A stretch of DNA of 64,000 bases from contig NC_043015.1 of NCBI RefSeq assembly GCF_006345805.1, forward strand, positions 33,046,001 to 33,110,000, in the 5' to 3' direction. Shown here piece by piece: positions 1 through 64,000 of this stretch (the first letter of the stretch is position 1; every line of letters begins with the position of its first letter). The DNA is from Octopus sinensis (lineage: Eukaryota). The translations under genes were made by a program, and so were the position numbers. The notes beneath the pieces were generated by a model. That model was not told where the DNA came from. It ran no database searches and saw nothing but the letters and a program-made list of their open reading frames with translations.

Positions 1-257
1 GTAGAACTTCTTGTGTTGTTTTGCCTTAAACGAAATTACTTGGGCTGTCTTCGAAGACCTCAAGTGTGTGTGTGTGTTAAATTTACTCAGAAGTTTATTT
101 CTATACAGGACCTTTTTTAATAAACCCCTTTTATAAGGAACTCAGGAAGAAAAGATACATGTATTTTATTTATATTCTTTATTTTTAATTTGATTTATTC
201 ATTTACAGTTGTACATGTATTTACAGATTATTATATACAAACAAAAGAAAATAACTA

Positions 258-487
258 TTTCTTTATTGCCCACAAGGGGCTAAACATAGAGGGGACAAAA
301 AAGTACAGACAAACGGATTAAGTCGATTACATCGACCCCAGTGCGTAACTGGTACTTAATTTATCAACCCCGAAAGGATGAAAAGTAAAGTCGACCTCGG
401 CAGAATTTGAACTCAGAATGCGGCGGCGGATGAAATACCACAAAGCATTTCGCCCGGCGTGCTAACGATTCTGCCAGCTTGCCGCTT
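258..487 (-). mobile_element. tRNA-derived SINE, family A (recurs ~9 times in the window)
   Basis: The reverse complement starts with a tRNA-like head (GGCAGAATCGTTAGCAC...GAGTTCAAATTC). The body gtcgattacatcgaccccagtg...ccccgaaaggatgaaa recurs at 664-800, 10205-10380, 13838-14045, 21815-21990, 24020-24212, 26975-27135, 27660-27795 and 40160-40240. Confidence 0.85.
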
Positions 488-663
488 TCAAAAGAAAAGA
501 AAATAACACTTGCATCATTCGTGAACCCCTGTAACAGTTATTAGTTTTGATTGGGATTAACTTCATTATGATTGAATTAATTTGTTTGTTAATTAGCAAC
601 TTGGTGTTCATGTCACAACCTAGAGTCAACAACTGATGGGTTATAAGGACGGTATGTGCATTT

Positions 664-800
664 TCAGGCAGAATCGTTGGCATGCCAGGCAAAATATTTA
701 GCGGCATTTCACCCGTCTTTACTTCCTCAGTTCAAATTCCTCAAAGCCGACTTTGCTTTACGTCCTTTCGGGGTCGATAAAATAAGTACCGGTTGAGTAT
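664..800 (+). mobile_element. SINE family A, partial copy
   Basis: ggcagaatcgttggcatgccaggcaaaat...cagttcaaattcc...cctttcggggtcgataaaataagtacc matches the reverse complement of 258-487. Confidence 0.8.
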
Positions 801-1142
801 TTAGTGTTGTATAATAAAGTGTGTTTGGGTATTAATGGAGTAACTGAAAGAAGGAAATAAATAATAGATAATAAAGCACCTAGATTAGTTACACCTGAAG
901 GTAGATAGTTTTACTTATTTAGAACTTCACAATATATATATACACATTATAAATATATATATGGCCTGTTTTGATGGACTAAATATCACATGCACACGTG
1001 TGTGTGTGTGTATTTCAAACACATGTTGAAAACAACTGAACTAATTTTAGCTTTCTTATCAGGGTTTTTGACATATTCAGCATGATTTCCTTCAACACAC
1101 GCACAAACATATATACATATACATAGATACATATATATATAT

Positions 1143-1430
1143 ATCATCGTGACCGACTAGGCTATCAGATGTTGCTACACAATGCTGGTCACAATGCGCT
1201 TCGCGTTGTTTTAGCCTTCAAATGACGCCACCCTGCTGGCTAAGCGAACAGGCCAACAGAAGAAAGAGTGAGAGAAAGTTGTGGCGAAAGAGTACAGCAG
1301 GGATTGCCACCACCCCCTGCCGGAGTCTTGTGGAGCTTTAGGCATTTGCGCTCAATAAACACTCACAACGCCCAGTCTGGGAATCGAAACCGCGAGTCCG
1401 CTGCCCTAACCACTGGGCCATTGTGCCTCC
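1143..1430 (-). mobile_element. tRNA-derived SINE, family C
   Basis: The minus strand begins ggcacaatggcccagtggttagggcagcggactcgcggtttcgattccc, with pol III A/B-box-like motifs; it is flanked by microsatellites. Confidence 0.65.
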
Positions 1431-1487
1431 ACACACACACACATATATATATATATTATGAAAGTAGGAGTACACCAAGATACAATC

Positions 1488-2475
1488 TTCAGTCTTCGCC
1501 TTTTCATTGTAGTCCTACTGACCATCACAGAGGAGTTTTAAACTGTAAGTTCACAGGAATTTCTGTATGCTGATGATCTAGTTCTCATTGATGTATCTTT
1601 AGGGGAATTCGAGAGGAAATTCCAGGCATTGACTCTAAACCTAGAATCATGATGCCTCAAGTTAACTAAGCAAGTAGAAAAGTTTTAGTAAAAAAAGAGA
1701 ATAGGACCCTGGTATCTTCAGGGAAATGACCCTACACAACGTGAAGAAAAGTAGATGTATATTCCATATGTTAGACCCAGCATAAGTTATGGACACAGAA
1801 GCAGTTTAATGGAATCACAGACTAAGAGAGAAAGTTGGCTTCGTATGTGACTGATGCACCAGATTAGTAAGTTCTGTGAACACACCAGAAGTCGATTCTC
1901 TTAAGTGCCCAGGTGGCTCATTCACAGTGGCAGATTGGTTTTTTTTTTGTTTACCTGGGAGTAAAATTAGCAGGGAAGGTGATTGCTCCAAAAATATAGT
2001 AACCTGGATAAGAACAGGTTGGGAAAGGTTCAGATACCTCCTGCCACTTCTAGCAACAAAGGTCTTTTCTTTCAGAGTAAAGGGTAAGTTTTATGAGACA
2101 TGAGTTTTGAATGCAGAGGAGTTGAGAAGATGAGAAAGAAATGAAGCTAGAATGTTCCATTGGATGTGCAGGAACTACAAAGTACAAATGTGTTGGGAGA
2201 GAAATTGAGCAAAAGAGGGATTAGGATGTAGTGTACAAGAACAAAGACTGTACTGATGTGGACATGTAATGTGCATGTTTGGGAACAGCTGTATAAATAA
2301 GTGCCGATCACTAAATGTGGATGGAACTTGTGGAAAATGGAAATCCAGGAAGATACTGGACAAAATGGTGAAGGCTGATCTCAGAACATTAAACCTCATT
2401 GAGAGAAAATGGACAAAGAGGTGGGATAACTTGCAATATGCAGCCCTCAAGAAGATTTGTCCATCTTGGTGAAAC
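1488..2475 (+). mobile_element. Decayed RTE-clade LINE, RT to 3' end
   Basis: EFLYADDLVL (RT YADD motif) at ~1557. Also RTGWERFRYLLPLL and C-terminal RTE-like peptides (LNVDGTCGKWKSRKI). Many stops and frameshifts. Confidence 0.8.
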
Positions 2476-2759
2476 TAAGATTCTAGAAGCACTGTGTGTG
2501 TGAGTCAATTCTCATTTTTACAGAGTTGGGTGTTAAATCCTTGTGATTCCATGGAAGTAAGTGGTGATATTATAGATAGTTGAAGGTCTCCCCATGTGGG
2601 TGAACCTGGATTTGTTGAATTTGAATTTTTGTTGCTATTTTTGCCTGTTTTTCTATTTGTTTCTTCCCCATTTATAGGTGAAGCAGAGAAGAGAGGTGAG
2701 ATGGAGCAGGAACCAGCTGCCAGTTCTGCATCAGCTACAACATAAGGATTAAATACCAA

Positions 2760-3480
2760 CACCCTAGAAGTGCGAGAGATTAAGATTGAGCCAAAAAAAT
2801 AGGAGGGGAGTAACTTAATAGAAAAGGAAGGAGCCAGTTTGAGGCTGACCCCACTGGAGGAATTGATTAATAATGTGGCGAAGAAAACAGCTGTCTATAG
2901 GACATTGTCTACCTCTTCGAAAAAGATAGAGATTGCCGCAATAGAGGAATGCCTCGTAGACATAAAATGGCTAACCATGTTTTACACGCGAGGAAGGAAG
3001 TATAACACAGTGGAGCTTAGGTTCACCAATTAAAAGGATGCCATAAACCACTCCACTGTGCTGATAAGGACACAGGAATGGGTACTTCTGCCGACTTACT
3101 GTGGCAAATGCGTCGCCAGAGTAAGAAACGGCAGAATACCTCCTGAGATTAAGGAAGCATGGCTAGTGGCAGCAGTCATGCACAGAATCAAAGAGGCAAA
3201 AATATTGAAAATTACAAGAACTAAAAAGGTTAATTGGTTGGAGTATGGCCCCAAAATGGCAATTCAAGTGGGACTCAGAGACTTGCACGAGATTGTAGGA
3301 GAGATTATTCTACCAGAAGACATGAAGCTAAGAATGGTGGTGGAAGGCAGACCACCAACAACGTTTCTTATGTGGTTAAAAAGGGCACATGAAAGCAAGG
3401 TGCCCCCAGCAAGTGTAGATAGCATAAAACTCAGGTTGAGTGCTGCATTTCCCCTGCCATCCACTCCTCATCTCACTGCT
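2760..3480 (+). mobile_element. Decayed LINE ORF1 (gag-like, zinc knuckle), L1/Tx1-like
   Basis: ORFs 2839-3033 and 3058-3486. A +1 shift at ~3361 gives VEGRPPT-(R)FLCG*KGHMKARCP, a degenerate CX2CX4HX4C knuckle (3362-3403). Confidence 0.7.
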
Positions 3481-3779
3481 GATTAATTAGTGATGAATTG
3501 TCTTAGCTTTAACTATTAAAAGTGATGATGATTTTATGGTTTGGTGTCACTTCATTACAATTAGTGTGGTCATTGTAATCATATGATATCTGGTTATAAC
3601 ATAATTACTGGAGCCATATGATACTTTGTACAAATTATTGTGATTATTCAGTTATATATTACACTGTGTAACACGATATTTGTCATTGGATAACAACTGT
3701 TATTTCCTATTTACTTACCCCTAGAAAGTATGAAAAATGGCTAATGTTTCCTTTGCTTTTGTTACATTTATGTCAAACT

Positions 3780-3935
3780 CCAAACAATCCCTCTCAGTGC
3801 ATAGCCATGATGCTCACCCACTACTCCTACTCATCATCTGAGAAGCACATATTGTCAGCCACAAAGGGACATTCTCAGGTGGTTACGGTCAAGCAACTGA
3901 CAAGCAAATTTGTAATATTGAGTAGAATTTTTATT
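3780..3935 (-). repeat. Interspersed repeat family G, partial
   Basis: Reverse complement of 25310-25470 (gatttgcttgtcagttg...cccttagtggctgacgatatgtgc). Confidence 0.75.
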
Positions 3936-4845
3936 GTAAAGATACTTCTGCTTCAGTAACTCGTTGCTGAATCTGTCTGAAATGTAATGGAAAATAGGTC
4001 AGTTTCAAAACATCGATGTCCAGGTCACAAAAGAAAAGTTTAAAGGGAATAGTAGCCATTTCCTTTGATTTATAGATAGAAGCAAATAGGAAATAACACT
4101 TATTGACCAAAGACAAAAAAGAACAATTTTAATTTTGTTTCACAGTTTAATTACTGTGACTGTGTAATAACATATAATTAAGTAATCATTAAATAATTCA
4201 TTATAATTACTGTGCTCATGTGGTACTTAATCATAATTTAAGTACCATAGCCATATGATATTATTATGGTAATGAGACATCTTCAACTTAGAACATAGAA
4301 TATGCATCTAAATACCACATGACATCTTTTCTGACATTCAACTGATTCTGACATTCTACATCCTTCCAGACTAGTAATACCAATATGATTCCTCTGTTCA
4401 TTCTACCAAATTAGTCAAAAGTTTTTTTCCTACAAATTCAAGATATTGAGACTTTGTTTTGCTAAAGACAAATTCCAGACTCTGCTATTGAGCATCTGAG
4501 ACAAAACTGAATTTATGACATTTGTTTAAGTTAGAAATGAAAGCAATACATAACATTGAAATCACAGCTGAATTCATAGAGTTCTGTAAGTATGGAATCT
4601 TTATTTTTGACAGTTCAAGAAAATGGTAAAAATTGCTGTCAGCATTACTTAATCTGGCTGAAAGAATGAGTAAAATATTTGAAAACAATAATTATACCTA
4701 AGGCCTCGATTAAATTTCATTATGTATTAACAAAAAAAAGGCATAAATAAAAGTTGTTTTATTTATATGATTGTGTATAAATACATATGTATATATATAT
4801 GCATGTGTGTGTGTGTGTGTGTGTATGTATATATATCTATATATA

Positions 4846-4884
<39 letters not shown>

Positions 4885-4885
<1 letters not shown>

Positions 4886-5385
4886 GAATTCACGTTTAAG
4901 CAACTCCAAATAACTCCACATGACTTCTTTTTTTGGGGGGAATTTTCAGAAAATTTTTGCGAATATAAGTTCTACACACAGGAATTCATACGTTTATACA
5001 AAAAAAAATTTTTGTGTGTGATTTAAGGGTGATTTAGTTATTATTTTTAGCACATCTCACAACCACCTGAAGCCTTGGTTTCTTTGTCACATCATATATT
5101 AATGTTTTTCCATATTTCTCTCCCCATAAACACAATTAATGGAATGATGATGCACCCAAGGGTGGTCCATTGCGGGGATTTAAGCAAAAAACTTCGACTT
5201 TAAAAATAAATTCCAATAGAATGGAAATTTTAGGATTTATAGTGGGTGGGGGATAAACATTTTTTAATTTTCTCTTTTGTTGCATAATTGTATGAATCCC
5301 ATGTGTAGAACACAAATTCACCAAAAAAATTTCTGAACATTCCCCAAAATATAAAAGTTATGGGCTGCTTAAACCAGAATTTCGC
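4885..5385. mobile_element. MITE-like element with ~130-bp imperfect terminal inverted repeats
   Basis: 4885-5020 (aattc..gtttaagca...ggggaattttcagaaaattttt...gttctacaca..ggaattcatac) is the reverse complement of 5260-5385. Confidence 0.7.
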
Positions 5386-5735
5386 CATAATACACGCGTG
5401 TGTGTGTGTACACATGCGTCCGTGTACGTTTATTCATCCATAGCTATATTACTATAGCGCGAGGTGCGTAAGGGAGACAATCACTGTAAATATGTAGAGT
5501 TATTTCCCATGAAATGTTAGCCGAGACGGCTAAAACTCTGTATCCAGCAGCGAATTGCTTCTCCGTTTACCGGAAATCCAGGAATACTGAGAAATATACT
5601 GTACCCAGTATTGAATAAACAGTCCCTGTTTTTTATGTCAGTTAATTTGCATATGGCGTTAAAAAGAGTTTTGTTGTTTACTTTTTGTGTGGACTGTTAA
5701 GGATTAAACATACTCTACTTCATAGTTGTAAGCAA

Positions 5736-6128
5736 TCTCTCTACATAAAGCTGAAGTTGTCTGTGTGTGTGTGGCAGGTTTGGTAACCTTCAACTAACAC
5801 TATCTCCTCCGAGACCCTGCGGCGCAAGTTGACCAAAATTGAGAGTATGATAGAAGAAGGCTTGCTCTTCATTCCATAGAAGAAAAAATTCAATTCGGAC
5901 CATGTTAACACCAAAAATTATTTACATCAAAAAGGTCCTTTTTTTCTATGAAAATCCCTATTTTTTACGATTTTTTGACTGCCGTGTCGCCATTTTTCGG
6001 TGTATTTCAACCAGAAAAATGTTCACTCAAAGAGAATAACAAGCTACATAATGAAAAATTTTTACTTTTCAAAAATTCCATTTTTAAGGGTCGAAACAAA
6101 CCTGAGCAACGCTGGGCGATACTGCTAG
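5736..6128 (+). mobile_element. Non-autonomous Helitron-type element
   Basis: 5' TC terminus and 3' CTAG terminus, inserted between A and T with no TSD. Imperfect subterminal hairpin cctgagcaacgctggg and a short internal (GT)n. Confidence 0.65.
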
Positions 6129-6823
6129 TTTATACCTTTATCAGTTAAATACAATCACGTTCTTTATTTTTCTTTATTTAATTTTCATCTTGTAAACATT
6201 ATACTATGTATATATTATATAATAGTATACTATGTACATAGTAGAGTATGTGATATTTTAATAGATGAATAAATGTCAAACAGATCCTACTTTAGAAATG
6301 CATTAATTTGCATCTGTTGAATATAATTTAATTCCTTTCTTTTAACATAGTTCATCTTATATTTTAAGAATATATTTAGGCTGGTTTCCAGAAAACTGGA
6401 AAACCTAGAAATCCAGACCACTTCCAGTCCCAAATTTGCAAGATAGTGCACCTGAGCACTGTACACAATTATTATTATTATTATATTTGGTCCTGTACTA
6501 CATTAAGGACCAGTAATTTATTAATCAAAATTTGCTAGCAAGGTTACTCTGTATATGTTAATTGATTTATCCCCTCCCACCACCACCACCACCCACCTGT
6601 CACCTCCCTTTATTTTTAATTGAAATATTCATCATCAGTAGAGATTTAAGTGCAATTTGGTTTGAATGCCACCAAACCACTCATGAATCTGAGCCTTGCA
6701 TCCATGAGTCAATCTTGTACGTATAAGCCATCATTCAAAGTATCCAGGATTCAAACCATAATTCAACAGGCTTCGAACATCCGAAGAGTAACCAATCCAA
6801 ACGATACTTTTAGAAGTACTTCT

Positions 6824-7051
6824 TTAACCTTTTAACATTCTGTTAAATTATTCTGTCAAATTATTCTTTATTCACATTATTTTTAATTAATTATGCATTA
6901 TCTGGTAGCTTTGAGATTTTGATGATGCAATTGTTTGTTTTTAGAGTGACACTGTAGGGTAGCTGTAAGAGGCCAGATGTGGCCACTTTGAACTTGAAAG
7001 AGGTAGAATATTTGGGACAATATAAGACCAGTTTAAATGCAAAAGGATTAA
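6824..7051. mobile_element. piggyBac-like MITE
   Basis: Flanked by TTAA at 6824 and 7048, with degenerate TIRs (ttaaccttttaacatt / aatgcaaaaggattaa). Confidence 0.55.
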
Positions 7052-7179
7052 GCCATTTTTTGGTACTTCTTGAGAGTCATCCACACAAAACGTTTATCAA
7101 ATATATAACTGATACATAATCGATGTGATGCATAACCACTCTGCTGCCCATTCACATGATTCTTGTGAGTCTCTGAATT

Positions 7180-7560
7180 ACTTAGTATCTAAACAATTCT
7201 ATTTTCCTACATCATCCGGCAGATAAGATTAATGTCTTATATGCTGGATAATGTAGGAAAAACATGCAACAACAGCAACTTCAAATACTTGGACACTGGT
7301 TCCCATATAAGGTTTAAAAGTGGATCCCCCTTCCAAGTGAATGCAGATATGAACTGCAAAACACAGAATCTCATATACAGCATAACCTTTCCCAATTGCA
7401 AAGAAAATTATATTGGTGAAACCAATAATTCCATTTTCTACTGTGCAAGAATCCACAGACAACACATCAGTGTCTTTCTCATCTCTACTTTCCACAAGGA
7501 CAGTGAAGGCTATATTCTGCTGTCGGGGTCAGAATAATACTAAAACTTGTTCATAATAGC
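7180..7560 (+). mobile_element. Penelope-like element remnant, GIY-YIG endonuclease region
   Basis: ORF 7232-7537 contains MNCKTQNLIYSITFPNCKENYIGET...RIHRQHI, the GIY-YIG signature of Penelope-like elements. Confidence 0.75.
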
Positions 7561-7900
7561 CTCCCATATTAATTGAAAGACATAAACAATATTCATTACT
7601 CATTAATATTGTTTCTCTCACCACTACGTAATCATTTCTGGGTATTTTCTAATGCTGCATCGATTATAACACGGTGGCTTTGTCTCCCTGACTCAGCACA
7701 TATTTACTTTTAGCATTCCTTCAACTGAATATGTTAGTACTTTTGCAAATATTACATTTATTTGATTTCAGACAAGTATACAAGATGTTGGCACATCACA
7801 TTGTATATTAAAATTGTACCATCAATATACTAATGCATTATAAGGTGTATAATTTGAGTGACCCTCAAATGTGTTGCCATATCAAAGGTTTATAACCAAG

Positions 7901-8080
7901 ATAGGCGTAGGGGTGGCTGTGTGGTAAGTAGCTTGCTTACCAACCACATGGTTCCGGGTTCAGTCCCACTGTGTGGCACCTTGGGCAAGTGTCTTCTACT
8001 ACAGCCTTGGGCCAACCAAAGCCTTGTGAATGGATTTGGTAGATGGAAACTGAAAGAAGCCTGTCATATATATGTATATA
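7901..8080 (+). mobile_element. tRNA-derived SINE family B, 5' half (CORE-like box ccttgggcaagtgtc)
   Basis: ggctgtgtggtaagtagcttgc...ggttcagtcccactgtgtggcaccttgggcaagtgtcttctact, followed by (TA)n. Confidence 0.85.
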
Positions 8081-8719
8081 TATATATATGTAAATCATCA
8101 TTTTGTTGTGATTATTTTTGCCCCAATGGCCTCAAAACCTCCCTCCCACTCTCCACGTATTATTCGTTATATCCTCTCCCCCCACCCCCTGCTCTCTCCT
8201 TCTCCATCTCTGGATGTTTTATGATGCTAATAATACATCAATATACTTTCGTTCAGTAACATCCATGATAACGATATCTACAGAAATAAATTGACACAGT
8301 TTCATTCGATATCCTCATCGCCAGATGATAACATGTTTCTACAATTATTATTATTTTCTATTTATTTATTTATCTCAGATCTATAAGATATGGAAGATCA
8401 AATTTATTGTTTACTGAACATGGATAGATTTCCATTTCCATATTGTGTAGAATTATCAGAAATAATTATTTTTCACCAGATTTAATCTCGGTCTCCAGTC
8501 TGCTTCTCTTAAACTCTCTGCTATAATTTTTTCCTTTTGTTTTACTGGGTTTTTTTTTCACCAGTTTTATTTTAATATCTTCATCATCTTTGTTCTGAGT
8601 TTAAATCCTGCTGCTATTAACTTTTTTTTTTTTTTTTTTTCCCTTCCAAAGGTCAACCAAGTACCAGAGAAGTACATCTCAAAATTTGAGACACCAATAT
8701 TTCACCATCAATACCAATA

Positions 8720-8830
8720 TCAACACTATCATCATTACCACCACCACCACCACCACCACCACCACCACCACCACCATCATAGACATTATCGACACAGACA
8801 CCAACACAATCATCTACCGTCATCACCACT
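8720..8830. repeat. (CCA)n/(CAT)n trinucleotide tract
   Basis: Direct inspection: a run of accaccacc with flanking atc/cat variants. Confidence 0.9.
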
Positions 8831-9034
8831 ACCATCAAATCTTCTCCATAGATCAAGAGTGCAATGACAGGCTCCAGCAGGGCAACTTTTTTCAGGATTA
8901 CTTACTCTGCTAGAAATATTAGCAAAATTTCCCTTAAATAATATTCTAGTCTTTCAGAAAAGAGAGAAGACAACAAGCAATGTTCTCCTGGGTATATTAT
9001 GTCTGAAAGAAAGTAAGAAGAAAACAGGGTTGTT

Positions 9035-9415
9035 ATCATTTTTATTTTATTTGTTCCAGTCATTTGACTGCAGCCATGCTGGAGCACCACCTTTAGTCGA
9101 ACAAATTGACCCCAAGAGTTTTTCTTTGTAAATCTAGTACTTATTCTATCAGTCTCTTTTGCCAAACCGCTAAGTTACAGGAACATAAACGCACCAACAT
9201 CGGTTGTCAAGCGATGGTCAGGGAGCAAACACAGACACACAAACATATATATATATATATATATATATACACAACAGGCTTCTTTCAGCTTCCACTCACA
9301 AGGCTTTGGTTGGCCCAAGGCTAAAGTAGAAGACACTTGTCCAAGGTGCCACACAGTGGGACTGAACATGGACCATGCAGTTGGTAAGCAAGCTACTTAC
9401 CACAGAGCCACTCCT
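9035..9415 (-). mobile_element. SINE family B, full copy with central microsatellite
   Basis: Both halves are present: gactgcagccatgctggagcaccacc...cggttgtcaagcga, then (TA)n, then aaggctttggttggccc...ctacttaccacagagcc. Confidence 0.85.
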
Positions 9416-10204
9416 GATCATAGTTCTCCAAGATCAAGGCCAACCTTAGATTTCAGTTTAACTACAACTATATATGAGACCTACTGGGTTAGCTCCATTC
9501 AATTTTTTAAGCAAAAATAAGACACAGGTTTTAAACATAAAGTGATTTATTTGATCAATGATCTAATTACTTCAACATTTAAATTTAATTTACCAAAGCA
9601 TTTTCATCAGTAACGGTTTTTGATGCAATTACTATTTTGTTATGTTTTCTATCATCTGATTAAGCTGAGAATGACCAAGTTTAGTTTCCTAGTCTGTGAA
9701 GGTGTTTTATGATCAAAATGTAACTGGAATTGTTTTCCTAGTTCTCAGTTTGATTTGGATATTCCTCAACTACAGTTCTCAGAATTGGCAGAACTCAGTT
9801 TTCGACATGAAGGGGAATCTGTGAGAGAAAAATTCTGCAAGCAAATCTGGTCAAACCATTACTGGCATGTCCGTACACTTAAAACTTCATTTCCAAAGAA
9901 TAAATATTTTTTTAGCCATTCCCATTGCTGATGAGCAAACCTCTTTTGACATACAGCATGCAGTGCCTGGAATGGGTCTGATATACACTCAATTTTAAAA
10001 AGGAAAATCAATATGAATTCAACCCCTATGTTATAGAGTAATCTCCAAAGAAAGCAAAGAATATTGGAATGAGGAATTAAGGCTTAATTCACTGGACATA
10101 TTAAAAACATAAACATACAAAAAAAATCATCATGACAAAAATGCAACGGGACTAATTTTCCAACGTAATATGCAGTAGATAATGGAACATATTGGTTCCA
10201 AATA

Positions 10205-10380
10205 CTGGTACAAGGCCAGAAATTTCAGGGGCGGGGGTAAGTCGATTACATCAACCCCAGTGTTCAACTGGTGCTTATTTTATTGACCCCGAAAGGATGA
10301 AAGGTAAAGTCAGTCCTGGTGGTATTTGAACTCAGAATGTAAAGTCGAAAGAAATGTCGTTAAGCAATTAATCAGGTCTG
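10205..10380 (-). mobile_element. SINE family A
   Basis: gtcgattacatcaaccccagtg...ccccgaaaggatgaaaggtaaagtc...tttgaactcagaa. Confidence 0.8.
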
Positions 10381-10578
10381 GAAAATGAAGATAACGAAGG
10401 ATATCAACAGTAAAAGACAAAAACAACATAACACCGAGTTAGTATAACTGATATTTATTATTTCACATGAACAATTCAAACATATTCCCATCTTCAACAC
10501 CAGCATGTGTGTTTATGTTTGTGTGTGTATGCATGTGTGCACATATATATACACACACACATATATACATACACTCAT

Positions 10579-10622
<44 letters not shown>

Positions 10623-11209
10623 ATATATGCATGCAAATATGTGTGTATGTATGTAAGTGTGTGTGTCTAAGTGAATATGTGAAAACATAAACTTATACAT
10701 CTATTTATATATGTATCAATGTACATTTATATAAATGCACGTGTATATTTATAAATATATGTAAACATGTAGATACACATTACAGGTGTGTTCAAAAAGT
10801 GTCTGATTTTATTGTTTCCATGCCAAGACTAATGCTGCAGGGGCAAAATCCTTTGAGTGGGAGATGACACCACCCTTCCTGTACATGCATAAAAACATTT
10901 CCCTGCTGACAAGCACATCAATTCCTGGCTGTTACGCCTGGAGTACAGACCTATTATCTAGACTTCATGAAGACCATCATCGTGAGGATACACGGTTGAT
11001 GGTTTGGTCATCTTACATAAAAATGAAAAACCAATGAGCATGCACTCTACATGTCTGTACTTTAGGTGTAACAGCCAGGAACTGGCACGGCCTACTGCTA
11101 TGAAAATGTTCACACATGAGCAGGACACAGGCTGTCACCTCCAATCCAAAGAACTTCTCCTGTGTGGTATTAGTTTCCACAGAAAAAATAAAGTCGGGCA
11201 CGATTTGAA

Positions 11210-11558
11210 AGCTCCATGTATGTATATAGAAACATGTAAATTAACATGTAAATATATAAACATATATATATATATATATATATAATATATATATATATGC
11301 ATGTATGTATATATATATGTATACATAGTATAAACATGTACATACATGCACACAGAAACACGAATACAAAGAGATATAGTACAAAATTATACAGAAGTAG
11401 TATATAAATATCAGTGAATATATACTCTATAAGTATGTGTGTGCATAAATATATAATTATCTATATACATATATATATATGATATACATATATATATATG
11501 AACACATAAATATATACATATATATATATATGTGTATATATAGTATACATATAGTATC

Positions 11559-11589
<31 letters not shown>

Positions 11590-11660
11590 GTATACATATA
11601 TATACATGTATGTATGCAATATATATATATACACACATACTATATATGTATATATACAGC

Positions 11661-11692
<32 letters not shown>

Positions 11693-11888
11693 AGTATGTA
11701 TAAGATAATGTATATATAAATTATATGAACAGAATATTATGTGTATAGTGTGTGTATATATGTATAATATGTATATAGATATTTACATGTATGCATGCAT
11801 ATAAATTTATATATGTATGTACATATCTGTGTGTGTAAAATTGAGCATATATATATATACATACACACACATATACATATATGTCTGG

Positions 11889-11946
<58 letters not shown>

Positions 11947-11964
11947 TACACATACATATATGTA

Positions 11965-12029
<65 letters not shown>

Positions 12030-12472
12030 TATATACAAACATATACATATAAAAGTAGATATACATACATATATATATATACAAATATGTATAAACATAT
12101 ACTAATATATATATATATTTAATATGTGTGTGCATGAGTATGTAAAATATATTGTATTAAAAGATAATTGTCCTTGTGCATGAAAATATAAGATATATAC
12201 ACAGAAATCTTGTTTGTATGGATTGTCATGGTAACAAGAGAGGGCAAGGTAAAGGAAAAGAGAAAGTAAGACCCCTTAGAGTATAATTTATCAAAAAAAA
12301 TTGCTTAAAGAATGTATGAAGGTGTAAATATTATCCTGAATTCAGTGCATTATTGTATGTTATCTTCATCCATTATTATTATTATTATTATTGTATTGAA
12401 TATATAACTTATAAAATCATCTGTGTGTGTGTGTGTACGTGTCTGTGAGAGTATATATGTGTGTGTATGTGA

Positions 12473-12508
<36 letters not shown>

Positions 12509-12509
12509 C

Positions 12510-12578
<69 letters not shown>

Positions 12579-13016
12579 ATATATATATATATGCTTGATA
12601 ACATTCTGAGCAGTTATGTGCCATAACTGGGAATATACTGCTTGACAACACATACACATATATGTATGTATGTGTGTGCTTATGAATATTAATCATACAA
12701 TTAAAATTCACTATATACATATATTGTTTATATATATATATATATGTATTAATTGCAAAATGGAAAATATAAAACATTAATTACTTACTTAAAACTCACT
12801 ATATATATATATATATATGTATACTATTATAAGTCATGCACAGTTTAGAATATTTTATCAAAGTCAAAAATGAGTTTTGGATGGATTTATAGAAGATAAC
12901 TTAGTGAAATTGTGTGTCAAGTATTGAAAATAGAAAATGTTATATTAAAATTGTGTATGTATGAGAATGTAAATATATATATATATATAACTGCTATATA
13001 AATAATTATATGTATA

Positions 13017-13069
<53 letters not shown>

Positions 13070-13272
13070 AAATATTAGCTCATACATAAGGATATAATAT
13101 AATATATACTGTGTATGTATCTAAATTGTTGTATGAATAATTATGAACATACACAGATATATATAGTTTTATCAATTGCACGTACGTCATGTATTTCAAC
13201 AATTAACAACACAAACAAATCTCTAAACAAATAATTATACAGAGACATAAATATACATGCACAAATCTACAA

Positions 13273-13312
<40 letters not shown>

Positions 13313-13391
13313 GAGAGAGAGAGAGAGAAACTGACAGACAAACAAATAGATAGAAGGATAGACAACAAGAACTAGGGAGATATATACATAC

Positions 13392-13445
<54 letters not shown>

Positions 13446-13550
13446 ATATATATGTATGTATATATATATATATATATATATGTGTGTATATATAATATAT
13501 ATATATGTATGTATGTATATATATATATATATATGTATATATATGAATGC

Positions 13551-13593
<43 letters not shown>

Positions 13594-14147
13594 CATAAAT
13601 ATACATATACATATGAACATGCATATATGCATGCTTACACACACACACACAAGTGAATAGACAAACAAAAGAAAGATGCACTCAATACATTTAGTAGGAG
13701 TCATACATATTATTATTTAAAAAAGGTTTGATTGAGCCTGATGAGCCAGGTTCCAGTCATGAGCCTTTGAAATATTGTGCTGCAAGAGGCTGAATCAAAG
13801 TTTTAAATAATAGTGGTAATAATAACAATAATCATATCTACTATAGGCACAAGGCCTGAAATTTGAGGGGACGGAGATAGTCGATCACATCGACCCCAGT
13901 ACTTGACTGGTACTTAATTTATCGACCCCGAAAGGATGAAAGGCAAAGTCAACCTCAGTGGAACTTGAACTCACAATGTAGCAACAGGAGAAATACCACT
14001 AAGCATTTCGCCCAGCATGCTAACAATTCTGCCAGCGTGGCACCTTACTACTACTACTACTAACAATAATAATAAATCTATAAGTCTGAGACCTTTTGAA
14101 ATCACTTCAGGTAATTTGTCTATCAATCAAAGTATTTTACACTCTCT

Positions 14148-14199
<52 letters not shown>

Positions 14200-14637
14200 C
14201 CCACATACACACATATATATATATATATATATGTATGTATATATATATATATATATATAATATATATATATATTATATATATATAAATATTATATAAACA
14301 TATATAAAATATATAAATGTATATATAGACATTCAAATATATATCTATATATATATATTGTATGTATTATAGATATATAAATATACATATAATTATATAT
14401 ATTATATATATTTATATATAAAAATATATATACATATTTATATATTATTATATATATTTATATTTAAAACTGATATATATTTATGTATGCATACATTGAT
14501 GTTTGTTTTCATGTGGAGTGATATATAAAAATATTTCATATTAAGTTAATATATCACTCAAAAGTTTTTTATACAATATATATATATGTTCATATATATC
14601 TATATAATATATACATACAACCATATACACATTTGTG

Positions 14638-14677
<40 letters not shown>

Positions 14678-14975
14678 TATGTAAACCTACCACTACATAT
14701 ACATATTTATAGATATGCTTACACACACACACACATATATATATACATACAAGTATATATACACATTTATATATAGATATTTTCAAATAATACATATATG
14801 TATACTTTATATATATATATATATATATATACATATATATAGATATACATACATATATAAACACACACACACACACATAGATATACACATATGCATATAT
14901 GTGTATTTGTATGTGTGTGTGTCCATCTATATATGTATGTAGTTCTATATGCCTGTAGTCATGTGTATATATATA

Positions 14976-15039
<64 letters not shown>

Positions 15040-15040
15040 A
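11210..15040. repeat. Cluster of long compound (TA)n/(TG)n/(CA)n microsatellite tracts
   Basis: Tracts at ~11210-12150, 12420-12820, 13270-13650 and 14140-15035. They are the source of the YI/CV/HT ORFs. Confidence 0.95.
13838..14045 (-). mobile_element. SINE family A
   Basis: ggcacaaggcctgaaattt...gtcgatcacatcgaccccagt...ctgccagc, preceded by an (AAT)n tail. Confidence 0.85.
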
Positions 15041-16076
15041 AGTTTCACAGAAGTTGTCTGTATCTTTCAAGGTTTGTCAGTGGCAACACTTCAGGGCCTG
15101 TGTGTGTGTGTGTGTATAAGTAAATGTCGGTCTCATACTGGTGCAAAAAGAAATTTATAATAGAAATTAGAAAAATAGTTCGTTAGAGGAGAATAATAAT
15201 AATAATATTTCATTGAGAGCGGAATGTGTGAGTTGCTACTGAGTCTCCTGGAAACCGAAATTGAAACACCAAGTACCGACTCACACAAACACAGTTCGAA
15301 ATATGTAGCACATGCACACTTATATAGATACACACACACACACACATACAATTTGTTTATCTGTTTTTTGCTTCATTAAGAATTTGTCTCTTCATCTATA
15401 CACCTGGCTAATTATCTATGTACCTATCAATCTTTCTGTCGCACACTGTCAGACTGTAAGTCTTACCTGATGGCTTACTCAACCCCTGATTGAATAAATG
15501 CTTAGGCAAAACTTCGAAGTCCCAATCAACATGACATTTATAATAAATTTGATTCTACTTTCAATACTGTGTCCCACCAACCACTAAATGTTCCCATCGT
15601 TAATCTTAAGACTAGCTTCCAAACGACAACTTCAGGTTTTACACCTGTCTATCTATCCATCTATACACTCATTCATTTGTCTATCTACCTACTGGTCTAT
15701 CTATTGGTCTATCTATTGGTCTATCTATTGGTCTATCTGTTGATCATTCCCTCTCTCACATATCTTTCTAACCATTTCAGTTTTACATTTTCCCAGGCTT
15801 TCTCTGTCACTCTCTCATTCACTCATTGTCTCTCTCTCTCTCACTCACTCACTCACTCTCTCTCTCTCTCAATACCTTAATTACTCTCTAATTCTTCTTT
15901 CTCTATCACTCTCTCTTCCAGGCTCCTCTTTTCTAGTTACTCTCTTCTTTTTTCTCCCTCTCTCTCCGACTCTCCCTCCATCTTTTCTTCTGCTTTGTCT
16001 ACTTCCCCGTCCTTCATTTGCAATATTTTCATTTCTACCCTTCATCCTCACTTCTCTCACTCTCTCTCTCTCCAAG

Positions 16077-16259
16077 AGAGAGGCAGTAAGAACGGCCCCT
16101 GTTCTATTCCGGTACAATCTCTCCATTGACTTTGAGAGTGTGAAAACAGCCATACTTGTTGACACCATTGGTTACTGTCTGTATGCAGGCCTCGTGGCTG
16201 CCTATGAGAAAGATGGTCTGAGGTCCTTCCTTGCTGAAGCCACTCTGAAATTTAGATAA
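16077..16259 (+). CDS. Candidate terminal coding exon of an unidentified gene (REAVRTAPVLFRYNLSIDFESVKTAILVDTIGYCLYAGLVAAYEKDGLRSFLAEATLKFR*)
   Basis: Unique, GC-richer sequence after a long pyrimidine tract and AG (16075-76). It gives 60 open codons with G-rich first positions and a globular composition. The strand is not certain because antisense frames are also open and have an acceptor. Confidence 0.4.
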   Translation, partial: REAVRTAPVLFRYNLSIDFESVKTAILVDTIGYCLYAGLVAAYEKDGLRSFLAEATLKFR

Positions 16260-16319
16260 AATAGGGCAATTAATTAAAGCATCATTACTGTTGTCATCAC
16301 CGCCATCATCATTATCCAC

Positions 16320-16356
<37 letters not shown>

Positions 16357-16427
16357 CTATAATCACTACAACCATCACCACCAGAAACATCACTATACCA
16401 AATGCATAAATACATACATACATATAC

Positions 16428-16498
<71 letters not shown>

Positions 16499-16499
16499 T

Positions 16500-17050
16500 T
16501 GTTTACATGGTTTGGTCATTTGACTGCAGTCATGCTAGAGCACCACCTTAAAGGGTTTTAGTCGAAGAAACCGACCCAAGGATTTATTCTTTGTAAGCCC
16601 AGTACTTATTCTGTCAGAGTCTTTTGTCGAACCGCTAAGTTATGGGAACAAAAACATACCAGCATTGGTTGTCAAGTGATGGGGGGAGGACAAACACAGA
16701 TACAAAGACACACATGCACACATAAATATATATATATATACATATATATATGACAGGCTTCTTTCAGTTTCCATCTACCAAATCCACTCACAAGGCTTTG
16801 CTCAGCTCGAGATTATAGTGCCATACAGTGGGACTGAACCTGGAACCATGTGGTTGGGAAGTAAGCTTCTTACCACACAGCCACACCTACACCTATATAT
16901 ACACAACAAGCTTCTTCCAGTTTCCATCTACCAAATACACTCGCAAGGCTTTGGTTAGCTCAGGGCTACAGTGGAAGACACTTACTCCAGCTGCCATGCA
17001 ATGGTATTGAACCCAAGAACACAGGTTGGGAAACAACCTCCTCAATTACA
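16500..17050 (-). mobile_element. SINE family B, one full copy plus a second 5' half in tandem
   Basis: cagtttccatctaccaaa...caaggctttg occurs twice (~16765 and ~16920). Confidence 0.8.
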
Positions 17051-19059
17051 CAACTCTGGCTTCTTTTATAATAATCAACATTTTTTTCAAATATCTAATG
17101 TGCTACGCAATATAATATTTTAACATTTAATGACTGTGAAACTTCAGCTTTAAAGGTCAAAAAGTTAAGATGGTATTAATAAAAGAATTTTCAAACACTT
17201 ACAATTGTTTTAAGGAAATCTCCATTACAATTTACTGAGCCAGTGCCATAATCTGAAATGGAAATTTCTGGAATTATAAATCAGTTCTCTTTAACCATTT
17301 TACATATATTTGTACAAGCTGAGATAACGAAGAATGGAATGTACGTATTTGGACATTTGTGAATATCTACAGTAGTAAGATTCTGTAAGAAGAGTCAACA
17401 CAAAACTCAGAGTGACACTGTGGAGGGAAGCGGCACCATCAAACAAATGAGCAAACTTTTCTATATAGATTAAGTATTCTTTTCTCTTATTTGTAAATCC
17501 AAATATACCCCCATTTTCAACACTAAATTCAAGAAAGTGGCCATCCACCTTATTAGCTACCACCCAGACAAACATATAATCCAGATAGACTTCCCACTCA
17601 ACAGATAACACTCTGTTCCTACAGAAGTGTCGCTCTGTCCCTATAGAACTGTTTCCTAATTTCCTATACACCCATTCACTAAACCCCAAGAGAGCTGTCC
17701 AATAAACCTATATGCATCAGTCAAGTAAATCCTTATAGACATGTCCACTAAGTTTCTATGCAACAATACTTCTGCGAAACGACATTGTTTATCAAGGAAT
17801 GGAATAGTCACAATGTATATTAATGTAGATTTGATACAGAACTCAGCACTGTAACAGTTGTTTTTGAAAGCCACTTTGGCAGTGCTTATTAATGTGGAAT
17901 TTGGTACAAAACAGAATATTGTGCTGGGTATTATTAACATCAGAGCAATTCACTGGAATTATACCACTTTTCAGTTTCCTCCATTGATCTACAGTAAATC
18001 AAATAACAACCTTTCCAGGAACAATAGTTCTGATAGTCTGTGAGACACAACAGACAAATGGCAGAGCTGGGTGAGAAGGTGAAAGGGAAGAACTCTATTT
18101 TCGTTTTATACAAAACACGGATATGCTTATTCATCTATTCCATTATTCGTTCATTTTTCCATCCATCCATTCATTCATTCATTCATTCATTCATTCGTCT
18201 ATTCGTTCATTTCTTCATTCAGTCATTCCTCTTTCTGTTCATTCATTTATTAATTCATTCTTCCATTTCATCAGTCATTCCTCTTTTCTTCATTCAATCT
18301 TCCAAGCAGGAACTTAGCAACAGACTGAGTCCATGATGTAGGCTTGGTTACCATCTAAGTAATTGAATCTTCAAAAAACGGCAACCAAATCTCCCTCAAA
18401 TCACATTCTACCTTGTTAATGAAGAGAAAGATACATTTAAATTTTACTCTTAGATACACTAACACCTGAAAATAAGGTGAGATGATCACATCTGGAGTGT
18501 CTTTGATCATAGGTCTATTCAATCGGCAGTTAAGCAACAACAACTAAGTTTATTTCAGTTCATTTTTCATAAGATTAAAGAACTTGCATTTTAAATAGGA
18601 GATAATGTTTTCCTTATGAACTTTGAATGTTATGTAGGTTTTTTTGCCAGAGTGAAGCATTCTACACAACCTTCAATATTTGTATTGTGAAAATCTTTGC
18701 TTCGTTGTTCATTATGTTTGCATTAAGGACATTTTCTTTTTTTATATGTGCTTTGTCATAATGCTTGATGATAATCTGTTGTGTATATTCCTGTCAGATT
18801 CATTTACAATTCCATTTAATTTGCATTTAGTCAGTTTCAGTCAGGTGATAAAATGGACAACAATGTTAGGCTGACAATCAACTGAGGGTGAGACGGGTCA
18901 GCCTGCTTGCCACAAACACATAACGGCAGAGATGCTACAATGGGATAACTAATGATGGTCAATTATTTAGTGTCATGCTCTGTCCAGTTTTTAATAGGAT
19001 CTAATGGATAGTTATGATATATTAAATATTAAACAGAACAAAGCATAGAGTGGCCATGT

Positions 19060-19393
19060 AACAGAACGTTTAGGACAGGCTCTCCGTCAGTTATGGTAAT
19101 GAGGGTCCCAGTTGATCCAATCAACCAAACAACCTGCTTATAATGTGCATGTGGCTGAGCGCTCCACAGACACATGTACCCTTAACATAGTCCTCAGAGA
19201 GATTCAGCATGACACAGAATGTGACAAGGCTGGGCCTTTGAATTACAAGTACAACTCATTTTTGCCAGCTGAGTGGACTGGAGCAATGTGGAATAAAGTG
19301 TCTTGCTCAAGGATTCGATGTGTCACTGGGAATTGAACTCATGACCTTACAATTGTGTGCCAAATGCTCTAAACACTTAACCACATGCCTTCA
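19060..19393 (-). mobile_element. tRNA-derived SINE family F (ccttgagcaagacacttta box)
   Basis: The minus strand reads tgaaggcatgtggttaagtgtttagagc...gagttcaattccc...ccttgagcaagacacttta. Related copies at 27850-28180, 49425-49750 and 53896-54200. Confidence 0.85.
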
Positions 19394-19605
19394 TGGAGAA
19401 GAAATATATACATGATAATGAAAACAAATTAACAGAGGTAATTAAAGGATCATACTCACGGTATTTGATATAATAAAAAATGTTATCTAAATTAACAGTC
19501 CATAACCTGACCCAGGATCGCTGTTCAGGGATATACTGATCCCCTTCGATGAGCAACGAAGAAGATTTTTTGCTGCAAAAAGAAACACATAAGTATAAAT
19601 TATAT

Positions 19606-19655
<50 letters not shown>

Positions 19656-20835
19656 CAAATAAAATCAAAAACAGAAGACAAAGGATGTCGTGGTACACAT
19701 GTTTCAAGCTTTATAAACGACCTGTTCTTACATCAGTGTATAATAGATATAAAGGATGGTTTAAAGCTCTCTTCAGCCACATGCATTGTTATTCCTGAGA
19801 AAGTGTATTTGTGTGTGTATATATATATATAAAAACAGTAGTGTCAGCAGTAAGAAGTGATGAGGAATAAACAAACTTTAGATAAAATATGCTTGTGACA
19901 TATTTGAACTCCTAAAGGCAAACTCACAGCATTTACCAAAAAATTCTTGCTTATGGTAAAAGGTGTGAAAACACCTCTTATCTGCTTGGTATCTTTCCCT
20001 AGTGAACTCACCCAAGGTTGTCTCTCTTCAGTATCTCCTACTGAGGAAGGCTAAACAACTTGAAATGCATCTAGGAGTCTACTAGTGAGAGACACGAAAC
20101 AGTTAGATTGTTTTTACACCTTTTACCATGAATGAGAACTTTTTCCATGGTAAATGCAGAGAATTTGCCTTTAGAAGTCAAAATAAGTTACAAACATATT
20201 TTAATTAACCTAAAGTGCATGTGTGTCTGTGTGTGCGTGTGCGTGTGTGTCTTGGCCGTCATCACCAAAAACACACATAAAGTCTGTATGCAATATCATC
20301 AACAACAACTGTTCTAATAATTTCTTAAAGAAATATCAAGAATCCAATAAGAATAGCAGTGGTTTGTGGCATCAAAACTCTGCTACTGAGCAATCCCAGC
20401 ATTCACCTCAAAATTCATTATTTTATCTGGAAACACACAAGCATCCAAACTATTGGCTTGCTCTTGCATTACAACAAATTAACTTTAATTATTTTTGTTA
20501 ATGAATTTTTAATAATTTATTACTCAGGCACAAAGCTTGCTTTTGTAGCGGAGTAATATAGTTCATTATATCAATTATTGCCCTGAAAACAATTGGTTTT
20601 GTATTCTACAGCCATAGTCAATTCACAGTCTTAACACCTACTGCTGCTACTGCTACTACTACTACTACTATGGAAATGTATGGAGTAGCAGAAGGAGAAC
20701 TGATTTAACACAGGAGAGGAATCTTCTGGGGGAACAGTGTATTCCCCACTAATCTTTGTACTGGGAATGATTCCCTTGAGTGAAATACTGCTGAAGACAA
20801 AGGTGGGGTATGATCTGGGAAGTGGCAATGGAAGT

Positions 20836-21067
20836 CTAACCCTTTCGTTACCGTATTTATTCTGAAATACTCTGTCAGGTTTCTTTCAATTAATTATAAA
20901 TATAACAAAGAATTTAGTAAAATAATGTGGTTATCATTAAGCTGGTGTTAGGAACATAAATTGTGATTAAGGTTTGGTGGAAAGTTTTAATTCAAAACTT
21001 ATGAAAACAAGACATTTGTACTCAGAGCCAGAACCGGTTTCAGCCGGGTTGGTAATGAAAGGGTTAA
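20836..21067. mobile_element. piggyBac-like MITE
   Basis: TIRs (c)taaccctttcgttacc / ggtaatgaaagggttaa, with TTAA on the right and CTAA on the left. Confidence 0.7.
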
Positions 21068-21069
21068 TC

Positions 21070-21462
21070 ACCTGTTATTCATGGTTGATTTTGAAGTTGT
21101 TCACAAAAAGTGAAACAGAACTGGACAGTCTGGTTCACTCGGTGCATATTTTCTCAAATGATATCAAGATGGAGTTTAGAGTTTCAAAATGTGTTGTGAT
21201 GGTGATGAGATGAGGAAAGTTTGGCCGGAACAGAAAGTATATTTATGTCAAGGGATGAAATGATGAAATGATGAAGGCAATTGAACCTGAGTCTAGATAT
21301 AAATACCTGGGAATACTTGAGGCCGAGGGAATTAAACGTAATGATATGAAAGAAAAGACATGAATTTATGGCCAAAATTATGTTCCTGGCATTCAACTTT
21401 GAATTCAACATTTTTCTCAGTCGCCACAAATACTCTTTTGTTGTCTTTTCTTTCATATCGTT
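21070..21462 (+). mobile_element. R4/Dong-like non-LTR retrotransposon RT remnant, 3' part inverted
   Basis: Plus strand: KLFTKSETELDSLVHSVHIFSNDIKMEFRVSKC and RYKYLGILEAEGIKRNDMKEK. The continuation MKEKTTKEYLWRLRKMLNSKLNARNIILAINS is on the minus strand (21361-21459). Confidence 0.75.
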
Positions 21463-21790
21463 ATGTGCGCAACATGGTAATCTCATATCAAGGTAAGCAG
21501 AGCATGGCCTTGCAGGTGGGGGCCCAGTTAAAATTTTCTTCAAGTTGATTAGCCCATCCTTGAATAAGGGTTGTTTATGGATGTTGAATGAAACACCCAT
21601 GTTTCCAGAGGTGAATTATTCAAACCCACCAAAATTCCTCTCAACTCATGGCTATGTTGCGCACATACGGTTGTGATGCATGTGCCTGGTGTACTCCTAT
21701 CAGGTGAGAACTCATGATGGGTATACTGGGCTTCATATATTTTACCCCAGTGTCACTTTGATGGCATGCATTGTTTTCTCACTCAATAAT
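21463..21790. repeat. Family G copy with its 5' part inverted
   Basis: 21463-21653 is the reverse complement of 25430-25640, while 21654-21790 matches 25627-25760 directly. Confidence 0.8.
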
Positions 21791-22364
21791 AATAATAATA
21801 ACAGTGCTTTCTACTAAGGGCACAAAACCTAAAATTACATTGACCCCCAGTGTTTCACTGGTACTTATTTTATCGACTTCAAAAGGACGAAAGGTAAAGT
21901 TGATCCCGGCAGAATTTGAACTCAGAACGTAAAGACAGATGAAATATCACTAAGCATTCCGCCTGCTGGCATGTTAGCAATTCAACCATCTCACTGCCTT
22001 AATAATAATAATAATAATAATAATAACAACAACAATAACAAAAACAACAATGATAATAATAAAAATTTGTCTAAGGTAAGGCAGCAAATACCCTACAGCC
22101 TCAGCAACAATGGTCATAAAGACACCCCAATCTCTGTAGATACCACAAAATATACTGGAACCTCAGGAACAACAATAGTCACAAGACACCACTATCTCCA
22201 TACTATATAGGTACTACAACACCAACAAGAATATTTAGAAATGATGTCTGCTTTAACGAGTGTCAACAAGAATAGAACACAACTACCACACGCTACCACA
22301 ACCAACATTACTACTGCTAGTAGTACTACCTACCACTCAATTACTCTCACCATACCATCACATG

Positions 22365-22484
22365 TCTACACACACACACATACATACACACACACATACA
22401 TACACTCACACACACACACACACATATGCACGCACACACACAAACACACACATACACACATACAGACTCACACACACACAAACA

Positions 22485-22540
<56 letters not shown>

Positions 22541-22760
22541 AACACACACTCACACACAAACACACACATACACACACACACACACAAACACACACATACA
22601 CACACACACACGCATGCACACACGCACACGCACACACACAAACACAAACACACACACACACATACACACACACACACGCATGCACACACGCACACACACA
22701 CACACAAACACAAACACACACATACACACACACACGCATGCGCACACACACACACATTCG
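22365..22760. repeat. Compound (CA)n microsatellite with higher-order duplicated blocks
   Basis: cacacacgcatgcacacacgcac recurs at ~22605 and ~22672. Confidence 0.95.
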
Positions 22761-23123
22761 TATTCACACCTGACAGTCTCCAGGATATTCAACATTTATT
22801 ATTAAAAAGGTTGAAATGTCAGTAAAACACCAAAAGACTTGAGATTCTATAAAATATGGGGTTTTTTGCACTTGTAGAACTCTTGAAGAATAATTCTTGT
22901 GCCAAGCTGACATTTTCAAGAAGGCAAATTATGAACAAAAGCAAGCAAAAACAAAGTCAACGTATTGCCAGAGTGTAACGAAAAGATTCTGGATTAACTC
23001 CTCACAGAATCAGACCAAAGTTAGAATTCCTTGCATAATTCTTGACATTTCAAGATTTGGTTGAGTAGAAGAGTACAATGACAGCAGAGTAAGTTCTGGT
23101 AAAGAGTATTCACAGAAAGAGGA

Positions 23124-23520
23124 ATTTTACAACAATGTTGTCATAGCAATAGAAATTTCGCTACAGTGTAGTCATGGCAACAGAGATTTTACTACAATGC
23201 ACTCAAAGCAACAGAGATTTTATTCCAATGTAGTCATAGCAACAGAGATTTTGCTACAGTGTACTCATAGCAACAGAGATTTTGCGGCAATATTGTCATA
23301 GTAACAGAGATTTTACTACAATGTAGTCATGGCAACAGAGATTTTACTACAATGCACTCAAAGCAACAGAGATTTTATTACAATGTAGTCATAGCAACAG
23401 AGATGTTACTACAATATTGTCATAGTAACAGAGATGTTGCTACTGTGCAGTCGCAGTGACAGAGATTTAGCGACAATGTAGTCATGACAACAAAAATTTT
23501 GTTACAATGAAGTCAGGGCA
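23124..23520. repeat. 31-bp minisatellite, ~13 units, carrying X-box-like motifs
   Basis: Consensus tgtagtcatagcaacagagattttactacaa. Motif starts fall at 23137, 23168, 23199 ... 23509 with an exact period of 31. Confidence 0.95.
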
Positions 23521-23689
23521 AAGGGGCCGTTTGGCTGAAAACTTCCTCCACTTACATCAATAATGATTTTGAAAAAGGCATGAATATCACAAATCCTCAT
23601 CTATTAGACCTATAAACAAACTTGTGTCTTTACAAATTCTGCATCCATGTATGTGTGTATCTTTTTCTGTGTTTTTTCTTTTGTCTTTT

Positions 23690-24010
23690 TTTTTATTCTT
23701 TTACTTGTTTCAGTCATTTGACTGTGGCCATGCTGGAGCATCACAGATATTTTATGATTTTCTTGTTTCAGCAATTAGACTGTGGCCATGCTGGGGCACT
23801 GCCTTGAAGAATTTTTAGTTGGACAAACGACCCAAGAACTTTTTTTTTAAGCCTGCTACTTCTGTCGGTCACTTTTGCCAAAATCACTAAATAATGAGGA
23901 TGTAAACAAACCAACACTGGTTGTTAAGCTGTGGTCAAGGACAAACACAGACACAAAAACACACACATATACGACAGGCATCTTTCAGTTTCCATCTACC
24001 AAATCTACTT
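23690..24010 (-). mobile_element. SINE family B (with a duplicated 3' end)
   Basis: gactgtggccatgctgg occurs twice (23720 and 23778), followed by the family B body. Confidence 0.8.
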
Positions 24011-24212
24011 TCAAATTTTGGCTCAAGGCCATCAATTTCAGTGGAGAGAGTAAGTCAATTACATCAGCCCCAATATTCAATTGGTACTAATTTTATCGAT
24101 TCCAGAAGGATACAGTACAAAGTCGACCTCAATGGAATTTGAAGGCAGAACATGAAGATGGACAAAATGCCACTAAGCATTTTACTTGGCGAGCTGGCAC
24201 CTCTGCCAGCTT

Positions 24213-24460
24213 GTGAAAGGTAGAAGAGTCCAGTTTGCTGGACATTGTTGTAGAGCTGAAAACGAGGTAATTTCTACTCTTCTCCTCTGGAAGCCATCTG
24301 CTCGCGATACCAGAGGGTGCAGACACTCCTACCCTGATGTAATCTCCAGGGTACAGGCATCCAGCAACAGGACCTCCGTAATGCTATGATGGACCATGAG
24401 GTCTGGTGTAACATAGTAAATTCCATTGTCTCGACCACAGCCGAACAATGATGATGATGA
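24213..24460 (+). mobile_element. RTE-clade LINE 3' end with (GAT)n tail
   Basis: RRVQFAGHCCRAENEVISTLLLWKPS...YPDVISR...AMMDHEVW, ending in aatgatgatgatga. Confidence 0.75.
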
Positions 24461-24970
24461 CCCTACTGTAGCCCTAATGTTTAATATCATAACCACTGCC
24501 AACTATAATCCTCGATCCTAACAACTATAACCACCAATATTAACTGCTATAACCACCAATACTATAAACCTACTATAAATTCCAAGACTAACTTTTATAC
24601 CAACTACTCAACTACGAATACATGAAAGGAATTTTCTTGCTATATTCCTCTATGTGTGTGGAAAGTATTTCTATTGCATCTTTTTCAAATAACTGATTTC
24701 ATTGTTCATAAACTCATAGCTTATCTAATAAAAAAAGACATGCCGAATAGAGCTCAACCATTTCTGTAATATCAAGAAAACTTGTTTGAAATAATAATAA
24801 AAAAAAATTATTTCAAAGAGCCAAAATGAAAATTCTCAATTTAATTTTGAACCTTCTTCCTTGCTGTAGTTTGTCAGATGTATATGCAAGCAATGAAGCA
24901 GACACTTGCAAGCTTCAGTAGTTTGTGAGATAGCATGTTAGATAAATAAATAATAATAATAATAATAATA

Positions 24971-25052
<82 letters not shown>

Positions 25053-25209
25053 TGAACGAACTAGTGAGTTTAGTTTAATGGCCTATCAATGTATACTATG
25101 AGTTTCTTTGCCCTAGGAGTCGGGAAGACACTCGGCAAGAAATGGAAGCAAATTTGAAAGAAGAAGAAAAAAAGATAACAATAATAATAATAATAATAAT
25201 AATAATAAT

Positions 25210-25760
25210 TGAAGTACCAGGCAGTGGCTCTCATGGCTTCTGATCTTAACTGATTGGAAGTGTTATCATGTACATTGTTTTGTCTTGGTATAAAAGATGG
25301 GCTACAGTAAATATTCTGCTCAATACCACAGATTTGCTTGTCAGTTGTTTGACCTTAACCAGTTGAGCATGTCCCTTAGTGGCTGACGATATGTGCATCT
25401 CTGATTACAAGCAGAAGTAGTGGGGGAGCATCATAGCCATGTGTTGAGAGGGATTCTTTGGAGTTTGAATAATTCACCTCTGGAAACATGGGTGGTTCTT
25501 TCAACATCCTTAAACAACTCTTATTCAGGGACCTTTTGAGCGGGTTGGGCTACTCAACCTGAAGAAAATTCTAACTGGGCCCCACCTGCAAGGTCATGTG
25601 CTGTTTATCTTGATATGAGATCACCATGTCGTGCACATATGGTTGTGATGCATGTGCCTGGTGTACCCTTATCAGACGGGTAGTCATGATGGGTATATTG
25701 GGCTTCGTATATTTTACCCCAGTGTCACTTTGATGGCATGCACTGCTCTCTCACTCAATA
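25210..25760 (+). repeat. Interspersed repeat family G, most complete copy, flanked by (AAT)n
   Basis: Reference copy for the partial copies at 3780 and 21463. Confidence 0.8.
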
Positions 25761-25766
25761 ATAATA

Positions 25767-25811
<45 letters not shown>

Positions 25812-25939
25812 AATTATTGTATACAGTGCTCAGGTGCACTGAGAGACACAAGCAATCGAGTAAGCAAACAGTTTTGGGGGGGAAAAAACCAGTAGCAAAT
25901 AATTTTTGAATGTTTGAGTATTTTCAATGGTGATAATGA

Positions 25940-26151
25940 TGGCAGACACATGTGTGGCTGAGTGGTAAGAAGGTTCCTTTCCAACCACATGGCTCTGGGT
26001 TCAGACACATTGGGCAAGTGGCCTCTAATATGGTGTCAAGCTGACCAAAGCCTTGAGTGGAATTGGTAGAGAGAAACTGAAAAGAAGCCCATTGTATATA
26101 TGTATGTATGTATGTATGTTGTATGTATGTATGTATGTATGTATATATATA

Positions 26152-26198
<47 letters not shown>

Positions 26199-26318
26199 AT
26201 GTATGTATGTATATATTATGTATGTATGTATGTATGTATTAAGGAAAAGGAAGCAGTCAAAATTTTGGGTAATTCATTTAGCACTTTCATCCATTCATGA
26301 GGATTTTTCAAATACTCT

Positions 26319-26364
<46 letters not shown>

Positions 26365-26550
26365 CTTTGTTTGTTCCCCACCACCACCAGTGTTGGTGTG
26401 TTTACATCTCTGTAATTTAGCAATTAGGCAAAAAAGACCGATAGAATAAGTACCAGGCTTTTAAAACTAAAAGTGCTGGGGTTGGTTTATTCAACTAAAA
26501 TTCTTCAAATCAGTGCCCCAGCATGGTCGCAGTCTGATGACTGAAACAAG
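25940..26550 (+). mobile_element. SINE family B with a greatly expanded central microsatellite
   Basis: 5' half at 25945-26095, then (TATG)n/(TA)n/(TG)n, then the 3' half at 26365-26550. Confidence 0.75.
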
Positions 26551-27188
26551 TAGAAGATAAAAGATAAAAGATGGTAGCATTGAATTAAAGAAAATTATTA
26601 CAGATGCGATGCTTATGGCCAAGCGTTCAGCAGAAATGTATAAAATATGGTTTGCTTCATTTGTCTGGGTTTTGAATAAAAGGAAAAATTTAATGGAGGA
26701 GGTTGTTATAATCATAAATCAATTGGAATAATATATTAAATGTAGGAAGAACGAAATGAGTAGGTGTTTAAATTGACAGAGAGATGTGAGACAGAATTAG
26801 AGTCATAATTTGTGTGTATGTATATAAGCATGTATGTGTGTATGTGATGTGTCATGTGTGTAGGTGTGTGTGTGAGTGGAGGGAAGGTGTAGATATGTCT
26901 GTTCGTCTTGAAAAAAGTGTCTTAGAATGGCACCAGAATATATGCAACTCTAAGGGATAAGAAATATTGGCTTCAAGTTTTGGCACAAGGCCAGCAATTT
27001 TGGAGGATGGTGTAAGTTGATTATATTAACCCCAGTGCTCAATGGGTACTAAAAGATGATAGGCAGAGTCGACTTTGGCAGAATTTAAATTCAGAACATG
27101 CCAGGCACAGTAACAATTCTACCTGCTCACCACCTTCGAAGACATTGAAATATCAACAACAGAGCAGAGGTTCAATCAATGAGTGCTC

Positions 27189-27222
<34 letters not shown>

Positions 27223-27849
27223 TCTCTCATTAATGTACCTTTTAACCCTGAATAATCACAAAATTACTCTCATGTTTTGTTGTTTAGTACCTGGTCAACC
27301 TTGATCATGCCAATCTATGATCAAAGATGTTCCAGTTGTGACCATACCATTTTTTTAGAATTATCTATTAACAACATTATCCAATTCATCTTTCTTTTTA
27401 AAAAAAAAGTAGGGAGAAATTTGAGAAATTTGACTGCTATTTTTAGCTGATAGAGTAACCATATACAGGTACTCTCTTTGTCTCTTGATACATATTTTCA
27501 TCATCATCATCATCATCACCACTATTAAATATCCATATTCCATCCTGGCATGGGTTTGATGGTTTGACAGGATCTGACAGGTCTAAGGACTGCATCATGT
27601 TTGACTGTCAACTTTTGGCTTGATTCCTATCGCTGGATGCCTTCCTAATGCCAACCACTTCTCAAATTCTGCCCCAAGATTGACTTCACCTTTTAGACCG
27701 TCAGGGATGATAAAATAAGTACCAGTTGAGTACTGGGGTTGATATAATCAATTAACCTCCTACCCCAAGAATTTCAAACCTTGTGCTTATAGTGGAAAGG
27801 ATTATTTTATTAATTTTTGTTTATTAAGTGGCTTCGTTAGCAGTAAATA

Positions 27850-28180
27850 AACTGGCAATCTGTAGTTTACGATGAATAGGGTTCTAGTTGCTCCAATCAA
27901 TGGAACAGCTTACTTGTGAAATTAATGGTGGTTGAGTACTCCACAAACATGAATATTCTTAAAATGGTTCCCGGGCAGAATCAGCGTGACATACAGAATG
28001 TGACAAGACTGGCCCCCTTGTGAATTACAGGTATAACTCATATGTGCCAGCTGAGTGGGCTGGAGCAATAAAGTGAAATAAAGTGTCTTGCTCAAGGACA
28101 CAATGAATTGCTGCCTGGAATCGAACTGATGACCTTACAATCATGAGCCAAATGCCCTAACCACTAAGCCATACACCTTT
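27850..28180 (-). mobile_element. SINE family F
   Basis: gtgacaagactggccc...ccagctgagtgggctggagcaa...gtgtcttgctcaagga, as in 19060-19393. Confidence 0.8.
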
Positions 28181-28814
28181 GCTACCAGTAAATATATGCA
28201 CACACACACACACACACAAGCACACACACTGCACAACATGCCTCTGCGTAGCTGTAATCTACGAAATTTCAATCACCAGGTATCAGTCAGCTTGAAGCCC
28301 TGATAGAAGACACTTGTTCAGACAACCACATTAGATCACAGTGCTATTGTGAGCATATCGTTGTAAACCAATTTCTCAAGTACACACAGCCATAGCCACA
28401 TTCGCAGATAATAATGGTGAATGGTGTGATTAATCCCGGAGCTCGTTCAGATCAAAAGCAACATTTTGTAGCTGAAAATATCTTACATATGCTTCGCAGT
28501 TCATTAGATAAGTGGAACAGATGTGAAGAAACTTTTACATGAATGAAAATCCTGATGGACCGACTGTTTCCTGATAACACTCATTCTATTAAATTGGGTT
28601 TCTTCACAGAAATATTAAATATGTTTACAGACAAAAGAGCGTTGATAAAATGTTGATAATTTTGACTGATGTGAAACATAGAACGCCTAAAGTTATGGGT
28701 CCTTGGCCTTCAATGGAGTTGAGAAAAACAAAAATATTGTTAGCAGTGGATGAGAAATGGGGTGGAGAGTGATGAAATAGGGACAGAGAGATTTGGTTTG
28801 AAAGGGTCATGGCA

Positions 28815-29258
28815 TAGGTGCAGGCATGGTTGTGTGGTAAGAATCTTGCTTCTTAATCACATGGTTATGGGTTTAGTCCCACTGCATGGAACCTTGGGCA
28901 AGTGTCTTCTACTACAGCCTCTGGCCAACTAAAGCCTTCTGAGTGAATTTGGTAGACAGAAACTTAACGAAGCCCATCGTATATATACATTAAAATTGGG
29001 GAAGGCCAGTTTATGGGATTATCTAAACCCGTCCATAAAGAGTTTAGCTTTGTGGTGTATCTTCAGATCCCAAAAACCTGTTGGCCCAAGACCTCTTAAA
29101 AATATGGGCCAATAAGCTTTTGGGATCTGACAATGCACCACAAAGCTAAACCCTTTATGGACAGGAAACCTAAGGTAATCCCATAAACTGGCCTTCCCCA
29201 ATTTTAATTTATACTGCTCTACATCTCAGAGTGTTCTTTTTCTTTCAGATCATGTGTG

Positions 29259-29302
<44 letters not shown>

Positions 29303-29500
29303 TGTGTGTGTGTTTGGCACCTACCACTGCTTGACAACTGGTGTGTTTATGTTCCCATAACTTAGTGGTTCAGTAAAAGATACTGAAAGAATAAGTACTA
29401 GGCTTTAAGCAAAAAGTCCTGGGGTTGATTTGTTCAACTAAAATCCTTCAAGGCAGTGCCCCAGCATGGCCTCTGGCAAATGACTGAAACAAGTAAAAGG
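28815..29500 (+). mobile_element. SINE family B split by a foldback insertion
   Basis: The 5' half (28815-28985) and the 3' half (29260-29500) surround the 28990-29207 palindrome. Confidence 0.65.
28990..29207. mobile_element. Foldback/MITE, near-complete 218-bp palindrome bounded by TTAA
   Basis: 32-bp perfect terminal inverted repeat (ttaaaattggggaaggccagtttatgggatta), plus further paired blocks ccataaag.gtttagctttgtggtg, cagatcccaaaa and ttggccca. Confidence 0.9.
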
Positions 29501-30161
29501 AAGAAAAGAAAGTTATGAAGGTGGAAGAGAGAGAGAGAGGAAATGAACAAGAAACAGGGAGGGTGAATCCAGTTGCATATGGGGGTTGTTGTATTGGGTG
29601 TGGCTGCCACATCCAATGTCACCAAATTTCAAGCAGGCGTATAACAAAAGTTTTCCATTAAGATTTGTGATTAAAGAAACGAGTCAGGTCGATATTTATA
29701 ATGTAATTGCTATTTTCAATGGGTGTGCAGCACATACTCGGAAGATATGCCCCTGGGTGAATCCCTACCCTCAATGTTGGTCAGACTGTTCTAAAAACAG
29801 AATCTAAGATTTAAGCACATATGGCAGATAATGCATCATATCTCATGTGTTGAATGATGTTATTAGCCACATGTACTTAATGGTTTAATGGTTGGAATCA
29901 TGCAATTCAGATAACTAAATGTGTGGGAGATCTGGTGAAATTTGATCTCTTAAACTATAGAATGATCTGTCAAGTCTTCAAATTAGGAAGAAAGTTTTAT
30001 AGCTAATATGTCTCTATATGTGACAAGTTTAATTATCCATACTACCACATATTTCCATAATTTAATGGTGAAGGCATAGCTGTGTGGTTAAGAAGATATA
30101 TATTAATATATATATACATGAACATCGAAATAAATATCAATGGAAATAGTAGTTGTGATAC

Positions 30162-30670
30162 CTGTGCCGGTGGCACATAAAAAGCACCATCCAAACGTGG
30201 TCGATGCCAGCACCGCCTTGACTGGCTTCTGTGCCGGTGGCACATAAAAAGCACCATCCAAACGTGGTCGATGCCAGCACCGCCTTGACTGGCTTCTGTG
30301 CCGGTGGCATGTAAAAAGCACCATCTGAACGTGGCAGATGCCAGCGCCGCCTTGACTGTCTTCCGTGCCGGTGGCATGTTAAAAGCACCAACCGATCGTG
30401 GCCGCTGCCAGACTCCCCTGGCACCCTGTGCCGGTGGCACGTAAAAAGCACCCTGTGCCGGTGGCACGTAAAAAGCACCCTGTGCCGGTGGCATGTAAAA
30501 AGCACCCACTACACTCATGGAGTGGTTGGCGTTAGGAAGGGCATCCAGCTGTAGAAACACTGCCAGATCAGACTGGAGCCTGGTGCAGCCTCCTGGCTTC
30601 CTAGACCCCGGTCGAACCGTCCAACCCATGCTAGTGCGGAAAACGGACGTTAAACGATGATGATGATGAT
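30162..30670 (+). mobile_element. SINE-associated repeat family H with internal 67-bp x4 and 27-bp x3 tandem units and a (GAT)n tail
   Basis: ctgtgccggtggcac starts at 30162, 30229, 30296, 30363, 30426, 30453 and 30480. The tail ttaggaagggcatccagctgtagaaac recurs at 31240-31555, 36020-36215, 27510-27665(-), 45840-45945(-) and 46900-47000(-). Confidence 0.85.
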
Positions 30671-32569
30671 ATATATATATGTATGTATGTATATGGTTCT
30701 TGAGAAGACCTACCTACCTCAGTGAAACTGAGTTCTGGGAGCACTGCGTGTCCCACCCACATGTGACATTGAGTTTTCACACACCCTGCCTCAATAAACC
30801 AGACTATATCTCCCCTTCCTCACATTTCCGCTATGCTTTAACTCTCCTCCCAACTCCTGTACCCCAATCCAATCCTCCCCGCCCTGCCAACTGTATCATT
30901 TTTACCCTGTTGTCCCCACTCAGTATTAAGGTTTCACCAGTCACTGCATCCTCTCAGCTCCTTTTTCCATTCACGTGAACTCCCTATTCATGCACCCTCA
31001 TCAGTGCCCTACCATTCTATTTACATTCTCATCCCTGTTCCTTGAGAGTATGCCCTGGCATATCACCACCTTCTCTGTCACTCTTTTTCACCTTTGCTCT
31101 CTCTCACTCTCGCTCTCTCCCTCAGAATGGGATAACCATGTATCTCCTCTGCAGTAAAACACCTGTTTGCATCCCTCTGTCATACTCTAACCTCTCATCA
31201 CCTGGCACAAAGCCACCTCCCCCAATACCACCCCACCTCTCAAAGGATCTTAGTGAGCTTGCTGTTGATGGTGCCACATAAGAAAGGCACTCAGTCCACT
31301 CTGTAAAGTGGTCGGTGCTAGGAAGGTCATCCAGCTATAGAAACCATTCTAAAACAGACCTCACCAGTACCAGCTCTATGTTAAGAGCACTTAGTAAAGT
31401 CTTTAAAGTGGCTGGCATTAGGAAGGGCATCCAGATGTAAAAACCATGCCGAAACAGACAGCCAAGCTTGGTGCAGTCCCCTGACTTGCCAGCCCCTATC
31501 AAACCGTCCAACCCATGCCAGCAAAGAGAACGCATGTTAAATGATGATAATTTTGATGATGACACACACACACATACATATATATACATATGTGTGTGTG
31601 TACCTTTGTGTTTGTACCCCTACCAATGACAACCAGTGTTGGTTTGTTTATGTCCTGTGATTTTGCAGTTCAGGAAAAGAAACCAATAGAATAAGTACCA
31701 GACTTTAAAAAACAAAAAACAAAAAAAAAATAAATAGTAAGAGCAAATCCCAGCATGGCCACAGTCCAATGACTGAAACAAGTAAAGGACTTGTGTATGA
31801 GAGTGGAGTAGGAGTATATAGTGGTACAGTAATAACTCTAGACATGTTTCGATCTTATTAAGCCTCATCAACAAAGTTTAATTTAAGCAAAGCTGAAATG
31901 AGAGACAAGAAAACTATACAATATACATATTGTTCATGGATATATAATGAAGTAGAGCACAGCAAGAATGAGTGAACAACTGAAGAAATAGAGTTTTGTC
32001 TCCTGACCTTGTCTTCCACTACAGCATATTAACCTGATAAACTTATTGATGTGAATTCAGATAAATCTTAAAGAAACATCTTAATTAACAAAAGAGCAAA
32101 GAAATTAACCAAACAAAAATTAAATGCAAAAACTTCAATAACGATAATTAAATCAGGAAATCAAATACTGCCAATAATTTACCAAATCAAACTTTCTAAA
32201 CAGAGTTATTGATAGAGATTCTTGTTGGCTGTCAAATCTGACATTCCTCTTGGTAATAATGGTAAATGTTACTTGTACGTCTGGCTCATGACACAGTAAC
32301 ATAAAGCTGTCCTTGATATTGGCAGTTTTTTTTAAGTAGAGGTGGTCAGTTCTGAGAGTTTAGTTTTTTCACTGTTGTTTTTATTCAGTCTCAGATCATC
32401 AGCAATGGAACAGATTCCAACCATCATAAAACCATCTTTTAAACAAATATTCTAATACTACATTATCCAACATGTCCTCATTTTAAAAAAGATTTGAGGG
32501 AGATTTGGCTGTTTTTTTCAATAGCTCAAGCAACAACATAAAGGTTCCCTGGTTAACTCATATATCTTT

Positions 32570-32900
32570 TATCTTTTACTTATCTTAGTCATTGGGCTGA
32601 GGCCATGCTAGAGCACCACCTTGAAGGTTTCACCTATTTTCTTATTTCTGGTACTTATTCTATCAGTCTCTTTTGCTGAACCACAAAGTTATAGTGACAT
32701 AAACAAACTACAACAGTGGAGGGGGACAAACATAAACGCATACACACATGATGGAGTTCCACACAGTTCCCATAAACCAAATTTACTCGCTAAACTTTGG
32801 TCAACTCAGCGCTATAGCAAAAGACACTCACCCAAGGTGCCATGTAGTGGGACTGAACCCAAAACCACATGGTTGCAAAGTGAGCTTCTCAACCACACAG
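32570..32900 (-). mobile_element. SINE family B
   Basis: The family B body; it explains the apparent signal-peptide ORF 32621-33022. Confidence 0.8.
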
Positions 32901-33911
32901 CCATGCTTGTACTTATATTTTTGACATTTTTATCTGGTGTTGTTTCAAAGCCATTTCAAAGCCTGATTTCACAAGAAAGATTGGTTACCCAAGAAGTTTG
33001 TATCTCTCTAATTGCGTTTTAAACCCCAACTTGGTCTTTGTTTGCTTTTGGCAGATTCCATTCTGTTGCAACCCTTCACGTCAAGTCTCCAATATCAGGT
33101 TTACTCCACTTATTTCCCCTACCACTCCCTCCCTCCTACTACTCCTTCATTCCTCTTACCCAACTCAGAGACCCTGAAAAGAGTCACCCTTCTTCCTCTG
33201 ACTAAGCCATTAAAATAAATAAAAAAACTGATAAAAGAATTTCCACTCTTCATTTGATAGAATCAATTTAGCTGCCACTTTCCCACAACTAAGATGGTTC
33301 TGTAAAAACTCCAGCAGATGAATTCAACTCCACACGGGCAACAAAACTCTCAAAGTGCCAGCCTCAATGTCATCTCCATGTACATATGCAAAATGGCTAT
33401 TCCTAGTAATGTGTCCCTTCGTCATATTGAAATAATGTGAAATAATGTAATGCAGGAAGGGCTTCCTTCTCCTGTTTGAATGACTGTGATGCTCCTTTAC
33501 AACAACAACAACATGAGGCCAAGACAAGGACACTAGCACACACACACACACACACACACACACATGGTTCAGCGATAGAGACCAAAAGACTAAGTAGCAG
33601 GCTTTATAAAAAATTAAGTACTGAAGCTGATTTCTTCAACTAAAAATTCTTTAAGGCAGTGCCCCAGCATGGCCACAGTCTAATGACTGAAACAAATAAA
33701 AGATAAAAGATCAGAGGAAAATTGTGGATGGCATCATTCTTTGAACAAAGAAATCAACTTTGGATAAACAAAGAATAATGCCTGGTGTGGCACCCGAGAC
33801 TTTATTGGCAGTGCCGTCCTCACGGCGCTTAATGTGAAATAAGTTTTAAATGAAGTCAATAAGATGTGCATTTGGGTGTTGTCATAGAGTCACCCATACA
33901 TACACAACCCT

Positions 33912-33947
<36 letters not shown>

Positions 33948-34969
33948 TTCATACCTGCGGAGAGAGCATGAGAGTGATTGTATGTATGTAGTTCATTTGT
34001 GTGTGTGTGTGTGTGTGCATTTATACAAGTGGAGAGAGCATGAGTGTGTGAATGTATGTGTGCAGTTCCTTTGTGTGTGTGTGTGTGTGTGTGTATGTGT
34101 GTATGTATGTATGTGTGCAGTTCCTTTGTGTGTGTGTGTGTGTGTGTGTGTGATATCTAGTATTGTGTGTGAAGTACCCAATGTCCCTATTTGAAAAGGT
34201 TTGGCCAACGGACAGTTCTGTCTTTTATCAGCTGTCCACAACATGTCCACTCCTGTTGATTTCTACCAACAAGTTTTCATGCTGTGGCCTTAAGTCTTTT
34301 CTTATTTAATTTTTCCCACCCTTTGATTAATCAGGTAGATTCTAGTCCAAACAAAAGAATTAAAGTAATCAATCTATTGATCTATCAAATTATCCAAGTA
34401 GGAGCGATCAGTTAATTAATCAATTGATTGGTTGGTAGGCTTTTTTTTTTGTTTAGCTTTTAGTTTTTATTATATTTAACTTATGTTGTTGGATTTGTAA
34501 TGATTTCCAAGTTTAGTACGAGGCTAACACCTGAGAGAAAACTGACTGAAACAAACACAGGTATAGGACGAGTGTGTATCTAGTTTTATAAGACGGCAAC
34601 ATAAAGGTGGTCAGATGAACAATCAATGTTGACACAGTTTGAAAGTGAAGCTAGAAGGATCAAAATATAATAATTGTTTTTAATGTCAGTTGGGGTGAAA
34701 TTTTGGGGTGAAGCAGTATAAAAAGGGACATTGCTAGAAATAACCATTTTGTATATGTACATGGAGATAATACTGAGGATGGTAGTCTGGGAGTTGCCTG
34801 TGTGGAGTTGAATTCATCTGCTGGAATTCTTACTAGTGTACTAGTGTTTATCCAACCACGTGGTTTTTAGGGTCAGTCCCACTGTGTGGCACCCTGGTCA
34901 AGTGTCTTTATCTATAGCCCCAAGCTGGCTAAAGGCTTGTGGGTGGATTCAGTAGACACAAACTGAAAG

Positions 34970-35009
<40 letters not shown>

Positions 35010-36319
35010 GTGTGTGTGTGTGGTGTGTGTGTGTGTGTGTAAATATGCTTGTGCCTTCCTGTTTTGACATAGTGTGGTAGTTGTAAATGAGTGTTAGTGT
35101 CATAAAAGCAGTGTCCTTCATTTTCTAATATTGTGTAAAACCATATCAGGCCATGGAGACATGTTACTTGGCATGGAAACAGATAAGGGTTGGTGACAGA
35201 AAGAGCGTCCAACCATAGAAAAATCTGCCTCAATGAACTCTGTCCAACCCATGGAAGCATAGGAAAGTCAACATTGAAACAATAATAAAGATGATATCAG
35301 GTAGCACAGAAAGTTCTGAATCGATTACAAGTTTGAACTTGTTGAAACCTGTTTTTGCAAAACCTGTAACTATTGGAAGCAGTCACTGATGCATAATCCT
35401 TTCATGGACGGTTCCCATAGAGCAACAACCGTACCTTGATACATTAATTTTCTATTTGAAACACCCAGAAAATAGGCAAAGAACATATTTGTGCCATGCT
35501 TTGGCCAACACTGTTAAAAAAAAAGAAAGAATTATGGCCTAGATGCAGTGAATGAAAGATTTTGCAGATGTAGTTTGAAAAATTCAGATATGGCAATTGG
35601 AATTTGCTTGATGATCCTAGGTAACAACATTCTTTGAACTGGATGACAGAATTCCACAGGCAAGAATTGCAGAATATCCCAATGTGACAGTGAGAGAGAG
35701 CTTTCTACTGAATTTAATGTTAGTGTTATGAACATTAGGTTTCAACATCAGGAAAATGGGTTTCTCATGCTCTTTCAATAACAAATTATCAGCAAAAACT
35801 TCAGAGCTGTGAACTGTTCGATACAAATAAACTCCAAGCACCAATTTTAAATAAGGTCATGGCTGGAGATGAGAAATTGAAACTTTACTGCAATATTGAG
35901 TGCATGGTTTCCCTACCAAATGTGAGTAGCTATGCAGATCCTCTGCAACAATCTGCTTTGCTACCCCTACTTCTCATAGTTCAAAAATTTCATCCATTAG
36001 CATGAAGCTGACCCTTATCCCCAAGATTTGTAGTTCAGTGAGCTGCATAGGAGAAAAAAAGCACCCAGTCCATACTATAAAGTGATTGGCATTAGGAAGG
36101 GTACCCAGTTGTAGAAACCATGCCTAAACAGACATTGGAGCACAATGCAATCCTTGGACACATCAGATCCTGTCAAACCATCCAGTCCATTCCAGCATGG
36201 AACACAAGCATTAATAATGATGATGATGGTGATGACCTTGACAATGGTGATGGCAAAAGTGACAGCAATGATGACTAATCTTAAATTAAAAACTTGATCC
36301 ACATTCACAAGGAGGGCCT

Positions 36320-36600
36320 CACTCAAGGAACGTTTTATTGAGTGTTTGGTGGGATATGAAAGGAATTATTGATTATGAACTTTCAGGGCAAAATCAAACA
36401 ATTACTAGAGGTAGCTTCCCCATTTGAATATTGCTTTGGATAGAAAGCATCCTGCCTTAATGAATAGCTGGAGTTTCCCTTTCATCAAGATAACGCTTGA
36501 CCTCACACTGTACAAGCCACTAAAAATGATCTGAAATCATTCAAATGAGGAAGAACGCCAAACACTCTGCATTATTCAGACCTAGCTCCATCTGAATTCC
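36320..36600 (+). mobile_element. Mariner transposase remnant (catalytic region)
   Basis: Frameshifted peptides LSVWWDMKGIIDYEL, FHQDNA*PHT and YSDLAPSEF. Confidence 0.7.
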
Positions 36601-37244
36601 TCTTAGCAAAAGCATTTAAACAGAGAAAAGCATTTAGTGATCAGACATTCAAAACTTACAAATAGATGGAGAAAAATGATAGAAAGTGAAAGAAATTATA
36701 TAGATGATTAAATATGCAGTAGTAAAGATTAGGATTGCACTTTTAAATGAATTCTGAAAAATCAGACAGAACATTCTGTATAAGAGGATATATATAGCAA
36801 GCGTATAGAATGTTTCTAACTGCCTCACAAAGATGTTTGGTTAGAAATACTGTTGGCAGTTCTTGGAGAAATGGTTAGAAACTCAGTGTGGAATAGTTCT
36901 CACATGTCTTCGAGAAATCAATAGAAACCAAATTAGAAATAATTAGCTGAAGGAAGAAAACGAAGAAAATGTGTCAACGTTAATTTAACTATTTTTGAAA
37001 ATCCATTGGGGGACATACACACACACACACAGACACACACACACAGATTCTCTCTTCCTCTTAGCCTCCTCTTCCTCCTCCTCTCTATCTACCAATCTAT
37101 ATTTTTGCTTTAAATATTTTTTTCTTTAACTGGAATACAATTCTCTGATGTTGTTTTTTAGCCCTGGGTCAGTCCAGACCGAGCAGACTGGATTCTTTTT
37201 TGCAGCCAGTTCATCTTTTTATTCAGAAAATAATATCGTTTATT

Positions 37245-37464
37245 TTTTGCTTGTTTCAGTCATTAGACTGCGGCCATGCTGGGGCATCACCATTTTAGTC
37301 AAATGAATCAACCCCAGTAGTTTTTTTGTAAGGTCTGGTACTTATTCTATTGGTCTCTTTTGCTGAACTGCCAAGTTACAGGGATGTAAACACACCAACA
37401 CTGGTTGTCAAGCAGTAGAAAAGAGGACGAACACAGACACACACACACTCACACATATTCATAT

Positions 37465-37497
<33 letters not shown>

Positions 37498-37640
37498 CAA
37501 TAAGTTTTTTTCAGTTTCCATCTACCAAAACCACTCACAAGGTTTTGGTTGGCCCAAAGCTATAGTAGAAGATACTTTCCCAAGGTGCCATGCAACAGGA
37601 CTGAACCCAGAACCATGTGGTTGGGAAGCAAGCTTCTTAC
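37245..37640 (-). mobile_element. SINE family B, full copy
   Basis: Both halves with a central (CA)n/(TA)n tract. Confidence 0.85.
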
Positions 37641-37794
37641 CACACAGCCATGCCTGTGCCTACCTAGAACTACATTATTCAATGTAGTTCCATTTTTAAG
37701 ATAGGAAGTTGTTATTTGAGAGTGATCTGGCTGTTATTTCTAGTAGGTCAAGCAATCATTTCGAGTGTCTTTTATTGGTTCAATTTATCTAAAG

Positions 37795-38131
37795 CAGGGG
37801 TTCGCAACCATTTTTTATGAATGGATCCCTTTGATCACTGTTTTATTCTGGTGGACCCGCTAGCTCTTCAATGTTTAAAAACTAGGTTTATAGATACCTT
37901 TTTCCAAAATTCCTTAATTGTTTTTCACACATTAACTTATGTAGGTTGAACCATGTAAAATGTTAAAGATAGAAACCCAGCTGTCTCTCACAATACATAC
38001 CAATACATACACCTAAAGCAAAATTTTTTTAAGGGCCATTAAGATACTATTGTGGATCCTCAATTTACATGGACCCCCAAAATCTTGTATGGATTTTCAG
38101 GGACCATATGGACCCCAGTTGACAACCATTG
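37795..38131. mobile_element. hAT-like MITE
   Basis: Ends caggggttcgcaacc / cagttgacaaccattg resemble hAT-Charlie-type TIRs; subterminal ggaccc repeats. Confidence 0.5.
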
Positions 38132-40671
38132 GTATGTCACTATGGTAACTAGGTTCCTTAGAAAATGTAGCCAGGCATGCCAAAACTTATAGCAAAGGAG
38201 TCATAAGATGTAGAGTGATGTACCACGAGATATAGTTGGCGTATGATATGGCATAAGTGTATGCGCCATGGAAAAATAAAATCATAGTTTAAAAAACAAG
38301 AAAAATCCGAAATGAAATTCTGAGTACAAATTCTTGACAATTATGTTTTATTTATTTAATAAAGAACTAATCAATTAATTAGTTTCTATAATTTACATTA
38401 TTCATATTTATAGGTTAAAGTGCATTGTTTTAATTGTTTTACTATGTTCAGTCATTGGATTGTAGCCTTGGTAGTACACTACATCCAGGGGTTTAATCAA
38501 TTATATTCACCCTAGTATTAATTCTATCAACTTCTGTTTGTTGAACTTCTAAGTTACAAGACATAAATGGACACAAAATAAACAACACTATATTTTAAAT
38601 TCATGCAAACAAATATGGAGTGAAGTAAGTCAACATCTGTCTGAGTTGCCTTGAGTTGCCTGAGTTTCAATTAATTTGGAAAATAACGAAGGGTTTATTA
38701 AAATAACTCTGTCATTATTATGCTGGTGTCTGGAATACAAATTAACCTGAAATTTTGATGAACATCTTAATCTAGACTACTTTTAAATATTGAATTTTTA
38801 ACATAAAACTAGGGGCAGTTTCAGGCAGGTTGATATCAAAAGGGTTAGAAGGTCCTGCATTTTTTTTTCTCCCAGATACTGAGAACATTTAGCAACACAG
38901 GAATTAAGAAGCTGCATTCTCTCCCCGAAAACCCCAAGTACACCCCTATTTTGCTTCTGGTGGGGTTGGGAAGCAAATTTCTTACCACACACCCATTGGC
39001 TCAGGAATGAAATTTGTTTAGTGGCTGCAAACCTAGGTCCAGAATTTTTTTACCAACAAGGTCTTTTTATCTATTTTTGTTCTTTGTACTTTGAAAAGAA
39101 ACCTAACTTCAAGCTACTTTTTATTGTTTTCTAAACCTGAGAAAAATAAGTAGGAGTGTAAATTTTGATTTTACGCTCCCACAAAAATTCTAGGGAGTGT
39201 GCTTGCACCCCCTGTTCCTGAGCCCATGCTTATACTTGTGCCCACAATATATTTATTAACAAGACCATGCTGGATTATTTCCCCAATAATTCATCGCTTT
39301 TTGGCTACAATTGATGTTTGTTGTCAGAGTGTTGTTGAGATGTTGATAGATAACACTCCAGACGTTCAGAGTATTGGGAATAAACCTACTGACTAGAATG
39401 TTAAAGATCCAAATCTTCAAAAAGGATCAGAGTATCTGTATGTTTAAGACTAATTATTCCCAGGAATCAAACCGTCTGGCATTTCATGTGAACTATCGTT
39501 AAGCATTAATTAGTTCATTATTGATTAGTAGAACTTATTGATTGGGAATCAGATAGTTTGGCTGGTTGAAAAGTGTCATTAAAGACCAAACTGATTGTCT
39601 CAAGTGTTTAGACAAAACAATTGTTCAGAATCACATGATATGATCTGTTTGTTTAGATATTTGCTTATTTGAAAGTCAGTTTATATCAACAAAGTGGTTT
39701 AGGAGCTTTGTGATAGAAATATTGATGATGCCACAAAATAAGAATAGTGTTTTTATAGCCTATAAGGGAGGATCTGTACTGTCAGTTCGCCTTCTAGAAA
39801 CAGCAGCTAAAACCTTCCTGAAATTTTACCATAACATTTTAAGAAAACTGGAACAAACACACTAGAGTAGTTTTAGATATACTATGACTAAATGGTCAAA
39901 ATCTGAATACTTTTGGAAATAGGTCTGCTTGAACAGGACAGGCCTCAGGTTAATGAAAAGTTAAAAGTGTAACTTGATACATTTAAATCTAATTAAAACC
40001 ATACAGGTAAATCCTACTAATTAATGTGTCTTCCTTATTATTGTTGATCTTACCCATTTACTTCATGTAACTACCCTCATCTTACCCCCACACAGTTTCT
40101 TGTTTCTTCTAAGTATTTCAGTTAGCTGGCTGGATGAAAGAAACGGTAAGCAGCATTTCTTCTGGCTCTTTATATTCTGAGTTCAAATTCAGGATCAATG
40201 AAATAAGTACAAGTATAGCACTGGGACTGATATAATCGACAAACTCAGAGGGATGTCATTATATCATGCACTGTATTAAGGGTATTTTAAACTCGGCAGA
40301 GCCTGTCCCTCTTCAGATCGAACCATGGTGGACTTCTTGCAGAAAGAAAGAGAGAAAGGGAGAGAGAGAATGAGAGAACGTGGGGAAAAGGATGGAAGAA
40401 TTGATACCAGTGCTTCATTGGTGTCTTCTTTTATATTACTCGTTTCCATCATTAGACTGCGACCATGCTGGGGCACTGCCTTGAAAAAGTTTTAGTTAAA
40501 TGAATCGACTCTAGTACTTATATTTTGTTTTTTAAGCCTAGTACTTGTTTTTTCTGTCTCTTTTGCTGAACTGCTAAGTTACAGGGACGTAAACCAACAC
40601 TGGTTGTCAAGTGGTGAAAGGGGGACATATGTGTGAGAGTGGGTGGGGGTGGGGTTCTACAGGGAGAGAGA

Positions 40672-41515
40672 GGAATTGACAGATTAGTCAATCAAGAGAT
40701 CTGTGTGACTTTGAGTATACATCTATAGTATTTCTATAGACATATTCTCATAAACCCACATGACCAACAGATAGGTATGTAGGGAGAGATGGAGAGAGGG
40801 AGAGCAAAAGAGAGAGAGAGCAAGAGAGCGTGTGTTTCTGTGTGTGCATGAGTGTGCACGCATGCTAGTGAGAGAGTGTAGGGGTGCTAATTGAGAAATT
40901 AATCAATCAATCAAAGGATATATGGAGAGACTTATATGTTTTGGGATCATAAATATAAAGAAAAATGGAATTTACTGCTCTTCATGAGATTTAAGTTGAT
41001 TGAAAAATTAATTTTCAGTGCAGAGACTAAAAAGATTTATATATATATATACATGTAGTTAATTAATTAACTAAATAGTTAATTACATTATCAATTTCTT
41101 GTTTTCCTGGAAATGAGACACCCTTCTGTTTGTATATATGAAAATAATGCTGTGTAAGGAGTTGGTTAGTGTAAACAAAGTTGTTCCTACTTCGACTTTT
41201 GGCTTTCAAGAGATCTGTTTATGTATAAGAAAATAATGTTGCATGAGAAGTTGGTTAACGTAAACAAAGTTGTTCTTACCACAATTGTTGGCTTTCGAAA
41301 GATTGTAATAACAAAAAGACAAAACAAAAAGTGTATACATACATTTTTACCTCCACTTATTCACTAAGAGAATTGGATTTTTTTACTATGTAAGTAGAGA
41401 AGTTTAATCCTTTCATCTGATTATTTACTAGGGTTTTGCCATACATGGGTGATATATGAGTTCTTATGAAAACAAACGCAAAAACTTCATCTGAATCTAA
41501 ATTTTACTGAACTTA
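40672..41515 (-). pseudogene. Array unit U1 (no Myb exon, no exon A)
   Basis: Microexon at 41191-41214; exon B reads MYVYTFCFVFLLLQSFESQQL. Confidence 0.7.
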
Positions 41516-41532
41516 TATATATATATACATAT

Positions 41533-41577
<45 letters not shown>

Positions 41578-42569
41578 TATATATACTAGAAAATGCACCT
41601 GTATTTTGGACATTTTAAGTTGCTTTGGTAGTATTTTTTCCACCAAATAATTGAACAATCGAGGTTTATGAGTAGAATGGCAATCTATGTTTCCAATTAA
41701 CCTAGGAATGGAAAATCAAATTGGGGGCTGGTTATTGTGGAGGCTGTTGCACCTTAATGATCATAGATCATATAAGCTTGCAAGCGATGCAAAGAAGAGC
41801 TACCGAAGTGTTTTGGTAGTAGATCATGGATAATAACTACAAAATATAGTTGTTTTACATGAAAGCGAAATCTCTTGTCAGAAACAGCCACAAAAATGGT
41901 AGAAGGAAATTGAAGGAAAACATTGAAACTTCCATTCTGCAAGTTTTTTTTATTCAACACCAAAGAGAGCTATTTTTTCAGAGAGAAATATGATTTGTAT
42001 GTTCAAAAATAGCGGTATGATACCTACTTGAAAAAGTAGAGTTAAAGGATGTATTTGCTATGTGCTTACAGTGTGCGACCACTCTAATATTGATTTCAGG
42101 TAACGGAAAATGAAGACGAAGAATTTGACTTCAGTTCACGAATATTGCTTTGAATCTTTTGCAGTGAAAAGATGTTGAGTTGTAAGGCAGACAGATAATT
42201 GTGAAGTTGTAAGGATGGTAAAAGTGAGCAGGATACATGTAGAATGCACTCAATAGGTTTCGTGCTGCTCTGAAGTAGCTACAGCTTTAGCAGCAGCAGC
42301 AAGTGGAGGCGCAAGTGGGTAAAGAAGCATCCTTAAAATGAAACAAAGGTATCAAAGGTAAAAAAAAAAAAAGGTATCAACAATCAGAAGAGAGGAAAGG
42401 GAACATCACCTTTCCAGTAACTCAGAATAGGTAAAGATAAGCTTGCCAAAGTTTAATGCAGTTTAGATATGGGGATTAAGATTGTTTGGTATTGGATATT
42501 CATCATGTAGAGTGTTCTTAGTCAATTTAATCACAGTCACAGATGGACAGTAAAATAAATAAATAGACA

Positions 42570-43160
42570 AAATCCTTTCACTTTTCTAATATTCTCTAAC
42601 CAGAACACTCAAAAAATACACACCAAGACAAATATACAAAAATATATAAAAAAGTAAGAATACACAATTACAACATATAAATAAATAATAAATCAAAAAA
42701 TGTGAAAACAATAAAAAAATATTCTATAATGCAAATATACGACAATATAGATTAAAAAATAATGTAAAACAGTCAAATCAAATAAATAAATATATACTCT
42801 ATAAACAAAACACTCAAACAATACATACCAATACACATATAAAAAAGTATAGAAAGTAACAATACACAATTACAACATATAGATAAATAATAAATTAAAA
42901 AAATATGAAAACAACTAAAAAAATATTCTGTTATGCAAATATAAGACCATATAGATTAAAAAAAGTAAGGAAACCACTTGAAATAATTATAGAGAAAATC
43001 CTTTCACTTCTCTAACCAAAACTCAAACACACATAAAAAACATAGAAAGTAGTAATACACAATTACAATATATAAATAAATGATAAATCAAAAAATGTGA
43101 AAACCATTAAAATATATATTCTCTAAGGCCAAGAGACGACTATATATAGATTTTAAAAAA
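42570..43160. repeat. Three ~200-bp A-rich tandem units
   Basis: aatacacaattacaa occurs at 42659, 42861 and 43054. Confidence 0.85.
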
Positions 43161-43385
43161 GTATGGAAGACACTACATACAAAAAAAATATGTACATACA
43201 ATGAATTAGAGAAAAAAAACGATGTAAATCACCGTTTTTCCCAGTTTGTTCATTTAGGCGGGAGCTCTGGGCAGAATGTTATAGTGTATGACCGTCATTG
43301 GGATCTAATGTGAGTGTTTGGTGAGAATCAGTTGAGAATTGTGGAAATGCATGCACTAGTCAATATACACACACACTCACACACG

Positions 43386-43425
<40 letters not shown>

Positions 43426-43454
43426 CACGAATATATAAATACATATATATGTAC

Positions 43455-43487
<33 letters not shown>

Positions 43488-43490
43488 CAC

Positions 43491-43539
<49 letters not shown>

Positions 43540-43783
43540 CACATTATATATATATATACATACATATACATATATATAGATATATACACATTTATATACA
43601 TATATATATATAATATATATATATATATGTATATATATACATATATATTTTTATATACAAATATATATATACATATATATGTATATATATATACATATGC
43701 ATGTATATATGTATACAAATCTATATATATATAGATGGAGTTTATCGTGGCTACCGAATAATTGTCACATATTACATTTATAG

Positions 43784-43829
<46 letters not shown>

Positions 43830-44880
43830 AAGATATTTATATATATATATGAATTTTTTGTGTAATAAGATAAAAGCACCAAGGTTGTATAAATATTACA
43901 CTATTTATAGATAGATCTTACAGCTCTTTCTAGGATATTAATAATATCCCTTCATCGGAGACGGTGTGAGAGGAGAGCAAAAATTATTCAGCATTACTTG
44001 ACACCTTTGGGTTTCAATGACACCATTATCTCTTATGTGACAATTATTCGGTAACCAGGATAAAACTCTGAGTTTTAGATGCCGAGGTAGAAATCCACAC
44101 CACCATCTCTTCGGTTATCTGGCCATCGGAAAAACGCTATGAAAAAAGACCGTTATACAAAGGGATATTACTGTGTTATAGATCGCTATTTATACAAAAG
44201 CGCTAATTTGAATGACCCCCTAATTAAGATAAGGTAAAAAGTTCATAGTAAACGCGTAAGCACGTCTGTTCATACATACACATGTGCGCTCGAACACCCA
44301 CGTGCGTAAGCATACATCACTACAAAAACGTACACATCTTCACTCGCATCTTTCGCCAAATGTATATGCATATACATACAAACACACACACACGCGTGCG
44401 CCGTAAAAGTTCATACATACGTCTACATACGCACAAGCACAAGAAAAAACAGGGTTAAGGGTAACAATACAGAAAAAAGGCATAAGGAAGTATACAAAGA
44501 GTAAACCACGTTCATATATAGACATACCTTTATGCACGCACACACACATACTCGCCCATATATGCACATACATGCACACGTCTATATACACATACGCACA
44601 CACGCACGCACAAAAAGGATTATACATACGTCTAAAAAAAACAGGAAAAATTGTAAAAATACTGAGTAAAAACGTCTATATATATATGTACTCTTATGTC
44701 CGCACACGCGCATACATCTATATACATACATACCCGCACACACGTACACATCCACAGAACTTTTCGGATCATGCCCACATGTAACCAAATTTTTGTTACG
44801 TTTTTGGTCCCCCCAAAACTACAGATAGAACTTGCTTTCTATATTACGTCCACGCATAAGTTTTTTATCTCATTATACAG

Positions 44881-45775
44881 AGACTAAAGACATTTAGAGC
44901 CAAAAGTGATTTATGTATAAAGACACGTGTAGCTAATTAATTAATTAACTAAATATTCAATCGTGTATTCAATAACTGCATTCCTGGAGATCTAAACATA
45001 TAAGTCAGACACCTTTCTGCTTATATATGAGAAAATAATGCCACATGAGGAATTGGTTAGCGTAAACAAAGTCGTTCTTACCTCAATTGTTCAATTTCAA
45101 CAGATCTGTTTATGTATAAGAAAATAATGTCCCTTGAGAAGTTGATTATTGAAAACAAAGTCATTCTTACCTCAGTTGTCTGCTTTCAACAAATCGTAAT
45201 AATGCAAAGACAAAAAATCATATAAAGTGATCCCCTCCACCATATCGCAGTTCACCTATCGCGTTTATTATTTAAGCTTACAGGGATTCCTCCATGGTGT
45301 TGTTTTGTATTTATAATAAAATAAATATATAAAAATAATAGAAATAATTTTTTTTAATATACAGTACAGTACTGTTTCTACTTCACGGATTTCCACCAAT
45401 CGGAACATAACTCCTGTGACAGTCAAGGGATTACTGTATGTATGTTTTTGCCTGCTCTTAATGTGTAAGAGAACTGGACTTTTTACTGTCTAAGTAGGGA
45501 AGTTCCAATTGTTGGTGTTTATTATTCATCAGGGATTTTGCCACACGCGGATGATTTATGAGTTTTTACGTGAAGAAATACAAACTTTGCAATTTTCACT
45601 TTTCTACTGAAATTCTGTCTATGTAGGGTCTGAGTGTTTTCATAGTGTGTATTGTTACCTCAGGATACCATAAAGATTAGTTACCATGAAGTAGGGATGA
45701 TTTTCTGTGCAATTTTCTGAAAGGTGCTCAAGACAAAGTAAAGGCAAGTGCTGATGCAAGTCACCATCTTTGAAT
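44881..45775 (-). pseudogene. Array unit U2 (5' exons only; exon B interrupted by a MITE)
   Basis: Microexon at 45082-45105; the unit sequence resumes after 45439. Confidence 0.7.
45222..45439. mobile_element. Tc1/mariner (Tigger-like) MITE inserted in unit U2
   Basis: Ends taaagtgatcccc / gggattactgta at a TA; absent from the other units. Confidence 0.6.
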
Positions 45776-46700
45776 ATATATTCGTATGTATGTATGTATG
45801 TATGTATGTATGTATGTATGTATGTATGTATGTATGTATGTACACATCATCATCATTTAACGCCCGTTTTCTATGCTGGCATGGATTGTACGGTTCGACT
45901 GGGGTCTGGGAAGCCAGGAGGCTACACCAGGCTCCAATTTTTTCTTTTTTTGTTGCTTATATTCCACCAACGGACAACACGTGTGTTACTTCAGCATCAT
46001 TATTCTATAAAATGTGCTTAACGGGAGAAAAATATCGAAAAAGCATCAAAACATGTGAGGGTGAAAAGGAAGAGTGGTTTGGGCTGTGCTTGAAACAACA
46101 GCAAAACCGCCCTTGAATTCTTCACCATTTTTCTGAAAATATTTACGATTTGCTTTGTTTTTTAGTTTTTTTACTGAAAAGGCTTCTCCCATAGTTTTTA
46201 AGTTGAAAAGAGAAACGGCCAAAATCGGTCCCCATAGTTATTATTGTAAGGCCTATAGCATTCCAAACAGCTATAACAACAAAATAACTTCCAAATTTTT
46301 TTACAAAAATTATATGGGTATTTAAAAAAAGTCTTCATTCAATGAATAATGTTTTTACATTACGTATACATTAAGAGAATAAACTGTTCATTTTCTAAAT
46401 AGCGAATTAAAACTTAAACTAAAAATATTGAAAGAGAAAGTGAAACTTTGCAAATGAAAATGGAATACTCTGCAGTGAATGCAATGAATATTTAAATGTG
46501 TGAAGATTTGGACACAGTGAATGCAATGAATATATCTAAATATGCAAGAAATAGGAGTTAGAAAAATTCAGTAAAATTGAGAAATCAAAACTATAGGAAA
46601 TTTCTTAGAACATGAATTTATAAAACTATTTCCACACAATCAACCCTTTAATAATTGCTTTCTTTTAGTATACATACATGTGTATATATGTGTATATATG

Positions 46701-46742
<42 letters not shown>

Positions 46743-46773
46743 ATATATATATAATATATATGAATATATATAT

Positions 46774-46887
<114 letters not shown>

Positions 46888-47099
46888 TATATATACATAT
46901 ATATATGCACCAGGTTCCACTCCGATCTGGCAATGTTTCTACAGCTGTATGCCCTTCCTCATGTCAACCATTCTGGGTGTAGAAGGTGCTTTTTACATGC
47001 CACCGGCACAAGGGCCAATCAGATGGAACTGGCATCAACCACGTTTGAATGGTGCCACCAGCATGGGTACCAATCAGGTGGTGCTGTCATCAGCCACTT

Positions 47100-47520
47100 G
47101 CCTCAACAGGTCTTCATAAGTTCAGTTTATTGCCCAATGATTGAAGGGTGCTCTTAAATGGGCTGGTTATGCTGCTCTGGCATAGGCCATGGTTACGGTC
47201 TCACTTGGCTTACCAGATCTTCTTAAGTACAGCATATTTTCAAAGGTCTCGGTCACTTGTCATTACCTTAGTGATGCCTAACGTTTGAAGGTCATGCTTC
47301 ACCACCTCATCCAGGTCTTCCAGAGTCTACCTTTTCCACAGGTTCCCTCAACTGCTAGGGTGTGACACTTTTTCATACAGCTGTCCTCATCCATATGCAA
47401 CCCATGACCACAGTAGCGCAGTCATCTCTTTTGCACACCACATCTGATGCTTCATATGTCCAACTATTCTCTGAGGGCCCCTGCGCATCTGTCATGTATG
47501 CACCAGTCATCGAATTTGAT
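47100..47520 (-). mobile_element. RTE-clade LINE 3' end
   Basis: The minus strand gives degenerate IRCGVQKR...HMDEDSCMKKCHTLAVEGTCGKGR, similar to 2200-2450. Confidence 0.7.
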
Positions 47521-49130
47521 TTTGAGAAAGAAAGAAAGAGAGAGGGAGAGAGTGAGAGTGAGATACCAAGAGACAAAGAGAAACAGACAGGCAGAGAGCT
47601 AGAGAGAGAGAGAGTGTGTATACATGTGAGTGTATGTGTGTGCGTGTAAGCCTGCTAGAGAAAGTGTGAGGTGTGCTACGGGGAGAGAGACACGAGGAAG
47701 AGAGTGGAATCGAGAAATTAATCAATCAATCGCAGATTAAATCAAAGGGCATATCAGTGGAGAGACTTATACATTTTGGGATCGCAAATATGAAGAACAA
47801 CAAACTTTAATTCACTTCATTAAATTTCAGTTGACTGAAATATTAATTTAAAGCGCAAAGATTAAAAAAATTTTGACTGTAAAAACTTTTACATATAAAG
47901 ACACGTGTAGTTAATTAATTAACTAAACAATTAATTATGTAATCAGTTACTGGTTTCCTGGGAATCTAGATATATAAGTCAGACACATTTATGTTTATAT
48001 AGAAGCAAATAATGCTGTGTAAGGAGTTGGTTAGTGTAAACTACATTGTTCTTACCTCTCTTCTTGGCTTTCATCAGATCTGTGTATATATATATTTATA
48101 TAATAATAATAATAATGAAATTATTGTATACAGTGCTCAGGTACACCACAACTTGTCAAAAGTGCGTATAAAGAATATGCAGTAATGTACAAATGTCTGG
48201 GAAGTGAAGAGTGTATGAATCAGATACATGCCTACGTAGTAGGTGTAGTGTTGGCAAATCTCAGGAAGCATGGAAGTTTTGAAGGATGCAGTGCTCCGAC
48301 AACTAACGACTGATGCCGGCAGTTTGTTCCATGCTTCAGCAACTCTTAGCGTGAAAAAATGTTTCCAAATGTCATGGGAGCTGTGCTGCTTTCTGACTGT
48401 GTAAACATGTCCACGGGTGTTAGACAGGTGGAGTTTGAAAAGGTGCTCAGAGTTATTGTTAGCAAGATGGTTAATAATTTTATGGGTGTCTGTCAAGTCA
48501 GCTGCCAGACTTCGGAGTTTCAATGTATCCATGCCCAGAGAAGTAAGGCATTCAGAATATGGCAAATGCCTGATAGAGGGTATTCTCTTGGTTGCACATC
48601 GCTGAACAGCTTCCAGACGATTAATATCTTGGGCAAGATAGGAGTTCCAGACCGTTGATGCAAATTCCAGGTGAGGTCGCACCATAGCTATAAAAAGCCG
48701 CAGTTATATAACAAAATAATGCTGCGTGAGAAGTTGGTGAGTGTAAACAAAGTCACTCTTTCCTCAATTATTGGCTTTCAACAGATCGTAATGAGTAAAA
48801 GACAAAAAATTGTATAAATACATTTTTTCCTTCATTTATTCTCTAAGAAGATCAGATTTTTTACTGTGTTAAGAGGGAAGTTTTGATACCTGGTCTGATT
48901 ATTCACAGGGGTTTTGCCACACCTGGGTAATATATGAGTTTTTATGTAAATAAACACAAGATTCTTAATTTTCACTTTTCTACGAAAATTCAATGAAGTG
49001 TTTCAGCGTTTTCATAGGGTGTGTTATCACCTCAGGATAGAATAAAGATTGGCTACTATCTATTATTAGGGATTTTTTTGAAGATTTTCTTAAAGATTCC
49101 CAGGAAGAACTGAAAACACTTGCTATATAT
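47520..49130 (-). pseudogene. Array unit U3 (split by CR1; exon B donor and exon D acceptor mutated)
   Basis: Microexon at 48056-48079; the unit resumes at ~48700. Confidence 0.7.
48110..48690 (-). mobile_element. CR1-group LINE 3' fragment with (ATT)n tail
   Basis: ORF 48137-48685 reads VRPHLEFASTVWNSY...LEAVQRCATK...TRGH...FFTLRVAEAWNKLP. The same 3' tail occurs at 6440-6490 and 25800-25860. Confidence 0.9.
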
Positions 49131-49147
49131 AAATATATGCATCTATA

Positions 49148-49374
49148 CAGGTTTGGCCAAAAACCTCCTGACAGTAAATCAAGACCATTAAATTCCAAGG
49201 TTTATGTTTTACAACTGAATGAATTAAATAGAAGCATCTAAATATGAAACATCATGAAAGTTGTTCAAACTGAAGTCCTTCTTGAGTGACACATTTTTTC
49301 CATTCAAGTCAATACAGAATTACAGATAGTATTTATGGAATTTGGATTCACGGTTGGGTGACTTTTGGCCAACC

Positions 49375-49377
<3 letters not shown>
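49148..49377. mobile_element. Tc1/mariner MITE
   Basis: TA-caggtttggccaaaa ... ttttggccaaccctg-TA. Confidence 0.8.
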
Positions 49378-49419
<42 letters not shown>

Positions 49420-49424
49420 ATATA

Positions 49425-49750
49425 TATTGACATGCCGTCAGTTTATGATGATGTGAGTTCCAATTAATCTGATCAACAGAACAGCTTGCTCATGAAATTA
49501 ACATGCAAGTGGCTGAGCGCTCCACAGACATGCATACCCTTAACATAGTTCTTGGGGAGATTCAGCATGACACACAGAATCTGACAAGGTTGACCCTTTG
49601 AAAGACAGGTACAACTCATTTTTTGCCAGCTGAGTGGACTGGAGCAATAAAGTGGAATAAAGTGTCTTGCTCAAGGACACAGTGTGCCGTTGGGAATTGA
49701 ACTCACGACCTTATGATCATGAGCTGAATATCCTAATGACTAAGCCATAT
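49425..49750 (-). mobile_element. SINE family F
   Basis: Near-complete match to 19060-19393. Confidence 0.85.
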
Positions 49751-49827
49751 ATGTGTGTGTGTGTGAGTGTGTGTATATACATAGGTGTGTGTATATATAT
49801 ATATATATGTGTGTATATGTATAAATA

Positions 49828-49858
<31 letters not shown>

Positions 49859-49978
49859 ACAAATATATATGCATATATGTTTATATAGATACATGTATGC
49901 ATGTATATATAGATACATATACATATGTATATGTATCTGTATATATATTATATATATATTATATATATATATATATAT

Positions 49979-50020
<42 letters not shown>

Positions 50021-50021
<1 letters not shown>

Positions 50022-50567
50022 TTATTCAAAAGGAATGAACCAATTTCATTATGCAATATTTTAATAAGGAAAAGCAATAGAAAACTCCAGTTAAGTCGCA
50101 AGAATTTACTCATAATCAACTTTTATTTCCTGTCTTGCAAGTCTTCAAATGTGGCCACCACCTGCAACACAGGCAACATCAATGCGATAAGAGAATTTCT
50201 CCCAGATGCATATCAGCATATCAGAATCCACTGAGTACTTCTTTGGTTGGCTGATTGAATGCTTTATCGAAGTTTTTCCATTTCCCTTCTATGTCAATAT
50301 CTTCTGGAACCAGCTCAAAGCAAAGCAAATTTATTCTTTAGTTCCATAATGAACTTGCTTTTGATATGCTGATACATGTCTGGGAGGAATTTCTTATCGC
50401 ATTGATGTTGCCCATGCTGCAGGTGGTGGCCACATTTGAACACTTGTAAGACAGGAAATAAAAGTTGATTGCGAGTAAATACTTGTGACTTAGCTGGAGT
50501 TTTCTATCGCTTTTTCTTATTAAGATATTGCGTAATGAAATCGGTTCATTCCGTTTGAATAACCCTG
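50021..50567. mobile_element. Tc1/mariner-type MITE with ~200-bp TIRs
   Basis: 50021-50222 is the reverse complement of 50362-50567. The right end reads gaataaccctg-TA; the left end is eroded by (GA)n. Confidence 0.85.
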
Positions 50568-50620
50568 TATATATATATACACACACAAACCCACGCATAT
50601 ATATACATATATATGCATAT

Positions 50621-50658
<38 letters not shown>

Positions 50659-50689
50659 GAATATATATATATGTATTTGCTTTTTTGGT

Positions 50690-51071
50690 GTTGATATTTG
50701 TTAGTTTTAGGACCATCAATGCTGGTGTCTTCTTCCATGGCAGATCTCACAATTTTAGTTTTTGTTTCAGAAGTGTTCCCTTGTGGAGCTGTATTGCCAG
50801 TGGAATGTCTGTTACTCACATCAGGGTCTCCATCCTTGTCATCCTTTTTGAGTTCCTGTGCAAAGATGGTGTTAAGTGTGTTAACGTGAGGGTTGATGAG
50901 GGCACAGGACCTGATCCACTCTTGTTTTTACAGCTCTATCTGAGCTATGGTCCTTATGTAGCCATTGTCCTTTAGACCTGCCATCATAATATTATGTGGA
51001 TTGTCTCCGTCGGCTATTTTCCACCATCTGAAAAAGAGTTTCAGTTCAGCGCTCAGCCAATTTCGAGACAT
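50690..51071 (-). pseudogene. Myb/SANT-like (trihelix) coding exon, one in-frame TAA at 50928-30
   Basis: MSRNWLSAELKLFFRWWKIADGDNPHNIMMAGLKDNGYIRTIAQIEL*KQEWIRSCALINPHVNTLNTIFAQELKKDDKDGDPDVSNRHST...; ORFs 50928-51143 and 50520-50819 share one frame. Confidence 0.65.
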
Positions 51072-52200
51072 CTTTAGTCTGCTGTTTCCTTCAATGTATT
51101 TAGAGAAATACTGAGATAGGGAGAGAAAAAGACAGAGAGACATAAAGTGTATTGATCTATGTGTGCACAGTTTAGAGGGGTATTAGTTGGGATAGGGACG
51201 AGATATCTGTGTGACTATCTATAAGCTTTCTGTGGACACATTCCTATAAACACACATGATCAATAGATAAGTATGTAGGGAGAGAGAGAGCGAGAGAGAG
51301 AAAGTAAGAGAAAGAGAGAGAGAGCAAAAGAGAGAGAGAGTGTGTGTGTGTACACGTGCATGTGGGGGGGGGTACAAGGAGAGAGACACTGGGGAAAGAG
51401 AGGAACAGAGAAATTAATCAATCGCAGATTAAATTAAAATGTATAAGAGTGGAGGGACTTTGGTATCGTAAATATAAATAAAAAACAGAATTTACTTCTC
51501 TTAGTAAAATTTAAGTTGATTGAAAAATGGAATCTAAGCATGGAACAAAAAGATTTATATATAAAGGCACATATAGGTAATTAATTAACCAAATAATTAA
51601 TTACATGTTCAATCACTGAATTCCAGAAAATTTAGATATACAGGTCGGACACCTGTTGGTTTATAGGTCAGAAACTAATATTGCGTGAGGAGTTGGTTAC
51701 TGTAAACAAAGTCGTTCTTACCTCAATTGTTCGCTTTCAACAGATCTGTTTATGTATAAGAAAATATAATGCCGCGTGAGATGTTGATTAGTGTAAACAA
51801 AGTTGTTGTTACTACAATTGTCTGCTTTCGACAGATCGTAATAACCAAAAGATGAAAAAAATTGTAAACATACATTTTTCCCTCACTTTTTTTCTAAGAG
51901 AATCCGATTTTTCAGTGGATAAGTAAGGAAGTTTCAATTCTTGGTCTGATTATTTACAGAGGTTTTGCCACACACAGGTAATATATATCAGTTTTTATGT
52001 AAACAAACATGAACTTTGTAATTTTCATTTTTCTACTGAAATTCTGCCTATGTAGTGTATTAGTGTTTTCGTAGTGTGTATTATCACCCCAGGATACAAT
52101 AAAGATTAGTTAACATGAAGTAGTAACGATTTTCTGTACAATTTTCTAAAAAACTTTCAGAACCAAGTGAAAATATGTGCTACCAGAAAGTCACCATCTT
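50690..52200 (-). pseudogene. Array unit U4, most complete copy
   Basis: Exons A, B, microexon (51722-51745), D and the Myb exon are all present. Confidence 0.75.
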
Positions 52201-52706
52201 GGAATATATATATTTATATATATATATATCTGTGTGTATGTGTAAATATAAAAATGGAACAAAAACGCAATAGAGGGCATTAAAACATTGGAACAAGATA
52301 GACGACACAAAGGCGGATAAGAGAAACAACAATAAGAAGGACAGGCAAAAAAAGACAAGTTGTTCTTGGTTTTCTTTCATCAGTCAAGTACCAGAAGTCA
52401 CGACCATTTCAGACAGTTACACTTGAGATGATTTAATCTGATTGTCCCCAAAAAGTCAAAGCTAAGAGCATTAGACCCCTTTGTAAGAAAGCTAGTGAAT
52501 GTTTACGGCAACAAAGATGAAAAAAAGACAAACAAATAAAAAAAAAACGGAGAACATGGTGCACAATTACGAATACAACAAGAAATAACAACAAGCGTCT
52601 TTCGACTGAGAATGTTTCAAACTGAGCTGGCATGTATGATATAAAACCCTAAAGGCAGGAACATGGGAGATGGACACAAGATGTGTTGACGGTCGGCAGT
52701 CAGGCC

Positions 52707-53895
52707 CTGAGCTGTGGTCCTTCTGTAGCCATTGCTCTTTAGAGCTGCAAAGATGATATTATTTGGATTGTCTCCTTCAGTTATTTTATCCACCCTTTTA
52801 GTAACAGTTTCAGTTCAGCACTAACCCAGTTTCAGGACACCTTTTGCCTGCTGTTTCTTCTTGTATATATTTAGAGAAATATTGAGATAAGGAGAGATAG
52901 GGAAACAGGAAGAAAGAGAGGTGTAAGTTGTATTTGATCTATGCATGCACAGATGGGAAGGACATTAGCTGGGATAGAGAAGCGAGATCTGTGTGACTTT
53001 GAGTATGTATCTATAATCTTTATATAGACATATTCCCATATACACATGTTAAATAGACAGGTACACAAGGAGAGAGTAAAAGAGAGTGAGCAAGAGGGAG
53101 ACAGAGCAAGAGAGTAAGAGAGAGAGTGTGTGCTTTGATTGAGAGAGAGTGTGGGTGGTGCTACACGGAGAGAGAGATACAGAAGAGAGTGGAATTGAGA
53201 AATTAATGAACCACTTGCAGATTAAATAAAAGAGCATAAGAAGTGGAGAGACTTATACGTTTTGGGATCGTAAATAGAAAGCAAAATGGAATTTACTTCT
53301 CTTCGTAAAATTTCAGTTGAATGAAAAATTAATTTTAAGTGCTGAGACTAAAAGGATATACAGCCTAAAAAGATTTGTAGACACACATGTAGTTAATTAA
53401 TTAATTAATTAACTAAATAATTAAGTACGCATTCAATTACTGCTTTCCTGGGAATCTAGATATATAAGTCAGACACATTTCTGTTTATATAGAAGCAAAT
53501 AATGCTGTGTAAGGAGTTGTTCCATGTAAGCAAAGTCATTCTTACCTCACTTGTTCACTTTCAGCAGATCTGTTTATAAGAAAATAATGCCACATGAGAA
53601 GTTGGTTTGTGTAAACAAAGTCATTCTTACCTCAACTGTTGGCTTTCGACAGATCGTAATAACTAAAACACAAAAAAATTGTATGCATACGTTTTTACCT
53701 CCACTTATTGTATAAGAGAATCGGATATTTTACTGTGTAAGTAGGGAAGTTTCTATCTTTGGTTCGATTTTTCACAGGGGTTTTTCCACACATGGTTAAT
53801 ACATAAGTTTTTAAGTAAACAAACTTAAACTTTGTAATTTTCACACATTTCTACGAAAATTCTTCTGATGTAGTGTTTTAGTGTTTTCATAGTGT
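52707..53895 (-). pseudogene. Array unit U5 (Myb exon truncated; cut by a SINE upstream)
   Basis: NWVSAELKLLLKGW / EGDNPNNIIFAALKSNGYRRTTAQ at 52707-52840; microexon at 53546-53569. Confidence 0.7.
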
Positions 53896-54200
53896 GAAGG
53901 CGCATGGCTCAGTGGTTAGAGTGTCGAGCTTACGATCGTGAGGTTGTGAGTTCAATTCCTGGACTGAGCTGTGTGTTGTGTTCTTGAGCAAGACACTTTA
54001 TTTCACGTTGCTCCAGTTTACTCAGCTGTAGAAATGGTGCCAAGCTGTATTGGCCCCTTTGCCTTTCCCTTGACATGGAGAGGGGAGGCCGGTATGCATG
54101 GGTGACTGCTGGTCTTCTATAAATAACCTTGCCTGGACTTGTACCTCGGAGGGTAACTTTCTAGGTGCAATCTCATGGTCATTCATGACTGAAGGGGTGT
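53896..54200 (+). mobile_element. tRNA-derived SINE (family F-related subfamily)
   Basis: ggcgcatggctcagtggttagagtg...gagttcaattcctgg...ttcttgagcaagacacttta. Confidence 0.85.
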
Positions 54201-54234
54201 CCCCCACCCACCAGTGTGTAGATGGTCTGCCAGT

Positions 54235-56130
54235 TCATCTTATATGACTGAGTGGACCACTTGTATTGGTGCTGGTAGGGCCATCAATGCTGGTGTTTTC
54301 TTCCTTGACATGTCTCTCAGTTTTAGTTTTTCTTTCAGATGTGTTCCCTTCTGGATCAGTAGGGTAAGGGGAACATCTGCTACTCACATCAGGGTCTCCA
54401 TCCTTGTCATCCTTTTTGAGTTCCTGTGCAAAGATGGTGTCAAGTGTGTTAATGTAAGGTTTGATGAGGGCACAGGAGCAGATTGACTCTTGTCTTTTTC
54501 CGTTCTGTCTGACCTTTGGTCTCTATGTTGCCATTGTCCTTCAGAGCTGCTGTTATGATATTATTTGGATTGTCTCCTACGGCTATTTGCCATCCACCCT
54601 CTCAGAGTTTCAGTTCATTACTGACCCAGGTTCAAGACATCTTTAACCTTCTGTACATATTTAGAGAAATATTGAGGTAAGGAGAGACAGGGAGAGAGAG
54701 GAAGAGAGACAGGTGTACGTTGTATGGATCTATGCGTGCAAAGGTGGGAGGGGTTTTAGCTGGAATAGGGAGGAGACATCTGTGTGACTTTGAGTATATA
54801 ACTATAATCTTTCTATAGACATATTCCCATACACGCACATGTTCAACAGATGGGTATACATGGAGAGGGAGAGAGAGAGGTTGAGTAAGAGAGATAGAGA
54901 GGGAGAGAGAGTATGTGTGCATGAGCGTGTGTGCATGGACACCTCCAAGAGAGTGGGGGAGAGTGCAATAGGGAGAGGCACGCAGGGGAGAAAGAGGACT
55001 TGAGAGATTAGTCAATCAAGAGATCTGTGTGACTTTGAGTATACATCTATAGTATTTCTATAGACATATTCCTATATACACATATGTTTGACAGATAGAT
55101 AGATAGCTAGAGAGAGAGAGAGAGAGAGAGAATGAAAGTGAGTGAGAGAGAGGGAGAGAGTGAAAGTGAGCGAGAGACAGACAGGCAGAGAGAGCAAGAG
55201 AAAGAGAGAGAGAGCAAGAGATAGAAAGAGTGTGTACGTGTGAGTATGTGCATAAATGCATGCTCGAGAGAGTGTGGGGGTGTTACAGTGAAAGACACAC
55301 AGGGGGCGGGGAGAGTAATTGAGAAATTAATCAACCAATCGCAGATTAAATCGAAGGGTTTAAGAGTGGAGAGATTTATATGTTTTGGGATCGTAAACAT
55401 AAAAAAAAAACAGAATTTACTTCTCTTCGTAAAATTTCAATTGGTTGAAAAATTAATTTAAAGTGCTGAGCCTTAAAAGATTTAGAATCTAAAAAGATTT
55501 ATATATATACAGACACATGTAGTTAATTAATGAACTAAATAATTAATTACATATTCAAGTACTGATTTCCTGGGAATCTAGATATATAAGTCAGACGCGT
55601 TTCTGTTTATATATGGGAAAATAATGCTGCATGAGGAATTGGTTAGCGTAAACAAAGTCATTCTTACCTCTCTTGTTCACTTTCAACAGATCTGTTTATG
55701 TATAAGAAAATATAACGCTATGTGAGAAGTTGGTCAGTGTAAAGAAAGTCATTCTTACCTCAATTGGCTTTCGACAGATCGTAATTTACAAAACACAAAA
55801 AAATTGCATACGTGCATTTTCCCCCCACTTATTCACTAAGAGAATCGGATTTTTACTGTGGAAGTAGGGAAGATTCGATCCCTGATCTGATTATTCACAC
55901 AGGTTTTGCCATGTGTGGGTAATATATAATTTTTAATGTAAACAATGACAAAGTAACTTTCGCACTTTTCTATGCAAATTCTATCTCCGTAGTGTTTTCG
56001 TAGTGTGCATTATTACCTCAAGATAGAATAAAGATTGGTTACCATGAAGAATTCATGATTCTCTACGCAATTTTCTTAAACATTTCCATGACAAGGTGTA
56101 AACACGTGCTATCAGCAAGTTCCCATCTTG
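54235..56130 (-). pseudogene. Array unit U6 (Myb exon 54235-54640 with two stops and a frameshift)
   Basis: MS*TWVSNELKL*EGGWQIAVGDNPNNIITAALKDNGNIETKGQ / SCALIKPYINTLDTIFAQELKKDDKDGDPDVSSRCSP...HIR*. Microexon at 55668-55691; introns of 65 and 67 nt. Confidence 0.75.
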
Positions 56131-56169
56131 ATATTTACACAAACACACACACACACAAAATTCATTACA

Positions 56170-57244
56170 ATGACAGATCTATTGGACTTTCTAAGAGGTC
56201 AAATTGTTGGTGCTCGTAAGGCAGGCGCTAACATAATGAAAATAGCAAAAATGTTTGGTGTATCAAGAAGTACTTTCTTGAAAGTAATGACAGCCTTTGA
56301 GAAAGAGGGAAAAACCTCCTCATCAAAACAAAACTCTTGAAGAAAACCAAAACTTTCTGATAGGGTTCTTACGTAAATTGTTAGAAAGGATCAAAAAATT
56401 ACTGCTCCCAAAATTACTGTAGAGCTTAATGACCACCTTGCAAACCCAGTTTCCATGAAAACTGTTTGCTGGGAGCTGCACAAAGCTGGATTTCACGGGA
56501 GGGCTGCAATCAGAAAACCACTACTTTCAAAAGCAAATGTTGAAAAGCATTTTGAGTGGAGTAAAAACCTACAGAATTGGTCCCTAGAGCAGTGGAAGAG
56601 TGTTATTTTCTCAGACAAGTCATCCTTTACCTTATTTCCCACCACCAGCCAAGTATACGTGTGGAGACAGCCAAAAGAAGCATTTGACCCCAAATGCCTT
56701 CTTCCCACTGTTAAACATGGAGGAGGATCTGTGTTGATCTTGGGGGCTATATCTTGGAAATTCACTGGCCCAACTGTTTCCCTTCATAGCAGAATTAATA
56801 GTCAAGACTATTTAAGCATTTTATCTTATCAAATTCATCCTGAGGTTGTGGAACTGTTTCCAGGGGAAAATGCAATCTTTCAGGAGGATAATGCACCAAT
56901 TCACACAGCTAAAGTTGTTACTGAATGGCACGAGGAACATTCTGGTGAAGTTGAACATCTTATCTGGCTGCTGCAGTCCCCAGATCTCAATATTATTGAA
57001 CATTTATGGTGCATTTTAGAAAAACATCTAAGGAGTCAATATCCTCCACCATCATCACTACAAGAACTGGAGACTGTTTTAGCTGAAGAATGGACAAAAA
57101 TTCCTTTGGAAACAATTCAAACTTTGTACGAGTTCATATCTCGTACAATTCAAACTGCAATTACTGCCAAAGGCAATCCTACCCCATATTAAAATAAATT
57201 TGTTTGAAATTTTAAGGTGTGTCCATTGTTTTGTCCAACTCCTG
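56170..57244 (+). mobile_element. Tc1-type transposon, transposase pseudogene (56170-57192), DD36E spacing
   Basis: HTH region from ATG 56170 in the same frame as ORF 56455-57192, with two in-frame stops. Motifs FSDKS, HGGGSV, QEDNAPIH and SPDLNIIE. The right TIR ends cctg-TA; the left TIR is lost. Confidence 0.92.
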
Positions 57245-57245
57245 T

Positions 57246-58112
57246 ATGTGTGCACAGGTGGGAGGGGGATTAGTTGGCGTGAGTCTATACCTTTATTCTT
57301 TCTAAACACATATTCCCATATTCACACATGTTCAACAGATAGGTATACAGGGAGAGGGAGAGAGCGAGAGAGAATGAAAGTAAGAGAGTGAGAATGAAAG
57401 TAAGAGAGAGGGAGCGAGAGAGAGTGTGTGGGTGGGTGGGTACCACAGTGAGAGAGAAACGGGTGCAGAGAAGGATTGAGAAGTTAATCAATGAACCACG
57501 GATTAAATTAAGTTGTATAAGAGTGGAGAGACTTATGTTTTGGGATCGTAAATATAAAGAGAAATGGATTGAAAAATGAATACAAAGTGCAGACCCTAAA
57601 AAGCTTTATATATAAAAACACTAATTAACTAAGTATTCAATTACAGCTTTCCCGGAAATCTAGATATATAAATTAGACGCCTCTCTATTTATAAATATTA
57701 AAATAATGCCATGTGAGGAGTTGTTTAGTGTAAACAAAGTCATTCTTACCTCAATTGTTCGCTTTCGATAGATCTGTTTATGTATAAGAAAATAATGCCA
57801 CATGAGAATTTGGTAAGTGTAAACGAAGTCGTTCTTAACCTAATTGTTGGCTTTCGGGAGATTGTAGCAACAAAAGGACAAAAACATTGTATAGATACTC
57901 TTTTCTATCAAAATATTCTCTAAGAGAATCAGATTTTTTACTGTATAATTAGGGAAGGTTCGATCCTTGGCCTGATTATTCTTGGGGTTTTTGCCACAAG
58001 TGGGAGAGAATGAAGATCCATTACCATGATGTACTAACAATTTTCTAAGCAATTTTCTTACAGATTTCCTGGACAAAGTGAAAACACTTGCTATCAGCAA
58101 ATGACCATCTTC
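57246..58112 (-). pseudogene. Array unit U7 (Myb exon absent; internal deletion)
   Basis: Microexon at 57750-57773. Confidence 0.7.
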
Positions 58113-58365
58113 AAATATATATATATACACATACACACACACACACATATATATATATACATATATATACACACACATACACACACATACACACACATAT
58201 ATATAAATACATATATATATATATATAGATATATATATATATATATACACACATGTATATACACTATATATAATCACCCCAAGGATTTTTATGGATAACA
58301 CCATACAGAATTCTGGTGCATCTAAATTAAGTACCATATTCATTTGAATCTAAATTTTTGCTGAA

Positions 58366-58405
<40 letters not shown>

Positions 58406-58423
58406 TATATATACATATATATA

Positions 58424-58472
<49 letters not shown>

Positions 58473-58506
58473 GTACGTATATATGTAAATATGTATATAT
58501 ATATAT

Positions 58507-59060
58507 ATTAGAGGTTCCAGAAAATTCTGTGCATTTTTAAGCTATATATTTTAACGCTTCATTAAACACACCTGAAACGTAACACAGTTAAAACTTTGGC
58601 GTTGCTTGAAGTGATAATGCATCTCTTCTTTGTTCCTGACTAAAAACAGATTTGTCTTTCATTCCGGTTACCCTTTATTGATATTTGAAATGAATAACCA
58701 AAAAGTTCATATTCTCGTTGCAATGCTTTACCTTTTCAAAAAAAGGAGGAAGTTCTTCAAAGACTTGCAAAAACATTTGTGAAGGTTATGGTGATGATGA
58801 TGCTGCAGGTGAATCAACTATTCAAAGGTGGTTTGCAAAACTTGAAGCTGATGTATTTATCTTGGAAGGTGAGTTGTGTGAGAGGATCTTCAAAATTGGA
58901 TGAAGATGTTTTCAAGGCAAAACTCAAATATCACGACTACAGAACTTGCAGAGGAGATGGAAATTTCTAAAAGTACAGCTCATAAACACCTGGTGAAGCT
59001 AGAATACCATTTTGTAGTGTAACGCTTCAGGAAGTGCTACACTACAAAATGGTGTCATTC
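58507..59060 (+). mobile_element. Mariner remnant, 5' end with HTH
   Basis: Left end ttagaggttccagaaaattctgtgcatttt; peptide KTCKNICEGYGDDDAAGESTIQRWFAKL resembles the Mos1/Hsmar1 N-terminal HTH. Confidence 0.75.
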
Positions 59061-59229
59061 AAATATGTTAAACCTTCATTCCTCCTCTCAAGCGGTTCGG
59101 CAAAAGAGACCGATAGAATAAAGTACTAGGCTTACAAAGAATAAGTGTTGGGGGAGATTTGCTCGACTAATGGCGGTGCTCCAGCATGGCCACAGTCAAA
59201 TGACTGAAACAAGTAAAAGAATAAAAGAG

Positions 59230-59261
59230 TATATACACACGTGTTCAACATATAGGTATGC

Positions 59262-59316
<55 letters not shown>

Positions 59317-60250
59317 CAGATAGACAGAGACAGAGCGAGAGAGTGAGAGTGAGAGAGACACAGAAAGAGAGAGCAAATGAGAGAGACAGAAAGGGAAAGC
59401 AAAAGAGAGAGTGTGTAGATGTATGTTTGTGTGTGTGCATGCACGCCTGCTAGAGAGAGTGTGGGTGGTGCTACAAGGAGAGAGAGGAATGGAGGAATTA
59501 ATCAATCACACGTTAAATCGATGGGTATAATGGTGGAGAGACTTATATGGTTTGGGATCATAGATATAAAGAAAAACGGAATTTACTGCTCTTCATAAAA
59601 TTTCAGTTGATGGAAAAATTAATTTAAAGCACCGGCTAAAAAGATTTAGAGCCTAAAAAGATTTATATATAAGGACATGTTTAGTTAATTAATTCATTAA
59701 CTATAGAGTTAAATTACATATTTAATTACTGCTTTCCTGGAAATCTAAATATATAAGTCAGACACCTATCTGTTTATATATAAGAAAATAATGCTATGTG
59801 AGAAGTTGGCTAGTGTAAACAAAGTTATTCTTACCTCAATTGTTCAATTTCAACAGATCTGTTTATAAGAAAATAAAGCCACATGAGGAGTTGTTTAGCG
59901 TAAACAAAGTCGTTCTTACCTCAATTGTTGGCTTTTGATATTGTAATAATCAAAAGACAAAAAAAAAATTGTATACATACGTTTTTTCCTCCACTTATTG
60001 TCTAAGAGAGTCGGATTTTTTATTGTTTCAATCTCTGATCTGATTATTCACGCAGATTTTGCCCCACATGGGTGATATGCAAGCTTTTATGTAAACAAAC
60101 ACAAATCTTTATAATTTTCACACTTTTCTACAAAAATTCTACCTCTGTAGTGTTTCAATGCTTTTGTAGTGTGTATTATTACCTCACGATAGAATAAAGA
60201 TTGTTACCATGAAGTATTAATGATTTTCTACACAATTTTCTTAATATGAA
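59230..60250 (-). pseudogene. Array unit U8 (no Myb exon)
   Basis: Microexon at 59835-59858. Confidence 0.7.
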
Positions 60251-60266
60251 TGTGTGCATATGTATG

Positions 60267-60347
<81 letters not shown>

Positions 60348-60641
60348 ACATAGGTATATATATTGAGAAAGAGGGAGGTCAGAATTTTGAATAATTCTGT
60401 ATTAGTGCTTTCTTTCACTTATTGAATTTGTCAAGACAAAATTAAAATGGTAAAAACAGAATGTTTTGTTGAATTAAATGTTTGTTTTACTTTGATTAGA
60501 TGAGAAAAATATTTGGGTTTTTTTGGGGGAAAACGGGGGAAAGAGAGAAAGAAAAGCAAAGAGGGTGAGAAAAATAGACAGAGAGAGAGGTTTCAAGACA
60601 ATCAAGAACGAGGGGGAAATAATGAAGGATGGGGAATGGAC

Positions 60642-60726
<85 letters not shown>

Positions 60727-60879
60727 TATAGACAGACGGACAGATAAATAGAGAAAGAGAAAAAGAGAGGGAGAAAGAGAGGTTTCTTTTCAATTTGATT
60801 TGGTCAACCCATTGAAATTTCATTACAAAGCATTTTTCTTTTTACTTCTTTATTTTCTCTTCTTGCAATCCAAATAACT

Positions 60880-60930
60880 TTTCTCGAGCCATATTCCCAT
60901 ATATACACATGTTCCAGAGATAGGTATACA

Positions 60931-60969
<39 letters not shown>

Positions 60970-61500
60970 CGAGAGAACAAGAGTGAGAGAGCAAGAGAGA
61001 GAGACAGAGAGAGAGAACAAGACAGACAGATAGAGAACAAAAGAGAGTGAGAGGGAGAGCAAAAGGGAGTGTGTAAGTAGCTATGTGTGTGTGCACATGT
61101 AGATGTGCTAGAGAGTGTGGATGGGGTGCTACAAGAAAAGATACAGATTAAATATCAAAGGATGTAACGGTGGAGAGACTTATATATTTTGGCATCGTAA
61201 ATATAAAGAAAAATGGAATTTATTTCTCTCCGTAAAATTTCAGTTGATTGAAAAATTAATTTAAAGCACAGAGACTAAAGACATTTAGAGCCAAAAAAAA
61301 AATTATATATAAAGGCATGTGTAGTTAATTAATTAATTAAATAGTTAATTACCTACTCAAATACTACTTTCCTACTCAAATACACCTTTATATATGAGAA
61401 AATATTGCTGCTTGAGGCAACAGTGAACAGAAAGTCATTCTTACCTCGGTTGTTCACTTTCAAGAGATCTGTTTCTATATAAGAAAATAATGCCGCATGA
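60880..61500 (-). pseudogene. Array unit U9 (truncated upstream of the microexon)
   Basis: Microexon at 61445-61468. Confidence 0.65.
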
Positions 61501-61573
61501 GTAGTGTGTGTGTATGTGTGTGTGTGTGTGCATGTATGTATGTATATATATATAATATATATATATAATATAT

Positions 61574-61621
<48 letters not shown>

Positions 61622-61843
61622 TATATATATTTATATAAATAGCTGTATATGTATATATCTATATAGGTATACATTTATATGTGTACATATACATACATAC
61701 ATACATACCAATATATATACCAATACATATATATATATATATCAGATGCAGAAATAAATTTTTTATTCTCAAATACATGATAATGCTAATAAAATAGCAA
61801 GAACAGGATAAATTATCCATACATTGCAGAAAAATACGTCACC

Positions 61844-61915
61844 AGCCAGCCAGGAGACTTGAACTCACATCCCTGTGATTACACGTCAAGTGCTTTACGA
61901 TTAAGCTAAACTGCC
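61844..61915 (-). pseudogene. Degenerate tRNA-like sequence, Thr(TGT)-like
   Basis: GGCAGTT TA GCTT AATCGTA AAGC A CTTGA CGTGTAA TCACAG GGAT GTGAG TTCAAGT CTCC TGGCTGGC. The D stem is perfect; the anticodon, T and acceptor stems are mismatched. Confidence 0.5.
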
Positions 61916-61999
61916 CAGTAACGAATTCTTCTGCAATTTTAGAACTTATAAATTTAGCTTCATAAGACATTAACATTAAATTCAATGCTAGTGTGTGCA

Positions 62000-62300
62000 G
62001 GGCGGTGTAATGTGGTGTGGTGATGTGTGGTGTGTTGTGTTGTGGTGGTATGTGGTGTGGTAGTGTTAGGGTGGGGGGATGCGAGGGTGGGGGATGCAAG
62101 GGTGGGGTGTGTTGTAGTGATGAGGTGTGGGGTTGAGATGTGTAGTGGTGGGGTGTGGATGGAGGGGTTAGCGATGAAGAGAGGTGGAAGGGAGAAGGTG
62201 GGTAGGAATAAAGAGAGGAAGTAGGTGTCAGAGCAAGAGAGAAGAAGTGGGTGTGAAGAGAGGAGAGAGGAGGGGTGTTGAGCCCATGTGGTGCAAAGGA
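62000..62300 (+). repeat. (TGTGG)n and G-rich low-complexity tract
   Basis: gggtggggggatgcgagggtgggggatgcaagggtgggg; the minus strand of this tract produces ORF 61839-62534. Confidence 0.85.
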
Positions 62301-62309
62301 GTGAAGAGA

Positions 62310-62530
62310 GAAGATTAATTCCTGTTCACGGCGATGATGGAAATCTGGATGGCCCCTGTGCAAGGACAATCTGAACACGTATAGTTCAGGAGTGAATCTT
62401 GAAAATATTTGGTCAGAAGAACCACAAAAATTGACCCTTTGAATGTGGAGACTGTTTGGACACAGGAGAAGAGAGAAGAGTCGGGTCATCTGTTTGAGGA
62501 GAGTGGCATGCAGATACTTGCTCTCTAAGA
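62310..62530 (-). mobile_element. Possible decayed LINE ORF2 3' fragment
   Basis: Only weak resemblance of the peptide (SDQIFSRFTPELYVFR) to CR1/Jockey C-termini. Confidence 0.3.
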
Positions 62531-62599
62531 ACACAGAATTCTACATGATGATCCCATGAAGAGAGTGATAATTGGAAAAAGGAGCCAGTTCATCCCCAC

Positions 62600-63035
62600 A
62601 TCAGCAGTAAGGATCATGGCTGGTGCTGCAGTGGGAGGAGGAGGAGGAGGTTTTGTGTACAGTGCAAGAGCCAGTTTGTTAGTGAGGACCTGTCTCTCCA
62701 CGAGTGTTGAGGGTAACCATCAATGGAAACCCAAGGCTGACAGTCAGCTCAGCCTATAGTCCAACCAAGGGGGCACAGTGTGAGTGCAGAGGAGTTCCAT
62801 GCGAAAATAACACAGAGGAAACTGAAGCTAGCTGGACATGCTCCCTATAATTCAGAGTTGATACTGAACTCAGTGCTCCTGTGGGAGCCCCTACATGGAC
62901 ACACTAGAAGAGGGAGACTGAGGATGACATATGCTGATGCCCTAAGGACAGACGCTGGTCTCTGGGAGATGCAGGACATAGCAGCGATGATGATGGACAA
63001 GGACTGCCGGAGAGAACTTGTTTATGGAGTCGGGA
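62600..63035 (+). mobile_element. Internally deleted RTE-clade LINE (endonuclease fragment joined to the 3' end)
   Basis: RVLRVTINGNPRLTVSSAYSPT (APE domain) is followed directly by KITQRKLKLAGH...LLWEPLHGHTRRGRLRMTY. Confidence 0.75.
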
Positions 63036-63048
63036 ATTTTTCCTGCCC

Positions 63049-63120
<72 letters not shown>

Positions 63121-63199
63121 TGTGTATGTATATATATTTATACACACACACATATATATAAACATATATATATATATACATATATGTATATATATTTGC

Positions 63200-63701
63200 T
63201 CTTTTGTCCTGTTTGGTGTTGGTATTGGTGCTGGTAGGGCCATCAGTGCTGGTGTCTTATTCCTTGGCAGGATTTAGTTTTTATTTCAGATATGTTCCCT
63301 TGAGGATCAGTAGGGCCAGGGGAATGTCTGTCACTCACATCACGGTCTCGATCCTTCTCCTTCTTTGGCTATTTACCATCCTCTTAATAAAAGTTTCAGT
63401 TCAGTACTGACCAAATTCCAATACATCTTTAGACTGTTTCACGTCCTGTGCCAATATAGCTCGGAGAGGTCTAAGCTATATTGATCTGTGCATGCACAGG
63501 TGGGGGAGGGAGGATATTAGTTGGAATAGGGAGGAGACCTCTGTGTGACTTTGAGTATATAACTATAATCTTTCTATAGACATATTCCTATATACACATA
63601 TGTTTAACAAGGAGAGAGAGAGAGTGAGAAAGCAAGAGACAGACAGAGAGTGAGATTGAGAGAAAGAATGAGAGTGAGTGTATGTGTGTGTGTTTGTGTT
63701 T

Positions 63702-63739
<38 letters not shown>

Positions 63740-64000
63740 CGTACACGTGCTAGAGAGAATGTTGTGGGGTGCTATAAGGGGAGTGAGAAGAATTGAGAAA
63801 CTAATCAATTAATCGCAGATTAAATCAAAGGATATAATTGGCGGAGAGACATTTATGTTTTGGGATCGTAAATAGAAAGCAAAACTGAACTTACTGATCT
63901 TCGTAAAATCTCAGTTGTCTGAAAAATTAATTTAAAAAATCAGAGCCTAGAAAGATTTATATATATAAATACACATGTAGTTAATTAAGTAATTATCTAA
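63200..64000 (-). pseudogene. Array unit U10 (Myb exon 63200-63426 internally deleted; the unit runs off the window)
   Basis: MYWNLVSTELKLLLRGW*IA, then a jump to the DVSDRHSPGPTDPQGN region. Confidence 0.7.

Follow-up and report, generated by a model that had tools for sequence, protein, structure and literature searches.

Organization of the array

The window analysed here, a stretch of 64,000 nucleotides of Octopus sinensis, contains a decayed tandem array on the minus strand (40721-64000) of about 10 units of 1.6-2 kb that share 75-82% pairwise identity. The units lie in one orientation (head to tail) and follow the order region A, pyrimidine (CT)-rich leader, relic of an open reading frame (named ORF1 for reasons given below) and microsatellite. 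Later transposon insertions interrupt the array, which continues past the end of the window, and the ORF1 part was kept in only 4 of the ~10 units.

The CT-rich leader (200-400 bp in the window units) lies directly upstream of the first relic, c1 (leader at 51150-51398, minus strand), with equivalents at ~52900-53116, 54700-55300 and 63479-63693, and it is also found without an ORF1 part (57308-57534, 59230-59386, 60890-61053, ~47560-47740 and 40721-40845). Contiguous with the leader of c1 is region A (51399-52203, minus strand), ~800 bp of non-coding DNA with an internal 89-bp duplication; other copies are located at 53117-53896, 55311-56130, 57713-58111, 59477-60241, 61188-61501, 63859-63992, 47682-48092 plus 48707-49050, 44901-45722 and 40940-41477. 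None of the six frames of region A is open (11-22 stops). An nhmmer profile of seven copies found nothing in ~180 kb of Octopus loci, and there was no counterpart in any of the LINE loci that we fetched; region A is either the distal 5'UTR of a LINE subfamily or else non-LINE DNA. A (TG)n(TA)n tract (50520-50650, no strand assigned) terminates the c1 relic, an equivalent (TA/TG)n tract follows c4 (63022-63181), and similar tracts bound region A (52204-52250, 58088-58540, 60254-60394 and ~45780-45850).

The four damaged, colinear copies noticed in a preliminary description of this DNA were confirmed at the same places, all on the minus strand, and the consensus given there is consistent with their translations. 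The first copy, c1 (51071-50673), extends over 133 codons from an ATG to the start of the (TA/TG)n tract, with a single in-frame TAA after codon 47. Only the N-terminal half (~44 codons) is left of c2 (52840-52707), in which the start codon was lost (GTG), codon 3 is a stop and the frame shifts once; homology does not extend past 52707, the remainder being deleted. Codons 3 and 13 are in-frame stops in c3 (54640-54238), which has nearly the full relic length, one frameshift and a 3' end adjoining a different repeat (53930-54207). The fourth copy, c4 (63426-63213), still has its ATG but is interrupted by a stop at codon 18 and by a frameshift and has lost ~190 bp internally; it joins the (TA/TG)n tract at a junction identical to that of c1. 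None of the four copies has an intact reading frame, and the relics end near codon 125 at the (TA/TG)n tract.

A tblastn search of the 64-kb window with pieces of c1 and c3 gave matches only at the places of c1-c4 (piece A: E 2.8e-13 to c3 and 1.9e-9 to c2; piece B: E 1.3e-21 to c3 and 9.5e-9 to c4). The differences between c1 and c3 are spread over the three codon positions as 24/27/24, and the window copies have thus diverged neutrally since duplication.

Intact relatives in Octopus

Both pieces of c1 aligned colinearly with an intact Octopus protein in BLASTP (P0002; 61% over 46 aa, E 1e-19, and 41% over 64 aa, E 3e-8), and a 44-position profile made from the N-terminal pieces, run against 1.84 billion proteins, matched the same protein with an E of 4e-13. 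To judge from this colinear alignment and profile score, the signal in c1-c4 is above chance. Further proteins matched by the whole length of the N-terminal profile include P0003, P0004, P0013 and P0027; all named matches were to O. sinensis or O. vulgaris, and intact relatives were found in Octopus only. They include XP_036366487.1 of O. sinensis and several "hypothetical proteins" of O. vulgaris, and they are dispersed over at least six chromosomes. The search for uninterrupted copies that had been suggested for these frames was thus successful, and the copies turned out to be transposon ORF1s. Because intact copies exist, the observation that the preliminary description would have held against its own reading, i.e. 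frame-independent divergence with no intact copy anywhere, does not apply.

Full-length ORF1 of the intact relatives is ~230 aa and consists of an N-terminal three-helix domain, an S/T/E-rich linker, a basic stretch and a CCCH-like knuckle (CKFYLKGxCWHGxxGxNCRFAH). The motif C-x7-C-x8-C-x3-H was found in the relatives L001, L004, L005 (twice) and L007 and in degraded form in L006 and L013. Compared with the CCCH finger of Pfam (PF00642, zf-CCCH; C-x7-8-C-x4-5-C-x3-H, cut-off 20.5 bits), the knuckle scored 15.2 and 13.6 bits (E 0.021 and 0.068). The window copies are without the knuckle region.

Linkage to a LINE ORF2

In six Octopus loci, L001-L006, the ORF has an ORF2 of one LINE family 70-1100 bp downstream on its own strand; five of these loci are independent, L001 and L004 being orthologues, and the read-assembly contig L013 has the same gene order. 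In every fetched relative locus reaching far enough downstream, the ORF was the first ORF of a LINE. This ORF2 encodes an APE-type endonuclease and a reverse transcriptase (Pfam PF14529 and PF00078). An intact copy of 915 aa just upstream in L004 matched RVT_1 with an E of 3.7e-30 and Exo_endo_phos_2 with 1.1e-11, and human L1 ORF2p with 3e-21. Two loci are deletion derivatives: L003 has an in-frame fusion of ORF1 with the C-terminal 54 aa of ORF2, and in L002 the part of ORF2 joined to ORF1 is its 3' third. A CT-rich leader of 300-800 bp precedes ORF1 in L001, L002, L005, L006, L007 and L013, and in six of the seven related LINE copies the ORF2 stop is followed after 44-103 bp by a terminal (TA)n/(TACA)n, the type of tract also seen in the window. 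In L004 and L005 related full elements stand head to tail with only (TA/CA)n between them.

Among non-orthologous pairs, L002 and L005 are the most similar in ORF1 (86.5%) as well as in ORF2 (82.9%), the ORF2 identity of other pairs being 71-76%; the two ORFs co-diverge and have a common subfamily structure. The codon-position differences of this pair (7/6/18, dN/dS 0.15) and those between L001 and c1 (22/22/42), both with a third-position excess, show purifying selection on ORF1 between subfamilies, while the family diversified. The orthologous loci L001 and L004 are equally diverged inside the ORF (90% identity) and in the flanks (91-95%).

The preliminary description had taken the frames for the last exon of a domesticated host gene, possibly derived from the Myb-like second ORF of a Harbinger transposon and then tandemly amplified. 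In line with this are the tandem arrangement and the weak yet exclusive similarity to Pfam family PF13837 (see below), a family that includes the Myb-like proteins of Harbinger, NAIF1 and the MSANTD proteins. However, the neighbour of the ORF in all six long loci and in L013 is the LINE ORF2 with its endonuclease and reverse transcriptase, no DDE_Tnp_4 transposase adjoins any copy, and the one DDE transposase in the array comes from a Tc1/mariner insertion that is unrelated. The scattering of the relatives is repeat-like. A last exon was not confirmed either, as the ORF has its own ATG directly behind the CT-rich leader and the remaining ~800 bp of the unit are closed in all six frames; nor is an amplified host gene supported, the rest of the repeat unit being non-coding. 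A Harbinger-derived domesticated gene was rejected because it is contradicted by the ORF2 linkage, by the co-divergence of ORF1 and ORF2 together with the derivatives that fuse them, and by the broken, neutrally drifted state of all window copies, and we attach scarcely any probability to it. The remark that no Harbinger transposase or TIR is visible was borne out, as neither DDE_Tnp_4 beside the copies nor TIRs were found.

In a second possible reading, the LINE family captured a host gene, or a fragment of one, or repeatedly inserted beside it, and the ORF is not the element's own. Several copies are indeed annotated as protein-coding genes by NCBI and ENA, and neither a Myb-like nor a CCCH domain belongs to the ORF1 domain types that have been published. 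Against these points, the five independent loci and L013 agree in order, strand and spacing, ORF1 and ORF2 have the subfamily structure in common, the homology of the leader starts upstream of the ORF, directly after the tail of the preceding element, and among loci with enough flank there was no copy free of the LINE. A captured or neighbouring host gene thus seems very improbable.

Because of the leader and ORF2 linkage, the co-divergence and the fused deletion derivatives, we regard the ORF as the ORF1 of a LINE, and neither as the partner of a Harbinger transposase nor as an exon of a host gene. In the window, a tblastn search with the 915-aa ORF2 gave no ORF2 of the family and only an unrelated fragment (31%) at 48455-48697. 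Since no ORF2 of the family is linked to them, the window copies are fragments and not elements, and their LINE identity rests on the homology to ORF1 (~60% at the amino acid level) and on the CT-rich leader, which we interpret as the LINE 5'UTR. The homology of the window copies to LINE ORF1 and the linkage of ORF1 to ORF2 in the relatives are observed directly, and the four "Myb-like" frames are very probably inert remains of an octopod LINE, namely of its 5' end, in an old tandem repeat.

The N-terminal domain

In scans against 24,736 Pfam models, PF13837 (Myb_DNA-bind_4, gathering threshold 27 bits) was the sole family with E < 0.1, and every match was below the gathering score. Matches were obtained for three of the eight intact relatives (E 0.004-0.022, 15.6-17.9 bits) and five of the 14 alignment rows (best E 0.0011), whereas the consensus of the intact relatives reached an E of 2.5e-4 and 21.8 bits; the same span of the profile recurred (positions 2 to 68-72 of 89). 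The window pieces themselves gave no Pfam match, and sequence searches of the PDB found nothing. As PF13837 is the only family at E < 0.1, remote homology is likely, with formal membership of the family below threshold.

The AlphaFold2 model of the domain (pLDDT 83.3, pTM 0.66, 44 residues at or above 90) has helices at 7-19, 25-35 and 42-60 and a fourth at 63-75, and the full-length model agrees with it, i.e. a three-helix core with a long helix 3, plus a fourth helix, is confidently predicted. The model superposed on the GT-1 trihelix domain of Arabidopsis (2jmw) with TM 0.54/0.51, on 7dvq_L with TM 0.53 (rmsd 2.0 A, probability 0.75) and on the SANT domain 4a69_C with 0.41/0.48. None of the Foldseek matches was significant (all E at least 0.76), and the same lists contain homeodomains (TM 0.45-0.48) as well as calmodulin lobes. 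Like PF13837 and GT-1, the octopus domain has three helices of which the third is long, W-x3-E-x2-L in helix 1 and G-[FY]-x-R-[ST]-x2-Q-x3-K...Y running into helix 3; unlike them, it scores at most 21.8 of the 27 bits, has the added fourth helix, and sits in a retrotransposon protein instead of a transcription factor, with putative DNA binding. The tryptophans that we take to be the trihelix consensus in helices 2 and 3 are replaced by I/L and K/F.

Could the domain instead be a helical module that is new or has no relation to Myb/SANT, a generic HTH or homeodomain-like bundle mimicking the Myb_DNA-bind_4 pattern? The sub-threshold Pfam scores, the lack of a Pfam match for the window pieces, the Foldseek lists and the absence of the helix-3 tryptophan, which is presumably conserved in trihelix domains, would fit such a module. 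We nevertheless find it unlikely: PF13837 alone was matched among all models, repeatedly and over one span, the family consensus lowers the E-value as true remote homology would, and the solved structures that superpose best include SANT/Myb domains and GT-1, the founding trihelix protein. The ORF1 of this LINE thus probably carries a Myb/SANT-type three-helix domain. The HMMER and structure checks suggested in the preliminary description therefore uphold its Myb/SANT-like trihelix domain in part: the relic is that of a real domain, and Myb_DNA-bind_4 / trihelix is the sole family that it resembles.

Origin of the array

A relic consisting of the pyrimidine-rich 5' leader and of ORF1 up to codon ~125, where a (TA/TG)n tract interrupts it, was probably multiplied about 10 times head to tail as part of the 1.6-2 kb unit, presumably by unequal exchange between the flanking microsatellites. 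The units then decayed neutrally, with the ORF1 part being lost from most of them through deletions or through insertions of Tc1/mariner and other elements. As the window copies are without a 3' part and LINEs are normally truncated at the 5' end, an internal deletion or an origin other than retrotransposition is needed.

Alternatively, the array may have arisen not by segmental duplication but by serial retrotransposition of a short non-autonomous derivative (5'UTR, ORF1 codons 1-125 and (TA)n tail), each copy inserting into the microsatellite tail of the previous one. Deletion derivatives of the LINE exist (L002 and L003), full elements stand head to tail in L004 and L005, tails of this kind end six of the seven copies, c1 and c4 have such tracts at an identical junction, the units begin immediately after the microsatellite, and the pairwise identities of 75-82% are star-like. 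On the other hand, the unit has no recognisable LINE 3'UTR, which many LINEs require for reverse transcription, no dispersed unit or copy of region A was found in the ~180 kb of Octopus loci, and all units share a start point, without the 5' truncation typical of LINE insertions. Serial retrotransposition is therefore a possibility to be taken seriously, if not a likely one. The array is like transposon-derived macrosatellites in having a unit that contains a transposon part and ~10 repeats in a single orientation, and in being old and decayed; unlike in these, the unit also holds the ~800 bp of region A.

Relation to known systems

PIF/Harbinger elements have a Myb-like second ORF for a transposon-encoded accessory DNA-binding protein, as the octopus ORF1 would be, and with its domesticated derivative NAIF1 and the MSANTD proteins it shares the Myb/SANT-like Pfam neighbourhood of the octopus domain. 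The partner enzyme in octopus is an endonuclease/reverse transcriptase instead of DDE_Tnp_4, there are no TIRs, and the element has a microsatellite tail. Myb motifs also occur in target-specific LINEs: R2 has an N-terminal ZF and Myb, and TRAS1 a Myb-like domain, in both cases as part of the protein that bears the reverse transcriptase and binding a defined target (28S rDNA and telomeric repeats, respectively). By analogy, the octopus domain, likewise a Myb-type module in a protein of a non-LTR retrotransposon, could guide the element to specific DNA, and the octopus elements do adjoin (TA/CA)n tracts, head to tail. The octopus module, however, is located in ORF1, and a target preference would have to be inferred from these tracts.

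LINE ORF1 proteins were reportedly classified into five types by Khazina and Weichenrieder in 2009. The ORF1 proteins of the Jockey superfamily have been surveyed (Metcalfe and Casane 2014, PMC4120745), and the published modules are RRM, CCHC knuckle, coiled coil + CTD (Transposase_22), PHD, esterase and zf/leucine zipper; Myb, SANT and CCCH have 0 occurrences in that survey. The octopus ORF resembles other LINE ORF1s in being the first of two ORFs, behind a 5'UTR and upstream of an ORF2 with APE and RT, and in being small, modular and fast-evolving, with a zinc knuckle and a basic region that would suit nucleic-acid binding. It differs from them in its modules, i.e. the Myb/SANT-like three-helix domain and the CCCH-like knuckle. 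Like other LINE ORF1 proteins, it may package the RNA of the element via the knuckle and the basic region, and the Myb-like domain would be a putative nucleic-acid-binding domain, possibly for the adjoining (TA/CA)n DNA. The copies in the window are ordinary transposon debris; the domain make-up of the ORF1 from which they derive is mildly novel.

Intact relatives of the Myb-like ORF

The window is AT-rich eukaryotic DNA (GC about 0.35), dense in microsatellites and transposon fragments, and the four damaged copies of the Myb-like ORF (c1 to c4) were present on its minus strand where the preliminary description had placed them, with translations that agree with the consensus drawn there. Copy c1 (51071-50673) spans 133 codons from an ATG and is broken once, by an in-frame TAA after codon 47, c2 (52840-52707) comprises only the first ~44 codons (start changed to GTG, stop at codon 3, one frameshift), c3 (54640-54238) contains two stops and one frameshift, and c4 (63426-63213) is interrupted by a stop at codon 18 and by a frameshift and has lost ~190 bp internally. 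No fifth copy was found by tblastn over the whole window. Pieces on either side of a stop were searched separately, with no translation across it; being too short and decayed, they matched no Pfam family at E <= 10, and no Rfam family was found in the window.

Using an HMM built from the four N-terminal pieces (alignment A3, 44 positions), we searched 1.84 billion representative proteins. Eight proteins matched across the whole profile in one stretch: P0002 (E 4e-13), P0003, P0004, P0013 and P0027, with lengths of 137-228 aa, and the fragments P0009, P0020 and P0022. The named ones are XP_036366487.1 of Octopus sinensis and 'hypothetical predicted proteins' of O. vulgaris, and a further search brought in three additional O. 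vulgaris proteins; unassigned read assemblies account for four of the matches and a metagenome scaffold for one. Two pieces of c1 align colinearly with P0002, an intact Octopus protein (61% identity over 46 aa, E 1e-19, and 41% over 64 aa, E 3e-8). Intact copies of the kind that the preliminary description called for do, then, exist elsewhere in Octopus. At their loci the domain lies within one unbroken coding stretch, in one copy per locus, and starts at the annotated start (one codon after it in the O. sinensis model). Judged from these libraries, the family does not extend beyond octopods. The metagenome scaffold (L007; ENA ERZ23491055, 963 bp), which carries the intact P0027 (153 aa) with a CT-rich leader, presumably derives from a cephalopod whose DNA was present in the environmental or host-associated sample.

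Top hits that matched in multiple stretches (e.g. P0001 and P0005-P0008) were discarded as spurious; these were DUF4116/RCC1 repeat proteins with many matches of 13-17 residues to 'NIIxAALKxNG'. No candidates came from a word-indexed protein search in which the 71-aa ORF and the 95-aa piece of c3 served as queries; the length window and 5-mer seeding of that search miss relatives at 60% identity.

Association with a LINE ORF2

The relatives of the Myb-like ORF are followed on the same strand by an ORF2 at each locus that could be mapped: in L001 (ORF1 11039-11680, ORF2 12121-14823), L002 (10001-10234 and 10472-11486, only ORF2 residues 565-908 after an internal deletion), L003 (10001-10675 and 10745-10906, the last 54 ORF2 residues in an in-frame fusion), L004 (10001-10372 and 11124-13842), L005 (10001-10366 and 11149-13801), L006 (26644-27063 and 28178-29454) and the read-assembly contig L013 (469-821 and from 1312). 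L001 is the orthologue of L004 (91-95% identity), so that the six long loci count as five independent ones; the two ORFs have a subfamily structure in common, as L002 and L005 are, orthologues apart, the most similar pair in ORF1 (86.5%) as well as in ORF2 (82.9%), the ORF2 of the other pairs being 71-76% identical. In L004 the ORF at 10001-10510 is followed by a broken endonuclease/reverse transcriptase ORF (10701-13872), and an intact copy of the latter, encoding 915 aa, lies upstream at 6951-9698. This protein matched RVT_1 (E 3.7e-30) and Exo_endo_phos_2 (E 1.1e-11) in Pfam; its PDB matches were R2 proteins and human L1 ORF2p (E 3e-21). These matches identify it as a non-LTR retrotransposon ORF2. 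To judge from the microsatellite tail and an endonuclease match of the PF14529 type, the element may belong to the CR1/L2/Jockey group.

The flanks of the relatives were also informative. In L001, L002, L005, L006, L007 and L013 the sequence ahead of ORF1 is a pyrimidine-rich leader of 300-800 bp, to which the CT-rich stretch of the units in the window corresponds. In six of seven LINE copies the element terminates 44-103 bp past the ORF2 stop, in a (TA)n/(TACA)n tract. In L004 (6951-13872) and L005 (10001-19727), both from O. vulgaris, two LINE copies are arranged head to tail with only a (TA/CA)n tract between them (~1 kb in L005), directly after which the 5' leader of the second copy begins. 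Such pairs suggest that the element inserts into microsatellites or its own tail.

We conclude firmly that the Myb-like ORF is the ORF1 of an octopod LINE family, and neither a Harbinger second ORF nor a domesticated host gene. The preliminary description had proposed a domesticated gene possibly derived from a Harbinger transposon, and this proposal is contradicted by the ORF2 downstream of the relatives. Several Octopus gene models now labelled 'uncharacterized' or 'hypothetical' (XP_036366487.1, CAI9735850.1, CAI9728256.1, CAI9729350.1 and those behind P0037-P0039) should be relabelled LINE ORF1; these models, at 10001-11440 in L001 and in L002-L006, are LINE ORF1s or pieces thereof, some stretched over 20-29 kb by spurious introns.

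Composition of ORF1

The conserved core of ~70 aa reads W-x3-E-L-x2-(L/F)-L-R-A-W-x-I-A-x-G-x-x-P-N-x-I-I-x-A-A-L-K-x-N-x-F-x-R-T-x-A-Q-I-E-R-K-K-x-E-x-x-R-S-Y-A-L-I-R-P-H-x-x-T-L-D. In all scans PF13837 (Myb_DNA-bind_4) was the sole Pfam family at E < 0.1, aligned from profile position 2 to 68-72 of 89, with all scores lower than its cut-off of 27 bits: it was found in three of the eight intact proteins (E 0.004-0.022, 15.6-17.9 bits), in five of 14 alignment rows (best E 0.0011) and, with E 2.5e-4 and 21.8 bits, in a consensus of the eight intact relatives from which the window copies were left out. AlphaFold2, run on the 14-row alignment, predicted the core with confidence: 56 residues of full-length P0002 had a pLDDT of 90 or above, and the domain alone was modelled with a mean pLDDT of 83.3, a pTM of 0.66 and helices at 7-19, 25-35, 42-60 and 63-75. 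Foldseek returned no significant match of the domain model in the PDB (best E 0.76-0.83). At these non-significant E-values the model superposed well on the spliceosome chain 7dvq_L, probably the Myb repeat of CDC5L (TM 0.53 and prob 0.75, with rmsd 2.0 A over 57 columns), on the trihelix domain of Arabidopsis GT-1 (2jmw, TM 0.54/0.51), on the SANT domain of SMRT (4a69_C, TM 0.41/0.48) and on homeodomains (TM 0.45-0.48). Sequence searches of the PDB with the profile of the N-terminal pieces, the family alignment and the family consensus gave chance matches or none. The Myb/SANT-like character claimed in the preliminary description is probably correct; we consider it probable that the domain is remotely homologous to Myb/SANT trihelix domains, at scores below the PF13837 cut-off.

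Full-length ORF1 (P0013 and the open pieces of L001, L004, L005 and L007) continues with an S/T/E-rich linker, which is the 'S/T/P/E-rich tail' noticed before in the window, then a basic stretch and then the recurrent motif CKFYLKGxCWHGxxGxNCRFAH. This CCCH-like knuckle lies at the C-terminal end of ORF1 (L001 11441-11689, L004 10492-10620, L005 10621-10691 and 16614-16753, L007 858-962). It has an unusual spacing, C-x7-C-x8-C-x3-H, and matched zf-CCCH with E 0.021 and 0.068, under the cut-off of 20.5 bits. The window copies end upstream of this region.

Myb-like motifs are present in the reverse transcriptase-bearing proteins of the target-specific elements R2 and TRAS1, and are not known from a LINE ORF1. 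Published typologies of LINE ORF1 comprise RRM, CCHC knuckles, coiled coil with CTD, PHD, esterase and zinc finger/leucine zipper types, and a survey of 448 elements of the Jockey superfamily mentions neither Myb/SANT nor CCCH (PMC4120745). A literature search for a Myb-type LINE ORF1 found nothing relevant. The LINE RTE-2_OV of octopus brain is not a member of the present family, as it is a single-ORF RTE element (PMC9115989). The octopod ORF1, combining a Myb/SANT-like three-helix domain with a CCCH-like knuckle, differs in both respects from the typologies searched. The novelty is modest and lies in this domain make-up and in the mis-annotated Octopus gene models.

Selection on ORF1 and decay of the copies

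Between LINE subfamilies, differences are in excess at third codon positions (L002-L005 7/6/18, with dN/dS 0.15; L001-L003 24/11/43; L001-c1 22/22/42), dS being saturated in comparisons other than L002-L005. Judged by codon position, the domain bears the mark of a functional protein. Within the window, c1 and c3 differ evenly over the codon positions (24/27/24 at 129/129/128 sites), and their identity is 80.5% in the ORF versus 76% in the sequence just upstream. With this even spread and an ORF conserved no better than its upstream sequence, the copies have undergone neutral drift since the unit multiplied, which argues against a domesticated gene here as well. Likewise, the ORF of the orthologues L001 and L004 (90%) is conserved no better than their flanks (91-95%), so single insertions, like the window copies, were dead on arrival or soon after. 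The feature in the window is ordinary neutral transposon debris in an old tandem array; it matters little in itself and should be masked as such and not annotated as a gene.

Structure and origin of the array

Self-comparison revealed a unit of 1.6-2 kb, repeated about ten times in one orientation from ~40.7 kb to the window end, with pairwise identities of 75-82%. On the minus strand each unit consists of region A (~800 bp, non-coding, with an internal duplication of 89 bp), a short (CA)n with 200-400 bp of CT-rich sequence, the ORF relic (~400 bp) and a (TG/TA)n tract; the ORF part was retained in four units only and was deleted or replaced in the others. In c1 and c4 the transition into the microsatellite occurs at the identical base, so the ancestral unit already had its ORF cut at ~codon 125.

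The ORF relic had been taken for the last exon of a tandemly amplified multi-exon gene. Nothing was found in favour of this, and region A cannot supply upstream exons, as its consensus contains 11-22 stops in each frame. A counterpart of region A was not found in ~180 kb of Octopus loci by sensitive blastn and an nhmmer profile, and an ORF2 of this LINE family is absent from the window. We considered whether region A is a LINE 3'UTR, as the short (CA)n at its boundary with the CT leader would suggest, but that boundary is conserved unit sequence and not a variable tail. Region A may be the distal 5'UTR of the window's own LINE subfamily, since the 5'UTRs of L002 and L005 reach 1-1.2 kb and are not CT-rich in their 5' part.

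For the array as a whole we favour unequal exchange or replication slippage between microsatellites flanking a 3'-deleted LINE fragment, because the units share their start point, no dispersed copies were observed and the LINE 3'UTR is missing from the unit. Less probable, though plausible, is that a short deletion derivative inserted serially into its own (TA)n tail: L002 and L003 are examples of such derivatives, the kind of tract fits, and head-to-tail stacking is seen in related elements.

Other elements in the window

Some units were invaded by other elements. A Tc1/mariner transposase relic (56128-57192, plus strand) sits precisely in the slot of the ORF1 part of one unit, and its 245-aa ORF (56455-57192) matched DDE_3 (E 2e-10) and HTH_Tnp_Tc3_2 in Pfam. 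In the gap of another unit (58718-59022, plus strand), short ORFs resemble, by eye, a helix-turn-helix of mariner type ('IQRWFAKLEAD...'). A C-terminal reverse transcriptase fragment of a different LINE (48137-48697, minus strand; 31% identity to L004 ORF2 residues 732-812) interrupts region A of one unit. A 231-aa ORF (61839-62534, minus strand) has a proline/histidine-rich part and a 'REQELIFSLHSFAPHGLN' motif resembling a Penelope-type GIY-YIG endonuclease, and adjoins a LINE-tail-like ORF on the opposite strand (62780-63000, plus strand); neither has a Pfam match. Just 3' of c1 lies an inverted repeat (50021-50226 and 50359-50563; 206 bp, 89% identity, spacer of ~130 bp), which may represent a MITE-like element or else a palindrome of local origin. 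Further repeats are a GC-rich, SINE-like tandem repeat of 67 bp x 4.4 (30162-30452), a minisatellite of 31 bp x 12.6 (23124-23515) and a pair of (AT)n arrays, each almost 900 bp long (11252-12118 and 14147-15034).

Implications for LINE biology in octopods

By analogy with LINEs in general, ORF1p would bind the element RNA through its basic region and knuckle, ORF2p would nick DNA and reverse transcribe, and the Myb-like domain would act as a nucleic-acid-binding module. As both element ends adjoin (TA/CA)n tracts, one may speculate that this domain recognises integration-site DNA. The idea that this family replaced the usual RRM/CCHC-type ORF1 with a sequence-specific Myb/SANT (trihelix-type) and CCCH-knuckle protein that steers integration into (TA)n/(CA)n microsatellites or its own tail is one we regard as unlikely; if true, it would explain the head-to-tail pairs of L004 and L005 and perhaps the array in the window, and target selection would be a matter of ORF1, not of ORF2. 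The octopod ORF1 is a further case of the known modular shuffling of ORF1, and it offers a testable link between a putative ORF1 DNA-binding domain and insertion beside microsatellites in cephalopod genomes, where LINE activity draws interest.
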